A stretch of 63,302 bases of DNA, counting the filler, from Reclinomonas americana ATCC 50394 (Eukaryota): NCBI GenBank assembly GCA_048213135.1. It is 16 parts of 16 records of this genome, joined end to end, with 100 filler letters (N's around TTAATTAATTAA, not from the genome) between each part and the next. Parts side by side here need not be neighbours in the genome. Positions count along the whole stretch, not along the records: positions 28,369 to 30,516 come from AFZH01022831.1; positions 30,617 to 33,410 come from AFZH01022832.1; 14 more parts are not named here. The stretch is one strand, 5' to 3'. Of this stretch, positions 1 through 63,302 are shown piece after piece. The position numbers and the translations under genes were made by a program. Under the pieces are notes generated by a model. The model saw nothing but the letters and a program-made list of their open reading frames with translations, did no database searches and was not told the origin of the DNA. Numbering within the stretch: position 1 is the stretch's first letter; the number at the start of each line of letters is the position of its first letter.

Positions 1-31
<31 letters not shown>

Positions 32-67
32 GGACAGGGGGAAGGCTGACTTGTGTGTTCTGTGTAG

Positions 68-928
68 GTATGCCATTCATCTGCCTCCGCGAGAGACGCT
101 GCTGGGAATGCCAAAGGGAAGTGTCGGGCATGAATGTTGCGCGACGATCGGATCTTGCCCTCCTCCTCCTGCCTCCTTCTGCACCTCCATGAGCCTCCTC
201 ATGCTCCCCTTCTCGCTCCTCTTCCTCCTCCTCTTCATGCCTCTTTTTCAAGCTCTTGCCTCATCTCTTGTCCTCCCTTCCTCCTTCTCCTCTTCCTTCC
301 CCTTTTCCCCTTTCCCCTCACCACCCCCTTCCCCATTATCACAGACGCCCTCCGCGCCTCCACCACCACCGAAGTCCACATCCAGAGCCGCTTCGCCGCC
401 GACATCAAAGCCCGCTCGCTCAACGACGCCGGCTACCTCCTCGGCCTCATTGCCTCCACGCGCAACCTGTGGTTCCTCACCCTCGGCTACGACCCTTACG
501 ACGATTCGAATCTGGTGAGCAACCCGCACCTCGTTTGCCCTTACAGACAGTCTCATGCATCTATCTGATCGGTGTTTTTCAGCTCGACGACATTGCGCTG
601 GAGGGCTTCACATTTGTGCAAACGTCGTCGGCCCTCAGCTTTGCCACCATCTCCGCGTCGCTGCTCAACGTGCTGGCCGAGGGGCCGCACATGATGCAGT
701 CGTCGATCAAGTACCTCACCGAGGGCGTGACGCGCGCCAAGGCCAGCAAGGTTTGCAAGGGGGAAGCGCGCGTGCTTGAGAGAGTTTGCTCTTTCTGAAT
801 CGTTTATGCAGCCCCTTCTGGAGATCAAGTGGGACGAATGGCTCGAGCGACCACTGGAGGAGCTGCGGCGAGATCGTCACATTCCGCCCTCGGCGCTGAT
901 CGCTGCGAGAGAAGCGTCGCGGCAGTGA
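68..928 (+). CDS. COQ4-family (ubiquinone biosynthesis) protein, 3' part; metal-binding motif degenerate
   Basis: Exons 68-135, 345-514, 583-750 and 812-928 (all GT-AG) give ...LLGMPKGSVGHEYALR...STRNLWFLTLGYDPYDDSNLLDDIALEGFTFVQT...RAKASKPLLEIKWDEWLERPLEELRRDRHI..*. This matches the Coq4 pattern LPxGTLGxxY / HDxWHxLxG / ExAxxxFxxxQT / WExxxxxPLxELR. The 5' end lies outside the window. Confidence 0.75.
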
Positions 929-1441
929 TGTGGATGGAGAGGGAGCCTCGTCGGTTGGCGAGAGGATGGTCAGTGTAAGTATTTGTGAATGCAGGCAAGT
1001 CTCTTTGAGTGCCTGACTGAGCAGAGAAACGCAGACTGCATTCCATCTATCTCGCCACTCTCAGTATCTCTCTCTCTTGCGCGTGCAGCATTGGGGTACA
1101 TGTCAATTCCATAATCCTCTCTCCCTCGCAAATCTTCTTACGCTTCTGCAACGCCTCTGCTGATGTCCGCTCACTCACTCACACTCACTCTCTCTCTCTC
1201 ACACACACACACATCCTCTCGCGACTTTGCAACACTCATAATGCCCACTCTTTCTCACCCTTTCTTATCGCAGTTTCGTCCGCCTCACTGTCCTTCATGC
1301 CACTCTCTTGCTCGCTCGCTCTTCTCTCTCATCTTCTCTTATTCCGCAACACCTCTCCTTCTGTCCATTCTCTCTCCGTCTATTGCTTTCCATCTCTCTT
1401 TCTTACACTTTCGCTCTTTCCTTCCCTTCCTCTCAGTCTCT

Positions 1442-1472
<31 letters not shown>

Positions 1473-1723
1473 CTCTCTAATCATCTCATTCATCTCACTC
1501 TCCCGCAACTTTCTCCTTCTGCCTCCCTCTCTGTCTCTCTCTCTCTCTCTCTTTCTCTCTCTTTCTGTGTCTACCCCTTCTCCCTCTCTCCTCCCTCTCT
1601 CCCCCCTCTTTTTCCTCTCCCCCTCTCATCACATTTTCTGATCACCTCTTCATTTCAATCCCACACTCAACAAACCCTCTCCCGCCGCCCGCCTACCCCC
1701 AAAAAAGAAACGCGCTCAAGATG

Positions 1724-4700
1724 TCACCGGTAGCGCACGGTCGACACCGGCTGCGGACTGGTAATCGTCCGCGACGATGCGGACGACGACGACGAATGCT
1801 GCGACGGCGGTGGGTCCGTGTACAAATCGATCGTCGACCGCACCAACACCGGTCCACCGCCGTAGCGCTCGCAGAAAAAGTCCCACACCTGCGGAGAGCA
1901 GCGAGTGAGCGACAAAGTGCGACTGAAGGTGAAGTCTGAACTGCGCTGTCTCGCTGCAATTTCACTCGACCTCTCAGCTTTGCCTCTTTCACTCTCACCC
2001 CCTCATTGCCAGTCAAGAATGCACTCGCAGAAGCACACTCTTACACGCACACGCCAACACTACAGCTCATTCTCACTCTCACTCTCAATACATCTATGCA
2101 CCACCAGTTACGCAACCAAACAAAGACGATGAATGCAGATCATCTCTTGCAGAACAATTATTCTCACAGTTACCCACTCTCACTCCGTTGCCTCATCGCC
2201 TTGGTGCCTCTCTCACTGCTCCCAATGCGCTTTCTGCCCACTGACAAACTCGCCAATGCAAATCTTGCAATAACTCGTCCACTCAAGCACAAACCACTGT
2301 TTCGTGATACTCGCCACCTCATCCTCTCTCCCCTCTCGAACTCTCCGTTCTCAATTCTCTCTCTCCCGTTCTCTGTTTCTCTCTCTCTCTCCTCTCTTAC
2401 TCTCACATCGCTCTCCTGCCCAGTACATCAGTTCGCGACATGACTCTGCACGCTCTCTTCAGCGCGCACGCCAATTGCTCAACAGTCATATTCCCTCGCT
2501 ACTCCCCTCCTGCTTCCCCCTTCCCTTCTCCACCTTTCCCCCCCACTAACCCTCCGATTCACACAATCAGTTCGCGACATGCCTCTGCACGCTCTCTCCA
2601 GCTCTCACAAACGCTATATTCTCTCGCTACTCCCCTTCTCCCTATCCCTTCCCCTTATACCTCCCTTCCCCTTCCCCACCCTTCCCCCCCTACGCACCCT
2701 CCGATTCACACCGCGATAATCCACGGCCTTTTGCAAACCCCTCTTCGGCGCCCCATTCGGCGCCAACAACTGGTCGTTCAGAATCGCTCCCGGCAGCTCA
2801 TTCGTCTCCTCATTCACAAACATCTTCCACCGATTCAGCCAGTACGACGAGATAATGAACCACTCGTTCGGCTGGTTGTGCTTGTCGAGCTCCACAATGG
2901 CCTCGCGCTCCTCCTGCAAGGCGAAGGGGGTGAGGCATGGCACGAGGAGGAAGAGGGAAACGGCAGTGGCACCTTTCTTCGTTGCGCCAGTGCCTCGCGG
3001 ACTCGCTCACACTCGACACACTTGGAGAGCGTGCGCAGCTGATCGGGGAAGCCACCGAACGTGTCCACCACGCGATCGAACACGGAGCGCGGGATGCGCG
3101 AAAACAGCTGGTCGGGGTTGATGGAGCGCTGGTCAAAGCGGCCGTGCGGGCACATCGGGTAGTCCACCAGGTCCAGCTGCGCGGGGGAAAATGAGGACAA
3201 GGGAGGCAGGGGGAAAGGGAGAAGGAGAGAGAAAGAAAATGAACGGAAGAAAGGATCGAGTGCTAACTGAGTTTCTGCACAGTCGAGAGAGAACGTCGAA
3301 ATTGAAGAGAGAAGGAAAGAACAATCATTGTTCCTTTCTGCGGGTATATGGGTGCGCATGTGAAGAGGAAAGAGTACGACGAGGCAGAGAGAAGAAACAG
3401 AATTTATAGGTGACAGCATGCATTCCCGCAGCACTCACCACCGGACCCGGGTTGGACAACTCGTCAAACTTGATCTTCCACATCTTGGAGATATACACCG
3501 ATGACTCGGCGGCACTCTGCTGCTCCCACGCACGCTGCAACATGCGCCGTCTCTCAACGGCCAGGTCGTCGTTGCGACGGTAGAACAGAATGTATGCCTG
3601 CGAGGAGAGTGGAGTGAGCCTCAAACACCAACATGAAGATGACAGCACAGACAACATTTCTAGCTCGTGCTTGCGAGAGGAACAGAAAGGAACACGGGCA
3701 TGTGCGCAAAAGACAACTCGACACTCTCCTCTTTTTCCTCTTTTCCTGAACCATTTGCGTCTTGGATCCTCGCTTCTAGCACTCTTGTTTCTCATACACA
3801 TTGCCAGTTGTTGCCTCTCTCTCCTCGGTCCGTCCCTCAAAGTCTCCCGTGATGTCCCTTCCCCGCCTCTCACATAGACTCTTTATTCCCTGTCTCTCAC
3901 ATCCTCCCTCCTTCTTTTGCATCTACACCACTCTCCTGGTTGTCTCATTTCACTAACTCTCTTTCAGACTGTTGCGTCTCACTTCCTCTCTCCGTAATTC
4001 TGTTTCTCTCATGCTGTCGATACATACCTTCTTTGCCTCATCCCCTCTTTTCTTACTTTCCCCCCTCGCTTCATTCTCTCACTTGCTCTCTTCTCTCGTG
4101 CTTCTCTGCCCCTACCGCTTCTCTCAGATCCTTTCTTTCTCCCTCATCTCTTCGTTCTCTTACTTTCTCCCCCTTGCTTCATTCTCTCACTTACTCTCTT
4201 CTTTCGTGCTTCTCTGTTGTCTCTTTCTCCTTCTCTCCAGATTTCTTTCTTTCACTTGCTCTTCATCCACTATCTTTCTCTGCGCTCTCTTCTCTCCTCC
4301 CTGTCTCTCACCCTCTTTCCCTCTCCTTCCCCCTCTCCTTCCCCCCCTCTCACCTGACTCGACAACGCATCCTCCGGCGACGCCGAATACACACGAGAAT
4401 CGTCACACATGAGCCACTGATCCTGCGTGCAATGCCGCACGTACGACGTGTAGTGACCACCTGCCGACGTCACCACAGTCAGCCAACAGCGGACGCCCGC
4501 AAAGCGCACCACAGGCACAAACCGCCAAAGCTTCCATGATGATTGATCACGCCATACAGCTCGTACAGTGCTTGACCCTCCTGTTGAGAGATTACAGAAT
4601 GAGTTCGACGGTGGCGAAAATCGAAGAACAATCCCGAAAACAGCCTTTCCCCTATGTCCCCCTCCTCACCTCATGATCCACATACGGCGCCATATCCAGC

Positions 4701-7122
4701 AGATTCGGGAACGCCACCTCATCGTCCTTCTTCGAGCCCCAGCTATGTACAAAGTCGAACCGCTTGATGTGGAAACACAAAACCTGCGCGCCACGTTGAG
4801 CATCATCACACGCCTCCTCCATCGCCAATTCACGCCCCAAACGCACCTCCGGCAACGAGATGAACGAGAACTTCTTCGTTGCGTTTTGCAGTTTCTTGCA
4901 GCGCTCGCAACGGTACCGATTCTCCTTCACCAGCGCGTCGGGGAGACAGAACGCGTCGAGGCACTCTTCGAGGGTGACCGAGCCGCGTGTGCGGTCGTCG
5001 CCAAAGCCGAACAGGCCTTTTACGCGCGAGAGTATGCCGCCTGAGGGGGCGGGCTCGGCTGCGTGGAGGGGGAGAAAGGGAGGTGTGAGTAGAAGGGTGG
5101 GCGGGAGGAAGAGAGAGAAGAAAGGAGAAAAGATGAGCGCGAACTCGGCTACAGAGAGAGTGAAGAACGAGAGAAGAAGAGAAAAATGGGAGAACGAGAA
5201 CTGGATGACGGCAAGCAAACGCGGGCATGGAATCAATAAAAACGAGAAGAAAGGCGGGTTTGATGAAGGGGAGACAGAGAAGAAAACTGACAAATATGTC
5301 CAGTACAACTGCGGGTGCGAGAAAGAAAACAAAATCGACGACACCACACGCGCAACCACACATTCACACACAGTACACACAACGAGGGAGACAGAATGGA
5401 GGGGGGAAAGAGGACGGAATGATCGCGGGCAAGGATCCGACTCGATGAGGCAAGAAGAGATGCAAAGGGAGATAGTAACAACGAATGCTGGAGACGAATC
5501 GGTGAGTCATCCAACTGAGCTGTGGAAGCAAGGAGAGCATGAAGTGACAGACCGACTCACATCAACAACCAACAAGGAGAGGGAGTCTGCTGTGGCGAGA
5601 AGAGAAACTATGTTTAAGATGAAAACAATTGTCTCTATGATTGCAGTGAACGGAAGCGACGTAAACGAACAGTCGCTTTTTCTTTTTTCGTTCACCAACG
5701 TGAACCGCATTTCAGAGAGACGCAGAAGAAATGCAGAAGACGAGAAAGAGACAAAGGAATTGCAGCCATCACAAGGCAACAAACCCCCAACCTAGTTTCG
5801 GGGAGAAGGAAGCAGGAAGAAAACGAAGACACACTCTCAAACGCATTCAGTGAGAGATACAGAAACCCCCACTTCCCCTAATCTCCCCCTTCCCCCCAGT
5901 AGCCCCTTTACCTTGTCCTTTCCGCTCACCATCCACCTCCATCCGCTCCTCCCCCTCGCGATACCGCCTCGAGCGAGCAATCTCCGCGCGCTTCTCCTTG
6001 GACGGGATCGACACGCTGACATCCATAAATCTGTCTACCGTCTTGAATTTCTGTGCCACGATGGAGGAGTGAGCCACTTCCAGCACCTCACACGTACACA
6101 TCCCATCGCAACTCCTCCACATCCACTGCAGTCGACGGTGCTCACGAGAAGGCCCTCAAAGATGTCCGAAATGGGACTGGTGAATTCTCGCACCGGTCCC
6201 GAACTGGAGCGCAAAGAGAGTGAGCATCACTACCTTTGGAAATGCTTCGCTCGCATCCACTCACCCCGCCGATTCGTGATCCACAATGCCGTCGCCGATG
6301 CGGCGCGCGCGTGTCCATCGGTACTTGGAGAGTGAGCGTGCAGGTGCCAGGACCTGGGATGGGCAGTGTTGAGGACGGAAACAAGGGGATCAAGCCGTGA
6401 AAATGAGGGACAGAGAGAGAGAGAAAGAGTGTGTGTGCGAGAGAGCGAGAGAGAAAGCGAGCGGCACAGAAAGCGAGTGAGAGAGAAAGAGCGAGTGAGA
6501 GAGAAAGAGTGTGTGCGAGAGAGAGAGAGAGAGAGAGAGAAAGCGAGTGGCACAGAAAGCGAGTGAGAGAGAAAGAGTGTGTGCGAGAGAGAGACAGCGA
6601 GCGCCACAGAAAGCGAGTCGCAAAGTGAGCGAGTGACAGAGAGCACGAGTGACAGAGAGAGAGAGAGAGAGAGCGAGCAGAGAGAGGAAGATGCGGCGCG
6701 AACGATCACAACTAAATAGACACGCCTTGAACAAACACAAACCTCATCGCTCACGTGCGTGATTTCGTGCTTCAGCGCCTCATGCAGTCGATCCAGCATC
6801 GTGCGAATAAACTCCTGCGAGTCCTGCTGCCCGTAGCCTCGAAAAGGCGGATGCAACCGCTTGATCTGCTGCACGACAGCGTCGGGCGACACGGACTTCC
6901 GATTGCCGTCCCAAATGCATTGAAGCAGTTCGCGGTGTGCCTCGGCCAGGGGAACCTCTGCTTTTCTTTGCAGGGTGCTGAGGTGGGCCTCGAAGACGTC
7001 TGCGACGAGGGGGAAGGGAGTAAGGAGAGGGTGAGGAAGAGAGGGCAGGGAGGGGAGAGAGAAAGGAGGGGAAAATGAGCAAACAATGAAGAGGAAAGAC
7101 GGAGAGAGAGAAAGAGAAAGAC

Positions 7123-7159
<37 letters not shown>

Positions 7160-9910
7160 GAGAGCGAACACTAAAGAGGGAAAGACAGAGGGAGAGAGAG
7201 AGAGAGAGAGAGAAACAAATTATGTCAATGAATAACAGAGTATTTGCACTTGGAACAAGTGGGGAGAAAGTGCTAGAGAAGCGACGAGAAGAAAGCAATT
7301 ACGAGAGCATCAGTAGCAAAGAGCGCCAGAGATGGAGAAAAAGAGGTTGAGAATGGAGAGGAAGCGCCACACACAATTGCGCGTGAGCCGGCAATCGTGA
7401 GAGAGAAATGGTGTGAACGAATGCGATGATTGGAGGAGAGTGACAGAGAAAGAGAAAGAACGAGAGAATACCAGGATATCAGTGTGGACGAGCAAGAGAA
7501 GACAGAGAGAGTGTGAGACAACGGGGAGAGAGCATGAGCGAGAAATGGCAGAAAGGAACCAATCGCGGGATCATGAGTGAACAACCAACGGCGATTGAGG
7601 TCGCAACACACGCTAACAAGGAAGGAGGCGACAGAGAGAGCACCAGAAGCAGCCAGTCATCTCATTGTGACTCACCAGACAAGAAAATGCGCGTCATCGG
7701 CAGCGTGTGGAACAAGCACTGCAGCGCCGAGTTGAGGTAGCACGTGTTGCCGAGATTGGAGAGACCGCAGGTGCCGCCGCGTGGTGACTGCATCAAGGCA
7801 CCGCGCTCGTCGACAGACTGCGCGATGCGATCCTGCACCTCACTCAGCATCTGCGGGAGGGTGAGAAGAAAGAGGGGAAGTGAGAAAAGGCAAGTGCGGC
7901 AACAGACCTGACGGAAGCGCATGGCTTGCGGTCCATTTTCGATTTCCGAGTCACACTTGTAGCACCAGATCATCTGCGAAGCGGAAGGAGGGTGAGGAGC
8001 AGAGAGAGGAGGAAGTTCGTGACCACGTTTTTTTGGCCACGATTTCCTTCACCCACACCCTTCTCCTTCCCCACAAACCTTTGACGACAGATTCATGTTC
8101 ACGCAATGCGTGTCGTCCTGAATGGTCTGCACACAGGACGCGTGGTGTTGCAAGCAGTGGCCATTGTCGTAGCGCCCGCAGCCAATGAATCCGCACTGCA
8201 ACATAGAAAATGAGTTTTCTTGGCGAATAGTCATCTCCCTTTCCATCCAAATCACCTTCAAACACGCCCACAAATTCGGCATCACAAACTCGCACAGCGT
8301 GCATCGCAGATTCTGCGCGCGCAGCGCCTGCTGCAAATCCTCGCGCCCGCACAAATCGGCGAATTCCACACCCGTCAGCGCCTCAATGTGTTCGCACGTC
8401 TCCAGCCCCGCGGCCTCGGTGGCCATCGTAGCGGCTCCGTTGCCGGCCATTTCCGTGTCAAGGGTGGTCACTGTGGTGGTGGTGGAGGGGGCGGGAAAGT
8501 GAGTGCGTGGGGACGAAAGGACGCTCTCGCAATGCCTAACTCGGAGGTGGGCAAGGGAGAGGAGAGAAAGAGAGTATCGCGAGGTAGCTAGAGAGGGGAG
8601 AGAAGCGAATGCACGATACGACTGAGAGAAGAGACGAATGAGATACAGAGGATGCCCCGGAAGCGCAAAAATCAGGCATAGAGTGAGACGGACAGGTTGT
8701 GTTTGAGGAACAGGCGTGCTTGCGAGGAACATGGATTGTGCACATAAAGGAAGAGGAAACGTGAGCGACGGCTTCAAGGGAGATGTCTGCGACGTGAGAG
8801 AGTTATGTGCATGCCAGAGAGTGATGTGGTTGCAAAGGCGTGAGGAACCATATTCTCTCTTTCTCAGTCTCGTTGTGCATTTTTCTCTCACACAAACACA
8901 CACTCAAACGTACCCGTAGCTTCCTCCTGACCCTGCAAAAACCACACGTTCTCTTCTTACATTCTCTCATTCCTACTTCCCAGGTCCTTCATTATTCTTC
9001 ACTCGCATTCGTTCTGCAGTCTCGTGCTCCCCCTCTCTAACCTCCTTCCTCAGTGCTCGCTGCATGCCTTCTACAGTCACGTGATCTCTCCTACTCTCTC
9101 TCTCTCTCTCACAAACACGCACATCCCTCACTTCCTTCAGCCCAGCGTTTGTTCTCTCTTTCTTGTACTCTCTCGTTCCCCTGTCACACTTCCTTCCTCA
9201 GTCTTCGCTTGCATGCCTTCAGCAATCGTGTGCTCTCTCCTATTCTCTCTCTCTCTCTCTCTATCACGTACGCCCCCCTCACTTCAGCTCAGCGTTCATT
9301 CTCTCTTTCTCTCCACCCCCAGTCACACTTCCTTCCGCATTCCTCGCTAGCATGCCTTCTGCAGTCACGTACTCTCTCTCTCTCACACACATACGTATAT
9401 AGAGTCGCATCCACCCTCTCCCCTCTCCTTCCCCTCTCCAACCCTTCCACCCCACTCACCTCCCGATGTCCCGTGCGACTGCCCAGTCAGCGACGACGGA
9501 GTCGACGATCCCACCGACGACGACGCCGCCGATCGCGACGCCGCCACAGCCCTCTGCTGCTGTGACTGTGACTGAGACTGCTGCTGCTGCGACTGATCAC
9601 TATTCACACGCTGCGGCTTGACAGATCCCCTCGCACCCGGCGCACTGTCGACCGTCGGCTGCACACGCCGCGACGACGTGTCTCCCAGAGGCGGAAGCGC
9701 CGGCGCCCTTCCCGTTGTCCCACTCAACACTCCCTGCTGCGTAGGACGTGCTGCTGCTGTCCCGCCCACAGAAGGCTTACTCGCGCTACTGCTACTACTG
9801 CTCGCCCCCAGTGGCGTCGATTGCTGCGCGGTCCCCGGTCGATTCAATGAAGCAGTGGCCGACGCTGACGACGGAGTCGATGTCGACCTCGCGTGGCGGC
9901 GTTCCTCAGC
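1724..9910 (-). CDS. Ubiquitin-specific protease, USP20/USP33-like (zf-UBP + USP catalytic + DUSP-like domains), multi-exon
   Basis: zf-UBP ([38 protein letters not shown]), Cys box [18 protein letters not shown] (~7700-7770), QQDSQEF, His box [26 protein letters not shown], and DUSP-like [32 protein letters not shown]; stop at 1724. A low-complexity exon at ~9460-9910 joins in phase 1 to [10 protein letters not shown]. True start uncertain. Confidence 0.9.
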
Positions 9911-11229
9911 AGACGTACACGGGCACAGACACGACAAACCGGCGCGCGCGTTTCAACACACAGACAACACTCTGAGAGAGATAAGGTCAATGTCACTTTC
10001 GTCACTAAAGTGATATCTTTTGCGCACACATACACGCACACAGACACACTATGCTCTCACACACACTGTCTCTTTCTCTCTCTTTCCTCTTTCTTGTGTG
10101 TGAGTGTCTGTGAGTGCGACATGGCATCTCTCACACAGCAAACCGTTACAAACGTCGAAGTCACACTCTCACTCTCTCTCTCTCTCTCACTCAGTAAACG
10201 CAACGTTTGTTGTTGCTGTTTTGCTTGTTGTTTGTGGTGTGTGCGCGCACTTGGACACACTCTCACTTTCTCTCTCTCACACTCACACGCGCGCGCTCTC
10301 ACTCTCACTCACTCACACGCAAAGATAGACAAATAGAGAGACGACCAATGAGAGTTCGCTTTCGTCGCGTTGCCTCTGCTCTCTCACACACACACGCACA
10401 CACTCTTTGCAAAAATGCGCAGTTGTCGACGTTCAGGACAACTCCCATTTTTTTGCAATTCACCTCCTCGTCCACTCATGCACGTGTATAAACCAAGCGT
10501 ACGCGCTCAAGAGAGAGAGAGAATGCGAGTTGAGGCATTGCACAGACGCGATTTGTGCTTTTTAGTTGTCGACGTTGTGTGGCGTTGAGCGGACACGCCG
10601 TCAACTCCCTCCGCCCTCGCTCTGCACGTGCGCGTGTCTTGCGTGTCTGTGCGCGTGTACACCGCGCGGAGTCTCCAGTAGTGCAGGTCACCACGGAGCC
10701 CTTACGTCGACGTTTCGTTCGAATCCGGACAAGTGCGTTTTATCACACACACGTGGGTGCCAGCTCGCGTTTTTTCGCATATGAGACAGCGCATAGTCGC
10801 GCAACATAATGCGCGCTGTTTCTTTGCGTGTGCGGCTGTGTGGCATGAAAGAAAAAACGCGCAGGACACACGCGCAATTTCTGTTTTTATTTATTGTGAG
10901 AGTGTGTCTCACTGCTCACAGTGTGTTGTGTGAGTGAGTGTGCGCACACACCCGCGCGCGTGCACACACACACACAGTGAGAGAGAGAAAGACAGAGGGA
11001 GAGATTCGAGGTGAGTGAACGTCGAGCAACGTCTCTCTCTCACACACACAGAGACAAGTCAGAGAGAGTGAGAGAGAGAGAAAGGCAGTGCTCTTTCTTG
11101 TGTGTAAGGGTGTGTGGCTCTTCCTCTCACAGAGAGTGATAAATGAGAGAAATCATAAAAAGGCGCGCTCAGAGAGAGAGAGAGAGAGAAGAGAGAGACA
11201 ACAGAGAGAGAGAGAGAACAGTTGCTCTC

Positions 11230-11900
11230 ACTCCTCTCTCTTTGTCTCTCATACTCTCTCCCTCGTTCTCTGTCTGCCTGTCTCTCCCTCGTTCTCTTGT
11301 TCTTCTCTCTGTCTGCCTGTCTCTCTCTCCCTTCTTTCCTCTCTCTCACTCCTCTTGTCCTTCCCTCTTCCTCCTCCTTCTCCCCCCTTCTCTCTGTCCT
11401 TCTCTCTCCCTCCCTATCTCTGTGTCATCTCTCTCTTTCCTCTTCCTCTCGTCCTCTCTGTCTACTCTCCACACTCTCCTTCTCTCTCCTTTCTCTCTCC
11501 TTCTCTCTCCCTCCCTATCTCTGTGTCATCTCTCTCTGTCATCTTCCTCTCGTCCTCTCTGTCTACTCCTCTCACTCCTCCTTCCCCCTTCCTCTCTCTC
11601 TCTCTCTCTCTCTCAGTCTCTCTCCCTCCCTATCTCTGTGTCATCTCTCTCTGTCATCTTCCTCTCGTCCTCTCTGTCTACTCCTCTCTCTCTCTCTACA
11701 CTCTCCTTCTCTCTCCTTTCTCTCTCCACACTCTCCTTCTCGCTTCTCATCTTCCTGTATCCCTCCCTATACCTCCTTCTCCTTCACTCTCTTCTTCCCT
11801 TTTCCCCCTCCTTCTCCCTTTCCCTCCCCCCTTCTCCTCCTTCCCCCTTCCCCTCCCCTCCTTATCTCTCCTTGCTCTCACTCCTTCTTTTTCTCATCAT
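11230..11900. repeat. CT-rich low-complexity tract with three ~105-bp near-copies
   Basis: ctccctccctatctctgtgtcatctctct..cttcctctcgtcctctctgtctactc at ~11406, 11507 and 11621. Confidence 0.85.
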
Positions 11901-11912
11901 CAGGGCTCTCTC

Positions 11913-12247
11913 ATGGCCTCCTCCTCTGCATCGTCGGCGTCGACTCTGAGCGGATTTGTGTTTCTGGGCGAGCTGGGACGCGGATCGTATGGAGTCGTGT
12001 ATAAAGTGCGACGGAAAGGTGGGTGGGAGAGTGGCCCTGTGTCTGTCGCCTGGCGTTTGGAAATGAGCGCCACTTGATGTGCAACATATCGTCCGCAAGA
12101 CAGCCAGTGTCCAACCATTCCCCTCCTTGTGTGCAGCCGATCAGCGCCTGTATGTCATCAAGCAGATCAACATTGCTGGCCTCTCCGCACGAGAAAAACG
12201 CGATGCGATCAATGAGGTCAAGATTTTGGCGGCGCTCGACAGCGAGG
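11913..12247 (+). CDS. NIMA-related (NEK) protein kinase, N-terminal lobe only; rest lost in gap
   Basis: ATG at 11913: MASSS..LGELGRGSYGVVYKVRRK/ADQRLYVIKQINIAGLSAREKRDAINEVKILAALDSE. Gly loop, VIK and AINEV are typical of NEK kinases. Probable CT-rich 5'UTR intron at 11011-11903. Confidence 0.85.
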
Positions 12248-12919
12248 TGAGCAGTTGTTGCCCATTTCTCTTTCGCCCCTCCTTCTTGCTCTGTGTGCGT
12301 CTCTGTCTCCCTCCCTCTCTCGCTCTCGTCTCATCTTTCCGCATCGCTTTCTCTCTTGCCGTATTGCTCCATCACCAGCTGTGTGCGTGGGAGGATTTAA
12401 AGATGCCATCAAAGCGACAGTGAGGAGCAGTAGCGATTATACGCACCTGATGCAAATATTTGTTGTAGTGGTGGCAGTGAGTTGCTGTCCCACTCTCTCG
12501 CTACGTTTCATGGTGTTTGTGTGTTCCCCTCCCTCGCTCTCTGTCTCTGTCTCAGTGCTTGTGGTTTCTTGTGCTCCATGTGATGGCAGTCAGTTGCTGC
12601 CCCCTTTCCACACACACACACACACACACACACTCTCTCTCTCTCTCCCTCTCTAACTCTCGCTGCTTCTGCGTCAAAGTTTGCTGCCCCCCCCTCTCTC
12701 GCTCATTGCGCTTCTGTGTGCATGTATGTGTCTCAGTGTCTCTCTCACTTTCCGCCGCCCTATCCCTCCCCTTCTCTTTCATCGTCTTATGTGTTCGTCT
12801 GATTATCTCTCTGTTGGCCNNNNNNNNNNNNNNNNNNNNNNNNNNNNNNNNNNNNNNNNNNNNTTAATTAATTAANNNNNNNNNNNNNNNNNNNNNNNNN
12901 NNNNNNNNNNNNNNNNNNN

Positions 12920-15900
12920 CACCACCTGATTGCGCAGTGCTGTCGTCAGGTTCGAGAGCACCGGTGCAGCGGTCCACGTAGTGTCTGCCGATGGCTGTAT
13001 GTCGCCACGCTGACATGTCAGTGGAGAGCTGAACAGAAAACAAAGGGAGAGCGCGGCAGGCACACACACCGAGATACCACGATCGACCAGCATGAGCTGT
13101 CGGAGCGTGTCCAGCATCTCCACCTTGGGCATCGCCGGCACAACTTCGGGAATTACCAGCAAATTGAACCTGGTGTGTTACCGCACGATTGTGTGAGCAC
13201 ACAAGACGATACATACATGTGCGTGCTGCATGCGCGCTCGCCAAACCATGTGATGGTGCCTTCACGAATTTGACCCTCCAGAATGAAGGCCGCAGTGCCG
13301 AGGCACCGCACATCGTCACGACAAGCGGTGAATCCGCTCGCGAACGTGGTACTCTTGTCAGAGGGCGTGGGCTCCAACGGTCGTCCCCAGGTGGTGGTCG
13401 CCGCCTCCCACGGACCAATGGCGCCGTACTCGGTGAGCATCCACGGCTGCTGATAGTCTGCGCGGAGAAGGGTCAGCGTCCACGAACACATTTGCCAATA
13501 AAAAAACAGACGCACTCTGATTGTCGAGTTCGCCAGGAGAGAACGATGCACTGGCAAAGGCGTTGGCTCCCAGCACGTCAATGTTAGGCATGTTGGTTTG
13601 TTTCTGCACCAGTCCTGATGAGTGTATGTGCAAGCAAGGCACATAAGGAAACAGACGCACCAGAGCTGCTTTGCCGAGGAACACCGACGCCACCGTGGTT
13701 ATGGTCAAGTGATTGGGGTCTGCGGCCTTGACGGCTGCGGCTACCTTGTCGACGCCAGCAAAGATCCGCGACCATTGACTCTGCGTGCGGGAAGCGAGGG
13801 GAATAATGTGAGAAAGGACGCACAGTGCAAGAAACAAAATGTGTGTGCAGTACCTGCGCCGCCTGCAGTTCAGTCTCGTTGCCCAGCACCCACGCCATCA
13901 CAGCCGGGTGATTCTTGTACTTGTTGACATTGGCCACCACTGCAGCCACCTGCGCCAGCTCGGCCGCGCTTCCCGAACCATCTGACGATGAAATGTGAGC
14001 GACGGTGAATCCTTTTCCTCAAGACTGCGCAGACGCAACAGGTGACAGTGGTGCCGTCGACGGCCAAGTCCATGCCCACGAGACTACACGCAGAACAGCA
14101 CGTCAGCGCAGCAAGGAGAGGAAGTAAGAGGTGGAAAAATATACGCAACACTTTCACGCCCTCGGAGTAGGCCTTGTCAAGGAACGTACCACCTGCATGA
14201 CACACGTACACATGAGTGCGTGACGGTGACGAGCCGCTGGTCGTTATTCTTGTGTCACACACACCATTCAGCTGCTCAATCTGGTAGGTGCGCACAGTGT
14301 TGCCACCACCTTGCACAAACGCTGTTCTGTCACCAACACCACTGGCTCCGTAGATGCGATAGGGGGCACCACACACTTGCAGGTTCCACCTGCTGCGCGA
14401 GCCCAATGTACCGCCGGCGACCACTGTAGTTGAGAGAGTGCGCAGTGGTGAGTGGGCCTGGAAATATAGCCTGCACGCGTCAGATGACCAATGACAATTA
14501 CCTTGTGCAGTAGAGACGCAACCGTCCACCTGCGTTGCGAGACAAAGAGATAGTACGGTATGGTGAGACAAGGTGAAACCGGCTACAGTCAAGGTAACTG
14601 CAAGACGCAACGCATTTGTCAGCGGTCGTACAAGGCGAGCCGCAGGTTGTGCCCTTGAAGCCCGGGGCGCAACGACTGTGCGCATCGTGTCAGTCTGGTG
14701 CTCTCACGATCATCGAGACGACAGGAAGACATCGCACGTACCACGTGTTGGATGGCAAGCACACACCGCCGTTCAGCTGCGCAGTAGTGCATTCAGTAAG
14801 AAAATTGGAGAGCACATGAATCGTTTCTCTTGGGTCTCTGCATTGCGCAACACAGCCACTGGTGGAACAGCCGGTGCCGGTCGAAGCAGTGATGGTGAAA
14901 GACTTGGTCAGCTTCGCTCCATGCGCATCTGTTGCCGTGACCGAAATGGGGATTGCTGCGCATCACACCCTGGTGAGTACGATGTATTTATCACTCAACG
15001 TGCACGAGCTCGCCAACACGCACATGCAAGAGTGAGCCCGGCAACCTTGCTGACAAGCGACATGCCACTGACAGCCAGTGACGACGACGCGTCGGTGAGT
15101 GTGAGCGTGAAGGTGTCGCCCACATCGGGGTCCGACACCGTGACGGTGGCAATGACAGCATTCAGTGCAGCCGGCGGCACGTAGATGAGCGACGAGAGAG
15201 TGATGTCCGTCGGTGGCTGATTGGAGGCATTCAGCGCAAAGGCTTTCTGGAAGGACAAGCCAGCAGAGTTCGTACTGCTGACGGTGAAGATCAGCGGTGC
15301 CTCTGCATGCAATAACAACAACAAGTCAGAACAGTCACACTATCGCGCTTCCTCATTGCAACGCAACTCGACAGGTTGTTCACGGCGGCCTTTAGTGACG
15401 ACCCACTGAATGTCAGCAACGCGGCATCCGTGCCTGACAGTGAATACGAAAATGAAGTATGCGTGGGATCCGGGTCGGTGGTGGAGAACACGGCAATGGT
15501 GGTGCCGAGAGCCACCGGTGGCAGATACGAGAAGGAGGTGATGGTGATGTCGGTCGGCGCCGACGCGGACATGCCAGTGAACACAAACTGCTTCTGGAAG
15601 GTCACTCCATTCGCGTCCTTGGCCTGCAGCTGCACGGTCAGCGATGTGTCGGTGAGACCGGCCACCGCGCTCTGGAGCTGTGTGTTGCTGATTGCGAGCT
15701 TGCTGGCCGACGTGCCACCAGTGATCGTAAATGTGCACGTCACTGTTCACCACCCGGGTGAGCTTCCTTCTGGCGACAATGAATGCAAAGAACAAGTGCG
15801 CCAACCTGCGGCGCCAGTAGTGTCGACAGCCGACAGTGTGGCGATGACGGCATTCAGCGCCAGCGGTGTGGTGTAGGTCGTCGCTGACACGCGAATGTCG

Positions 15901-18900
15901 GCCTGTGGTGGGCAGCAGGAGACAGCATTGAGTTGTCGCACGTCATGAAGGAGCTACAACAATGCAACGTACCGGTCCCGGTTGCGTTGTAGTGCCGCCG
16001 CAGGTGACAGGATCCTTGCCGGTCACACACTGGCACTTGTCGCCAAAGTACGGACTGAAGCACACACATGTGCCAGCCGCCTGCACGTATGCATGTGTGA
16101 GGGAAGAGACCTGACACCAGTCGAGAGCACCACCGGAAGTCAACTCACCGTGCACTGTCCGCGGCCATTACACGTCTGCCACGAAGAAACAACGACAACA
16201 AGTCAGTTGCAGATCTACAACTCATCTCTCCGTGTGTGAATAGCTCGTAACTTCCACTGGTCGGCACTGGCAATTGGCACCACCAATGCCGGCAAAGCAC
16301 ACGCACTGGTTGTTGGCGTTACACAGGCCACTGCCATTGCAGGTCTTGTAGAAATCGCACGTGTCGGTCTGGTCGCAGGCGGGGCCCTTCCAGCCCGCAT
16401 TGCACACGCAAGAGCCGTCCTTGGCCGACGCGTTGCAGGTACCATTGGCGCCACACGATGACTTGAGGCACGCGCAGTTGGCACCACCGTACGCGGCGGG
16501 ACATGTGCACGCGCCGGTGCCTGTTGCGCCATCGGAGCACGTGCCTCCATTCATGCACACGCACTTCCCAGAGCAGTCGGCACCGTAGAAGCCTGAGGAG
16601 GGAAGAGGTGAGAGCTTGATTTGAGGTGGAAGGAAGCGAGCGCAGAATCAGACTGACCAGCTTTGCACACGCAGGTGAGGTTGGACTGGCATGTTCCGTT
16701 TCCGGAGCTGCATTATCGCGTGTGTGTGCGCGGCGGTGAGTGGTCGTGACGCGCACGCATTCAGTGAACAAAAAGGAGGCCAAACCAGTTGACAGCGTCC
16801 TCACACTGGCACTTGTCGCCGGCGAAACCCATGGTGCACACGCATGTTCCGCTCGTGGAGCCTGCGCGAGAGATGCCTGTGAGAATTCGCTGGAGAGCAC
16901 TCGCCACACATCGATTTTTGCGCAACAGAATCCGTGATTGCTGCAGCTCGTCGCGGCATTGCACTGGCACTGAGAACCGGCGGCTCCTGTCTTGCACACG
17001 CAGCCGGTGCCGGTCTTGCCCGCAGAGCACGAGGCGGTGTTGGTGGCGACACACGTAGTGCAATCGCCAGCGCACATGGCGCCAAAGTGATCGGCAGCGC
17101 ACTGGTCGCACAACTTGCCGGTGAATCCGGTCTTGCACACACAGCTACCAGCGGTGCCAGACGTGCACTTGGAAGTCCCCTGTGCATCGCAGCTGGTGCA
17201 CAAGTCTGCGCAAGTGGCACCGTAGCGATCGGTCGTGCAGTCGGCACAGAAGGGAGCCGCGAAACCGGCGTCGCACACGCAGGAACCTGTGCACCATCCA
17301 GCGGTTATGACTTGGAGACACACAGATATTAAGCGTGCATGCGCACCAGAGCTGCACGTTCCGTGCCCGCTGCACGTCTGAACCGGATCACAGAACTTGC
17401 TCGAGCACGAGGCACCAGTCCACCCCGGAGTGCACAGGCAAGTGCCATCCGTCTGACAGGTGCCATTGCCACTGCAAGTGGTGGCATTCGAGCACTGGCA
17501 CGAGGCGCCACCGAATCCCGTGTCACTACAGCGAGGATCCGATTTGGTGAGACAGAGTAACTGTGCTGTGTGTTGTGTTCTGCAACTGCTACACATACGC
17601 ACCATGTGCATCCACCGGCGGCGTTGCAAGTGCCGTGTCCATTGCTTTGTGCAAATCACTGGTGAGGAGGATAACATGCGAATTGTGCACAACGGACAAT
17701 CAACAAACTCACCAGGTGGTGGCATTGGAGCACTTGCAGTTGGGACCGCCGAATCCACTGGCGCACGAGCACACAGCCTTGCCAAAGGTGCTTGCGGCCG
17801 TGCACGAGCCGTTGGGAGAGTTGCTGCACAAAGCAGGGAAGGTGAGTGTGGCAATCGAAATCACTGCATGAGACGCACAACCGCCCCGCACCAGTCGACC
17901 GTGTGAGAGCACGAGCAGTCGCTGCCTGCCCACCCGGTGGCGCACGCGCAAGTTCCATCGGTGTTGCAAGTGCCGTGCCCGTTGCATGTGACAAGTGGAT
18001 TGCAGTTGCAGCTGGCGTTCACCCAACCACTGGAACACTGGCAGGTGCCGTCGACGTTGCAAGAGCCGTGACCCGTGCTGAAAAGACGTGAGACGGTGTG
18101 CATGGTGATGGAAGGTTGTCTCTTGCACGCACCAGGTGGTAGCCGCTGAGCAGGCTCCGATTGCCTGCAGTGTAATGTCGGCCAGGAAACTGAGGCCACC
18201 TCGGTCCGTGGCCACCACTGCCAGCGAGTGCACACCGGCCAGCGGTGTGGCATTGACGATCACATTCTTGCCGGAGACGGCGAACGCAGTGCTGAACGTG
18301 TGCGTATCTCCGACATCGGGGTCGACGGCGCTGTACACGAGTTGGGAAAGTGAGCGTGTGTGCGAGAAGGCAGTGCACATTGCTGGCATGTGGACTTTAC
18401 CTCAGCTGGCCAATCACCGTGCCTGCCATATACAGAAAGAAGTAATTACTGTTGAGCACACAGGCTGAAGGCAAGGGTTACAAAGCAGACACTCACCAAG
18501 CGGACTCTGCGGATCAAAGGTGACGTTGCTGATCTGAATGCCAGTGGGTGCCCTGTTGCCGGCTGTGTGCATCACAAACAGTACAGTGTGAGAGAGAGGC
18601 CGACAACACAATATTTTGGTATCACGGCGCTCACCTGTCTGAGTGATGGTAAAGGGCACCGAGACGCTGAGACCGCCAGAGTCGGTGGACTTGACAGTGA
18701 CCGACTGCGTGCCGGTGACACCAGCAATGGCCAGCTGCAGTTTGTTGCCGCTGATCGAGAACACCGAAGCGCCGGTGACCAGTGAGTAGGTGAATGTGTC
18801 GCCGACGTTGGCGTCGACAGTGCTCAGCGTTCCCACAGTGTAGCCGGCGGGAGAGCCCGCTGGGTACGTAAGGCTGCTGAGCGAGATGCTCGTTGGTGCA

Positions 18901-20640
18901 ACGTTGACAACCACTGCAGAGATGGGATGGAGAGTGTGAGAGGAGGGATGATCGGGGACCTGAAAATGAGAGTGACAATACCTTCGTTGATGGTGAACGA
19001 CTTCTGGAATGTGTTGCCGTGGCCGTCGTTGGTCTGAATGGTGATGGCCAGTCCGCTGCCGGTGAGCCCGGCCACATTGGAGCGCAGCTGCGAGCCGCTG
19101 ATGTTGAACTTGGTGGCCGCGGCACCCGACACAATCGTATACGTAAATGTGTCGGTGGCGTCTGGATCGACCGTCGACAGGGCACCGACGACGGCATTCA
19201 GCGCAAGCGGAGGCGTGTACGAGGTGGCCGACAAGATAATGTCGGTGGGCGGTGAGTTGGTCGGTGTGCAGCCGACATTGGTGGTCGGGTTGCAGCCGCA
19301 GGTTGTTCCGGCTGGCGGGGGGTGGAGTGGAGTGAGGGAGGAAAGGAGAGAGAAAGTGGAGAGGCAGAGGGTGACGCAACTGTAGGGCGCATTGCAAATG
19401 CACTTGCCGGTGACCGCGTCACACGAGCCGCGGCCGTTGCATGTCTCTACGGGGCGGCATTCACATTGCGCACCGCCCTGTGACGCACACAGCTCATCAG
19501 TGAGTTTGCGAATGGGTGAGAGATACAATAGTGGTGACGCGTACCAGTCCAGCGTAGCACTTGCACTGACCGCCCACACAGTCGCCATTGTTGTTGCTGC
19601 GCAGACACCACCAAAGGAAGAGATCGTCAGCAAGTTATTAAAAATACGCGCACACACCACGCGAACAGGGGCGCACCAGTCGGCGCGAGTGGTGCAAGCA
19701 CCACGAGTGTGGAACCTCGCGGCACTGAGTGCCGGTGACTGAAGGGTGCTGGCTGCTGCTGCTTTGAGCTGCAGCGGATTCTCGGCCGCCAACAGCGGGC
19801 GACCTGTGGCCAAGTGAAACGGAAGATGTGCTGCGTCGATCCACGGCAAGTCATCGACAGCATACTCGATGGTTCGCGGACCAAAGCCCACGACGTCGAT
19901 ACTGTGTGCCGAGGAATGAGATCAGCGGAACGGCAACAGCACAAAGGCAGAGTGTGTGTCGACGACGAAACTTGTAGCTCTGGCCACGGAGTGCCGAGAA
20001 GCTGCACTCCAGTGCATGTGATCCTGCAGCATTGCTGAGCGGTGAGAGCAGAGACAGACAGACGGACATGTCGACAGGCACAGAGTGTGAAGAAATGCAG
20101 AGAGAAAGAGACCGCAATATGCAGGAGAGGGTTTGCGGATGACGGCATCACTTTCCAGTTATGCTTTCTACGTCTCTGTGACCTACCTCTCTGCCTCTCT
20201 CGGAGAAAAACAAGATAAGACGCGCAACCGACAAAAATGGTAAAAACAATCGACACGAAGTTTCTGCACACGAACTCGTCGCCATGCAGCACGGCCCTCT
20301 CGCATACACACAGAGGCCACAAGGGAGAGAGACGCGAAGTCACCTCATGGTCAGACAGACGGAGAGCAGGGAAAGAAATGCGATCGCCAGCGCTCTTTGG
20401 TTTTCTCTCGCATTCTCACCGTTGACGGGCGTCGCCTGTCGCGAGGAGGCGCACGTGGCTCCATTCACCGCCAGCGCCGTCGACGTGAGCTTGCCGACCT
20501 CGCGGTGAACGGCTCGCACGCGCACATTGACCGCATCTTGGACGTTACGACCCGGAGCCATGACATGCACGCGCAGTTGCGCGTGAAACAGGAAGTTCCG
20601 TCCGCTCAACGCCGCGTCCTCGCACGGCCGCGAGCCCCAA
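12920..20640 (-). CDS. Large modular protein: EGF/laminin-EGF repeats + six cadherin-like repeats + C-terminal clan GH-A (GH2-like TIM barrel) glycoside hydrolase; both ends in gaps
   Basis: Cadherin-like repeats such as NQPPTDITLSS..VIATVTVSDPDVGDTFTLTL at ~19250, 18900, 18560, 15900, 15560 and 15220. More than a dozen CxGxGxCxxxGxCxCxxGWxGxxC units. GH domain GAPYRIYGASG..GGNTVRTY..KYKNHPAVMAWVLGNE (GNE at 13875-13883)..DPNH..DVLGAN..MLTEYGAIGPWE (TEYG at 13423-13434). I traced exon phases continuously from the last cadherin repeat into the GH domain. Confidence 0.85.
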
Positions 20641-21136
20641 NNNNNNNNNNNNNNNNNNNNNNNNNNNNNNNNNNNNNNNNNNNNTTAATTAATTAANNNN
20701 NNNNNNNNNNNNNNNNNNNNNNNNNNNNNNNNNNNNNNNNTCGCGCGGCAGGACTTTTTCACCTACCGGGTACGGGGTACGGTCGACCAGAAAAAGTAGG
20801 GGACGGGGTTCTTCCCAGCAGCCCCAGCTGGGGTACAGCTGTACCCCAAGTTCGCGGTCGAAGTCGACGTCGACACAACGTCAGCAACAAGTCGATTGTT
20901 GAGAGTTCGGCACACGCTCCTCCGATCCGGATCCCTGGCGTCGGGAGCGCTGCACACATGCACACACACGCACACAAACTTGCATATTTCTGCTCTGGAT
21001 CACTCATGCCTACCTCGCGCGAGCCTGGCGGACAAACATATTTGGTCCATATTTTGCTAAGTGTTTGGTGAGCGAAACCTGTGCGCGCCTTTCTGTGTCT
21101 ATGTGTGCTTGCTGACCATCGTGTGTGCAGATTACA

Positions 21137-21832
21137 ATGAGCGATTACCAAGCTGAAGATGTGAGTGTATTATTTCTTTTGCTCTTTTTTGTTTGCTCGT
21201 GTGTGTGCACTTTTGTGTCTGTTGTTGAAGTTGAATGAGGAGCAGTGCATGCTGATCCCGTGCTCTCTCTCTGTCGCAGTTCAACCCCAACTCGTACGCC
21301 CCGGTGAACCTCAATGGTGAGTCACCATGATGATCATGCCTTTTCCTCCTCTTCTTGCTTGTCCTTCTCACTCTCATACTCACGTCCCTCTGTTCCGCAT
21401 GTTGCACAGGCGCCACTGGCGGCATTAGCATTGTGCCGTTTCGTTTAAACCTTGCGATTTTTTCTGAGTGTGAGAACACGCTCGCAATCAGCATTATTCT
21501 CACACGCTTTTTTCTCGCGCTCCTTATTTCCGTTCTCCTGCCACCACACACAGTGCTGAGGTGCGTTGCATGTGTGTATACGTACTGAGTGGAAAAGAGC
21601 AGAGAGGAGAGACAGTTTTAAGTGCTTGTATTTGTCATGCGTCTCATCGGTCCCTTGATTGTGCGAGTAGGGCGAGGTGTTTGTGCACGGCCACAACATC
21701 GACGATCACATTACGCTGACGGGCGATGGCCGGTTGCGTTGATTGCGCTTACTTTGTATTTCGTCGTTTTTTGTGTTCAACTGGTGTGCTGCGCGCAGCG
21801 TCGAGGGCGTGACCATCCACTACAACGTCTAA
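21137..21832 (+). CDS. Small six-exon orphan protein (63 aa)
   Basis: Five consecutive GT-AG introns with pyrimidine tracts join in frame to MSDYQAEDFNPNSYAPVNLNGATGGISIVPAEGEVFVHGHNIDDHITLTGDGRVEGVTIHYNV*. Includes a 7-nt exon at 21554-21560. Confidence 0.65.
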
Positions 21833-22579
21833 TCAGTGAGCAAGAGGATGGCTCGGGGGGAGTTCGTAAACGCTCTTCTCCTTGTACTGCAACGTTGACG
21901 TGCATCTTCCTTCTCACTCATCCGCACTGATGCCCAAGACCAACCGTATCCACGCACCAGTCTTGAGGACAGCAGAGCACCAAGAGGAACACGCACAGGC
22001 ACTCGTCTGCTCTCTCCAGTCTGCCACTGACGCCATGCTCGCTCGGCCAGCACCGACATGGTGGTCTTGTCTTGCACATGGTGCTGTTGCTGTCGGAGCT
22101 TCGAACAAGTCGGGAACTGCAATTTGCATCGCACGACCGCGAGGTTGAACAGCACCATGGCACACAGCCTTGCACAGCTAACTCTCTCTCTCTCTCTCTC
22201 TTGCGCGCTCTCCTCTTTCGTCGCACATCCATGAACAGCATCGCAGTCGCGTTCATTGAAGAAACTCAACGTGGAATGCTGGGGCGCAGGCGTGCACCTC
22301 ATAGCCTGTTTCACACCGTCCATCTGTGTATCGCTGGCAGACAGCTGTTCTCTGTTACCCAGCACCGTGGCAAAAGCTCACTTGAAAGCGACTTCACAAC
22401 GTCGACGTTGACCGCCCCACAAACAAATGCGAGCCACCAACTTCGAAAAGTGACCCATGAGAACAAGTAGTATGCGGCAATCTTGTCCGCTTCCGCCCTG
22501 TGAAGCGAGGCACCCGCACGAATCGCGCAATCGTGTCCTGTCAATCACTCAGCCGTTCGTTCCCCTTCACGCACACACC

Positions 22580-23226
22580 ATGGTCCAGGGAGGCTCCTCA
22601 CTGAAGCGATCCGCCGAGAAGGCCAAACCGCGTGGCCCCGTCAAGCAAAGCGCCAGCGGTAAGTGTCTTTTTTTGTCCAGGCTTGCGTGTGCATGTGCAT
22701 CTGCACTTGGCCACACACACGCTCACTCACTCTCCCCTCCTTCCTCCACACACGCAGAACTGAAGCACGTGACCAAGAGACCAAAGATGGACGCCTGCCA
22801 GAAGGTACTATACCTCCTCCTCTAATCACTCCTCTCACTGTGACTCACTCTCCTCTCTGTCACGCGCAGCAAATCGTCTCCTCAATGACACGCGAAGTCG
22901 AGGCGGCCATTTACGCGCGCGCTCACCGCGAAGTCCCGAACCTGCGCGTCGTCAAGAGCAGCATCGACTCGGCGCCACGCACCGTCAACGTGACCACGAC
23001 CACGATTCGCAACAAGGTCAAGCGCGAGCGCAAGCTCAAGAAGCTGCGCTCGCAGGCCCCCGAAGGCAGCAACCGCCTCGTCATTCCCAAGCGCAAGAAG
23101 CCCGTTGTCGTCATCTCCTCGCCGGCGCCCAAGGCCGCCGTGGCCGCCCTCACCGAGTTCGCCAAGAGCGATGGGACTGCTACAGTGGAGAAGGAGGAGG
23201 AGGCGGAGGAAACGGCAACTGAATGA
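22580..23226 (+). CDS. Small basic protein, UPF0390/DUF2462 (C19orf53-like) candidate
   Basis: Three exons: MVQGGSSLKRSAEKAKPRGPVKQSAS/ELKHVTKRPKMDACQK/QIVSSMTREVEAAIYARAHREVPNLRVVK... The MxQG start, Lys-rich body and E..I..RA....L..VK block resemble that family. Confidence 0.55.
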
Positions 23227-23591
23227 AAGCCGGTGTTACTCGTTGTTCTTGCGTCCGTGGCTCTGTGTTGAGCGATGGGACTACTGCTGTGGTGGAGGAA
23301 GACACCCAAGACAAGCCACTGGACGAAAGCCAGTGTTGCTCGTTGTTCTTCCTTCGGCGATCGCAACTGTTTCTGTCTTGGACCACTGCTGTGGAGGAAA
23401 CGGCAACTGAATGAAAGCCGGTGTTACTCGAGCTCGTTGTTCTTCCGTCCGTGTCTCTGTCTTGAGCGATGGGACTGCACCAAGATCGATATCTAGACTG
23501 AATGAAAGCCGGTGCGCCGTCCGCGATCGCAACTGTCTCTGTCTTGAGCGATGGGACTACTGCAGTGGAGGAGGAAGGTGCCAAGACAGCT
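23166..23591. repeat. Degenerate modular tandem repeat array overlapping the end of the UPF0390-like CDS
   Basis: gaggaaacggcaactgaatgaaagccggtgttactcg at ~23206 and ~23394, with a partial copy at ~23497; gagcgatgggact at ~23167, 23270, 23464 and 23545. Confidence 0.85.
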
Positions 23592-23700
23592 NNNNNNNNN
23601 NNNNNNNNNNNNNNNNNNNNNNNNNNNNNNNNNNNTTAATTAATTAANNNNNNNNNNNNNNNNNNNNNNNNNNNNNNNNNNNNNNNNNNNNCGGTCGACG

Positions 23701-23781
<81 letters not shown>

Positions 23782-23801
23782 CGTTCTCGTCGCCCTTCGC
23801 C

Positions 23802-25356
23802 ATGGTCTTATGCGTTCGTGAGCACACAGTGGTGGACTCGTTGAATCAGGTGCACGTGTCGCTGGATCGCATCGCTGCAGCGGTCAATTCTCGAACACCA
23901 TCGCAGTCATCATCGTTGCCTCCTCCTTCCAGTAGCAGTGGTGATGCGAGTCGACCGCCAGTCGAGTGCCCTGTGTGTCCCACAGTGCCGCCACCGACCA
24001 GCGGCACACAGATTCTGTCGCTGCCTGACACGCAGCAGCGGTTCTTTACGGCATTCCGCAGTTGCGCACTCCATAAGTGACACCGCATGTCGGTTTGTGC
24101 TCATTCATCCGTTGCGTGTCACAGGCAACCGAGACTGGGGCGACTGGGATGGGCAGCGCATCTTGCCGGCGGTGGCGCGCCTCTTCAATCCGCGTGTGGG
24201 TGCGTTCTGTATGGATCTCGGCGCCAATCGAGGACTGCAGGCGCTGCAGATGCTGCAGCTGCTGGCCGAGCTGGATCTGCGGCCACGTGACAAGGGGCAC
24301 CAGAAGAGCCACCAGTTCAAGGTGCCGGTGATCATTGTGGAGCCGATGCCGGGCAATGTGGAGCGCCTGCGCGAGGCTTTGGTGAGAGAGCAGTGGGCCG
24401 ATGCGGGTGCTGTCGTCGTGGCCGGGGCCGCGTGTTGCGTTTCTGAGCACGAGGTTATGTTGTGCCATTTCCGTGTCCTCTTACACCGCGTTGTGATGCG
24501 CAGCGGATCACTCGGGCACAGAGACGTTCTACACCACGGGTTCGTGTGATGTCCGTTTGCCGTGTGTGCGGTCTTGCCATTTATTTCGTGATGCGCAGGC
24601 GATGTGGGCGACTCCAAGGGCACTGTCGGCAAGCGTGGACCGCAAACCGGTGGCACGCAAGTGCAGGTGCAACTGTACACCGTCGACGAGATCATCAAGG
24701 CGAACAATCTGTGGGACAAGCCGTGCTTCATGATGAAGATTGACTGCGAGGGTCAAGACGCTCGGGTTGGTCACACCATCTCTCTCTCCTCTTATATGCC
24801 TCGTTCTCACTGGTCCACACAGATTGTGCGCGGCGCCATGAACTTCCTGAAGCAGCGCACGACGCGCTTCCTGGTCTTCGAGTACAACAGCCTGTGGAGC
24901 CTGTACCCCGAGTCGCCGACGCTGAAAGTCATCACCGACGAGCTGTATAGACTAGTGCGCATGAAGTTGCGCGCGGGGGGCAAGAGGAGGGGGAGAGTGA
25001 ATCGCTGTGCTCTGCATGCTTACCCGCTGGTGAACGCAGGTGCTTCCTCGTCAACGACGGCCTGCTGGTGCCGCTGTACGGCAAGTGGTGGCGGTCCGAG
25101 TACGAATTCAAGTTGCGTCTGCATCCTCTCCTTTTGCCCAGTGATTGCTGTTCTCACTGCTTACTGTGAACGTACCGTAGGGAATGGAGGTCGGTGGTAC
25201 CTGCTCACACACAACGCTCTCTAGATTTGCTCACCCTCGCATCACAGCAACGCATGGTGCATCCGCGACGACGACCCCGACTTCGAGCGGATATACTCGT
25301 TCTGGGCCAGCGACAGAGTCCTCGCCGCGAGCTTCCTGGCACACGACGCCAAATAG
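23802..25356 (+). CDS. FkbM-family (Methyltransf_21) SAM-dependent methyltransferase
   Basis: MDLGANRG, IIVEPMPGN, AASDHSGTETFY, LYTVDEII, MMKIDCEGQD/IVRGAMNFL..FLVFEY, EYEFK-EWS-NAWC; TAG at 25354-25356. Includes a 9-nt exon at 25181-25189. The 5' end may lie in the upstream gap. Confidence 0.88.
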
Positions 25357-25460
25357 ACACGACAAAAGCAAACACACACACACACAAATGAACGCGCCGC
25401 TTGTGTAGACCAGCAGAGGCGTTTCCGACTGTAAACCACCAATCACACTGTTTTCTTTCG

Positions 25461-28268
25461 ATGTCAGCGGCGGGCTCATCGGCGCCAAAGAAGAAGAAGT
25501 CCAAGTTGAGTTGGCACGCACGCCACACATAGAGAAAGAGAGAGTGACGCACACGCGCGTGTGTGATTGTGTGTGCAGTTTGTCACTCACTGATCAACGC
25601 CTACCAGAAATGCTGAGAAGGATAAGGACACTGGCAATGCAGCGGTGTGAGAGAGAGAGAGAGTGTGTGTGTGTGTGTGTGTCTGTGACTGATCACGCGC
25701 ACGCACACAGCCTGATCAAATCGCAGAGCTGAACAAGGCGATTGAGCGCGCAGAGATTGAGAAGCGCGCGTACATGCTACAAGTACGCCTTTTTCTCACT
25801 CTCTCTCTCTCTCTCTGACACACAAACACAACACACACTCACTGTGTCTCACACGCACAGGTTCGAGAGATTGAGTCGCAGAACAAGGAGTCACTGGCGG
25901 ATCTTGAGCGAAGACTGGAGATCTCTGGTGTGCGCCTCTCTCTGTCTCTCTGTCTCTGTCTCCCCGACCTCATTGCGCTCTCATGCACACGCAGAGGCCA
26001 AGCGAAGAAAGATGCAAGAGAGCCTCGACAGTGTCGACAAGCTGCAACGATACATTGTCAATCTGTATCTCGAATTCAAGGATCGCTCGTTGGATGGCAC
26101 ACAGGCTGCGGACTCTGACAAGGAGCGAGAGGAGCTCATGTCCCAGTCGCCCTTTGTTATTATCGGTCAAGTCGATGCCTTTTCTTTCAATCGTTGTNNN
26201 NNNNNNNNNNNNNNNNNNNNNNNNNNNNNNNNNNNNNNNNNTTAATTAATTAANNNNNNNNNNNNNNNNNNNNNNNNNNNNNNNNNNNNNNNNNNNNCCA
26301 AGTCAACGAACGCGACTCGCTGATCCGGAAGAAGGAGATGCGCCTCATGAGGATATCGCAGTTGGAGAGCCAGATCGAGAAGAACAAGATCAAGTTGCGA
26401 TCGTGTGCCTCCTCCAATCCCTGCTGTTGTTGCGGATTCACTCACATTTTGCATCGACACCCAGACACCAGTTTTCCATCAACCGCGTGCGCGCAGAAAA
26501 TGTGCACACCAAGGACAATTTTAAGAAGGTTGGCCTTCTTTCCTCTCGCCTCCCCATCTCCTGCTTCCCCACTCCTTGCTCACTATCTCGCACGCGACAG
26601 AACGAGTACGCCATCACCAAACTGAAGGCCGAGAAGGAGGAGCTCGAGGTGCAACTCGCTCAGGTGCGAGAGGAGTTGCGCTCCTACAAGGTGAGACGCC
26701 GTCCCGCCACCACCGCCACCCGTGCCACTCTGTGGTTCTCACGTTTTTTCTGCGCAGCTCGATGCCAACCGCACACATCGCGAGGCTCTGGAGAAGCGCA
26801 TGGAACAGCTAGAACGCTCGCTGGCCGATCGTAATCGCCAGTGCCAGTCGCTGTCAGAAGTGCGCACGCCCTCGTTGCTCTCACATTGTCACTGCTGCTG
26901 CTCCTCACACTTCTTTATTCGTGCAACAGGAGTTGGAAAAGACCAGGAACGAGCTGGGCGACGCACAACGACAGTGCTCGACGATGAAGGCCGAATACGA
27001 CCGCGTGTTTGACGCCAAGTCACGCGAGGACGCCACCCGCGTGCGCATCCAGGATCGCGTGCACAAGGAACGCATGTCGCGACAGGCGACGGAGACAGGC
27101 GAGACGTCTGCGTACGTCACCGACTACTACAAGAAGAAGCTGGCGGCCAAGGACCGCGAGATTGAGGAGTTGACGAGGCGTGTGCGCAAGCTGTTGCTGA
27201 ACGAGCACTCGAGTGTGTTGGCCGAGCGCAACCTCGAGAAGGAGCGATTGCGACTGGAGACTGAGTTGGCGGAGCTCCGCATGAAGGCCGCTCGAGCCGA
27301 CTTGCCACTTGGACCCGAGGTGGCCAGTTCGTTCGAGACTCTGGTATGTATCCGCGATCGCGTGCGTGCATGCGTGTGTGTCGCTGACTGTGTTGTCAGC
27401 GTGAGCGTGGACTCGGTGATTGGACTGGCGACGGCACGAGCAACGGAGGCGGCATGTCGTCGTTGCGTCTCACTCCCCCTCCTCCCCGCCACCCTGGCTG
27501 TGTATATTTTTCTCATGGCGATTGTGCGCTTCCACAGGAGACGGCGTGGCTCTCTCAGTTTCCGGTGAGTGTTGTGCTGTGCCTTTCTCCTTCGCTCAAC
27601 ACTGACCTGTTGTGTGCGCGACAGTGGTGACTCTGGTCGCCAATCGCCGCCCTCGCCACGCCAGAACGGGAGCAGCAAACTCGGCGGACGAGATCTCTTC
27701 CTCGGTGCTGGAGGCGGACCCGGTGGAAGCGGCAACAAGCGCCCACTCTCGTCAGGTTTCGTCGCAGTCCATCACTGCACTACACCACGCGCTTTTGGCT
27801 CACCACCATGACAGGTCGCTCACGGCCCACCAGCGCCTCCGGCAACCGCCTGTCCGGAGTCGGATCACCGCACACCTCGGTCCGCGTGGGTGCACTGCTG
27901 TAAGAGTAACAATAGATACGAACACCGGAATACATACCGATCCCGACACGATCGACAACTACGAAACGTGGAGGGGGGAAAGGAAGCGACGTCGCAATGT
28001 CCTCTCTGTCATACAATCATCCGGTCGATATCCACGAACATGGGATCTGCGTCTTCCTCTCGTTCCACCACCTCCTCCTCGGCATCAGAGACCATCAAAG
28101 TCTTCAAACAAGTGGCTGCTGATGAGAGATGGGTGCGACAATGAGAGAGAGAGGGAGAGTGAGATTTTCGCGCGCTCACACTTCTTGTCTCTCTCTCTCA
28201 CACACACACAGGAGGTGGAGCTGTCGCCCGCGCTCAGCGAGGTGCCCAATATGAAGCAAGTGGAGGCA
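25461..28268 (+). CDS. Long coiled-coil protein with basic N-terminus (PKKKKSK) and Ser/Pro-rich tail; family unassigned, 3' incomplete
   Basis: Exons join in frame: MSAAGSSAPKKKKSK/NAEKDKDTGNAA/PDQIAELNKAIERAEIEKRAYMLQ/VREIESQNKESLADLERRLEIS/EAKRRKMQE... Heptad-rich exons continue after the 26198 gap. Confidence 0.7.
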
Positions 28269-28368
28269 NNNNNNNNNNNNNNNNNNNNNNNNNNNNNNNN
28301 NNNNNNNNNNNNTTAATTAATTAANNNNNNNNNNNNNNNNNNNNNNNNNNNNNNNNNNNNNNNNNNNN

Positions 28369-28486
<118 letters not shown>

Positions 28487-28519
28487 CTCATCTCGTCTCC
28501 TCGCCAGCTCATCTGCAGG

Positions 28520-29508
28520 CGCTTTCGTGTCGGTTACTGGCCGCGGCCATCCGGCACATGGAGACACTGGAGGAGTTGTCGCTGATCTCGTGTGAGCTCA
28601 AGTACGATGGAGTGGCGGCACTGGAGAGTGTCTTGTCGGCGGCGCCAGCGTATGTGTATGTGCCGCCCGCGCTGGAGGGCGAGGTGGGAGTGGCGCGCTA
28701 CTATCGCCTGCGCCACTTGTCGCTGGCCAACAACTCGCTCGGCGAGTGGGGAGCGGAGGAGGTCGCCAACATTCTCTGCTCGCCACATGTGCGACTGGTG
28801 TCGTTGGATCTGGCCGGTAACGACATTGGCGATGTCGGTGTGCGCAAGCTCGTTGGTCCGCTGCGACGGCACCGCACACTGTGTCGACTGGATCTGGCCG
28901 CTAACATGATTGGCGATGTGGGGGCCATGCTGTTGGCGTCGCTCCTCGCCGACAATGTGCTGGGTCTCGATGGCGATGGCGGTGACGATGATGATGACGA
29001 CGACGACGATGGTGGTGTGCATGGCGACGACAGCATGACCGACAGCAGCCAGGAGGGTCGGGTAGTGGGCGGCTCATCGGAGACTGTGCTGCACACGCTC
29101 ATGCTGCAAGAGAACGACATTGGGCTGATGGGCGCCTTTGCGTTTGCGGGCGCCATTGAGAAGAATCAGTCGCTCACCGTGCTCAACCTGGAACGTTGCG
29201 GCGCGGCCTTGTTTCATGGTGTTCATGCTCACTGACTCCTTCGTTGGACTTTCACAGGCAACCTGATTGACGACACGGGTGCGCAGGCGCTGCATCGCGC
29301 TCTCCTGCGCAACACATCGCTTCTCAACCTCGCACTGGCCGGCAATGCCGTCCCCGTGGCCGCACCGGCGTCGGGCAGTGGCGCCGCAGGTGCCGAGATT
29401 CGGTGGGACTACGTTCCACACGAGACGCTGAGCCTCATTCGCGAAGAACTGGTGAGCATACCCAGCAAAATGGGACGCGAGCCGAGTGAAGGCGGTCGTC
29501 ATCGGTAG
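28520..29508 (+). CDS. RI-like leucine-rich repeat protein (NLRC3/RanGAP-type LRRs), 3' part
   Basis: LRHLSLANNSLGEWGAEEVA, LVSLDLAGNDIGDVGVRKL, LCRLDLAANMIGDVGA, LMLQENDIGLMGA, LTVLNLE/RNLIDDTGAQAL; TAG at 29506-29508. Confidence 0.88.
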
Positions 29509-29653
29509 TCATTCGCGCAATTCACTCGGTGAACTCGTGAGCATTGGAACAACAACAACGACAACACAAAAAACAAGATACAACGCCGGCGGAACGAAAA
29601 CACTCATTCTTCACGGAAGATGAGTCGGTGCGACGCGAAAAGTGGCGGGCGGT

Positions 29654-30480
29654 TTAGAAGGGGAAGTTCTTGACCGGCACAGCCCAGTCGCAGTAGCTGT
29701 ACGATTGAAAATGAGTACTCGTGGTGACGTGAGGGAAAGCAGTATCTGCGGGAAATTAGCAAACCTCTCAATGGCCAAGTTGTTCACACCGCGGACCTGT
29801 GCAGACGGGGAGACAGTGAGTGGAAGAGACCAACTACTTGGAGCTCATAGAAGCATCACACTCACGATGCGGAACCAGCCACGCTCGCTGCGCATTGGCA
29901 AGAAGCAATGAGTAACATGCGAGAGAAACACGTGTGAGCAAAATGCAACAGACTCACCCCCAGTAGGTGCCCCTGGTGACGGAAAAAGAGAGGAAGAGAA
30001 GCGCGTTAGTGGACAGAACTGCAGCGGCAGATTGTAAAGTGCACAGAAACATACCAGCCTGCAGGAGGTGAAAGAAATGCAGGTGAGCAGTGGAACAGCA
30101 GCGATCACACCAACTCAATACTGCACGCAACTGTTGCGGCCAATCCAGTACTTGGTGCCCGACGGGTCCACACCCCAGCCTGCGAGTATCGTCGTGCGTC
30201 AGCACATGATCAAAGTCTGCGCCCTTACGAAAACATCACTCACCGACAATGCTGATAATGTGGTTGACGCTCTGCGCGCCAGTGGTGTCTACGTACAGAG
30301 AAATCAGTGCCAGCAACACTCCGCTGAGCCGATCACAGCAAAACCAAGTCACCCTTGAAGATGCCACCCGTGTAGTTCTCGAACTCGGCAGTCACGTCCA
30401 TGCCGCAGGCAATCGGACCTGCACCGACAACACGTGAACACGGGGAAGGAGAAGGGGGGGAAGAGCAAAGAGGGGAGGGG

Positions 30481-30516
<36 letters not shown>

Positions 30517-32115
30517 NNNNNNNNNNNNNNNNNNNNNNNNNNNNNNNNNNNNNNNNNNNNTTAATTAATTAANNNNNNNNNNNNNNNNNNNNNNNNNNNN
30601 NNNNNNNNNNNNNNNNGCAAAGGGGGAGAGCAAAGGGGGAAGAGCAAAAGCGGAAGAGCAAAGGGGGAAGAGCAAAAGCGGAAGAGCAAAGGGGGGAGAG
30701 CGAGAGAGAACACAACAGGCATACGAACCGCGAGCAAAGATCTCAGCCATCATGTTGGCCTCGCCGTTGATGGTGCCGTGCTCCTTCACGTAGTACTACA
30801 GCCGGTGATGGTTAGTAAAAAGGACTGACTCAGCCAACAGGATGCACCCCGAACTTACCAAAATCTGAGGCTGCGCGCGTCGGAAACGAAGAAAAGAAGT
30901 CAGTCGACAAGAAAATGACTCAGAAACAACAACAGCGGATGCCAACCTTCTGCGCCCAGCACTTCTCCGGCGTGCAGTTCTTGCACACGTTCTCCGGATC
31001 GCACTCCTCGTCCTTGGCTGCGCAGCGAGTGGATCGTGTGAGCGCCAGCGACGAGAACTACAATTTTCAGTCGACACCAACCGAGGTAGGGAGAGCAGGT
31101 CTGCAGGGGTGTAACGGTGAGTGAAAGCAAAGCGCAGAGAGGCCTACTCATAGCGACATACCTCGTCGGGAATGCCGTTCTTCATCACGTAGTCGTAGAC
31201 ACCAGTCGGGCTGCCGCCTGTTAATGTACATGCCGCAAATGAGCAATACACGCAGGAGAGGGTGGAAGAGTCACGTCGACTCACCGCCGCACGTGCCGAT
31301 GGAGCTGGCGCAGTTGAGCAGCACTGCAAACAGACAAACACACAGTTGGAACGTGCACACGAGAAGGAGGCTTCACATTGATCCTATCCACCTTGCGGCT
31401 GCACGGAGTGGGGAATGATGAGTTTCACGAAGGACATGCAACACGACAAACTACATCGACTGACATACCGAGGTGACAACATCGGGCCACTGAGCGCTGC
31501 GCATCTGTGACGGAGGGAGTGGCGAGTCAGTCAATGTGCACGGAAGCAGACATCTCGGTGGCGAGACGAAACGATCTTGATGCGGTCCTGTGACACGCAA
31601 GGGAACGATGAGTACACACGCCGTTGCGAGCGCGAGATGGGGGGAACATGAACGCAACATTGAAAGCCGACAGAGCACCAAATGCCCAGCAGCTTCCTGT
31701 GTGGATGACGGAGAGTCAGCAACATAGCAGGGTCATGATGGAAGCGTTGCGCAGTCGCCGACGCGAACGAACCGCAGTATTGCTGTGCGTGGAGCACGAG
31801 ACAGTGAGTGATCAAGACGATGAACGGCGAGATGCGAGCAGGCAAAACTCACCGGCTGTCAGGCAAAGAAAAAGAAGAAAAGGGAGAGGCAAGCAGGCAG
31901 CGATAAGTTGGCTGCTCAAGCAGAGCACACACGATGAATGCACGACAAAGCAACAAACCACATGCTGGTTGCGGCTCAAAGTCTGTCACATCAAGCACAG
32001 TCGTCAGTGGAACCGAGCACGCAAAGACACAGAGAGGAGACAGGAGCAGCTACGCAACGACGTAGTTGACACCGCTGACATTGCGCCAGTCGAAGCTCGG
32101 CGGGAGGTCGCCAAC
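29654..32115 (-). CDS. CTSZ: Cathepsin Z/X (papain C1A carboxypeptidase) mature domain, about 20 tiny exons
   Basis: Spliced sequence: VGDLPPSFDWRNVSGVNYV-TLSRNQHV-P-QYCG-SCWAFGALSAFN-DRIKI-MRSAQWPDVVTS-PQV-LLNC...GIPDE-TCSPYL...IFAR-GPIACG...[49 protein letters not shown]..*. The RNQHxPQYCGSCWA motif is diagnostic of cathepsin X. The gene spans the 30517 gap; prepro exons were not found. Confidence 0.95.
30617..30700. repeat. Intronic ~14-bp tandem repeat
   Basis: (gcaaagggggaaga / gcaaaagcggaaga)n. Confidence 0.85.
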
Positions 32116-32189
32116 CTGCAAAAAAGGGAAGAGTGAGTGAACAAGGAACAAAGAGAGATGAGGAGAAGTAGAAGAAGAAGAAGGAGAGG

Positions 32190-33315
32190 AGAAGAGCAGC
32201 GCATTCAATGAATGAACAGGTAAATAAGGAGGGGAACAAAGGCAAAGACTGAGGAATGAGGAGAGCAGGCAACAGAACGAGAGGAGAGGCAAAGCGTGGA
32301 GAGAGAAAGGACTGAGGAATGAGAAAAGCAGTGCAATCAATGAACCAGCAGGCAACCAAGGAGAGAACGAGAGAGCGCAGGTCACTGATCAGAGTGAGGA
32401 CTGCGGCAAGAGGAGGGCAGGCACGCCACGAGAGAACGAGAGGAGAGGCAAAGCGATGACAGAGTGCGAGCGGAGGACGAGAACAGCAGTGCATTCACTG
32501 AAGAGCAGGCAAGCAAGGAGAGAATGAGAGAAAGAGCAGGTCATCAGAGTGAGGACTGATGAGGAGAGCACGCAATCCACGAGAGAAGGAGACGAGAGGC
32601 AAAGCGTGGAGAGAGAAAGGACTGAGAATGAGAAGAGCAGTGCCATCAATGAACGAGCAGGAGAACGAAGAGAAAGAGCAGGTCACTGGTCAGAGTGAGG
32701 ACTGAGGAGTGAGGAATTCAAGGCAAAGAACGAGATGAGAGCAGTGTGCTGGAAGGCAGATGAAGTGAGGACTGAGAATGAGGAGAGCAGTGCAATCAAT
32801 GAACGAGCAGGCATCCAAGGAGAGAACAGAGGCAGGGGCAGAGTGAGGACTGAAGAGGAGAAGCGCAGCCAATCCACGAGAGAAGGAGACGAGAGGCAAA
32901 GCGTGGAGAGAGAAAGGACTGAGGAATGAGAACAGCAGTGCATTCAATGAAGAGCAGGCAAACAAGGAGAGAACGAAGAGAAAGAGAAGGTCATCAGAGT
33001 GAGGATTGATGAGGAGAGCACGCAATCCACGAGAGAAGGAGACGAGAGGCACAGACGACATGAGAGCTGTGTGCTGAGAATGAGAAGAGCAGTGCCATCA
33101 ATGAACGAGCAGGCAACCAAGGCGAGAACGAAGAGAAAGAGCAGGTCACTGATCAGAGTGAGGACTGAGGAATGAGGGATTCAAGGCAAAGAACGACATG
33201 AGAGCAGTGTGCTGGAAGGCAGATGAAGTGAGGACTGAGAATATGAGAAGAGCAGTGCAATCAATGAACGAGCAGCCAACCAAGGCGAGAAGAGAAAGAG
33301 CAGGTCACACTGATC
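32190..33315. repeat. Purine-rich modular minisatellite (~100-150 bp shuffled units) upstream of the cathepsin mature-domain exon, probably intronic
   Basis: Recurrent modules aggcaaagcgtggagagagaaaggactgag, agcagtgcaatcaatgaacgagcagg, gagaaagagcaggtcactgatcagagtgaggactg and gcagtgtgctggaaggcagatgaagtgaggactgagaat (two copies). Confidence 0.9.
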
Positions 33316-33510
33316 ACCAATCAGTCCGGAAACACAATGCCAGGGGTCAATGCACACACACAAACACAATCATCACTCCCCTTTCTCTCTCTCCTCCTCC
33401 TACTCTCTCCNNNNNNNNNNNNNNNNNNNNNNNNNNNNNNNNNNNNNNNNNNNNTTAATTAATTAANNNNNNNNNNNNNNNNNNNNNNNNNNNNNNNNNN
33501 NNNNNNNNNN

Positions 33511-36500
33511 CAATGTGTGTGTGTGCCGCTGCTGCCACCTGGCAAAATACGGCGGTGTAGGTGCTGCCAGCGTGTGGCCTCGAGTAGCACCACTCTTGTT
33601 CTCGCCTCCACGTCGACGCTCGGATCGGTATCCACCACCGGAGTCGCTTCCTGCCCGCGGCTGGCTGCAGAATCGGATCCGGCGGCATCTGAATCCACAT
33701 CCATGCTGACGCCGGACACAAGCGTGAGATCGCTCGCGTTGCGTCGATGCGCATGCTGAAGGATGCCATCGACAAAGCCCTCGGGAGTGTGATGCGCATG
33801 TGAAGAGCGCATACGTGTGAGAGGAAGGGTCGCGAGAGCGCGGGCGATGTCCCACTCTGATTCGGCCTCAGATCCAGATCCAGATCCATCTGCTGATGCC
33901 GATGTCGACGCCGACCCCAGCATTCGTACATCCAGATCCCCCTCCTCCTCGTCGTGCTCCTCACTTGCACGATCATCGCCGCCTCCGGATTCGTCAGAAC
34001 GCTGTTGAGGTTGTACTTGTTCGTCGCGATCGGCAAGTGCGTGCACGGCAACATGCTTGCAAACAGAGATGACCTCCGTGATCGCGGCAGCGAGCGCCGT
34101 GTGATACTCCAAATGCACGTTATCAAACGTTTCACGATCGCTCACAGTTGACTGTGCCAAGTCACACGCCACGGAGTACGAGGAGCGCTCGATTTCTGAA
34201 GAGAATTCAGCCCTGCAAGAGAAAAGATCATTAGCAAACCATGTGTCATTCGCAACACATGTACATTGACATTGCACCAACACTCGAGCTCACCTGCGGT
34301 GTGGAGCGATATCATCCGTAGCCCATACAGCAGGCGCTCGTTGAGGCGCAGTCGGCGCTGGTGCTGTATATGCACTTGCGAGTGCGGCGTGAATGGGGCC
34401 TCGCATGACGACGCTCTCCTCGCCAGCTGAGTTCGAACTTGCCGTTGCACATGCACGCATGAGGCCTGCAGCACTTCCGTGCTTGGCACACGCACGAGCA
34501 GCACGCCCCATCGCAAGAAAGGCCGTGACTGCCGATGTAAGCGCTCGTTTCACTGCGACAATCACATCAAGTGTCGACATGTCAGCAGTTACCATGCACA
34601 TGTCGACATCTCTCTCTAGATCTCCACCAGTGCACCTCCATCGCGCACTATGTGTCACCCAATCCCTTCCACTAAACAAGCACGATTTTAGCTGAAAGCT
34701 CGAGCTCATAGTATGCATACTATCGCCCCAGAGAGTGCCGCACCCTCTCTCCTACAGCTATCAAAGTGTGCACCTGTCACTCGTTTCTCAATCTCACTAC
34801 CAGATCTAGCTGATAGGATAGTTGTTACGTGTACGCACATCGTTCCTTTGCCTTCCTGATAGCCACTTCCAGTCTGGTCTCGCCGTCGACTGCTGCTGGA
34901 ACCGACGCCACCGCGACCGGCACCGCGGCACCGTCACCTGCAGCTGAAGAAGCACTCTCACACTCACTCCCGGCTGCGCTGCTGCTGCTGGCCATGCCCA
35001 GTGAGTGTGCTGCATCGCCTTCCAAAACGAAATCTGAGTCTGAGCCGTCGCCATCGCCGTCTCCAGATCCGTCACACTCCATCGCCGAGTCGCCATCGGC
35101 ACCATCGGCTGTGCCCTCGGACCCGACATCGTTGTGCTCTTGATACAAAGCGCTGCACAGCTGTGCCACGACAATGTACGCCAGCTCCTCCGGCGGCGTT
35201 CCCAAAGCCGCCACCGCAACTTGCGCGGAGTAGCAGGTACCAGCAGTAGTGCAAACAGTCAACCTCACGGCCTCGTCTAAGCCATCCGTCACCCTTGTCA
35301 CGGTGTCGCAGATCACCTTCGTACATGTCGATGCACGCGGCGTCGTCGGCTTGCTGCGGGTGCCAGGCGTGTACACCGCGAGGTTTTCGGCAATCTGCTC
35401 ACACAGCAGACCGACTGGGTGTCGCAACGCATGTCGCAATGCAGCAGCGATGCGCAGTTCTTCTCTCTCCTTCGCATACAACATATGCGTGCCGTCGACG
35501 TTGGCGAGTGATTTGCTATCATGATCAGCCGCTGCGTGCAACCGGAAGTCAGCTCGTGATGAACATGTATGAGCAATGCATTTGAGTGGCACCAGCTTGC
35601 ACTTACCCTCGTCCACCTCCTCGTCATCGGCACCATCAAGAGGATCGATTGCCATGTGTTGCAAAAGCTCCATCACCTCCAGTTCCATATCTTCCGTCTT
35701 GTCCGTGCGCTCGCCACCGCGCTTGTTGTCTTCGTCTTCATCGTCGCCACCATCTTCATGATCATCTTCACGCTCCACGTCGAATATTGACTTCTTGTCA
35801 TTGAGCTTCGTCTTGTTCTTGGCAGTGGCAACCTTGGACTCTATTGCAATGGAAGTGGTAGCAATATATAGTGAGTGCCCGTAGTGATCATGACTCACAA
35901 AGACCCACAATATTGCAAATGACGCACTGAAAGAGTCAAATGCGCTTGTCAATAGGTGCGAGGCAGGTTTAAGCCACCGGGCAAGAAGCTGAGTGGATGC
36001 GATCGCCGTGGATGAACTCCGGATCGCTGCGCAGGAACACCACCAAGAATTGTGAGCTACAGATCGCGGATATCGAGTCATGATCACGCTCACGCACAAA
36101 CAACTCACCGCTCAGCAGATACGCCGAGTATGCATACCGCTGTACGCACGTCACAAATGACTCCCGCACTTCCTCCAGAGCGTGCATCACACAATGCACT
36201 GCGTCCTGTACCGCCGGGTCGTCGCGAGCATGCCATGTGGTGAGCAGCTTGTGCGCAACTGTCGCAAATGCATGTTCGCCAGCTGCATAGTCCTCGTTGA
36301 CGATCGCCTCGCAGACAGCAACGTCAAAGGCGTGCAGTTGTCGGTTCTTGACCTGGGCCTCGTCTGCGCAGGCATCATGGAGTGATAATCAGTGAATTCC
36401 TCACCATAACTACGACTTATTCGTGTGCAACGTTAACACTCACCCGACAGCTGCGCCTCGTGTCGAATCCGTGCATCAGTTGCCTCGCGTGTTGGTGGCG

Positions 36501-39056
36501 TGCTCAGCAACCCGTAAATGGCATGCATCACAGTTGACACAGCTCCACGGAGGGGTAGCCAGCTGCTGCAGGCGAGCAATGCGGACTGTAGAAGAGGGTC
36601 GTCGACGGCCGGATGTGCACCACTACCCGCACCAGCTGGTTCGAGCCTCTCAGCCGGTGGCACCGCCGCTGTGTGCGCATGCACGGCTGGTGCTGCAGGC
36701 GTCGCAACAAGGAACGCACGGCGGAGATGCTCAAGCTCTTGTAGATAGTCATCGGAGGACAGCAATCCTCCGGCACCATCTTGGCCTGGTGCAAGCTGAT
36801 TTCGACGTCGGATTGTGAGTCGCGACAGATGTGTCATCATCTCTGTCGGTGCCCGCATCACGCTGCTGTAGGTCGCCAGAAGTGGACACACGAGATTCTG
36901 CATGCAAGAAGTGGTGCGCGCAATGGTGAGTGTTAACAATAACAAAAGAAACGTCACTGATCCATACACAACAATGAGCATCTACCAGTGATCGCCAACA
37001 AGTCTCGTGTGCTTTCCTTCTACAACTAAAACTGTTATCTCTCTAAGCGTCCCCAAGCTCACTCCCTTTCCTTTCTCTCTCTCTTCTGCAGCTCTTTCTC
37101 TCGAGCCTTCTCATCCAGCCACACTCACCATCAGGTCACTGTGAATATGCGCCAGTTGCTCGTCGCCAAACTGAATAGTAATGTGCGACGCGGCACGCGC
37201 GTGCACGTGTGACTTCTTCGACTTCCTCCGTGACTTTTTCGAACGTGCACCAGCATCGTCATTGGCAGCAGCAGTGGCACCAGATCCAGATGCAGATCCG
37301 AATCCAGATCGCGCGGAAGCAGCTGCTGATGTGATCTCGCGTTCGGCCTCCTTCTCCACACTCGGCTTGTTAACGTTCTCCTTCAGTTTGAACGTCGTTT
37401 TCACCTTGAAGTGGGAGTCGCCGGTTGCCTTCTGCTCCCTTGTCATCTTTCGCTTTCTTGTGTGGCACAGCTGCGTCGAGTACTGGTTGTGGGCAAACGA
37501 GAATCGACGAGCGCCATGAGCCTTCGCGTCGGCCAGTCTGTGTGTGATCGAACGCGAATAAGTGCGTGCACGCTGTGGTCTATCCTGATCATGACAGACG
37601 GACCTGAGCCTGCCTTCACGCTCCTCCAGCAGCAAGGATACGTGCCGGCCCAACCGGTTGCGCGACAGCACAGTGGCCGCATCTTCACTTCCCTGCAGAG
37701 TTACATCGCTTCCGACCTTCACCCTGCAAAAATCCATGCATGTGGTGAGTATTACAGGAACGTGTAAGCGTATACGAGCGCTTGCAATAGCATCGCTGCA
37801 TATCACAAACATGTACCTAACACAAACACGATAGCTATTGCAGAAGTGACGCAACGATACGCGCACTGTCTTGTCGAACTTATTCTTCTCGACTTTCAAC
37901 CCCCCATCTGGATGGAATTTGATGGCATTTGCAGGAACAGGCATCCTGATGCGTCGCTTCTCCGAGTTGCTGAATGTTGAGAGTCCACAGGCCGCGCCCT
38001 TTTGCGTGCTGATCATAAGGTCGGAGTAGAGACATAGGCATTCAGTGAGTTGTCAATCTCGTAAGCGCACGCGTGCACGTGCACGGCCACTGGGCACAGA
38101 TGTACACATAGATCTATAGTACTAGGGACTTCACTGATCTGTACAACAGTGAGCATCTACCAGTGATCGCCAACAAGTCTCGTGTGCTTTCCTTCTACAA
38201 CTAAAACTGTTTTAAGTGTGTTGTCGGTGTTGAGAATAAAGCCCTATTCAGGACACACGGCCTCCAGGCCAGGGAGAAGACTTCTACTGTAACAAATCTC
38301 GTGCACTTTCTTTCGTGCCGGCACACGCATGCCGCGGCCGGTTCTCTCCGATGAACAGTGTCTGTATGCGCAGTGGCTACATATCGAATGGTGCAACTGC
38401 AGCTGCAACTGGCTGTACACATGTAGATGCATGCGTACCTATTCTTCGCCCCCGCAGAAGCTGATTTTCGTCGACGAGCGCGAGTGCCTGCTCCTTTTGC
38501 TGCCGCAACCCTCGCGGCCGATCGCTGCTTGAGGATGTCTGACAGCTCAGACGGTGTGAAGTGCAATCTACACCGTTTCTCGCGGTGATCCTCACTGTGC
38601 ACATGTCGACAGTGAGCAGGNNNNNNNNNNNNNNNNNNNNNNNNNNNNNNNNNNNNNNNNNNNNTTAATTAATTAANNNNNNNNNNNNNNNNNNNNNNNN
38701 NNNNNNNNNNNNNNNNNNNNCTGACAACAAACCATAATGTCGATGCAACAATCGTCGGAGAACATGAGTGCGCCGTTGTCTGGCCCCTTCCGCAAAGCAC
38801 GCAGAACGCCTTCGTCTGCAAGCTGCTCCACAGCCGATGCAAGCTGAGTGCAACTGGTGGTCTCTCCCACCACTTGAGAGACGTGTAGAAAAAGCGAGTT
38901 GCCGGGGTGTTGCAGATGCTGTTCCTCTGCCGCCTGGCAATGGCCATGCGTACGTGCGCGCGTACGTGCGCCCTCGTGTTCGTCGTCATGATCAGCGGCT
39001 GCGGCAGTTCGCGGCCGCGGGGTGGACGATGAGCCGGATGCTTTGCTCTCCATCAT
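33511..39056 (-). CDS. Large multi-exon gene (or gene cluster) of unknown family with acidic/low-complexity stretches
   Basis: Co-oriented long ORFs (38673-39056, 38201-38602, 37111-38016, 36433-36981, 34825-36108, 33459-34283). Several are joinable in phase by GT-AG introns (AKN/STQKG, SDLM/NLVCP, QLS/DEAQVK); the junction near 35970 is unresolved. No motif recognised. Confidence 0.5.
36975..38211. repeat. Identical 62-bp direct repeat pair (36975-37036 and 38150-38211)
   Basis: tgagcatctaccagtgatcgccaacaagtctcgtgtgctttccttctacaactaaaactgtt occurs twice, with imperfect leftward extension (tcactgatc...acaaca). Confidence 0.95.
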
Positions 39057-40251
39057 GCTTGAAAAAAACTGGTGTCTGGTGTGGCCGGCTTGTCCGGAAC
39101 TGTCCGCGTGGCACCAGTCGCACGTAGTGTCAGATCGATAATGTCAGCTGCAGACGGGAACGTTTGTGCACGTGCACGTGTCATGCATGCCCACCTGTTC
39201 GGAATGTTATAATTACCATACACTTATAGAAAATTTGTTGATGAGTACTCTATCGATATCGAAGGCGCACGTGGTCTTGCGATCGGCAGAGTGTGGAGTC
39301 GCAATTCAAAATCTTGTCCAGCTGCTGTCTGGTCACCGACACTGTCTTGTCCGGTGTGTTTCTTATAATGTCAGGCCTATTATTGGCCATACACGCCCAG
39401 ATGCGTCCAAGTATGCACGACGTCTGTGAAACTCGGAGGAGTTGGTAAACGTTTCACAACAATTCTCGCTGTCGTGAAATCGTTGGCCGCAGTCGGCTCG
39501 GTACGCGGTCGCACAACGTCGCACTGCAAACCCGCAATTGCGCAACGACTGTCAGTGTCGCGAAATCGTCGACCAAGGTGCCTTCTGTATGCTCAAACAG
39601 TACCACGTTGTACGTAAATCGTTCACTTTTTGCCCCTCGCTGACTCACGTGATGCAGCTGTGCCTTTCGGATCGCTTGCAATGAGACGCTGTGTGGTTGC
39701 TTGATTTTGCTGGCCATGCATATGGTTGCAATTGATCACCACTGCAGCCTTGCAATTGGTGCCAAAGTAGTCCATATATACCAAGAGCCGTGGCATCTCC
39801 CGCGATGTTACCTACTACGCTGCCACCACTGGATGTCGTCTGGCCCATTCTGCACAATCACACACGCAGACACGCTTCACTCCCAGATTGTTGTCAATGA
39901 GGAAAATTCGAGAGTTTGTCTAATACCCGTCATTTCTTTTCGGTGAGTTCTCACGCAGTAAGAGTGCTCGGCGAATTCTGGCGAAATCTGAAGTCCAACA
40001 CGGGTGGACGACCATGGTAGCCTAAACGGGCCAGTCATTCACTGATTTCTGGCGGAGAAAAGGAAGGCGTCCGGCGTTACGGAAATGAAAAATTGACACA
40101 ATCCATCAGTCACGCTCACACATAGGAAATTAAAATTTCTTCTCCCTTGGANNNNNNNNNNNNNNNNNNNNNNNNNNNNNNNNNNNNNNNNNNNNTTAAT
40201 TAATTAANNNNNNNNNNNNNNNNNNNNNNNNNNNNNNNNNNNNNNNNNNNN

Positions 40252-43200
40252 GAGAGAGAGAGAGGGAGAGGAAGGGTGCGCTGAACAAACCCGCGCCACT
40301 TGAGCCTCCAGATCCGTGCAGCGCTGTTGCAGTTGCTCGTGCAGCACCGGGTCAATCTGTCGGTACTTGGCCACAAACTGCTTGTGACGGTCGGCCCATC
40401 TCTCGGCGTCCTGTCGCAACAGCGTCTTCTCGTTCTCCAACAACTCCACCGTCTGCTGCAGTTCCAGGACCTTGACTGTATTGCCGGTGTCAGTGACGGA
40501 CAACAGAAAAAAACGTGAACGGGAAGAACAACGAAACGTCGCAGTGGCTGCAACTCCTCGTCGAGCTGCTGGGCGCGCTGCTGCCACGAGTTGGCGTTGC
40601 GCAGATTTCTCTCATTGTCGGTGCGCAGTGTGATGTTGCTCTCGCGAAGCAGATTGAATTGCTCCAGCTTCTGCTGCATGGCGCGGAACTCGTTCTCGTC
40701 CATCGGCAGCTGATCTCGCCGGTGCATGGCCTCATGCAGCTGGTTCTCCAGCTGCTGGCAGCGCCGCTTCAATCCCTCATTTTCGCCGCTCAGTCGGCGA
40801 CTCTCCAGCTGCAGCGTGTCGGCACGCTGCTCAGCCAGCTCCTTTTCACGGCGCACGTATCGCAGCTGTGATGAGGAGACACATGTAAGTCAACGAGTAC
40901 TATTATGCGCAGTGACATCTCTCTTCTCTCACTCGCACCAGCTCCATGGCGTCTTCCGCCGGCTCAGCTGCCGCGGCAGCCGCGTCGTCAGAGCCGTCGG
41001 CATCGCCACGAGCGCGACGAGCGAGTTGCACACTGAGACCGCCAAGCTGCGTGTGAAGCAGGTCGTTCTGTTTCTTCAGCTCCTCCAGACTGCAATGAGG
41101 GAAAAGAGAAATGAGTGAAGAGGCAATGAGGAAGAGAGTTATCAGAACAGACAACACACCGCACGGACGACATGCTAATGGCCTCCTCCAAGGTCGCCTT
41201 TTGCGTGTCTGCCGAGTGACGTGCTTCGGCCAGCTTGGCCTCCAGCGCGGCGACTTTGGCCTGCAGCTCACATTATTAACGGACATGCGACTCCTGCAAG
41301 AGAGACAAACACGGAGAAACGCACCTCGGCCTCCGAGCACTCGGCGGTCTTGTCACGCAGTCGATTGCGCAAGTGTTGAATGTGATGCACCGTGTCGGCG
41401 TGCTTGGCCAACTCGTTCTGGTAGTCCTCCTCGGCCTTGCGGTAGCGTGCGAAATCGCGATTCTTGTCGGCTGCGCACAGCGGTGCAAGACTCAGACGCC
41501 GTAACCACGTCATCGTCACAATCAGTCAGCGCACACACACCTTGGCACGATTCAGCACGCTGCAGAGCGTCGGCTGTCGAGCGTCGCAAGCTCTCGCATT
41601 CGTCTTCCAGCTCACGTCGTGCGCGCTCCAGCGAGTTCAAGTCGGCACGCAGTTTCTGTTGTTCACCAGCACACATAACACATCAGCTTCACGTGTTACA
41701 AATTCTCCAAAGAGGCAGCAGCAAACCTCCTCCAATTTCAGCGCCTCCATCTCGCGTTCACGAGCACCCTCTTGCACCGACTGCAGCCGACCCGACTCCT
41801 CCTCGACACGCGTGCGCAGGTGAGCGAGCTTCGCCTCGGCGTCGGCTCGGTACGCCGTAAACGCCTCCGACGTCTCCTCCAGCGCCTTCTCGTGCACGCG
41901 GGTCAGTTCCATGTACTGCCGGCTGTGTTCGCGCTCCTTGGCCAGCTGCTCCTGCAACGACGTGATCTCGTCACGGGCATTGGCCAGATCCAGCTCCAGC
42001 GCCGAATTCGGCGCCTGCGGATCGGCCGCCGACGCACCGAGCAGCACCGCAAGGCGATTCTCCGCGGTATGCAAATGCTGCGCCAGCGTCTCGTTACGCG
42101 AGCGCAACGCGTCTGCCGTGATACGAGTCTCCTCCAGCTCGCGTCGCAACGCCGAGCTCTCGCCCTCCCGACTCTTGTTCTTCTCGGCAAACTCGCGCTC
42201 CGCCACCTCCAGACGCAGCTGCAGGTCGCGCGAAATCAATCGCTCCTCTTCCAAGCGCGATTTCAGCCCCGTCCTGTGCAGAGACAATGCCGCATTCAGC
42301 GCACGTGTCAACTCGGTACACACATATGAACACATGCACATACCAATCCCGCTGCAGCACGCCAACTTCGTCCTCCAGGCGCTTGCGCTGGTCGTCGCTC
42401 GACTGTGCCAGCTGCTGCTGATGCGACTGCAGCTTGTCCAGCAGCTGCTCCATACGGCCGTGCTCCTTCATCAGGTCGCTGTTCTCGCGCATCAGGCGCT
42501 CGTACTGCTGCGACATGAACGTCTTCTCCGAGTTGGCACTCTCCAGCTTGACCTCCAAGCGACGAATGGTGGACTCCTTGTCGAGGAGCGCACGGTTGGC
42601 ATCCTCCACTTGCGTCTGGTACGAGACCACCGACGCGTTGAACGACCGGTGCATCTCGCGCAGTTGTTGAATCTGTGCGCATACAGTGAGCACGGTGCAT
42701 CGCGAGTACAGGCGGGCGCGTCGTCTCCCTTCTCACCTCGGCACGATCCTCCTCCAACGACGCAACCAGCGTGCGCTGGCGCTGCTCGAGGTACTCGATC
42801 TGGGCACGGGCACGGCCCAATTCGCGCTGCGCGCTGTCTTTGGCCTGCGCAACCCACCGAAAACCCCCACCAGTCAGTGAGAAGCGAGAGATGATGTCAG
42901 ATGACCGAAGAGAGCGGACCTCGCGCTCCTTGTCCTGCGCCTCCTGCAGCAGCTTGCGAGTCGCCGAAAAGTCGACCTGCAAGCCCTCCAACACTTCGCG
43001 GAATTTCACTGCGGCGAAGCCAGTCAGCAGGACTAGCACAACCAAAAAATCATTGTCTGTTTGCTCGACGCAACTCTCTGGGATGTCGTCCTGGACACGG
43101 TTGCTGGCCGGCGCGCCCTCATTGCTGCGATTCTGCTCCAGATTCTGCGCCAGCGCCTTGTACATGTCACGCTGTCGCACAATGGCCTCCACCATCTTCT

Positions 43201-45778
43201 CCTGACGCTCGCGCTCGACTCGCATGAGCTCCACCTCGGCACTGGCGGCCGCCAGCTTGTCGTCGAGCTCGCGCTGCCACTGCCGTTGCTTGGCGGCGTT
43301 GGCGCGCTCGACACCCACGGTGATTTGACGAATGTGGCGAACCAGCTGCACACACACANNNNNNNNNNNNNNNNNNNNNNNNNNNNNNNNNNNNNNNNNN
43401 NNTTAATTAATTAANNNNNNNNNNNNNNNNNNNNNNNNNNNNNNNNNNNNNNNNNNNNACACACACCACACGAGGTCAGGCTACTGACAAATCAAATGCG
43501 ACGCCACCTACCAGCACCACAACGCAACGAGGTTGTTCTTCTCTTGCAGATCGGCCACATCGCGGTATGTCAGCAAGTCAGTGCTGATTGGCTGCTGTTC
43601 CGTCAACAGAATCTCCACGTCATCGTCGCCACCGTCGCCTTGTCGATTGCGGCCTTGCAGGAAACTGAAAGCGCCACCAGAGCCAGCAGTGCCACCCACG
43701 GCCGAAACGCCTGCCGACTGACGCAGCAGCTCCTGCAACTGGCGATTCAAGTCGTTGCGCTCGACCTGCAGCAGCTCCATGCGTCGCTCGCAGTCCTCCA
43801 CGTAGACACGCGCCTGGTCGACCTCAGACTTGTAGGATTCGGCCTGTCGCAGCGCCTGCGAGATCTTGACTTGCATCTGATTGTGTGCCACCACCAGCTG
43901 CTCGTACTCGCGCCGCTGCGCCTCGATGATCGGCGACTTCTCCTCAATGTCGCTGAGGATTTGCTGCAGGTAGTTTTGCAGACGGCGGTTCTCGTCGGTG
44001 CGCTTCTGCAACTCCGCCTCGGCCTCCACCAACTTGGTGTACATTTCCGTGATCGACATGCCCTTGCTCATCGCACTGCGACGGAATGGGTGAGTAAAGA
44101 AAAAAGCACATTCGCCCTGGTGTACATGACCAACCTGACGGCACGGGCGGTCGGCGACAAGAATGTGGTGGCCGGCGACACGCCAATCGATGCAGCCGCC
44201 GAGCGTGTGAGAACTGGCGTGGATGGCGAGGCGAGCGGTGCCGAAGTCGGCATGTGTGACTGCACCGACATCATCTCGCGCTCCAAATCCAACAGCTGCT
44301 TGCGCAGCTGCACGACTTCGTGCTGCGTGGCATCGCGGACCTCGGTCACCTCCTGCAGCTGCGACTTGAGATTTTCAATCTCCTGCTGCGAATCCGCAGT
44401 CGCCGTGTGCAGCTGGCGTCGGAGGGCGTCGACTTGTCCAGAGAGTGCAGCCGTGCGTGCCTTTTCCTCGTCCAAATGTTCCTGCCACATCGCCGGCGAT
44501 GAGATGACATTTAGAGGAATAGGCGAGAGTGTGCCACGGCAAACCTGGCACATCTTGGAGAGCTTCGACAGCGACGCATTCTCCGCCTGCAACGCCTCCT
44601 CGCGCGAAAGCGACGAGTCGCGCAACTCGCGTAACCGCTCGGCGAGCTGGCGTGCATTGGCCTCGGTATCCTGCAAGCGCGTGCGAGTGCTCGACAGCTC
44701 CACATCCAGCTGCTTCTCGCTCTCGCGCGCTGCACGCAGACGCGACTCCAAATCGTGCACCACCGAGCTCTTCTCGTTGCGGAACTGCGTAAACTCCTCG
44801 TTGCGACGCTGCAGCTCCTGCTCCAGCCACTCATTCTGCCGTGCCAAGTTGTCCCTCTCCTGCTGCAGCTTGGCATTCTCAAAGTGCAGCGGCGCCTGCC
44901 CGCCGCGCACCTGGTTCAACTCATCCACCAACGCGCTCTTCTCCTTGTACAGCTGCGCCAGCCGATTGGAGATGCCGGCCATCTCGTCGGTGACCGACGA
45001 GGCGGCCGACTCGCGCGATTTCAGACGCTCCTCCACCTCCGCCTTGGAGTGCACCACCAGCGAGAGATCCTCACGCAGCTTGCCATTCTCCGCACGCAGC
45101 TGATTGGCCGCCGCCAGCTGCTCGCTCAGTTGCCGCTGCAGATCGCTCAGCTGGCCCTCTGCAACAAGCAATGAGCGCGAGGCGACAAAGAGGAGAGAGA
45201 GACAGCATGGAAGACGCACCCAGCGCGGCTGTGCGCGTGCTCAGCTCCTGATGCGTCCTCTGCAGCTGCTCACGCTCCCGCTCATTGCTCTTGTAGCGTC
45301 TCTCCAGCTCCAAGAAGCGATGATCGGCCTCGAGTGCACGTGCCCGCGACTGCGCAATCTCATGCTCCACTCGCTGCAAGCAAGCACAAGTCAATCTCCC
45401 GCTCTCTTGCACACACACACACACACGCAGAGACATAACCTCGCGTGCGACTTTGAGCTGCTTCTCCGCCACCTCCACAATGCCACTGATGTCGCCGGCG
45501 GCACACAGTCGCCGATACTCGTCTGCAGCATCGCTGAAAAACGATGGCACACCTGTCACACACAAAGTCAGACACACGCACACACACACACACGCACACA
45601 CTGCCAATGCACGCGCAACTCTGATGATGCACAGCCGCAGACACTGCAAACACCTGTGTTGCACGCGTGACATGTCAGCAAACACACTTGCACTTTCATC
45701 TCACTCTCTGTTCTCTCTTTGTATCTCGCTCACCGAGGTGCCAGTGCCACTGCCTTGGCCACCAAACTCGGCGTCCAT
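40252..45778 (-). CDS. TPR: Nucleoprotein TPR / Mlp1 / NUA nuclear-basket coiled-coil protein, N-terminal part
   Basis: GMSITEMYTKLVEAEAEL..ENRRLQNYLQQILSDIEEKSPIIEAQRREYE, ISTDLLTYRDVADLQEKN, MVEAIVRQRDMYKAL, YQNELAKHA, YVRREKELAE, NLLRESNITLR. Spans the 43359 gap and is truncated at the 40152-40251 gap. Probable ATG at 45778. Confidence 0.93.
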
Positions 45779-46093
45779 TCTGTGAGAGAGGGCTTTCTTT
45801 TGTGTTTGTTTGTTTGTTTACAAAATCGCGGCAATTTCGTGTTGTCTCTGTTGCTTGCAAAAAAGGTGAGTTGCGCGCAGAGGGCAAGCAGTGTGAGAGT
45901 AAGGGGCATAGACAGCTTAAGTACTGTGTGTGCGCGTGGTTGTCGCTGTGTGCGTTTTGTTTGTAAGTTGTGTGTGCACGCGCCATGAACATCCCCCCCC
46001 TCCCTCTCTCTCTCCCTGCTCTTCTGTCTCTCTCTCCTTTGCTTGTTCTCACTGTGTGCTTGTGTGTTTGCTTGTGTGCGCAGGAGCAGAAAG

Positions 46094-47607
46094 ATGGATT
46101 TGAGCGGAAACCCGAATCAAGATCGGGAAGTGTTGCCGCGCGTGGATGATGGTGTTGCCTCGTTGGCCTGGAGGTGAGTGTGTGAGTGTGAGAGAGTGTG
46201 TGAGAGAGAGAAGGCGATGAGCGTGGTGAGAGGACACTATAAAGTCGACAAGATCGACCTTGTCGAACTCAGACTCACACGGGCGCTGTTTGCTCACCTG
46301 TTGCTTGCAGTCCGGCCGGCAACTTCATCTGTGCGGGTGTGTGGTCCAACAAGGTGAGCGATTCATTCTTTCATTCACTTGTCTCTTGCATTCCTCCTCC
46401 TCCTCCTCCTCGTCTTCTTTTCCTTCTTCTTCTTCTTCTTGTTGTTGTTCTTCTTCTTTTTCTTGTTCTCCTCCTCCTCTTTCTCTTCCTTCTCTTCCTT
46501 GTCCTTCTTCTTCTTCTTCTTCTTCTTCTTCTTCTTCTTCTTCTTCTTCTTCTTCTTCCTCTCTCTCCTTCTCTCTCATTGCCTCTCTCGCTTGTTCAGG
46601 TGAATCTGTGGGAGATTGCCATGGACGGCTCATCGGCGCCGAAGGACGAGTTGCTGCATGAGGGACCGGTGCTGGCCACATGCTGGTCATCGGTTCGTGC
46701 ATTTCCTCCCGTGGTTCGAGGCAAGGCACTCTCTGTTTGCTCATTGTCATCAATCATTGTTAGGATGGCTCCACGATCTTCAGTGCCGGTGGTGATCGCT
46801 CGGTCAAGATGTGGAATCTCGACACGGGGCAGTCGAGCACCGTGGGCATGCACGATGCGCCGGTCAAGTCGCTGATCTTCAGCCCGGACCTGAATGTTGC
46901 GCGACACTTTCATGGTGTTCGTGCCCGCTCAATTACCTCACCCTCTTGTGCAGTTGCTGGTGTCGGGATCATGGGACAAGACGGTCAAGTTTTGGGATTG
47001 CAGACAGCAGCAGCCGGCGGCCGCGTTGCCGTTGCCGGAGCGATGCTATGCCATGGATGCGGCGGGTGCGCTGATGGTGGTGGCGTGTGCGGCCAAGAGG
47101 ATTATGGTGTACAACCTGGGCGACATTAGCAAGCCGTTCCGTGAGCTGGACTCGCCGATGAAGTACCAGACGCGCTGCGTGTCTTGCTTCCCCACGGCCG
47201 AGGGCTGGGCACTCGGCTCGGTGGAGGGCCGTGTGGCCATTCAGCATGCGGCCGAGGAGCACGACAAGCAGAACTTCACCTTCAAGTGCCACCGCGAGAA
47301 GAACGACATTTACGCCGTCAACGACATCTCCTTCCACCCGTCGTGCGGCTCCTTCTCCACCGTCGGCTCCGATGGCTCCTTCCACTTTTGGGACAAGGAC
47401 AACCGCGCCAAGCTCAAGTCCTTCAAGCGCTGTGATCAGCCCATCTCTGTCGGCAAGTTCAACCGCGACGGCACCATCTTTGCCTATGCCGTGTCGTACG
47501 ACTGGAGCCGTGGTGCGGCGGCGTACAAGCCCGAAAAGGGCAATCACATTCTGTTGCATGCCGTGCAGGAGAACGAGGTCAAGCAGAGGCCACCGGAGCG
47601 CCGGTAA
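46094..47607 (+). CDS. RAE1: mRNA export factor RAE1/Gle2 (WD40)
   Basis: Five exons: NPNQDREV..DDGVASLAWS/P..; HEGPVL; HDAPVK; LVSGSWDKTVKFWD; LPERCYAMD; SPMKYQTRCV; GSVEGRVAI; FTFKCHR; IYAVNDISFHP; GSDG; FAYAVSYDWSRG. The SPxKYQTR and YDWSxG blocks favour Rae1 over Bub3. Confidence 0.95.
46393..46580. repeat. (CTT)n/(CCT)n microsatellite in RAE1 intron 2
   Basis: Long cttcttctt run between the donor at ~46353 and the acceptor at 46599. Confidence 0.95.
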
Positions 47608-48013
47608 GCGACACCAAGAGCTGAGGCAGGGCGCGTGGTCTCGGCTGGCAAGGAGGGAAGGAGTAGGCAGGCAGGCAGGTGAAAAGAAAGTGTGTGTGTG
47701 TGTGTGATTGAATGAACCGACAGTCGGCAAACAAAAAGGGGGTGGCGGTACGCTTCATTAACGAATGATTTTCACTCTCGCGTGGCTCACGGTGCGTGTG
47801 CACACGTGAGTGGCGAGGAGAGAGAAACAGGATTGGNNNNNNNNNNNNNNNNNNNNNNNNNNNNNNNNNNNNNNNNNNNNTTAATTAATTAANNNNNNNN
47901 NNNNNNNNNNNNNNNNNNNNNNNNNNNNNNNNNNNNAGAGAGAGAGAGAGAGAGACAGTCAGTCAGCAACACAAGGATTGGCAAAAGAGAGAGGCACAAA
48001 AACAGCGAGGCGC

Positions 48014-49082
48014 ACCAGCATGGGAGCGCAGCCAGACACCAGCGCGTCACAAGTAGACGTGTTCAACGTGAACACCGTGCCGGCAATGTACGACTGCCAG
48101 TTGGGCGAGCACGCGAGGCACACCATGCCAGCGCTATAGTCAAGCAGCGCCGACACGCACGAGCCGCTGTTGCTGAGCAGGTTCTGCGCATACGACGAGG
48201 CGTTGTTCGAAAACGCGGTGATTGCTGCGCACATGCACTGTTGGCCGGACAGCAGCGATAAAGGAAGAGAGAACAAGCGAGTCGCACCATTCTGCACAGC
48301 AGAGCTGTTGTTCACGCCATACGCCATCTGCATGGCGCTCACAATTTGCGAGAAGGAGCCTGCATACGTGACAAGTGTGATGAGTTCATGAGTTTATACA
48401 AGGAAAGAATTCAATGTGCGCAACTGTTGAGAGCAGAGGCTATGTTGGGAATGGCCTGCGAGACACCTGCATGCAAGAGGGAGCGAGCGCGTATTACGTC
48501 AATTCACACAATATGGGGTGAAATCAGACACGCATCATGACTGCAGATAAACGAACCAGTGGAGTAGGCTGCAGAAGAGAGCAGAAGAGAGAGAGTGAGT
48601 GACGTGTGTGACAAGGAAGAGGGGTAATGAGAGAGAGAGAGAGTCGCGCACCTGTGAAGAACTGCGCAAGAGCTGTGCGCACAGTGTTCATGGCAGCAGC
48701 CAACTGTGCCACCGTCGTGGCATTGCAGCACGAGGGCTGTCCATTGAAAGAGGTGCACGCAGAGTTGGCCAAGCTCTGTAAACAAACAAAACAAACAAAC
48801 AAAGAGAGAGTGAGCAGGGCCATTTCCCTCGCGATCTCTTCTCGCACACACACAGACACACGCGCGTGCGCAACAGAGACTGGCGAGGAGGGGAACGTCA
48901 GCACTCCGCTCCACAGAGGAACGGCGCATGAGGTCGGACCAGTGGTGGGCGTGGTCTGCGCGGAGACCAAAAGCGCACCCAGCAGCACCAGCACAGCGCA
49001 GGCAATCACAATGGAGACTGTGCACGCGTGTGTGAGTGAGTGAGTAAGAGAATTATGGAAGGCGGGGAGGCTCACCGCGCAT
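48014..49082 (-). CDS. Secreted Cys-rich protein, folate-receptor/NPC1-NTD-like Cys spacing; 3' incomplete
   Basis: MR/VSIVIACAVLVLLGALLVSAQ signal peptide (7-nt first coding exon), then C..ACTSFNGQPSCCNAT..CVSALLDYSAGMVCLACSPNW..CDALVSGC. Confidence 0.6.
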
Positions 49083-49702
49083 GATGAGTGAGCACAATAT
49101 AGTGGACGTCGCGGGACAGCAAGGATTTGACTTGCGCACACGCACTTGCAGCCGCGGTGAGCAGCACAGTGCAGAACCACTAGAGCGGAAAGCGGGTGAG
49201 TGAGGAGAAAGTGAAAAGAAAATTGAAAACAGCGCAAGTCTTGATTTGTTCGAATCTCCGACGTCGAACACGCACAAAAGAACCTGCGACGCTGCTGCCT
49301 CCGAGAATGGCGTTCGCGCTAATGTTTTGCATATAGCTGTACATGTGCGCATCAAGGCAGCTGTTGCTTGTTTGAATTGTTGTTGTCGGACACGCGAAGT
49401 TGACAACTCCCACAAAAGAATGGCCGCAGACAACAAGGGCACTCGCTTCGCAGAGGCTGTCATTCGCGTTGCGTTACACACTCACACCTTGTCACACACC
49501 ACACTCGCTCTCTCTCACGCACACACAGTTCTCTGAGCAAGCGNNNNNNNNNNNNNNNNNNNNNNNNNNNNNNNNNNNNNNNNNNNNTTAATTAATTAAN
49601 NNNNNNNNNNNNNNNNNNNNNNNNNNNNNNNNNNNNNNNNNNNTCATCATATGTTTTTCTGTTGTTGTGCGAATTAACTATTTGTTTGGAATCATCAATC
49701 AA

Positions 49703-52700
49703 TCATTCGTCGTCGCGATCGGCCGAGACCTCGTCGTCGGGAATGTGCGACAGGGTGACGCCGACGACACCAGGATCGTCTGCTGGTCGCACCGCGTAGT
49801 CGGCAAAGCCGTTCAGGAGGATCTCCTTGAGGGTGTCGATCCACACAATCTCCAAGAATGGTTGCTGTGTGGCACACACATGCCAGTGAGACAGTGCAAA
49901 GCACCGGCAACATCAACGAAGGGACCTGTGCAGACCTCTCGTGCCAGTTCTCGCGACACTCGCTCGGTTTGAGTGATCAGGTCCTGCACATCGGCCGCCG
50001 CTCGGCTCTCATCCATGATGGCGAAGCGCACGTGTGCGTGCACCATGTCCATATGGCCACTGAAAGCCGGCAGCAGCTGGGATGTGGCCTGCTTGTACAG
50101 CTGCTCCATGGTTTCGCGGATCAGTGTTTGCATCTGTTCGTGATTCGGTCTGGCCTTGTGGTGGCGCTGGAAGCGCGCAACCGCATACTCAATGTGCACG
50201 TCCAGTTTGTTCAGCTGCGGAAGAAATGAGAACTCGACAACGATTGAAAGGAAGAGGGGGGAGCGACGCACCAGCACCAAGAATCCGGTGTTGGCACGCT
50301 GATCGGGAGCATTGCTGTGGTTGGCAGTGGCCGTCACCGCGTGCACCATGCGTTGCAGGAAGCCGACGTCACGCTCACTTGGTTCGCAGTCGAAGAAAAT
50401 CTGCAAGTCGCACACATTGTGAACAAATCGCATGCAACAACGATCGTGGCACAAAGAGGAACGAACCACCATCGAGTTGATGAAGCTGAGACTCTCTGTA
50501 AATCGCTTGCGCACATACGATTCCCAATCCTGCACGCATAGGGAGTGAGAGTCGGGTGCTGTCCATCACTACACCGTCGGGTCGGCAAACGCAACATTGA
50601 ATCCGGGCGTGTCAATCACCAGAGTCGGCTGCGCGCCGCCCAGCCTGCACTCGTACAATATGGCACGCTTGTTGCGCTCTTCTGCCCGCTCGCCGTGCGC
50701 CACTGCCGCCACTGGGTGGAGGCGTGACAGCGCAGTGGATTTGCCGGCCTGGAATTTACAGTCAGCAGAGTGGTTCCCATCGAAAGAAGCCACTCTCTCA
50801 CACACACCTTTTGCACACCGCAAAACCCGGTGGCCTCGAACGACGACAGAAACAGTCGCAGTTTGTGCAAGCCGGCAATCAGGAACAAAATCTACACGCA
50901 CCAAATTCAGCGCGGCCATCTGGCATATCGGGCACGAGAGATGTTACACGAAACGCGAGCAAAGTGAATGCGCTGCGGCTTCACCAGACGCTCCTGCAGA
51001 ATGGCTGCACGGTTTCCACGATGAGGTAAGCCACCGTGGATGAACACAGAGTGAGGCAAAGGCAACGAAACGACTGCGGCACAAGCGACTCCAATTGTCG
51101 TCCTCCACCACCGAGCCGACAGTGGAGATGCCGTGATTGGCCAGCACCTGATCGATGATTTGCTCGCTCTCGTCCACGGTCAGTGTGGCGTTGGAGACGG
51201 TGGTGAATGCGCGCTGTACAAAATTGACCAGCGTCTGGTACTCGGGCACCGAATCCATGGCCTCGTCTGCCCGCCGCCGAATCACGATGAGCCACTGGCA
51301 CTGAATGACAACGAGCGCACACACACGAAAGAAACGCAACACTGCACTTCGTTGTGCACCGACACAACGCGACGCTTGTTCAACGTCAGCACGGCCCACA
51401 CGGCGCGGAAGAACAGGCGCAGCGCCTCGGCAATCTTGCTGCTCGCCGACCTCTCTGTGAACAGTCGGATCGGAGACGCCAGTGTCACCTGCACGTAGAA
51501 TGCCAGAGTCAGGGAATGTGGACACTACAACACCACCGAGGCGAGTGAACCGACCTCGAGGCAGGCCTTCAGCACGGCCAACTTGCTGAGTCGACCGGGT
51601 ACACGCGCACCGGCCTCGCCCTCCAGTTGCACATCGGTGGGTGTGATTGGTGCAAACAATGCATTCTCAGCCGTCTCGTACATCCACCACAGGCCGTCGA
51701 GTGAGACTGTGGCATTCGATTGCATCTGGCCGACAATGCCGGTTGACCGTGTTGCACACTGTCGGAGCTCCTCCAGCACCGACGCCGGCAACACATTCAG
51801 CTGCTCCGGTTCCAGCTCGAGCAGGAATTGGTAGGCCAGTGTCATGTCGCGGAACACAATCTGCCGATTTCTCCGTCAGCACTCAGTGCCATGCACAAGC
51901 GAATTTGAAGGAAGAAAGTACCTCGCGGTTGTGCATGATCAGCGTGTGCAGCTGATCGCGCAGCACAATGGCCACGTCGACAGAGACATCCAGTGTTGAG
52001 TCGGGACAAGACAAGAACCACAGCGCCAGCACTGTCATGTCGCACGAGATGGTGCTGCAGAGGCTATTCAACGTCCCCAACACACGCTGTCGATCGAATA
52101 AGTCAGTGCTAAGTGAGTGTCTCCACTGTCTTATCGCGACAATCGCAAGTGGAACGCACTGTGAACTGTGTGACAGCAGCGTCGCCCTGCAGCGTGCACA
52201 ACAGCTGGAGACCAATCACGGCCGACTATGATCACAAGAGAGAGTGAGACACGCGAAGTATGAACAGCAGCAACCACGGCAGAACGCACTTCAATAACAG
52301 CGGCCGGTGTCATGTGCAGAACTTGGGCTCGTCGGTCGGGAATCACGCTGGTGTAGTGCAAGTCGAGCGTCCCCACCAGTGGCGTACGGCCAATAAATTG
52401 CGGCAAGCGCAGGCAGTATACGGTGGCGGTGCCGGGTGGCACGTGATTCGTCATCTCGCCGTAGATGATGGACGAGTCGACCGAGTGCACTCGCAGACCC
52501 GGATTGTAGTGACACAACTGCGGTCGAGTCACGCACGTCACACACTGTGAATGAGTTGTCACCCAAATGAAATACACACCGTGGTCAAGTCGATAAAGTC
52601 CAGATTGATGCCACTGACGGAGATGCACACCACGTTGGCCACGGCCGATGCACGAGCCGACTGGATGCGTGGTACAAACTGCGCAGATAGATGTGTGAGA

Positions 52701-54960
52701 TGAGATGAAGGAAGGCACTTGGGTCCATCGTGGCAAGTAAACAAACGCAACTCGCGGCGGCAGGCTGCCTTCGGCGTAGCGGCGCGACACCTCGGGCAGT
52801 GACCACTCGGTGATCACCGTGCAACAGGCGACAATCGATGTGGCGAGAGTGGAGTCGTCCACAAACGGCGGCAGACTCTTGTCGCTGGCCGCCGAGAATT
52901 GAGCCAGAGTGTCGCGGTCCTGTGCTCGTCGTGGTGGTCCACGCCAGCGACCGCGGTTGCTCGGACCCAGGGCAATGGTCAACAGGTTGGATGGTGGGAG
53001 GATGCGATCGAGAGTTGTCTCCCGTGGTGAGCGTGCAATGTTGAGGAGCAAGGCAGTGAGACCGCGGTCATTCATCTTTCTCTCCACCGCGGCATCTGTT
53101 CACATCGACGTAAGGGATGAGGAGGGTGGTGCGATGGAATCGACAGATATCTGTGCTCACCAAACGCAGGTGGACTACCAAGTGTAATGCACAGAATGCG
53201 ACGCTCGGCTAGCACGGCAGGCACATCAAACTGAACAACAAGAGCACGCACGCGCAATGAGCAACAGAAAGTGCACGGCACGCAGGTAAGCGCGCACCGC
53301 CGTGTACGCCTGACGAAGAGCAGTGACTTGCGCGAGCTGGCCACCGCGCCCCTGGCCAGTGAAAATCACACGAACGTAGTTGCGCAAGAGGAGTCGCACC
53401 AGTGTCGAGGGGAACTCGCTGGCCATTTGCCACAGTTCTGCCGGAGAATTGCGATGTAAGTGCAACGCACATTTCATGAAGCGTGCAGCCACGGCAAACC
53501 TGCATCGACCCTGCCGCCGAGACACGGGACATCCACAAGAGCACCGGCTGTCGCGACTCCCGGCACATGGAATGCCAGGACTGCATACAAATCGCCAGTG
53601 AATGGACACTCGCACTCCGCAAAGTGAATCCTGCGCCGAAAGAGTGAGCTCACGTGCGCACGCAGACTGAGCGGCATATCACATGGGAGACCTCGTCACG
53701 TCCGCCTCGTCATCAAGGCCGTCGCCGTCGAACGCGCGACCCGCTGCTCCACCGCCGACTCGTGGAGGCATGTTCACCGACTGCACCATGTGCACCGAAT
53801 GGTACAATCGATCCTGCGGCATCGACACCGACACGTGGTCCACCGACGCCGTCACCAGGCAACAGTTGAGCACGGTGGTCGGATCAAAGCCCCATCCACT
53901 GAAACGCTCCTCTGAAGCGTGCAACTGCATGTCTGTGCTCCGACGGGTGTGAGTGAGCGCACTTGAAGAGGGCGCGTGTGACTGCGCAACGATTGCTGTA
54001 GTACGAGTTGAAGTCGGGCCTCGGATCTGCACAGCGGTCAGCACCATGTTGCGATGACAAAATGCACACGTTCACACATACCTTGCTGCCTCGGGAACAA
54101 ATCACGCAGCAGGTAGTCGTAGAGTGGATCTGGTTGGAAGGCACGTCAGCAATCCACTTGTCTCACAAGATAACAAAGCATCATTACCTTGTTCGCGCAC
54201 GAGTGCACGCTGTCGCTCCCAGTCGAAATCGGCAATTCGTGGCCTTCTCGCCACCAACACGGGCGACGGTGGTGGCGCCTCTTCGGGGGCGGCACGCAAG
54301 TGCACCGACACTGCCGCCGAATTCTCGCTCAGTGCCACCGTCTCTGCGGCGAGCAAGTGAGCACGAGAGAAAATACAAGAGACGCGATCACTGAATCCAA
54401 CCTCGGAGAGCAGCGACAACGTCTGGCGTAATGACATCGCTGGCCGGCAAGTCGTCGAGCTCCTTGAGCAGGGTGTTGAGGTCGTTGAACCACATCTGTG
54501 CGTGCGTGGCGAGTTAGTCGAAGAGTGTGATGTTCGTCGCGGATGTGACAATCGACCGACGCACCTCGTTGCGCAGGTGCTCCGCAATCGCGGTGACACG
54601 ATTGGCGTCCCACCCGAGACGCTCGCCTGTAGACTGCACGAAGCGATCCAGCGAACTGCCGACGCGACCGCCGCCCGCCTCGTCCGCACTGCCTCCTGGC
54701 GCGCCTGCTCCATCGCCAGTCTCATTCGGCAGCGGCGACGCCAGTGCCTGCGCCTCACCGACAATGCCCAGTCGTTGGAGAAGTGTGGCCAGCACGTGTC
54801 GCCGCTCAGTGATCGACGGCTCCACTTGCGCACCGGGAGCAAGACGCGACAACTGGCGCACCTCCTCGCGCAGCTCTTCCAGTGAGCAGCGATCTGTGTG
54901 CAGATCGACAACCATTGAGACAGATAGAGACAGAGACGCGTGCGACAGTCTCAACACACA
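49703..54960 (-). CDS. Class-3 lipase-like (catalytically degenerate) + C-terminal TRAFAC GTPase fusion protein; 5' incomplete
   Basis: Lipase-like: GRVDA/ELWQMASEFP..VIFTGQGRGGQLAQV..ILCITLGSPP..DRILPP. GTPase: GFCGVQK/AGKST (G1 split by an intron), VIDTPG (G3), LNKLD (G4). TGA at 49703-49705. Confidence 0.78.
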
Positions 54961-55186
54961 CAGAGACGCAACGTCGCACAGTCGTCATGAAGCGCATTCG
55001 CACGGCCNNNNNNNNNNNNNNNNNNNNNNNNNNNNNNNNNNNNNNNNNNNNTTAATTAATTAANNNNNNNNNNNNNNNNNNNNNNNNNNNNNNNNNNNNN
55101 NNNNNNNGGGCGCGCGAGGGGGCGTGTGTATTGAGTGGTGAGAGGAGCGATTCTGATGTTTTCTCCGTTGTGTTATGGCTGCACAG

Positions 55187-56488
55187 GCTCAGGTGTTGGC
55201 CAACGCTTGCGGTCCGTGCATTGGTCAGTGGCAGCGCGACGACGTGCCGCAGGGCGTGCCGAACTCGATCATGACCTCGTTCAACCGCAACTTCACTGCG
55301 CGTAACGACGGCAACCCGGCCACGCACGCCTTTGTGGCGTCGCCCGAGATTGTGACGGCGTTTGCGCTGTCGGGCTCGCTCGAGTTCAACCCGACCTCGG
55401 ACTCCATCACCACCGCCGATGGCCGCAAGTTCAAGCTGCAGCCGCCAGCGGCCGATGAGCTGCCGAGCAAGGGCTTCGATGCTGGCCAGAACACGTACCA
55501 GGCGCCGGGCGATCCCAAGTCTGCTGGCGATGTGCGTGATCCTCGCACGAGTTTCTTTTCTATATTTTTGGTGATGGTGCTCACGTGTTCCATTTGGTGC
55601 AGGTGGTCGTGGACCCGAAGAGCGAGCGCCTCCAGCTGCTCGCCCCGTTCGACAAGTGGGACGGCAAGGACGTTGCCGATGCGGCCATTCTGATCAAGGT
55701 GCGCGGCAAGTGCACCACTGACCACATTTCGATGGCCGGCCCGTGGCTCAAGTACCGGTGCGGTGGTGTTGTGTAATTGTGTGTGTGTGACTGTGTGCGC
55801 TCGCTCTGCTAATCCACGAGTGTCGTGCAGCGGTCACCTCGACAACATCTCGAACAACCTGCTGATCACCGCCGTCAACGACGACAATGGCAAGATGAAC
55901 GAGGTCAAGAACCGCATCACTGGCAAGGTCGACAAGGTGCCGGCTGTGGCTCGCCAGTACAAGGCGGCCGGTGTGCCGTGGGTGGTGCGTGCTCAACCGC
56001 TCTCACTTGCTGTGGCAAAGTGAGAAACTCAATTTGTGACAGATTGTCGGCGACGAGAACTACGGCGAGGGCTCCAGCCGCGAGCACGCCGCACTCGAGC
56101 CGCGCCACCTGGGCGGCCGTGCGGTGATTGTCAAGTCGTTTGCCCGCATTCACGAGACCAACCTCAAGAAGCAGGGCATGCTGCCGCTGACGTTTGCCAA
56201 CCCGGCTGACTACGACAAGATCCAGGGCGACGACCGTGTGTCGATTGTGGGTCTGACCACCTTTGCGCCGGGCAAGCCGCTCACGCTGCGCCTCAAGAAG
56301 CCTGTTGCGTCGCACCGTGGCATATCTCTTTCGTTTCTCTCTCTCTCACAACTCCATCGCACTTGCAGGACGGCAAGACCGTGGACATCCCGGTGAACCA
56401 CACCTTCAACGATGACCAGATCGCATGGTTCAAGGCCGGCTCGGCCCTCAACCTCATGAAGCAGCAGCACGCTACCAAGAGGAGCTAA
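55187..56488 (+). CDS. ACO2: Mitochondrial aconitate hydratase, C-terminal part
   Basis: [85 protein letters not shown]; four GT-AG introns; TAA at 56486-56488. Confidence 0.97.
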
Positions 56489-56685
56489 AGTCGCACTTTC
56501 TCCTCCTCCACCTCCTCCTCTCTAGGGAGGAGAGCAACGTCACAGAATGCAGGCAGGTCTTAAGATACACTTACAGTGCCGTTTGAATGAATGTCGGTAC
56601 GCGCCTTCTTGTCAAGCCACCGATGAAGAACGTCGAGCGTCACCCCCCGGCAGGACGTTCATTTTCTTCGTATCTCCATCAAGCC

Positions 56686-57281
56686 ATGGTGTTGCTGTTG
56701 ACTCGCACCCTGCGTGGCCTGTGCACACGACCCACCGCCTCGTCGTACTTTTCATTACTGGGAGCGCGTCAGCTGAGCAGCGACGCCGTTGTGGTGGAGA
56801 GCAAGAGCGAGGAGAAGGCAGCAGCGACGCCCGTGAGACCAGCACGCCGCAACGCACCTGCCGCCAACAACATGCGCTCTGTCAACGACGCCCTCAAACT
56901 CTTCATCACACCCACTCTGCAGCAACCAGACTCGTACCCCGTGGCAGGTGCGTTTGTGTGCGCGTTGCGTGTGTGTGAATGGCGCACATGACCGACTCAC
57001 TGCGCGCAGGGCGTGCGTGGGAGGCTGAGGAGCTGCGACAAAAGAGCTCTGCTGACTTGGCACGACTGTGGAGTGTGCTGCTGGTGGAGCGCAATGCGTT
57101 GCAGACGGAGCGCTTGTTCTTTCGTCAGTCGCGCAGGCAGATGCCCAATCCCTCGCGAGTGCGCAAGGTGCGACAGTCGATGGCTCGCATCCAGACGGTG
57201 CTGAGTGAGAGGCGGCGGAATGCGTTGCCTGGACAGCTTACGGGATCGGCAAGTGGAAGCAGTGCTGCAAGTGTGGCGTGA
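56686..57281 (+). CDS. MRPL47: Mitochondrial ribosomal protein uL29m (MRP-L47)
   Basis: Presequence-like N-terminus, then G/RAWEAEELRQKSSADLARLWSVLLVERNALQT..PNPSRVRKVRQSMARIQTVLSER; one intron at ~56949-57009. Confidence 0.93.
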
Positions 57282-57399
57282 TTGACTTGCATTTACCGTG
57301 CATCTTCTTCTGCTGCTGCTGTCAATGAACAGCAGCCTTCGTAGATACAGTATACACGCACACTAACATATTCATTGTGGGGCAGCAATAGGTTGGTTA

Positions 57400-60300
57400 T
57401 TGACAGAAAACAAAACAGGGTGGAGGCGTCATCGCCCGCGACCGCGTGGTCGGTTGGTACGCAGTGGTCTGTGAGCGCATTGGGGAGGTGAGCAGAGTGC
57501 TTGCCTTGCGTGGGTCTCTGGGCGATGCAGCAGCGTACCTGGCGGGTGACATGGCGGGGCGCGTTCGTGGCGGTGAGTCTTCTTCGGGATCGTGAGGAGC
57601 GATCGGGTAAGAGGAGCGCGATCCCGACGGTGAGCCGTTCCTGCGACAACAATGACGAACGAGTTAGGAGACAGCACAGGCGATCGCGCGCGCGTGTGGC
57701 ACTCCGTCGCTCACCACGACACGCGACGTTGTGATGGACTCTCGTCCGTGGGGCGCGAACTCGGTGTGCGCACAGTTCCCGGTGGACTGCCATTATCGCG
57801 CGCACATTAACACATGCTGCACGAAGGACACACACACGCACAAAGTCAAGCGTACCTCGTGTAGAGACCCGGTGAGGGGGATCGAAGCGGTGCGCGCCCG
57901 GGACTGCTGTTGGTTCGTGGAATCATCGTAGCGACACCGGCGGGACTGGCACCTCCGTGCGGACTCTGTCGTGAGCTCTGCACCGGACTGACACCTTGTG
58001 GTCGGTACTGCAACACAGTAGGCGTCGATGCCTCTCCATGCCGATTGGGCGATGAGCCACGACTGCGTCGTGTGTCAGCCTCACAACTCGGATTCGTGGA
58101 AGCGTCAAAGAAAGCACGCAACTATTGGTCGGCACCAGTGGGCACGGGTGAAGGTCCACGATTTCGCGCCGAAGTCACCGGTGAGCCAGCGGAAGGCGAT
58201 TGCGGATTCCTGACCACAACAGACATGAGTACTCCAAATTAGGACAGCAAGCATCCCAGAAAACACACACACCGTTTCCGGCTCGGTGATGCGCCGTACA
58301 CGCCACCACTGCCACCGCTGACAGCAGCCGCGGCAGCGGCGGCAGCAGCGCCAGCCGGTGACTTGGCGGACGACACTGGTCGCGGCAGGCGTGCTGGACT
58401 TGGTCCGCGGTCAAACGGACGCGACGAGATCACAGGCGACTGACGCGGTGGTGCAGCAACCGTCGTCGGCTTGGGAGGTGTCATGGATCGCATATTCAGT
58501 CTGTGGACGCAAGAATGTGAACAGCACGCACGCAGACAAGGGGCGGTATGGAACGGATCGACGCACTTTGGTACATGGCGACTCGGTGAAGGATCTCGCG
58601 AACTGTGAGAGAGGAGCGGCGGTGAGGGGACTTGCTTGACAGGGGAGAAGGCCTGGCAAGGCAGGTGCAGACAGACGAAACTGCGATTCAGTCGACGCAG
58701 TTTGTTCGGAGAGCGCCGACACTCCCATCATGGGCGACAGAGTGGCCGTGTACGTGATCGGTGCGGGCGACGGCGACCGCGGATTGGCAAGCTGCTCGAG
58801 TGGAACTGCCAGCGATGGCACTGACGGTGGCACTCCAGGCGAATGCGGGGCCGATCCTCCACTGCCTGCCACTGGCGATGCCGAGCCGACCCCTGCCGTT
58901 GGTGTTGTTGCCGCTGTAGTCGTTGTCGCCGTCGTTGTCGCTGTTGTGGTGGCGGTGACGGTGGTCGCTGTTGCTGTCTGATCAGCAGGGGCATTCCAGT
59001 ACGGAAGCACGTGATTGGAGTCGGCTCGCACAAAGATGCCGCGGTTGGGACGGCAACGGAAGTAGCGGAAATTGCCCACACTGCCGTCGTTCTTGCCAAC
59101 TGCGCACGCAAAACAACGGCAGTGAGATTCTCCTGCATTGTCCACCCTGCTCGTCGTCGTCCATNNNNNNNNNNNNNNNNNNNNNNNNNNNNNNNNNNNN
59201 NNNNNNNNTTAATTAATTAANNNNNNNNNNNNNNNNNNNNNNNNNNNNNNNNNNNNNNNNNNNNGAAGGCAGCACGCAACTGGCGTCGTCGAGCTCGACA
59301 CCCACCCACACACCCGGCGCAAAATCCGTGAGTCCGAGATACCGCACGTGACCGAGGAGGTACGAGCTCGTGGCGGACACCCGCTGCCCCACTGACAGAC
59401 TCTGGTATCGCGTCTTCGATTCGCCCATCCACCACTGCGCCTGCGATAGACAGACGGAAGAGCAATCTCTCAGCCATACGTCCACAAAGATCGTCAAGTC
59501 ACTCTCTCTCTCTCTCTCTCTCCCACTTACCGCTCGTGATCCAGGAGCATCGGCCGCACCATCACCTGCCGACTGCGCCGGCGACCCAACCGTCGACAAT
59601 GCCGGGAGGGACGACAATGTCACCGGAGCCTGTGGCGGTGCAGCTGCTGGTGCGGGAGCAGGAGCCGTCGCTGCGACTGCTGTCGTAGGAGAAGACACCA
59701 CAGCAGCGGTGGTCGTGGTGGTGACGACGCTCGTCGGGACCTTGGGTCGCACCGGTGGACCCTCGACGGCGACCACCACTGGCACCGTCGATTGTGGAGC
59801 AATCGCCGGATCCTTCTTGGCCTGCGAAGGCGGAGGAGAGGGTGCAGTGGTGGAGATGGTGGTCGTCACGGCTGTCGATGCCGTGGCGGCTGCTGCGGCT
59901 GCTGCTGCTGCTGGCGATGATGGCGCCTCCTTCGCCTTTTGGTCTCCACTCGGCGACGACGGCGTCTTGTTCTTGGTCGGCGACGATTTCCGCACCACGC
60001 GCACCGGCTTGCTGTTGCTTGACGACTTTTTCAACGACGACTCGGCAGCGAGCTCCGCCTCTCCCGTGCTCGACAGCGGTGACAGGCTCTCAATGTCTTC
60101 GAGATCCTCCGCGTCTGGTGGCACCACCAACTCTTGCCACTCGAGAACCTTGCTCAGCACGTGCACCCGCTGCAAGAACGGATCCCGCGCAGTCACATCC
60201 AACAGCGAGAGACCAGCAGACAGAGACATTTCCACCACCGGTGGCGCGGCCATTGGTGCGGGGGACATGGGCGACGACGGTTCTGAGATGTCGCCGGGTC

Positions 60301-61436
60301 GCCGATCGCGGATCGACGGAGTGGCGCACTCGGCGGCGGCCGAGAGCGAGGTGCCACCATTGGTTTCCGGCTGCCCACTGGCCACATCCAGCGAATCTCC
60401 AGACACACCCCGATGTGGTGAGCCAGACACCACTGCGCGCACCGTTAGGCCCTGTCGGGCACCAGCACGGGCGGCCGCAGAAGCCTTGTCTGGAGTGCGC
60501 GTCTCGGAGGCTGCAGGAGCGTCGGCGGTGGACGAGGCCTCGGCGGCTGGCACGCTGGGCACGTTGATGGAAGACGCCGATTGTGCGCGAACCAGTTCCG
60601 AAATCTGGCAAACACATGGGTGAGACCGACAACGGGAGCGCGCAAAGAGTGCGACACACACGGATCACAATACCTGCTGCTCCAGAGCGTGCACTTTTTC
60701 CTCCAGACCAGGTTGCTGTGTCGAGGGGGGGAGGACCGACATTGAGAAGACACGCACACACAACACGAGGTGCGCGTGTATGCAGAGCGCAACTTGACCA
60801 CTCTCCATTGACGAAACGCGCCAGTCGACCATCTTGGAGAGCATATCTTCGAGTTTGCGCATCTGCCGAGCCTGCTCCGCCACCGTCGTGCGCAGCATCT
60901 TGACTTCAGCAGGATCCACCACTTCACCTGAAGATGGGGTTGGATCACTGTCGTCGCCAACGTGATGGCCATTCGCACCGGGCACCGGCGACCTGGGAGC
61001 CGGCGACGTGGCTCTCTTGGCAGACGGCAACGGTGCGCGCAAGACCTCCGAGCCGTCCTCCAGCCGAATTCGCTGCATCTGCAGATCGCGCGACAATGGT
61101 GGCGGTGGAGTGGTGCGTGCCGCACCGTTGCCAGCGGCCGTAGTCTGTGGCGGCGACGACGACGGTGGCATCGGTGGTGCTGGAGTGCTACCCGCGTACA
61201 CGACATTGGAAGCGGGATCCAGGTTGGAGAGTGGCGCCACAGTGATTTGCTTTGGCGTGGGTCGCTCGTCAGGATTCGGCGTCGACGGCGCCGACACTCC
61301 ATTGGTCTTGGCGGGGGAGCGCGGTGGTGTGGCGGTCGGCGTAGTTGTCAGCGACGCAGGTGGCAGTGGAGTGCCCGTCGTGGCCGACGGAGGTGCTGCT
61401 GGCGGCAGTGGCGTGCCCGTAGCTGCTCCCGTCGCC
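57400..61436 (-). CDS. CAP-Gly domain protein with long Pro/Ser/Thr-rich regions and a short coiled coil; 5' incomplete, 3' end approximate
   Basis: VGQRV..GHVRYLGLTDFAPGVWVGVELDDA/IGKNDGSVGNFRYFRCRPNRGIFVR. The GKNDG motif is rebuilt across an intron that contains the 59165 gap. Confidence 0.85.
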
Positions 61437-61571
61437 NNNNNNNNNNNNNNNNNNNNNNNNNNNNNNNNNNNNNNNNNNNNTTAATTAATTAANNNNNNNN
61501 NNNNNNNNNNNNNNNNNNNNNNNNNNNNNNNNNNNNCTCTCTCACACCACCACTACACACACACACACAAC

Positions 61572-61636
<65 letters not shown>

Positions 61637-61835
61637 ACACATGCAAATGTATGGACGCACTCGGCAGACTCATGACTTGGGGATTTGTAACGAGCAAGTC
61701 TCCCGGCGCGTGGTAATGTCAAGTTTTAGTCAACGTTTTACACAAGGCGACGGACATGTCCTGTGCACTTTTGCCCGCACCCAGAGCTCGCCCGAGAAGA
61801 ATGCTAGCAACGCGAGGGAAACGAGGAGGATAATG

Positions 61836-62138
61836 CTAGTAAACGAGGAGGGCGGCCAGTGGGTGATGGCGCCGATGAGGAGGTCCATTTTTTGGAGAAG
61901 TGATGTCCTGTGAAGTTTCTGCATGCCACTGCCTGTTGCTGACAGGTTCTGTAATTACAAAGAGCATCATATCACCCGTGGAAGCTCTATGTCTCTCCGC
62001 ATCCCTGACAGCACATCCAAGAGGCAAGCCTGTCTTTGATTTCTTCGATATCTCGATCTCGTGACAGCAAGAAGAGTGCCAGCAACGCTAGAGAATGCTA
62101 GTGACTGAGGAGGGCGGCCAGTGGGTGATGGCACCGAT
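61836..62138. repeat. ~40-bp imperfect direct repeat pair
   Basis: ctagt(aaac/gact)gaggagggcggccagtgggtgatggc(g/a)ccgat at ~61836 and ~62098. Confidence 0.85.
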
Positions 62139-62422
62139 AGTAGTGTGCCCTCTGACGTTCATGCACCTCTCCGTTTCTTTCACTTGTTCGCCGCTCACAT
62201 TCCCCTCTTCTCTAGCCTTTCGGCTCAACCTAGCAACTCGGCTGACGCGAGAGGATGCACGAAAGACGCAGCGTGTCCTTCTCCAGTCACCTAAATAGCA
62301 CCAGAGACCTTTGTTTTTCACCATCTATTCTGCACGTCCATCCCTCCTCCCAACTTCTTCTCAAAAAAATAAACACTGCATTACCTCCTCTATAACCTCT
62401 CACCACCTTCCCGCATCACTCC

Positions 62423-63170
62423 TCAGACACCCGTCAAGTCCACCGCCGTCCACTCCATCCTCCTCCTCCTCTCCTCTCCTTTCTCACCCTTTGCAAAATG
62501 AACTGGCTCCTCCACACTCGTCTTGTCGTTGGCCGTCACCCACTCCACGGCCAGCTTGATCTCCACGTCCGAGAGGCAACCGTTTCGAGCCAGCGCCGCT
62601 AATGTACCCGGACACTCGCGAAGGGCGCGCATGCCCAAGGCAACAAACTCCGTGACCGGAGCTGGTCTTCGGTTCCTCCCAACTGCAAACATCTTCCACG
62701 ATTCCTGTTTCGCGCCCATGAGTCTGCACAGAAGACATCTGCGTGCGCACGCACTCCCAAACCTTGGAGTGACCTTGCATGTTCAACTCGATCAGTGGTC
62801 TGGCCAGTGCGTCAGACAGCTCAATTCCGCGGAGCCCGCTCCGCTATATGGGTGACTTCTTTAAGCAGCTGGCGGGAGAGAAACGCCTTCCCGACCCGCA
62901 GCTCACCGTCATGTACGTGCTGACTCGCCGCAGCACGCCCTCCACTGACCAGGGTGTGTTGCTACGCGACGAATCTGCAGCGGCGCCGAGGCTCACGCCG
63001 AATGCGCTGACCGTGGGCGACGACGGCGATCCTGGTCCTAGTTGTGGAATTGCGCAGTGTTTGCAGGCGAGGTCGAGGAGAGCGCGTCGATGCTGAACGA
63101 CAGTCGAGTGCATGGCGAAAGGTGCCAGCAGACCGAAGGCCAGGACCATGATTTTCTTGTCGCAGCTCTG
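62423..63170 (-). pseudogene. Possible degraded intronless coding remnant
   Basis: The protein-like frame continues through an internal TAG at 62844-62846 (KSPI*RSGLRGIELSDALARPLIELNMQ) and appears to shift frame near 62715 into AKQESWKMFAVG..LSDVEIKLAVEWV. Confidence 0.35.
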
Positions 63171-63302
63171 CGTGCCAAGAGGGAAGGGATGAGAGAAGGG
63201 AAGAAGGAAGGGAAGAGGGGAAGGGAAGAGGGGAGGGAAGAGGGGAAAGGAAGAGGGAAGGGAGGAGGGAAGGGATGAGGGAAGAGAAAGGGGAAAGGAA
63301 GA

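Follow-up and report, generated by a model that had tools for sequence, protein, structure and literature searches.

Can the active site of a papain-family protease be assembled from coding exons as short as 3 and 4 nt? This question is raised by a locus on the minus strand (29654..32115) of the analysed window, i.e. the whole stretch of 63,302 nt from Reclinomonas americana ATCC 50394 (assembly GCA_048213135.1). An earlier note on this DNA had read a cathepsin Z gene at this locus, with six microexons of 3, 10, 15, 7, 4 and 15 nt. The coordinates of all six are correct; on the minus strand, each microexon has CAG directly before it and GT directly after it.

A cathepsin X/Z gene with 22 predicted exons

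When joined by coordinates, 22 exons separated by 21 GT..YAG introns (minus strand, 32115-29654) form an unbroken 729-nt frame that encodes 242 residues and closes with its first stop, TAA at 29656-29654. The donor is GT in all 21 introns, and the acceptors are 19 CAG and 2 TAG. The 20 gap-free introns are 61–103 nt long (median ~69 nt), compared with the about 70–100 nt given previously; intron 14 contains an assembly gap (30517-30616). The mean exon length is 33 nt, and 7 of the 22 exons do not exceed 15 nt (3, 10, 15, 7, 12, 4 and 15 nt).

Sequence comparison supports the assignment of the locus to cathepsin X/Z, in the papain family (C1A), as had been proposed. Cathepsin X/Z homologues align with the joined product end to end, the best (P0029) with 60% identity over 247 columns (BLASTP, E = 1.6e-107), and an HMM built from 120 cathepsin X homologues, all of which carry PF00112, gives the product 370.3 bits. 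These homologues were collected starting from a 40-residue ORF piece holding exon 1, which led to two tandem cathepsin X proteins and from there to the set of 120. Among the 45 ORF pieces, 3 match PF00112, in colinear order and each below the Pfam cut-off (E 0.038–0.2). C34 is the same residue in 118/120 homologues and N204 in 119/120, and the His lies within VNHIISIVG, for which the profile counterpart is INHIISVVG; the catalytic roles of Cys (GSCW), His (NH..S.VG) and Asn (NSW) we take to be those of papain. Ahead of Q-Y-C-G-S-C-W, the product carries the H-I/V-P motif (H26 in 118/120 homologues, P28 in 120/120), with the Pro supplied by the 3-nt exon and V at position 27, where 106/120 homologues have I and 11/120 have V; this short insertion is presumably the 'mini-loop' of cathepsin X. 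Human cathepsin X/Z (1DEU, 1EF7), which among solved structures matches exon 1 and the GWG exon best, has the same mature length of 242 residues and is identical in the H-x-P-Q-Y-C-G-S-C-W stretch and in NSWG, whereas about half of the residues differ. The human gene consists of few exons, unlike the gene in the window.

The ordinary exons, all on the minus strand, are anchored in several ways. Exon 1 of the modelled part (32059..32115, 57 nt), with AG before and GT after, encodes the start of the mature enzyme (DLPPSFDWRNV...), and a Protein Data Bank search places procathepsin X first (1DEU residues 30–51, E = 0.0012). Exon 2 (31959..31982, 24 nt, TLSRNQHV) is found with 120/120 single references at an intron penalty of 10 and also by the profile aligner described below. 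Exon 5 (31659..31696, 38 nt, GSCWAFGALSAFN) contains the catalytic Cys, and its ORF piece matches positions 24–43 of the PF00112 profile as well as CGSCWAFGA of cathepsin B. Exon 15 (30353..30418, 66 nt) matches PF00112 positions 130–158; exon 17 (30132..30179, 48 nt), which encodes GWGVDPSGTKYWIGRN and the first base of Ser, matches positions 171–189 and residues 184–202 of cathepsin X 1EF7. The joined frame and the profile aligner agree on exons 7 (31469..31504, 36 nt), 9 (31285..31323, 39 nt), 10 (31162..31217, 56 nt), 11 (31082..31100, 19 nt), 12 (30947..31017, 71 nt), 14 (30729..30795, 67 nt, just ahead of the intron with the assembly gap), 16 (30244..30288, 45 nt, with the catalytic His), 20 (29866..29887, 22 nt) and 21 (29765..29796, 32 nt). 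Exon 22 (29654..29696, 43 nt including the TAA stop) follows from the joined frame. Several searches returned nothing: no protein containing the exon 15 peptide was found among 5.8 billion proteins, a 50-residue ORF piece (P0002) had no match at E<=10 among longer proteins, the piece with the VLLNC exon had none in the PDB, and Rfam and tRNA searches had none anywhere in the window.

Judging from the sequence, this is quite probably a functional nuclear gene, in an intron-rich protist, for a papain-family carboxypeptidase of the cathepsin X/Z type, the mature part of which is predicted to be divided into 22 exons by 21 short spliceosomal GT..YAG introns; we infer that the gene is expressed and that its RNA is spliced as modelled. 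It is very unlikely that the locus is dead or silent, with the tiny exons as unspliced leftovers and a working paralogue elsewhere, even though a 5' end with a signal peptide was not found in the search upstream of exon 1, a region of many repeats that also contains a gap. In a decaying copy, some damage to the open frame, the splice sites or the invariant residues would be expected; here, however, 242 codons are open across 22 pieces, 42/42 splice dinucleotides follow the canonical pattern, Cys, His and Asn of the catalytic site are kept along with the family-invariant residues, and the family score amounts to 370 bits. A weak candidate propeptide exon (33551..33618, minus strand), which holds C-Y and R-P-H, was found at intron penalties of 8–12 only and was absent at 16. 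A scaffold gap (33411-33510) and ~1.4 kb of repeats separate this candidate from the modelled exons.

Recovery of the microexons by spliced alignment

A spliced aligner written for this study was driven by a profile of the 120 homologues that was built without the gene model. Run with no splice signals, it recovered all six previously listed microexons unprompted at intron penalties of 10 and 15, and five of the six at 20 and 25, where the 3-nt exon was lost. With a splice-signal model trained on the 17 introns that do not adjoin the four doubtful exons (3, 7, 12 and 4 nt), 7/7 microexons were recovered at penalties of 20 and 25, although the margin over the single-intron solution was small for the 3-nt exon (4 units) and the 12-nt exon (1 unit). 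When a single microexon is banned, whichever it is, the family score falls by 8.0–28.6 bits. Aligner recovery and the cost of omission thus bear out the claim that the conserved motifs can be read only with the 3-, 4-, 7-, 10- and 15-nt exons spliced in.

Chance was assessed with two kinds of shuffling. The lax test asks only that a shuffled stretch equal the real alignment score; the exact-restoration test, with 5000 dinucleotide shuffles per inter-exon stretch, demands exactly the expected residues and flanking introns of at least 40 nt on both sides. A local test with four single references reached the real score in 1, 45, 12 and 2 of 60 shuffles for the 7-nt exon and in 30, 17, 60 and 60 of 60 for the 12-nt exon; it is uninformative for these two exons because a local alignment need not span the gap, and it was replaced by the profile tests in a wider context.

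By shuffling, the 10-nt exon and the two 15-nt exons lie far outside chance expectation. Exon 4 (31773..31782, minus strand, 10 nt, CAATACTGCG) encodes Q-Y-C plus the first base of the G codon, immediately before the catalytic Cys; the three residues occur in 92/120 (Q), 118/120 (Y) and 120/120 (C) homologues. It was recovered by 120/120 and 116/120 references, was matched in none of 100 shuffles by score and none of 5000 by exact restoration, and costs 22.3 bits when omitted. Exon 6 (31573..31587, minus strand, 15 nt), with CAG before and GT after, encodes DRIKI (D in 120/120 homologues, R in 118/120, the two I in 103/120 and 118/120), and exon 19 (29958..29972, minus strand, 15 nt) supplies the end of W, GTYW and the start of G (G in 118/120, W in 111/120 and G in 119/120). 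For each of the two, 0/100 shuffles match the real score, and omission lowers the family score by 24.6 and 28.6 bits, respectively.

The smallest exons and their alternatives

The case for the putative 3-, 4- and 7-nt exons is built on exact restoration, which is achieved in at most 1.7% of shuffles, and on splice signals. Exon 3 (31853..31855, minus strand, CAG|CCG|GTGAGT) provides the Pro of HVPQY, present in 120/120 homologues; it was recovered at penalties of 10–15 without the signal model and 20–25 with it. Exact restoration occurred in 84/5000 shuffles, the lax test is weak (real score reached in 19/100), and omission costs 11.1 bits. Exon 8 (31392..31398, minus strand, CCGCAAG, 7 nt) encodes P (65/120 homologues), the invariant Q (120/120) and the first base of V. 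Its exact restoration occurred in 3/5000 shuffles, its score was reached in 7/100 when splice signals were ignored and in 0/100 when the signal model was applied, and its loss lowers the score by 11.3 bits. Exon 18 (30055..30058, minus strand, CAG|GCTG|GTATGT, 4 nt) completes the Ser and starts the Trp of NSW (S in 118/120 homologues, W in 119/120) and was recovered by 119/120 and 107/120 references. Exact restoration is again rare (4/5000), the score-based result is weaker (12/100, and 8/100 and 6/150 with signals), and omission costs 14.5 bits.

A further microexon, missing from the earlier list, is exon 13 (30859..30870, minus strand, 12 nt, PQIL), which has the form CAG|12 nt|GTAAGT and fills four alignment columns that are gapless across the 120 homologues. 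This exon is probably real, given that it was picked by the signal-aware aligner (at penalties of 20–25) and that it adds 8.0 bits; it was picked by that aligner alone, plain homology, i.e. the profile aligner and shuffles without the signal model, gave no support, and 873/5000 shuffles contain an open 12-nt AG..GT piece by chance.

All seven microexons have YAG before, GT after and complete flanking introns of 63–103 nt. In 18/21 introns, including 6 of the 7 that end at a microexon, a CTNAY branch-like motif is located 15–33 nt before the 3' end, whereas among 73 non-acceptor AGs of the region the motif occurs 15–35 nt upstream in 23%. In the intron before the 3-nt exon, the motif is 48 nt from the end, and the intron after the 7-nt exon lacks any CTNAY. 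Introner-type (repeat-derived) introns were considered and rejected: of 190 intron pairs, 3 lie above the 99th percentile for shuffled pairs, roughly the number expected by chance.

These data bear on a more conservative model, in which only the 10-nt and the two 15-nt microexons are real and longer introns use other GT donors at the 3-, 4-, 7- and 12-nt sites. The enzyme would then be without the invariant Pro, Trp or Gln, or would carry small insertions. The 4- and 7-nt exons had been called obligatory by frame; this holds for plain skipping but not when alternative donors are considered. If the 4-nt exon is banned, a GT donor at 30121 restores the frame (exon 30179-30122), yielding RNSCVQG, and if the 7-nt exon is banned, the frame is likewise restored by a donor 4 nt further along (exon 31504-31465), with the loss of the invariant W or Q and 11–15 bits in the family model; omission of the 3- or the 12-nt exon leaves the frame intact. 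Equal scores in 7–19% of shuffles also fit this model, as do introns of 137–246 nt elsewhere in the genome. The latter come from the neighbouring Rae1 gene, the single further gene modelled against homologues, with five exons, all of at least 43 nt and none a microexon, and four introns, all starting with GT, two of them 137 and 246 nt long. Intron length is thereby weakened as an argument for the tiny exons, an unsplit intron of 145–176 nt in the cathepsin gene being compatible with the Rae1 values. The best matches of a Rae1 exon, in plants, fungi, algae and amoebae, are only 51–60% identical. Against the conservative model, each alternative loses a residue common to 119–120 of the 120 homologues along with 8–15 bits, AG/GT microexons that restore the sequence exactly are present at all four sites (with chance levels of <=1.7% for three of them), and the branch-like motif precedes 6/7 microexon acceptors compared with the 23% background. 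This model seems improbable to us.

The 4-nt exon faces a separate challenge: exon 17 could extend to 30128 and be followed by a single 155-nt CG..AG intron up to exon 19. The protein would be the same (N-S-W-G), with AGT instead of AGC as the Ser codon. The first four bases of that intron, GTTG, nearly repeat the microexon GCTG, and the profile aligner, when odd donors are allowed, favours exon 30179-30128 (722 versus 707). CG..AG introns, however, are extremely rare; GT starts all remaining introns of the gene (20), the 4 of Rae1 and the 5 of a small ORF, the disputed stretch holds a full internal acceptor (CTCAC-N-CAG) and donor (GTATGT), and shuffling produced an exact AG-GYTG-GT in only 4 of 5000 cases. 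We give very little credence to the CG..AG intron, and the 4-nt exon stays in the model.

Neighbouring and related loci

The small ORF, of 63 codons, lies nearby and has 5 introns, all starting with GT, at a density of ~26 introns per kb. A 7-nt exon proposed at 21554-21560 has AG/GT flanks and is needed for the frame of this ORF. Another candidate, of 9 nt at 25181-25189, likewise has AG/GT flanks, but the frame does not depend on it. A single related genomic locus was found (L001); it is only 54% identical and has 6 introns, and its NSWGT is contiguous. The comparison of intron positions suggested in the earlier note brought no correspondence: none of the 6 introns of L001 occupies a position used in the window gene.

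A possible mode of splicing

Each intron of ~60–100 nt would be a self-sufficient unit with its own donor, CTNAY branch-like motif and YAG, and the spliceosome may recognise its sites in pairs that span an intron (intron definition). Such a mechanism, with no lower limit on exon size, appears to be a reasonable reading of introns that are short and individually equipped with signals. Where two introns are 3–15 nt apart, their sites abut, so that removal of the two is most likely successive and not simultaneous. After excision of the first intron, the microexon would be fused to its neighbour, and the second intron would then see an ordinary exon.

Comparison with known microexons

Ultra-short coding exons and their misannotation have already been published for plants, fungi and animals, and the gene in the window is a new, unusually dense example. 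The coding microexons of 1–15 nt described in land plants are constitutive, have ordinary GT..AG flanking introns, are needed for conserved motifs and are mostly missing from genome annotations; they include adjacent pairs, such as 5 nt and 12 nt in a rice gene, and their flanking introns are likely removed successively (Yu et al. 2022, PMC8831610). As described there, they are isolated, ancient, conserved across land plants and backed by RNA-seq, often with long flanking introns, whereas the cathepsin gene is predicted to have seven in 729 nt, between minimal introns of 61–103 nt, and no conservation was seen in L001, the sole related locus found. One-nucleotide exons are reported in Arabidopsis APC11 (PMC4674806) and Fusarium CYP621A (PMC12940212): as these reports indicate, plant and fungal spliceosomes handle exons below 3 nt, and annotation misses such exons. 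Those cases are one per gene and proven by cDNA, in contrast to the many exons, each of at least 3 nt, predicted here. Human MPC1 has a constitutive 4-nt microexon, not a multiple of three and always included, which, as described, operates under vertebrate exon definition and depends on strong exon-defining regions (PMC9929638), unlike the short-intron setting of the cathepsin gene.

With ~29 introns per kb of coding sequence, the cathepsin gene as modelled can be set against 6–7 introns per kb in intron-rich lineages (PMC3174169). That the packing is denser than in any described genome region, with a spliceosome that has no practical lower exon limit and removes abutting introns strictly sequentially, we regard as unlikely at present. 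If this were true for many genes, the lineage would be a natural system for pure intron definition and for rapid, position-independent intron gain. The locus would also be a compact test case for two questions: how two spliceosomes handle nearly touching introns, and why a gene should exceed several-fold the intron density per kb of coding sequence published for intron-rich lineages when its neighbour Rae1 has just four introns. If the model is right, the active-site motifs of this enzyme are assembled from pieces down to 3 and 4 bases, ordinary gene finders and read mappers would deliver a broken or truncated protein, and the proteome would be under- or mis-called wherever genes resemble the cathepsin gene.

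Structure and identity of the gene

A gene for a cathepsin X/Z-type peptidase of the papain family can be read from the sequence between positions 32115 and 29654 on the minus strand as a set of 22 script-checked exons, with lengths, from the first to the last, of 57, 24, 3, 10, 38, 15, 36, 7, 39, 56, 19, 71, 12, 67, 66, 45, 48, 4, 15, 22, 32 and 43 nt (mean 33 nt). The exons are bordered by YAG ahead (19 CAG, 2 TAG) and GT behind. When joined, they stay open for 729 nt, as far as the TAA at 29656–29654, and encode 242 residues, the length of the mature chain of the human enzyme. The six microexons proposed in the earlier note, namely those of 3, 10, 15 (encoding DRIKI), 7, 4 and 15 (GTYWG) nt, were all located by script exactly where it had placed them, and a probable seventh, of 12 nt (PQIL), lies at 30870–30859 on the same strand.

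The 20 gap-free introns span 61–103 nt (median about 69 nt), and intron 14 holds the gap at 30517–30616, one of 15 in the window (12820–61536; about 55% G+C overall), each consisting of TTAATTAATTAA with 44 N on either side. Because the cathepsin gene crosses this gap inside an intron, the gaps appear to lie within a scaffold and not to be joins of unrelated contigs. Upstream of exon 1, in 32116–33410 on the minus strand, no recognizable exons encoding a signal peptide or a propeptide were found; exon 1 is flanked there by a C+T-rich stretch of more than 280 nt that contains repeated units, and then by further low-complexity ORFs. A weak candidate for a propeptide exon lies beyond a gap, at 33618–33551 (minus strand).

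Three of 45 ORF pieces have hits to Pfam Peptidase_C1, and these hits are colinear. The best match of exon 1 is procathepsin X (1DEU, E 0.0012), that of the GWG exon is cathepsin X (1EF7), in which W comes directly after RNS, and the SCWAFGA exon resembles CGSCWAFGA of cathepsin B. Single ORF pieces are too short to yield firm hits, and the pieces that match are mutually consistent. A search of 1.84 billion proteins with the 40-residue piece that includes exon 1 retrieved two proteins, P0008 (681 residues) and P0009 (601 residues), in each of which a complete cathepsin X-like domain occurs twice in tandem; in P0009, the Gly-Ser preceding the catalytic Cys of the first domain is replaced (Y-C-D-A-C-W vs Y-C-G-S-C-W). 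From one of the tandem proteins, 120 homologues were obtained, with cathepsin X in 14 of the source names and cathepsin Z in five. The joined model shares 59.9% identity with the best of these over 247 columns (E 1.6e-107), scores 370.3 bits against their HMM and aligns with them free of gaps at the microexon positions. The peptide of exon 15 is held by no protein in a collection of 5.8 billion proteins.

Conserved residues and recovery of the microexons

The residues encoded by the six microexons first proposed are near-invariant among the 120 homologues. The P of the 3-nt exon is present in all 120; the counts are Q 92, Y 118 and C 120 for the 10-nt exon, D 120, R 118, I 103, K 5 (with N in 93) and I 118 for the DRIKI exon, P 65 and Q 120 for the 7-nt exon, S 118 and W 119 for the 4-nt exon, and G 118, T 79, Y 52, W 111 and G 119 for the GTYWG exon. 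The 12-nt exon corresponds to four columns that are gap-free in 120 of 120 homologues; its residues are not conserved.

For exon recovery, a protein-to-genome aligner was written that places GT..AG introns in all three phases, with no lower limit on exon length. With each homologue as the single reference, the exact exon was recovered, at intron penalties of 10 and 20, respectively, by 120 and 0 references (3 nt), 120 and 116 (10 nt), 109 and 93 (DRIKI), 73 and 49 (7 nt), 20 and 0 (12 nt), 119 and 107 (4 nt) and 119 and 106 (GTYWG). At a penalty of 30, the alignment collapses because even the ordinary exons are so short that they do not offset the cost of their introns. A profile of the 120 homologues, made without the model, recovered all six of the exons first proposed at penalties of 10 and 15, and all except the 3-nt exon at 20 and 25; without splice signals, it never picked the 12-nt exon. 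Changing the minimum intron length to 30, 40 or 55, or adding GC donors, left the result unchanged.

The 4-nt exon has a competing explanation that yields the same protein: exon 17 would be extended by 4 nt and followed by one CG..AG intron. Indeed, the aligner switches to this solution once odd donors are allowed, and the two mRNAs differ by a single synonymous base, but every other intron modelled here begins with GT, so that the probability of the CG..AG reading is rated low. Intron length does not discriminate between a pair of short introns and a single long one, given that introns of 137 and 246 nt are found in a neighbouring gene, Rae1. Intron 17 begins with GTTG (30128–30131, minus strand), which resembles the 4-nt exon itself, GCTG (30055–30058, minus strand), and as a result of this near-repeat, two splicing patterns yield an identical protein; it could be a trace of intron origin or sliding.

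Controls against chance and splice signals

The stretch between the anchor exons was shuffled 100 times for each microexon, with dinucleotides kept. Without splice signals, the real profile score was reached by none of 100 shuffles for the 10-nt and both 15-nt exons, by 7 for the 7-nt, 12 for the 4-nt and 19 for the 3-nt exon, and by all 100 for the 12-nt exon; thus, one to three missing residues can often be bridged by a free aligner through chance alone. A more exacting test required an AG..GT piece that restores the expected residues without deviation and leaves an intron of 40 nt or more on either side. Such a piece was offered by 84 of 5000 shuffles for the 3-nt exon, 0 for the 10-nt, 3 for the 7-nt, 4 for the 4-nt and 873 for the 12-nt exon.

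A CTNAY motif, with its A 15–33 nt from the intron 3' end, is present in 18 of the 21 introns, including 6 of the 7 that end at a microexon, against a background of 23% among 73 non-acceptor AGs of the region (motif 15–35 nt upstream). The exceptions are intron 2, with the motif at 48 nt followed by a long pyrimidine run, and introns 8 and 14, which have none. Donors are weakly conserved, about half beginning with GTT (GTTGCG three times), and strong-type donors (GTGAGT, GTAAGT or GTATGT) follow the 3-, 12-, 4- and second 15-nt exons. The possibility that the introns are copies of one another was rejected: the 99th percentile of shuffled pairs is exceeded by only 3 of 190, and the introns are therefore not the product of a repeat-derived family that expanded recently.

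A signal model combining donor context, the base at −3 and the branch-like motif was trained on the 17 introns not touching the four doubtful exons (3, 7, 12 and 4 nt). With these signals, the aligner selected all seven microexons at penalties of 20 and 25, albeit by narrow margins for the 3-nt exon (4 units) and the 12-nt exon (1 unit), and for six of the seven, none of 100 shuffles reached the real score. For the 4-nt exon, it was reached by 8 of 100, and by 6 of 150 with another seed; none of these 6, on inspection, used a new microexon. When each microexon was forbidden in turn, the best alternative gene model always scored lower against the family HMM, losing 11.1 (3 nt), 22.3 (10 nt), 24.6 (DRIKI), 11.3 (7 nt), 8.0 (12 nt), 14.5 (4 nt) and 28.6 bits (GTYWG).

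Precedents and other genes

The kind of feature is already known: coding microexons of 1–15 nt, with a role in conserved motifs and pervasive misannotation, are reported for plants (PMC8831610), 1-nt exons for Arabidopsis (PMC4674806) and Fusarium (PMC12940212), and a constitutive 4-nt exon for human MPC1 (PMC9929638). What stands out compared with these cases is the density, with 21 introns and seven exons of 15 nt or less within 729 nt. This amounts to about 29 introns per kb of coding sequence, compared with the 6–7 per kb reported for intron-rich lineages (PMC3174169). In literature searches on microexons and intron density, no gene was found described with so many ultra-short exons, and one may exist in print.

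The only related genomic locus found is the 3' half of a cathepsin X-like gene on a 1461-nt metagenome contig (L001), 54% identical to the window gene over 124 residues. This half (L001:1–760) has six introns of 54–63 nt with GTA-type donors and exons of 40–93 nt; none of the six introns coincides in position with an intron of the window gene, and NSWGT is uninterrupted. As far as visible, the microexons are therefore lineage-specific, and conservation is no argument for them. The contig gene is an independent second example, within this family, of densely placed short introns.

Within the window, a six-exon ORF of 63 codons at 21137–21832 (plus strand; exons of 24, 37, 28, 7, 62 and 34 nt, mean 32 nt) has GT..YAG introns of 119, 93, 116, 110 and 66 nt. 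Its 7-nt piece (21554–21560), listed in the earlier note, is bounded by AG and GT, and judging from the sequence, the frame breaks without it. A 9-nt piece at 25181–25189 (plus strand), likewise listed there and AG/GT-bounded, lies between two exons of the C-terminal part of its gene; inclusion gives K-E-W-S instead of N, and omission keeps the frame, so that on sequence grounds this piece is optional.

The gene for a Rae1/Gle2-type mRNA export factor (46109–47595, plus strand) is split into five exons, four of 65, 43, 93 and 132 nt and a last one of at least 642 nt, and has no microexon; its four introns (137, 246, 71 and 58 nt) are confined to the 5' third. The best homologues of a Rae1 exon are just 51–60% identical, and hence neither the proteome of this organism nor that of a close relative is in the 5.8-billion-protein collection. 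Long open exons were seen by eye in translations at 15000–19900 (minus strand), 55157–56396 (plus strand) and 40200–45240 (minus strand); the candidates are cadherin-like and EGF-like repeats, mitochondrial aconitase and a long coiled-coil protein. Long exons thus coexist with finely split genes in the window.

Implications for splicing and annotation

Exons of 3–15 nt would not be recognizable as units, with the acceptor and the next donor abutting or nearly so. Each intron is short, with its own donor and YAG and, in 18 of the 21, a branch-like motif near its 3' end. Recognition of splice sites across exons and across introns, that is, exon and intron definition, is an established contrast. 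Given such self-contained introns, splice sites would be paired across each intron, and neighbouring introns may be taken out one after another, the order of removal and the expression of the gene being predictions. Consecutive intron removal around microexons is described for plants (PMC8831610). Because Rae1 has no microexon, dense splitting is real in some genes of the window and absent in others; that this genome would be systematically misannotated is a fair guess.
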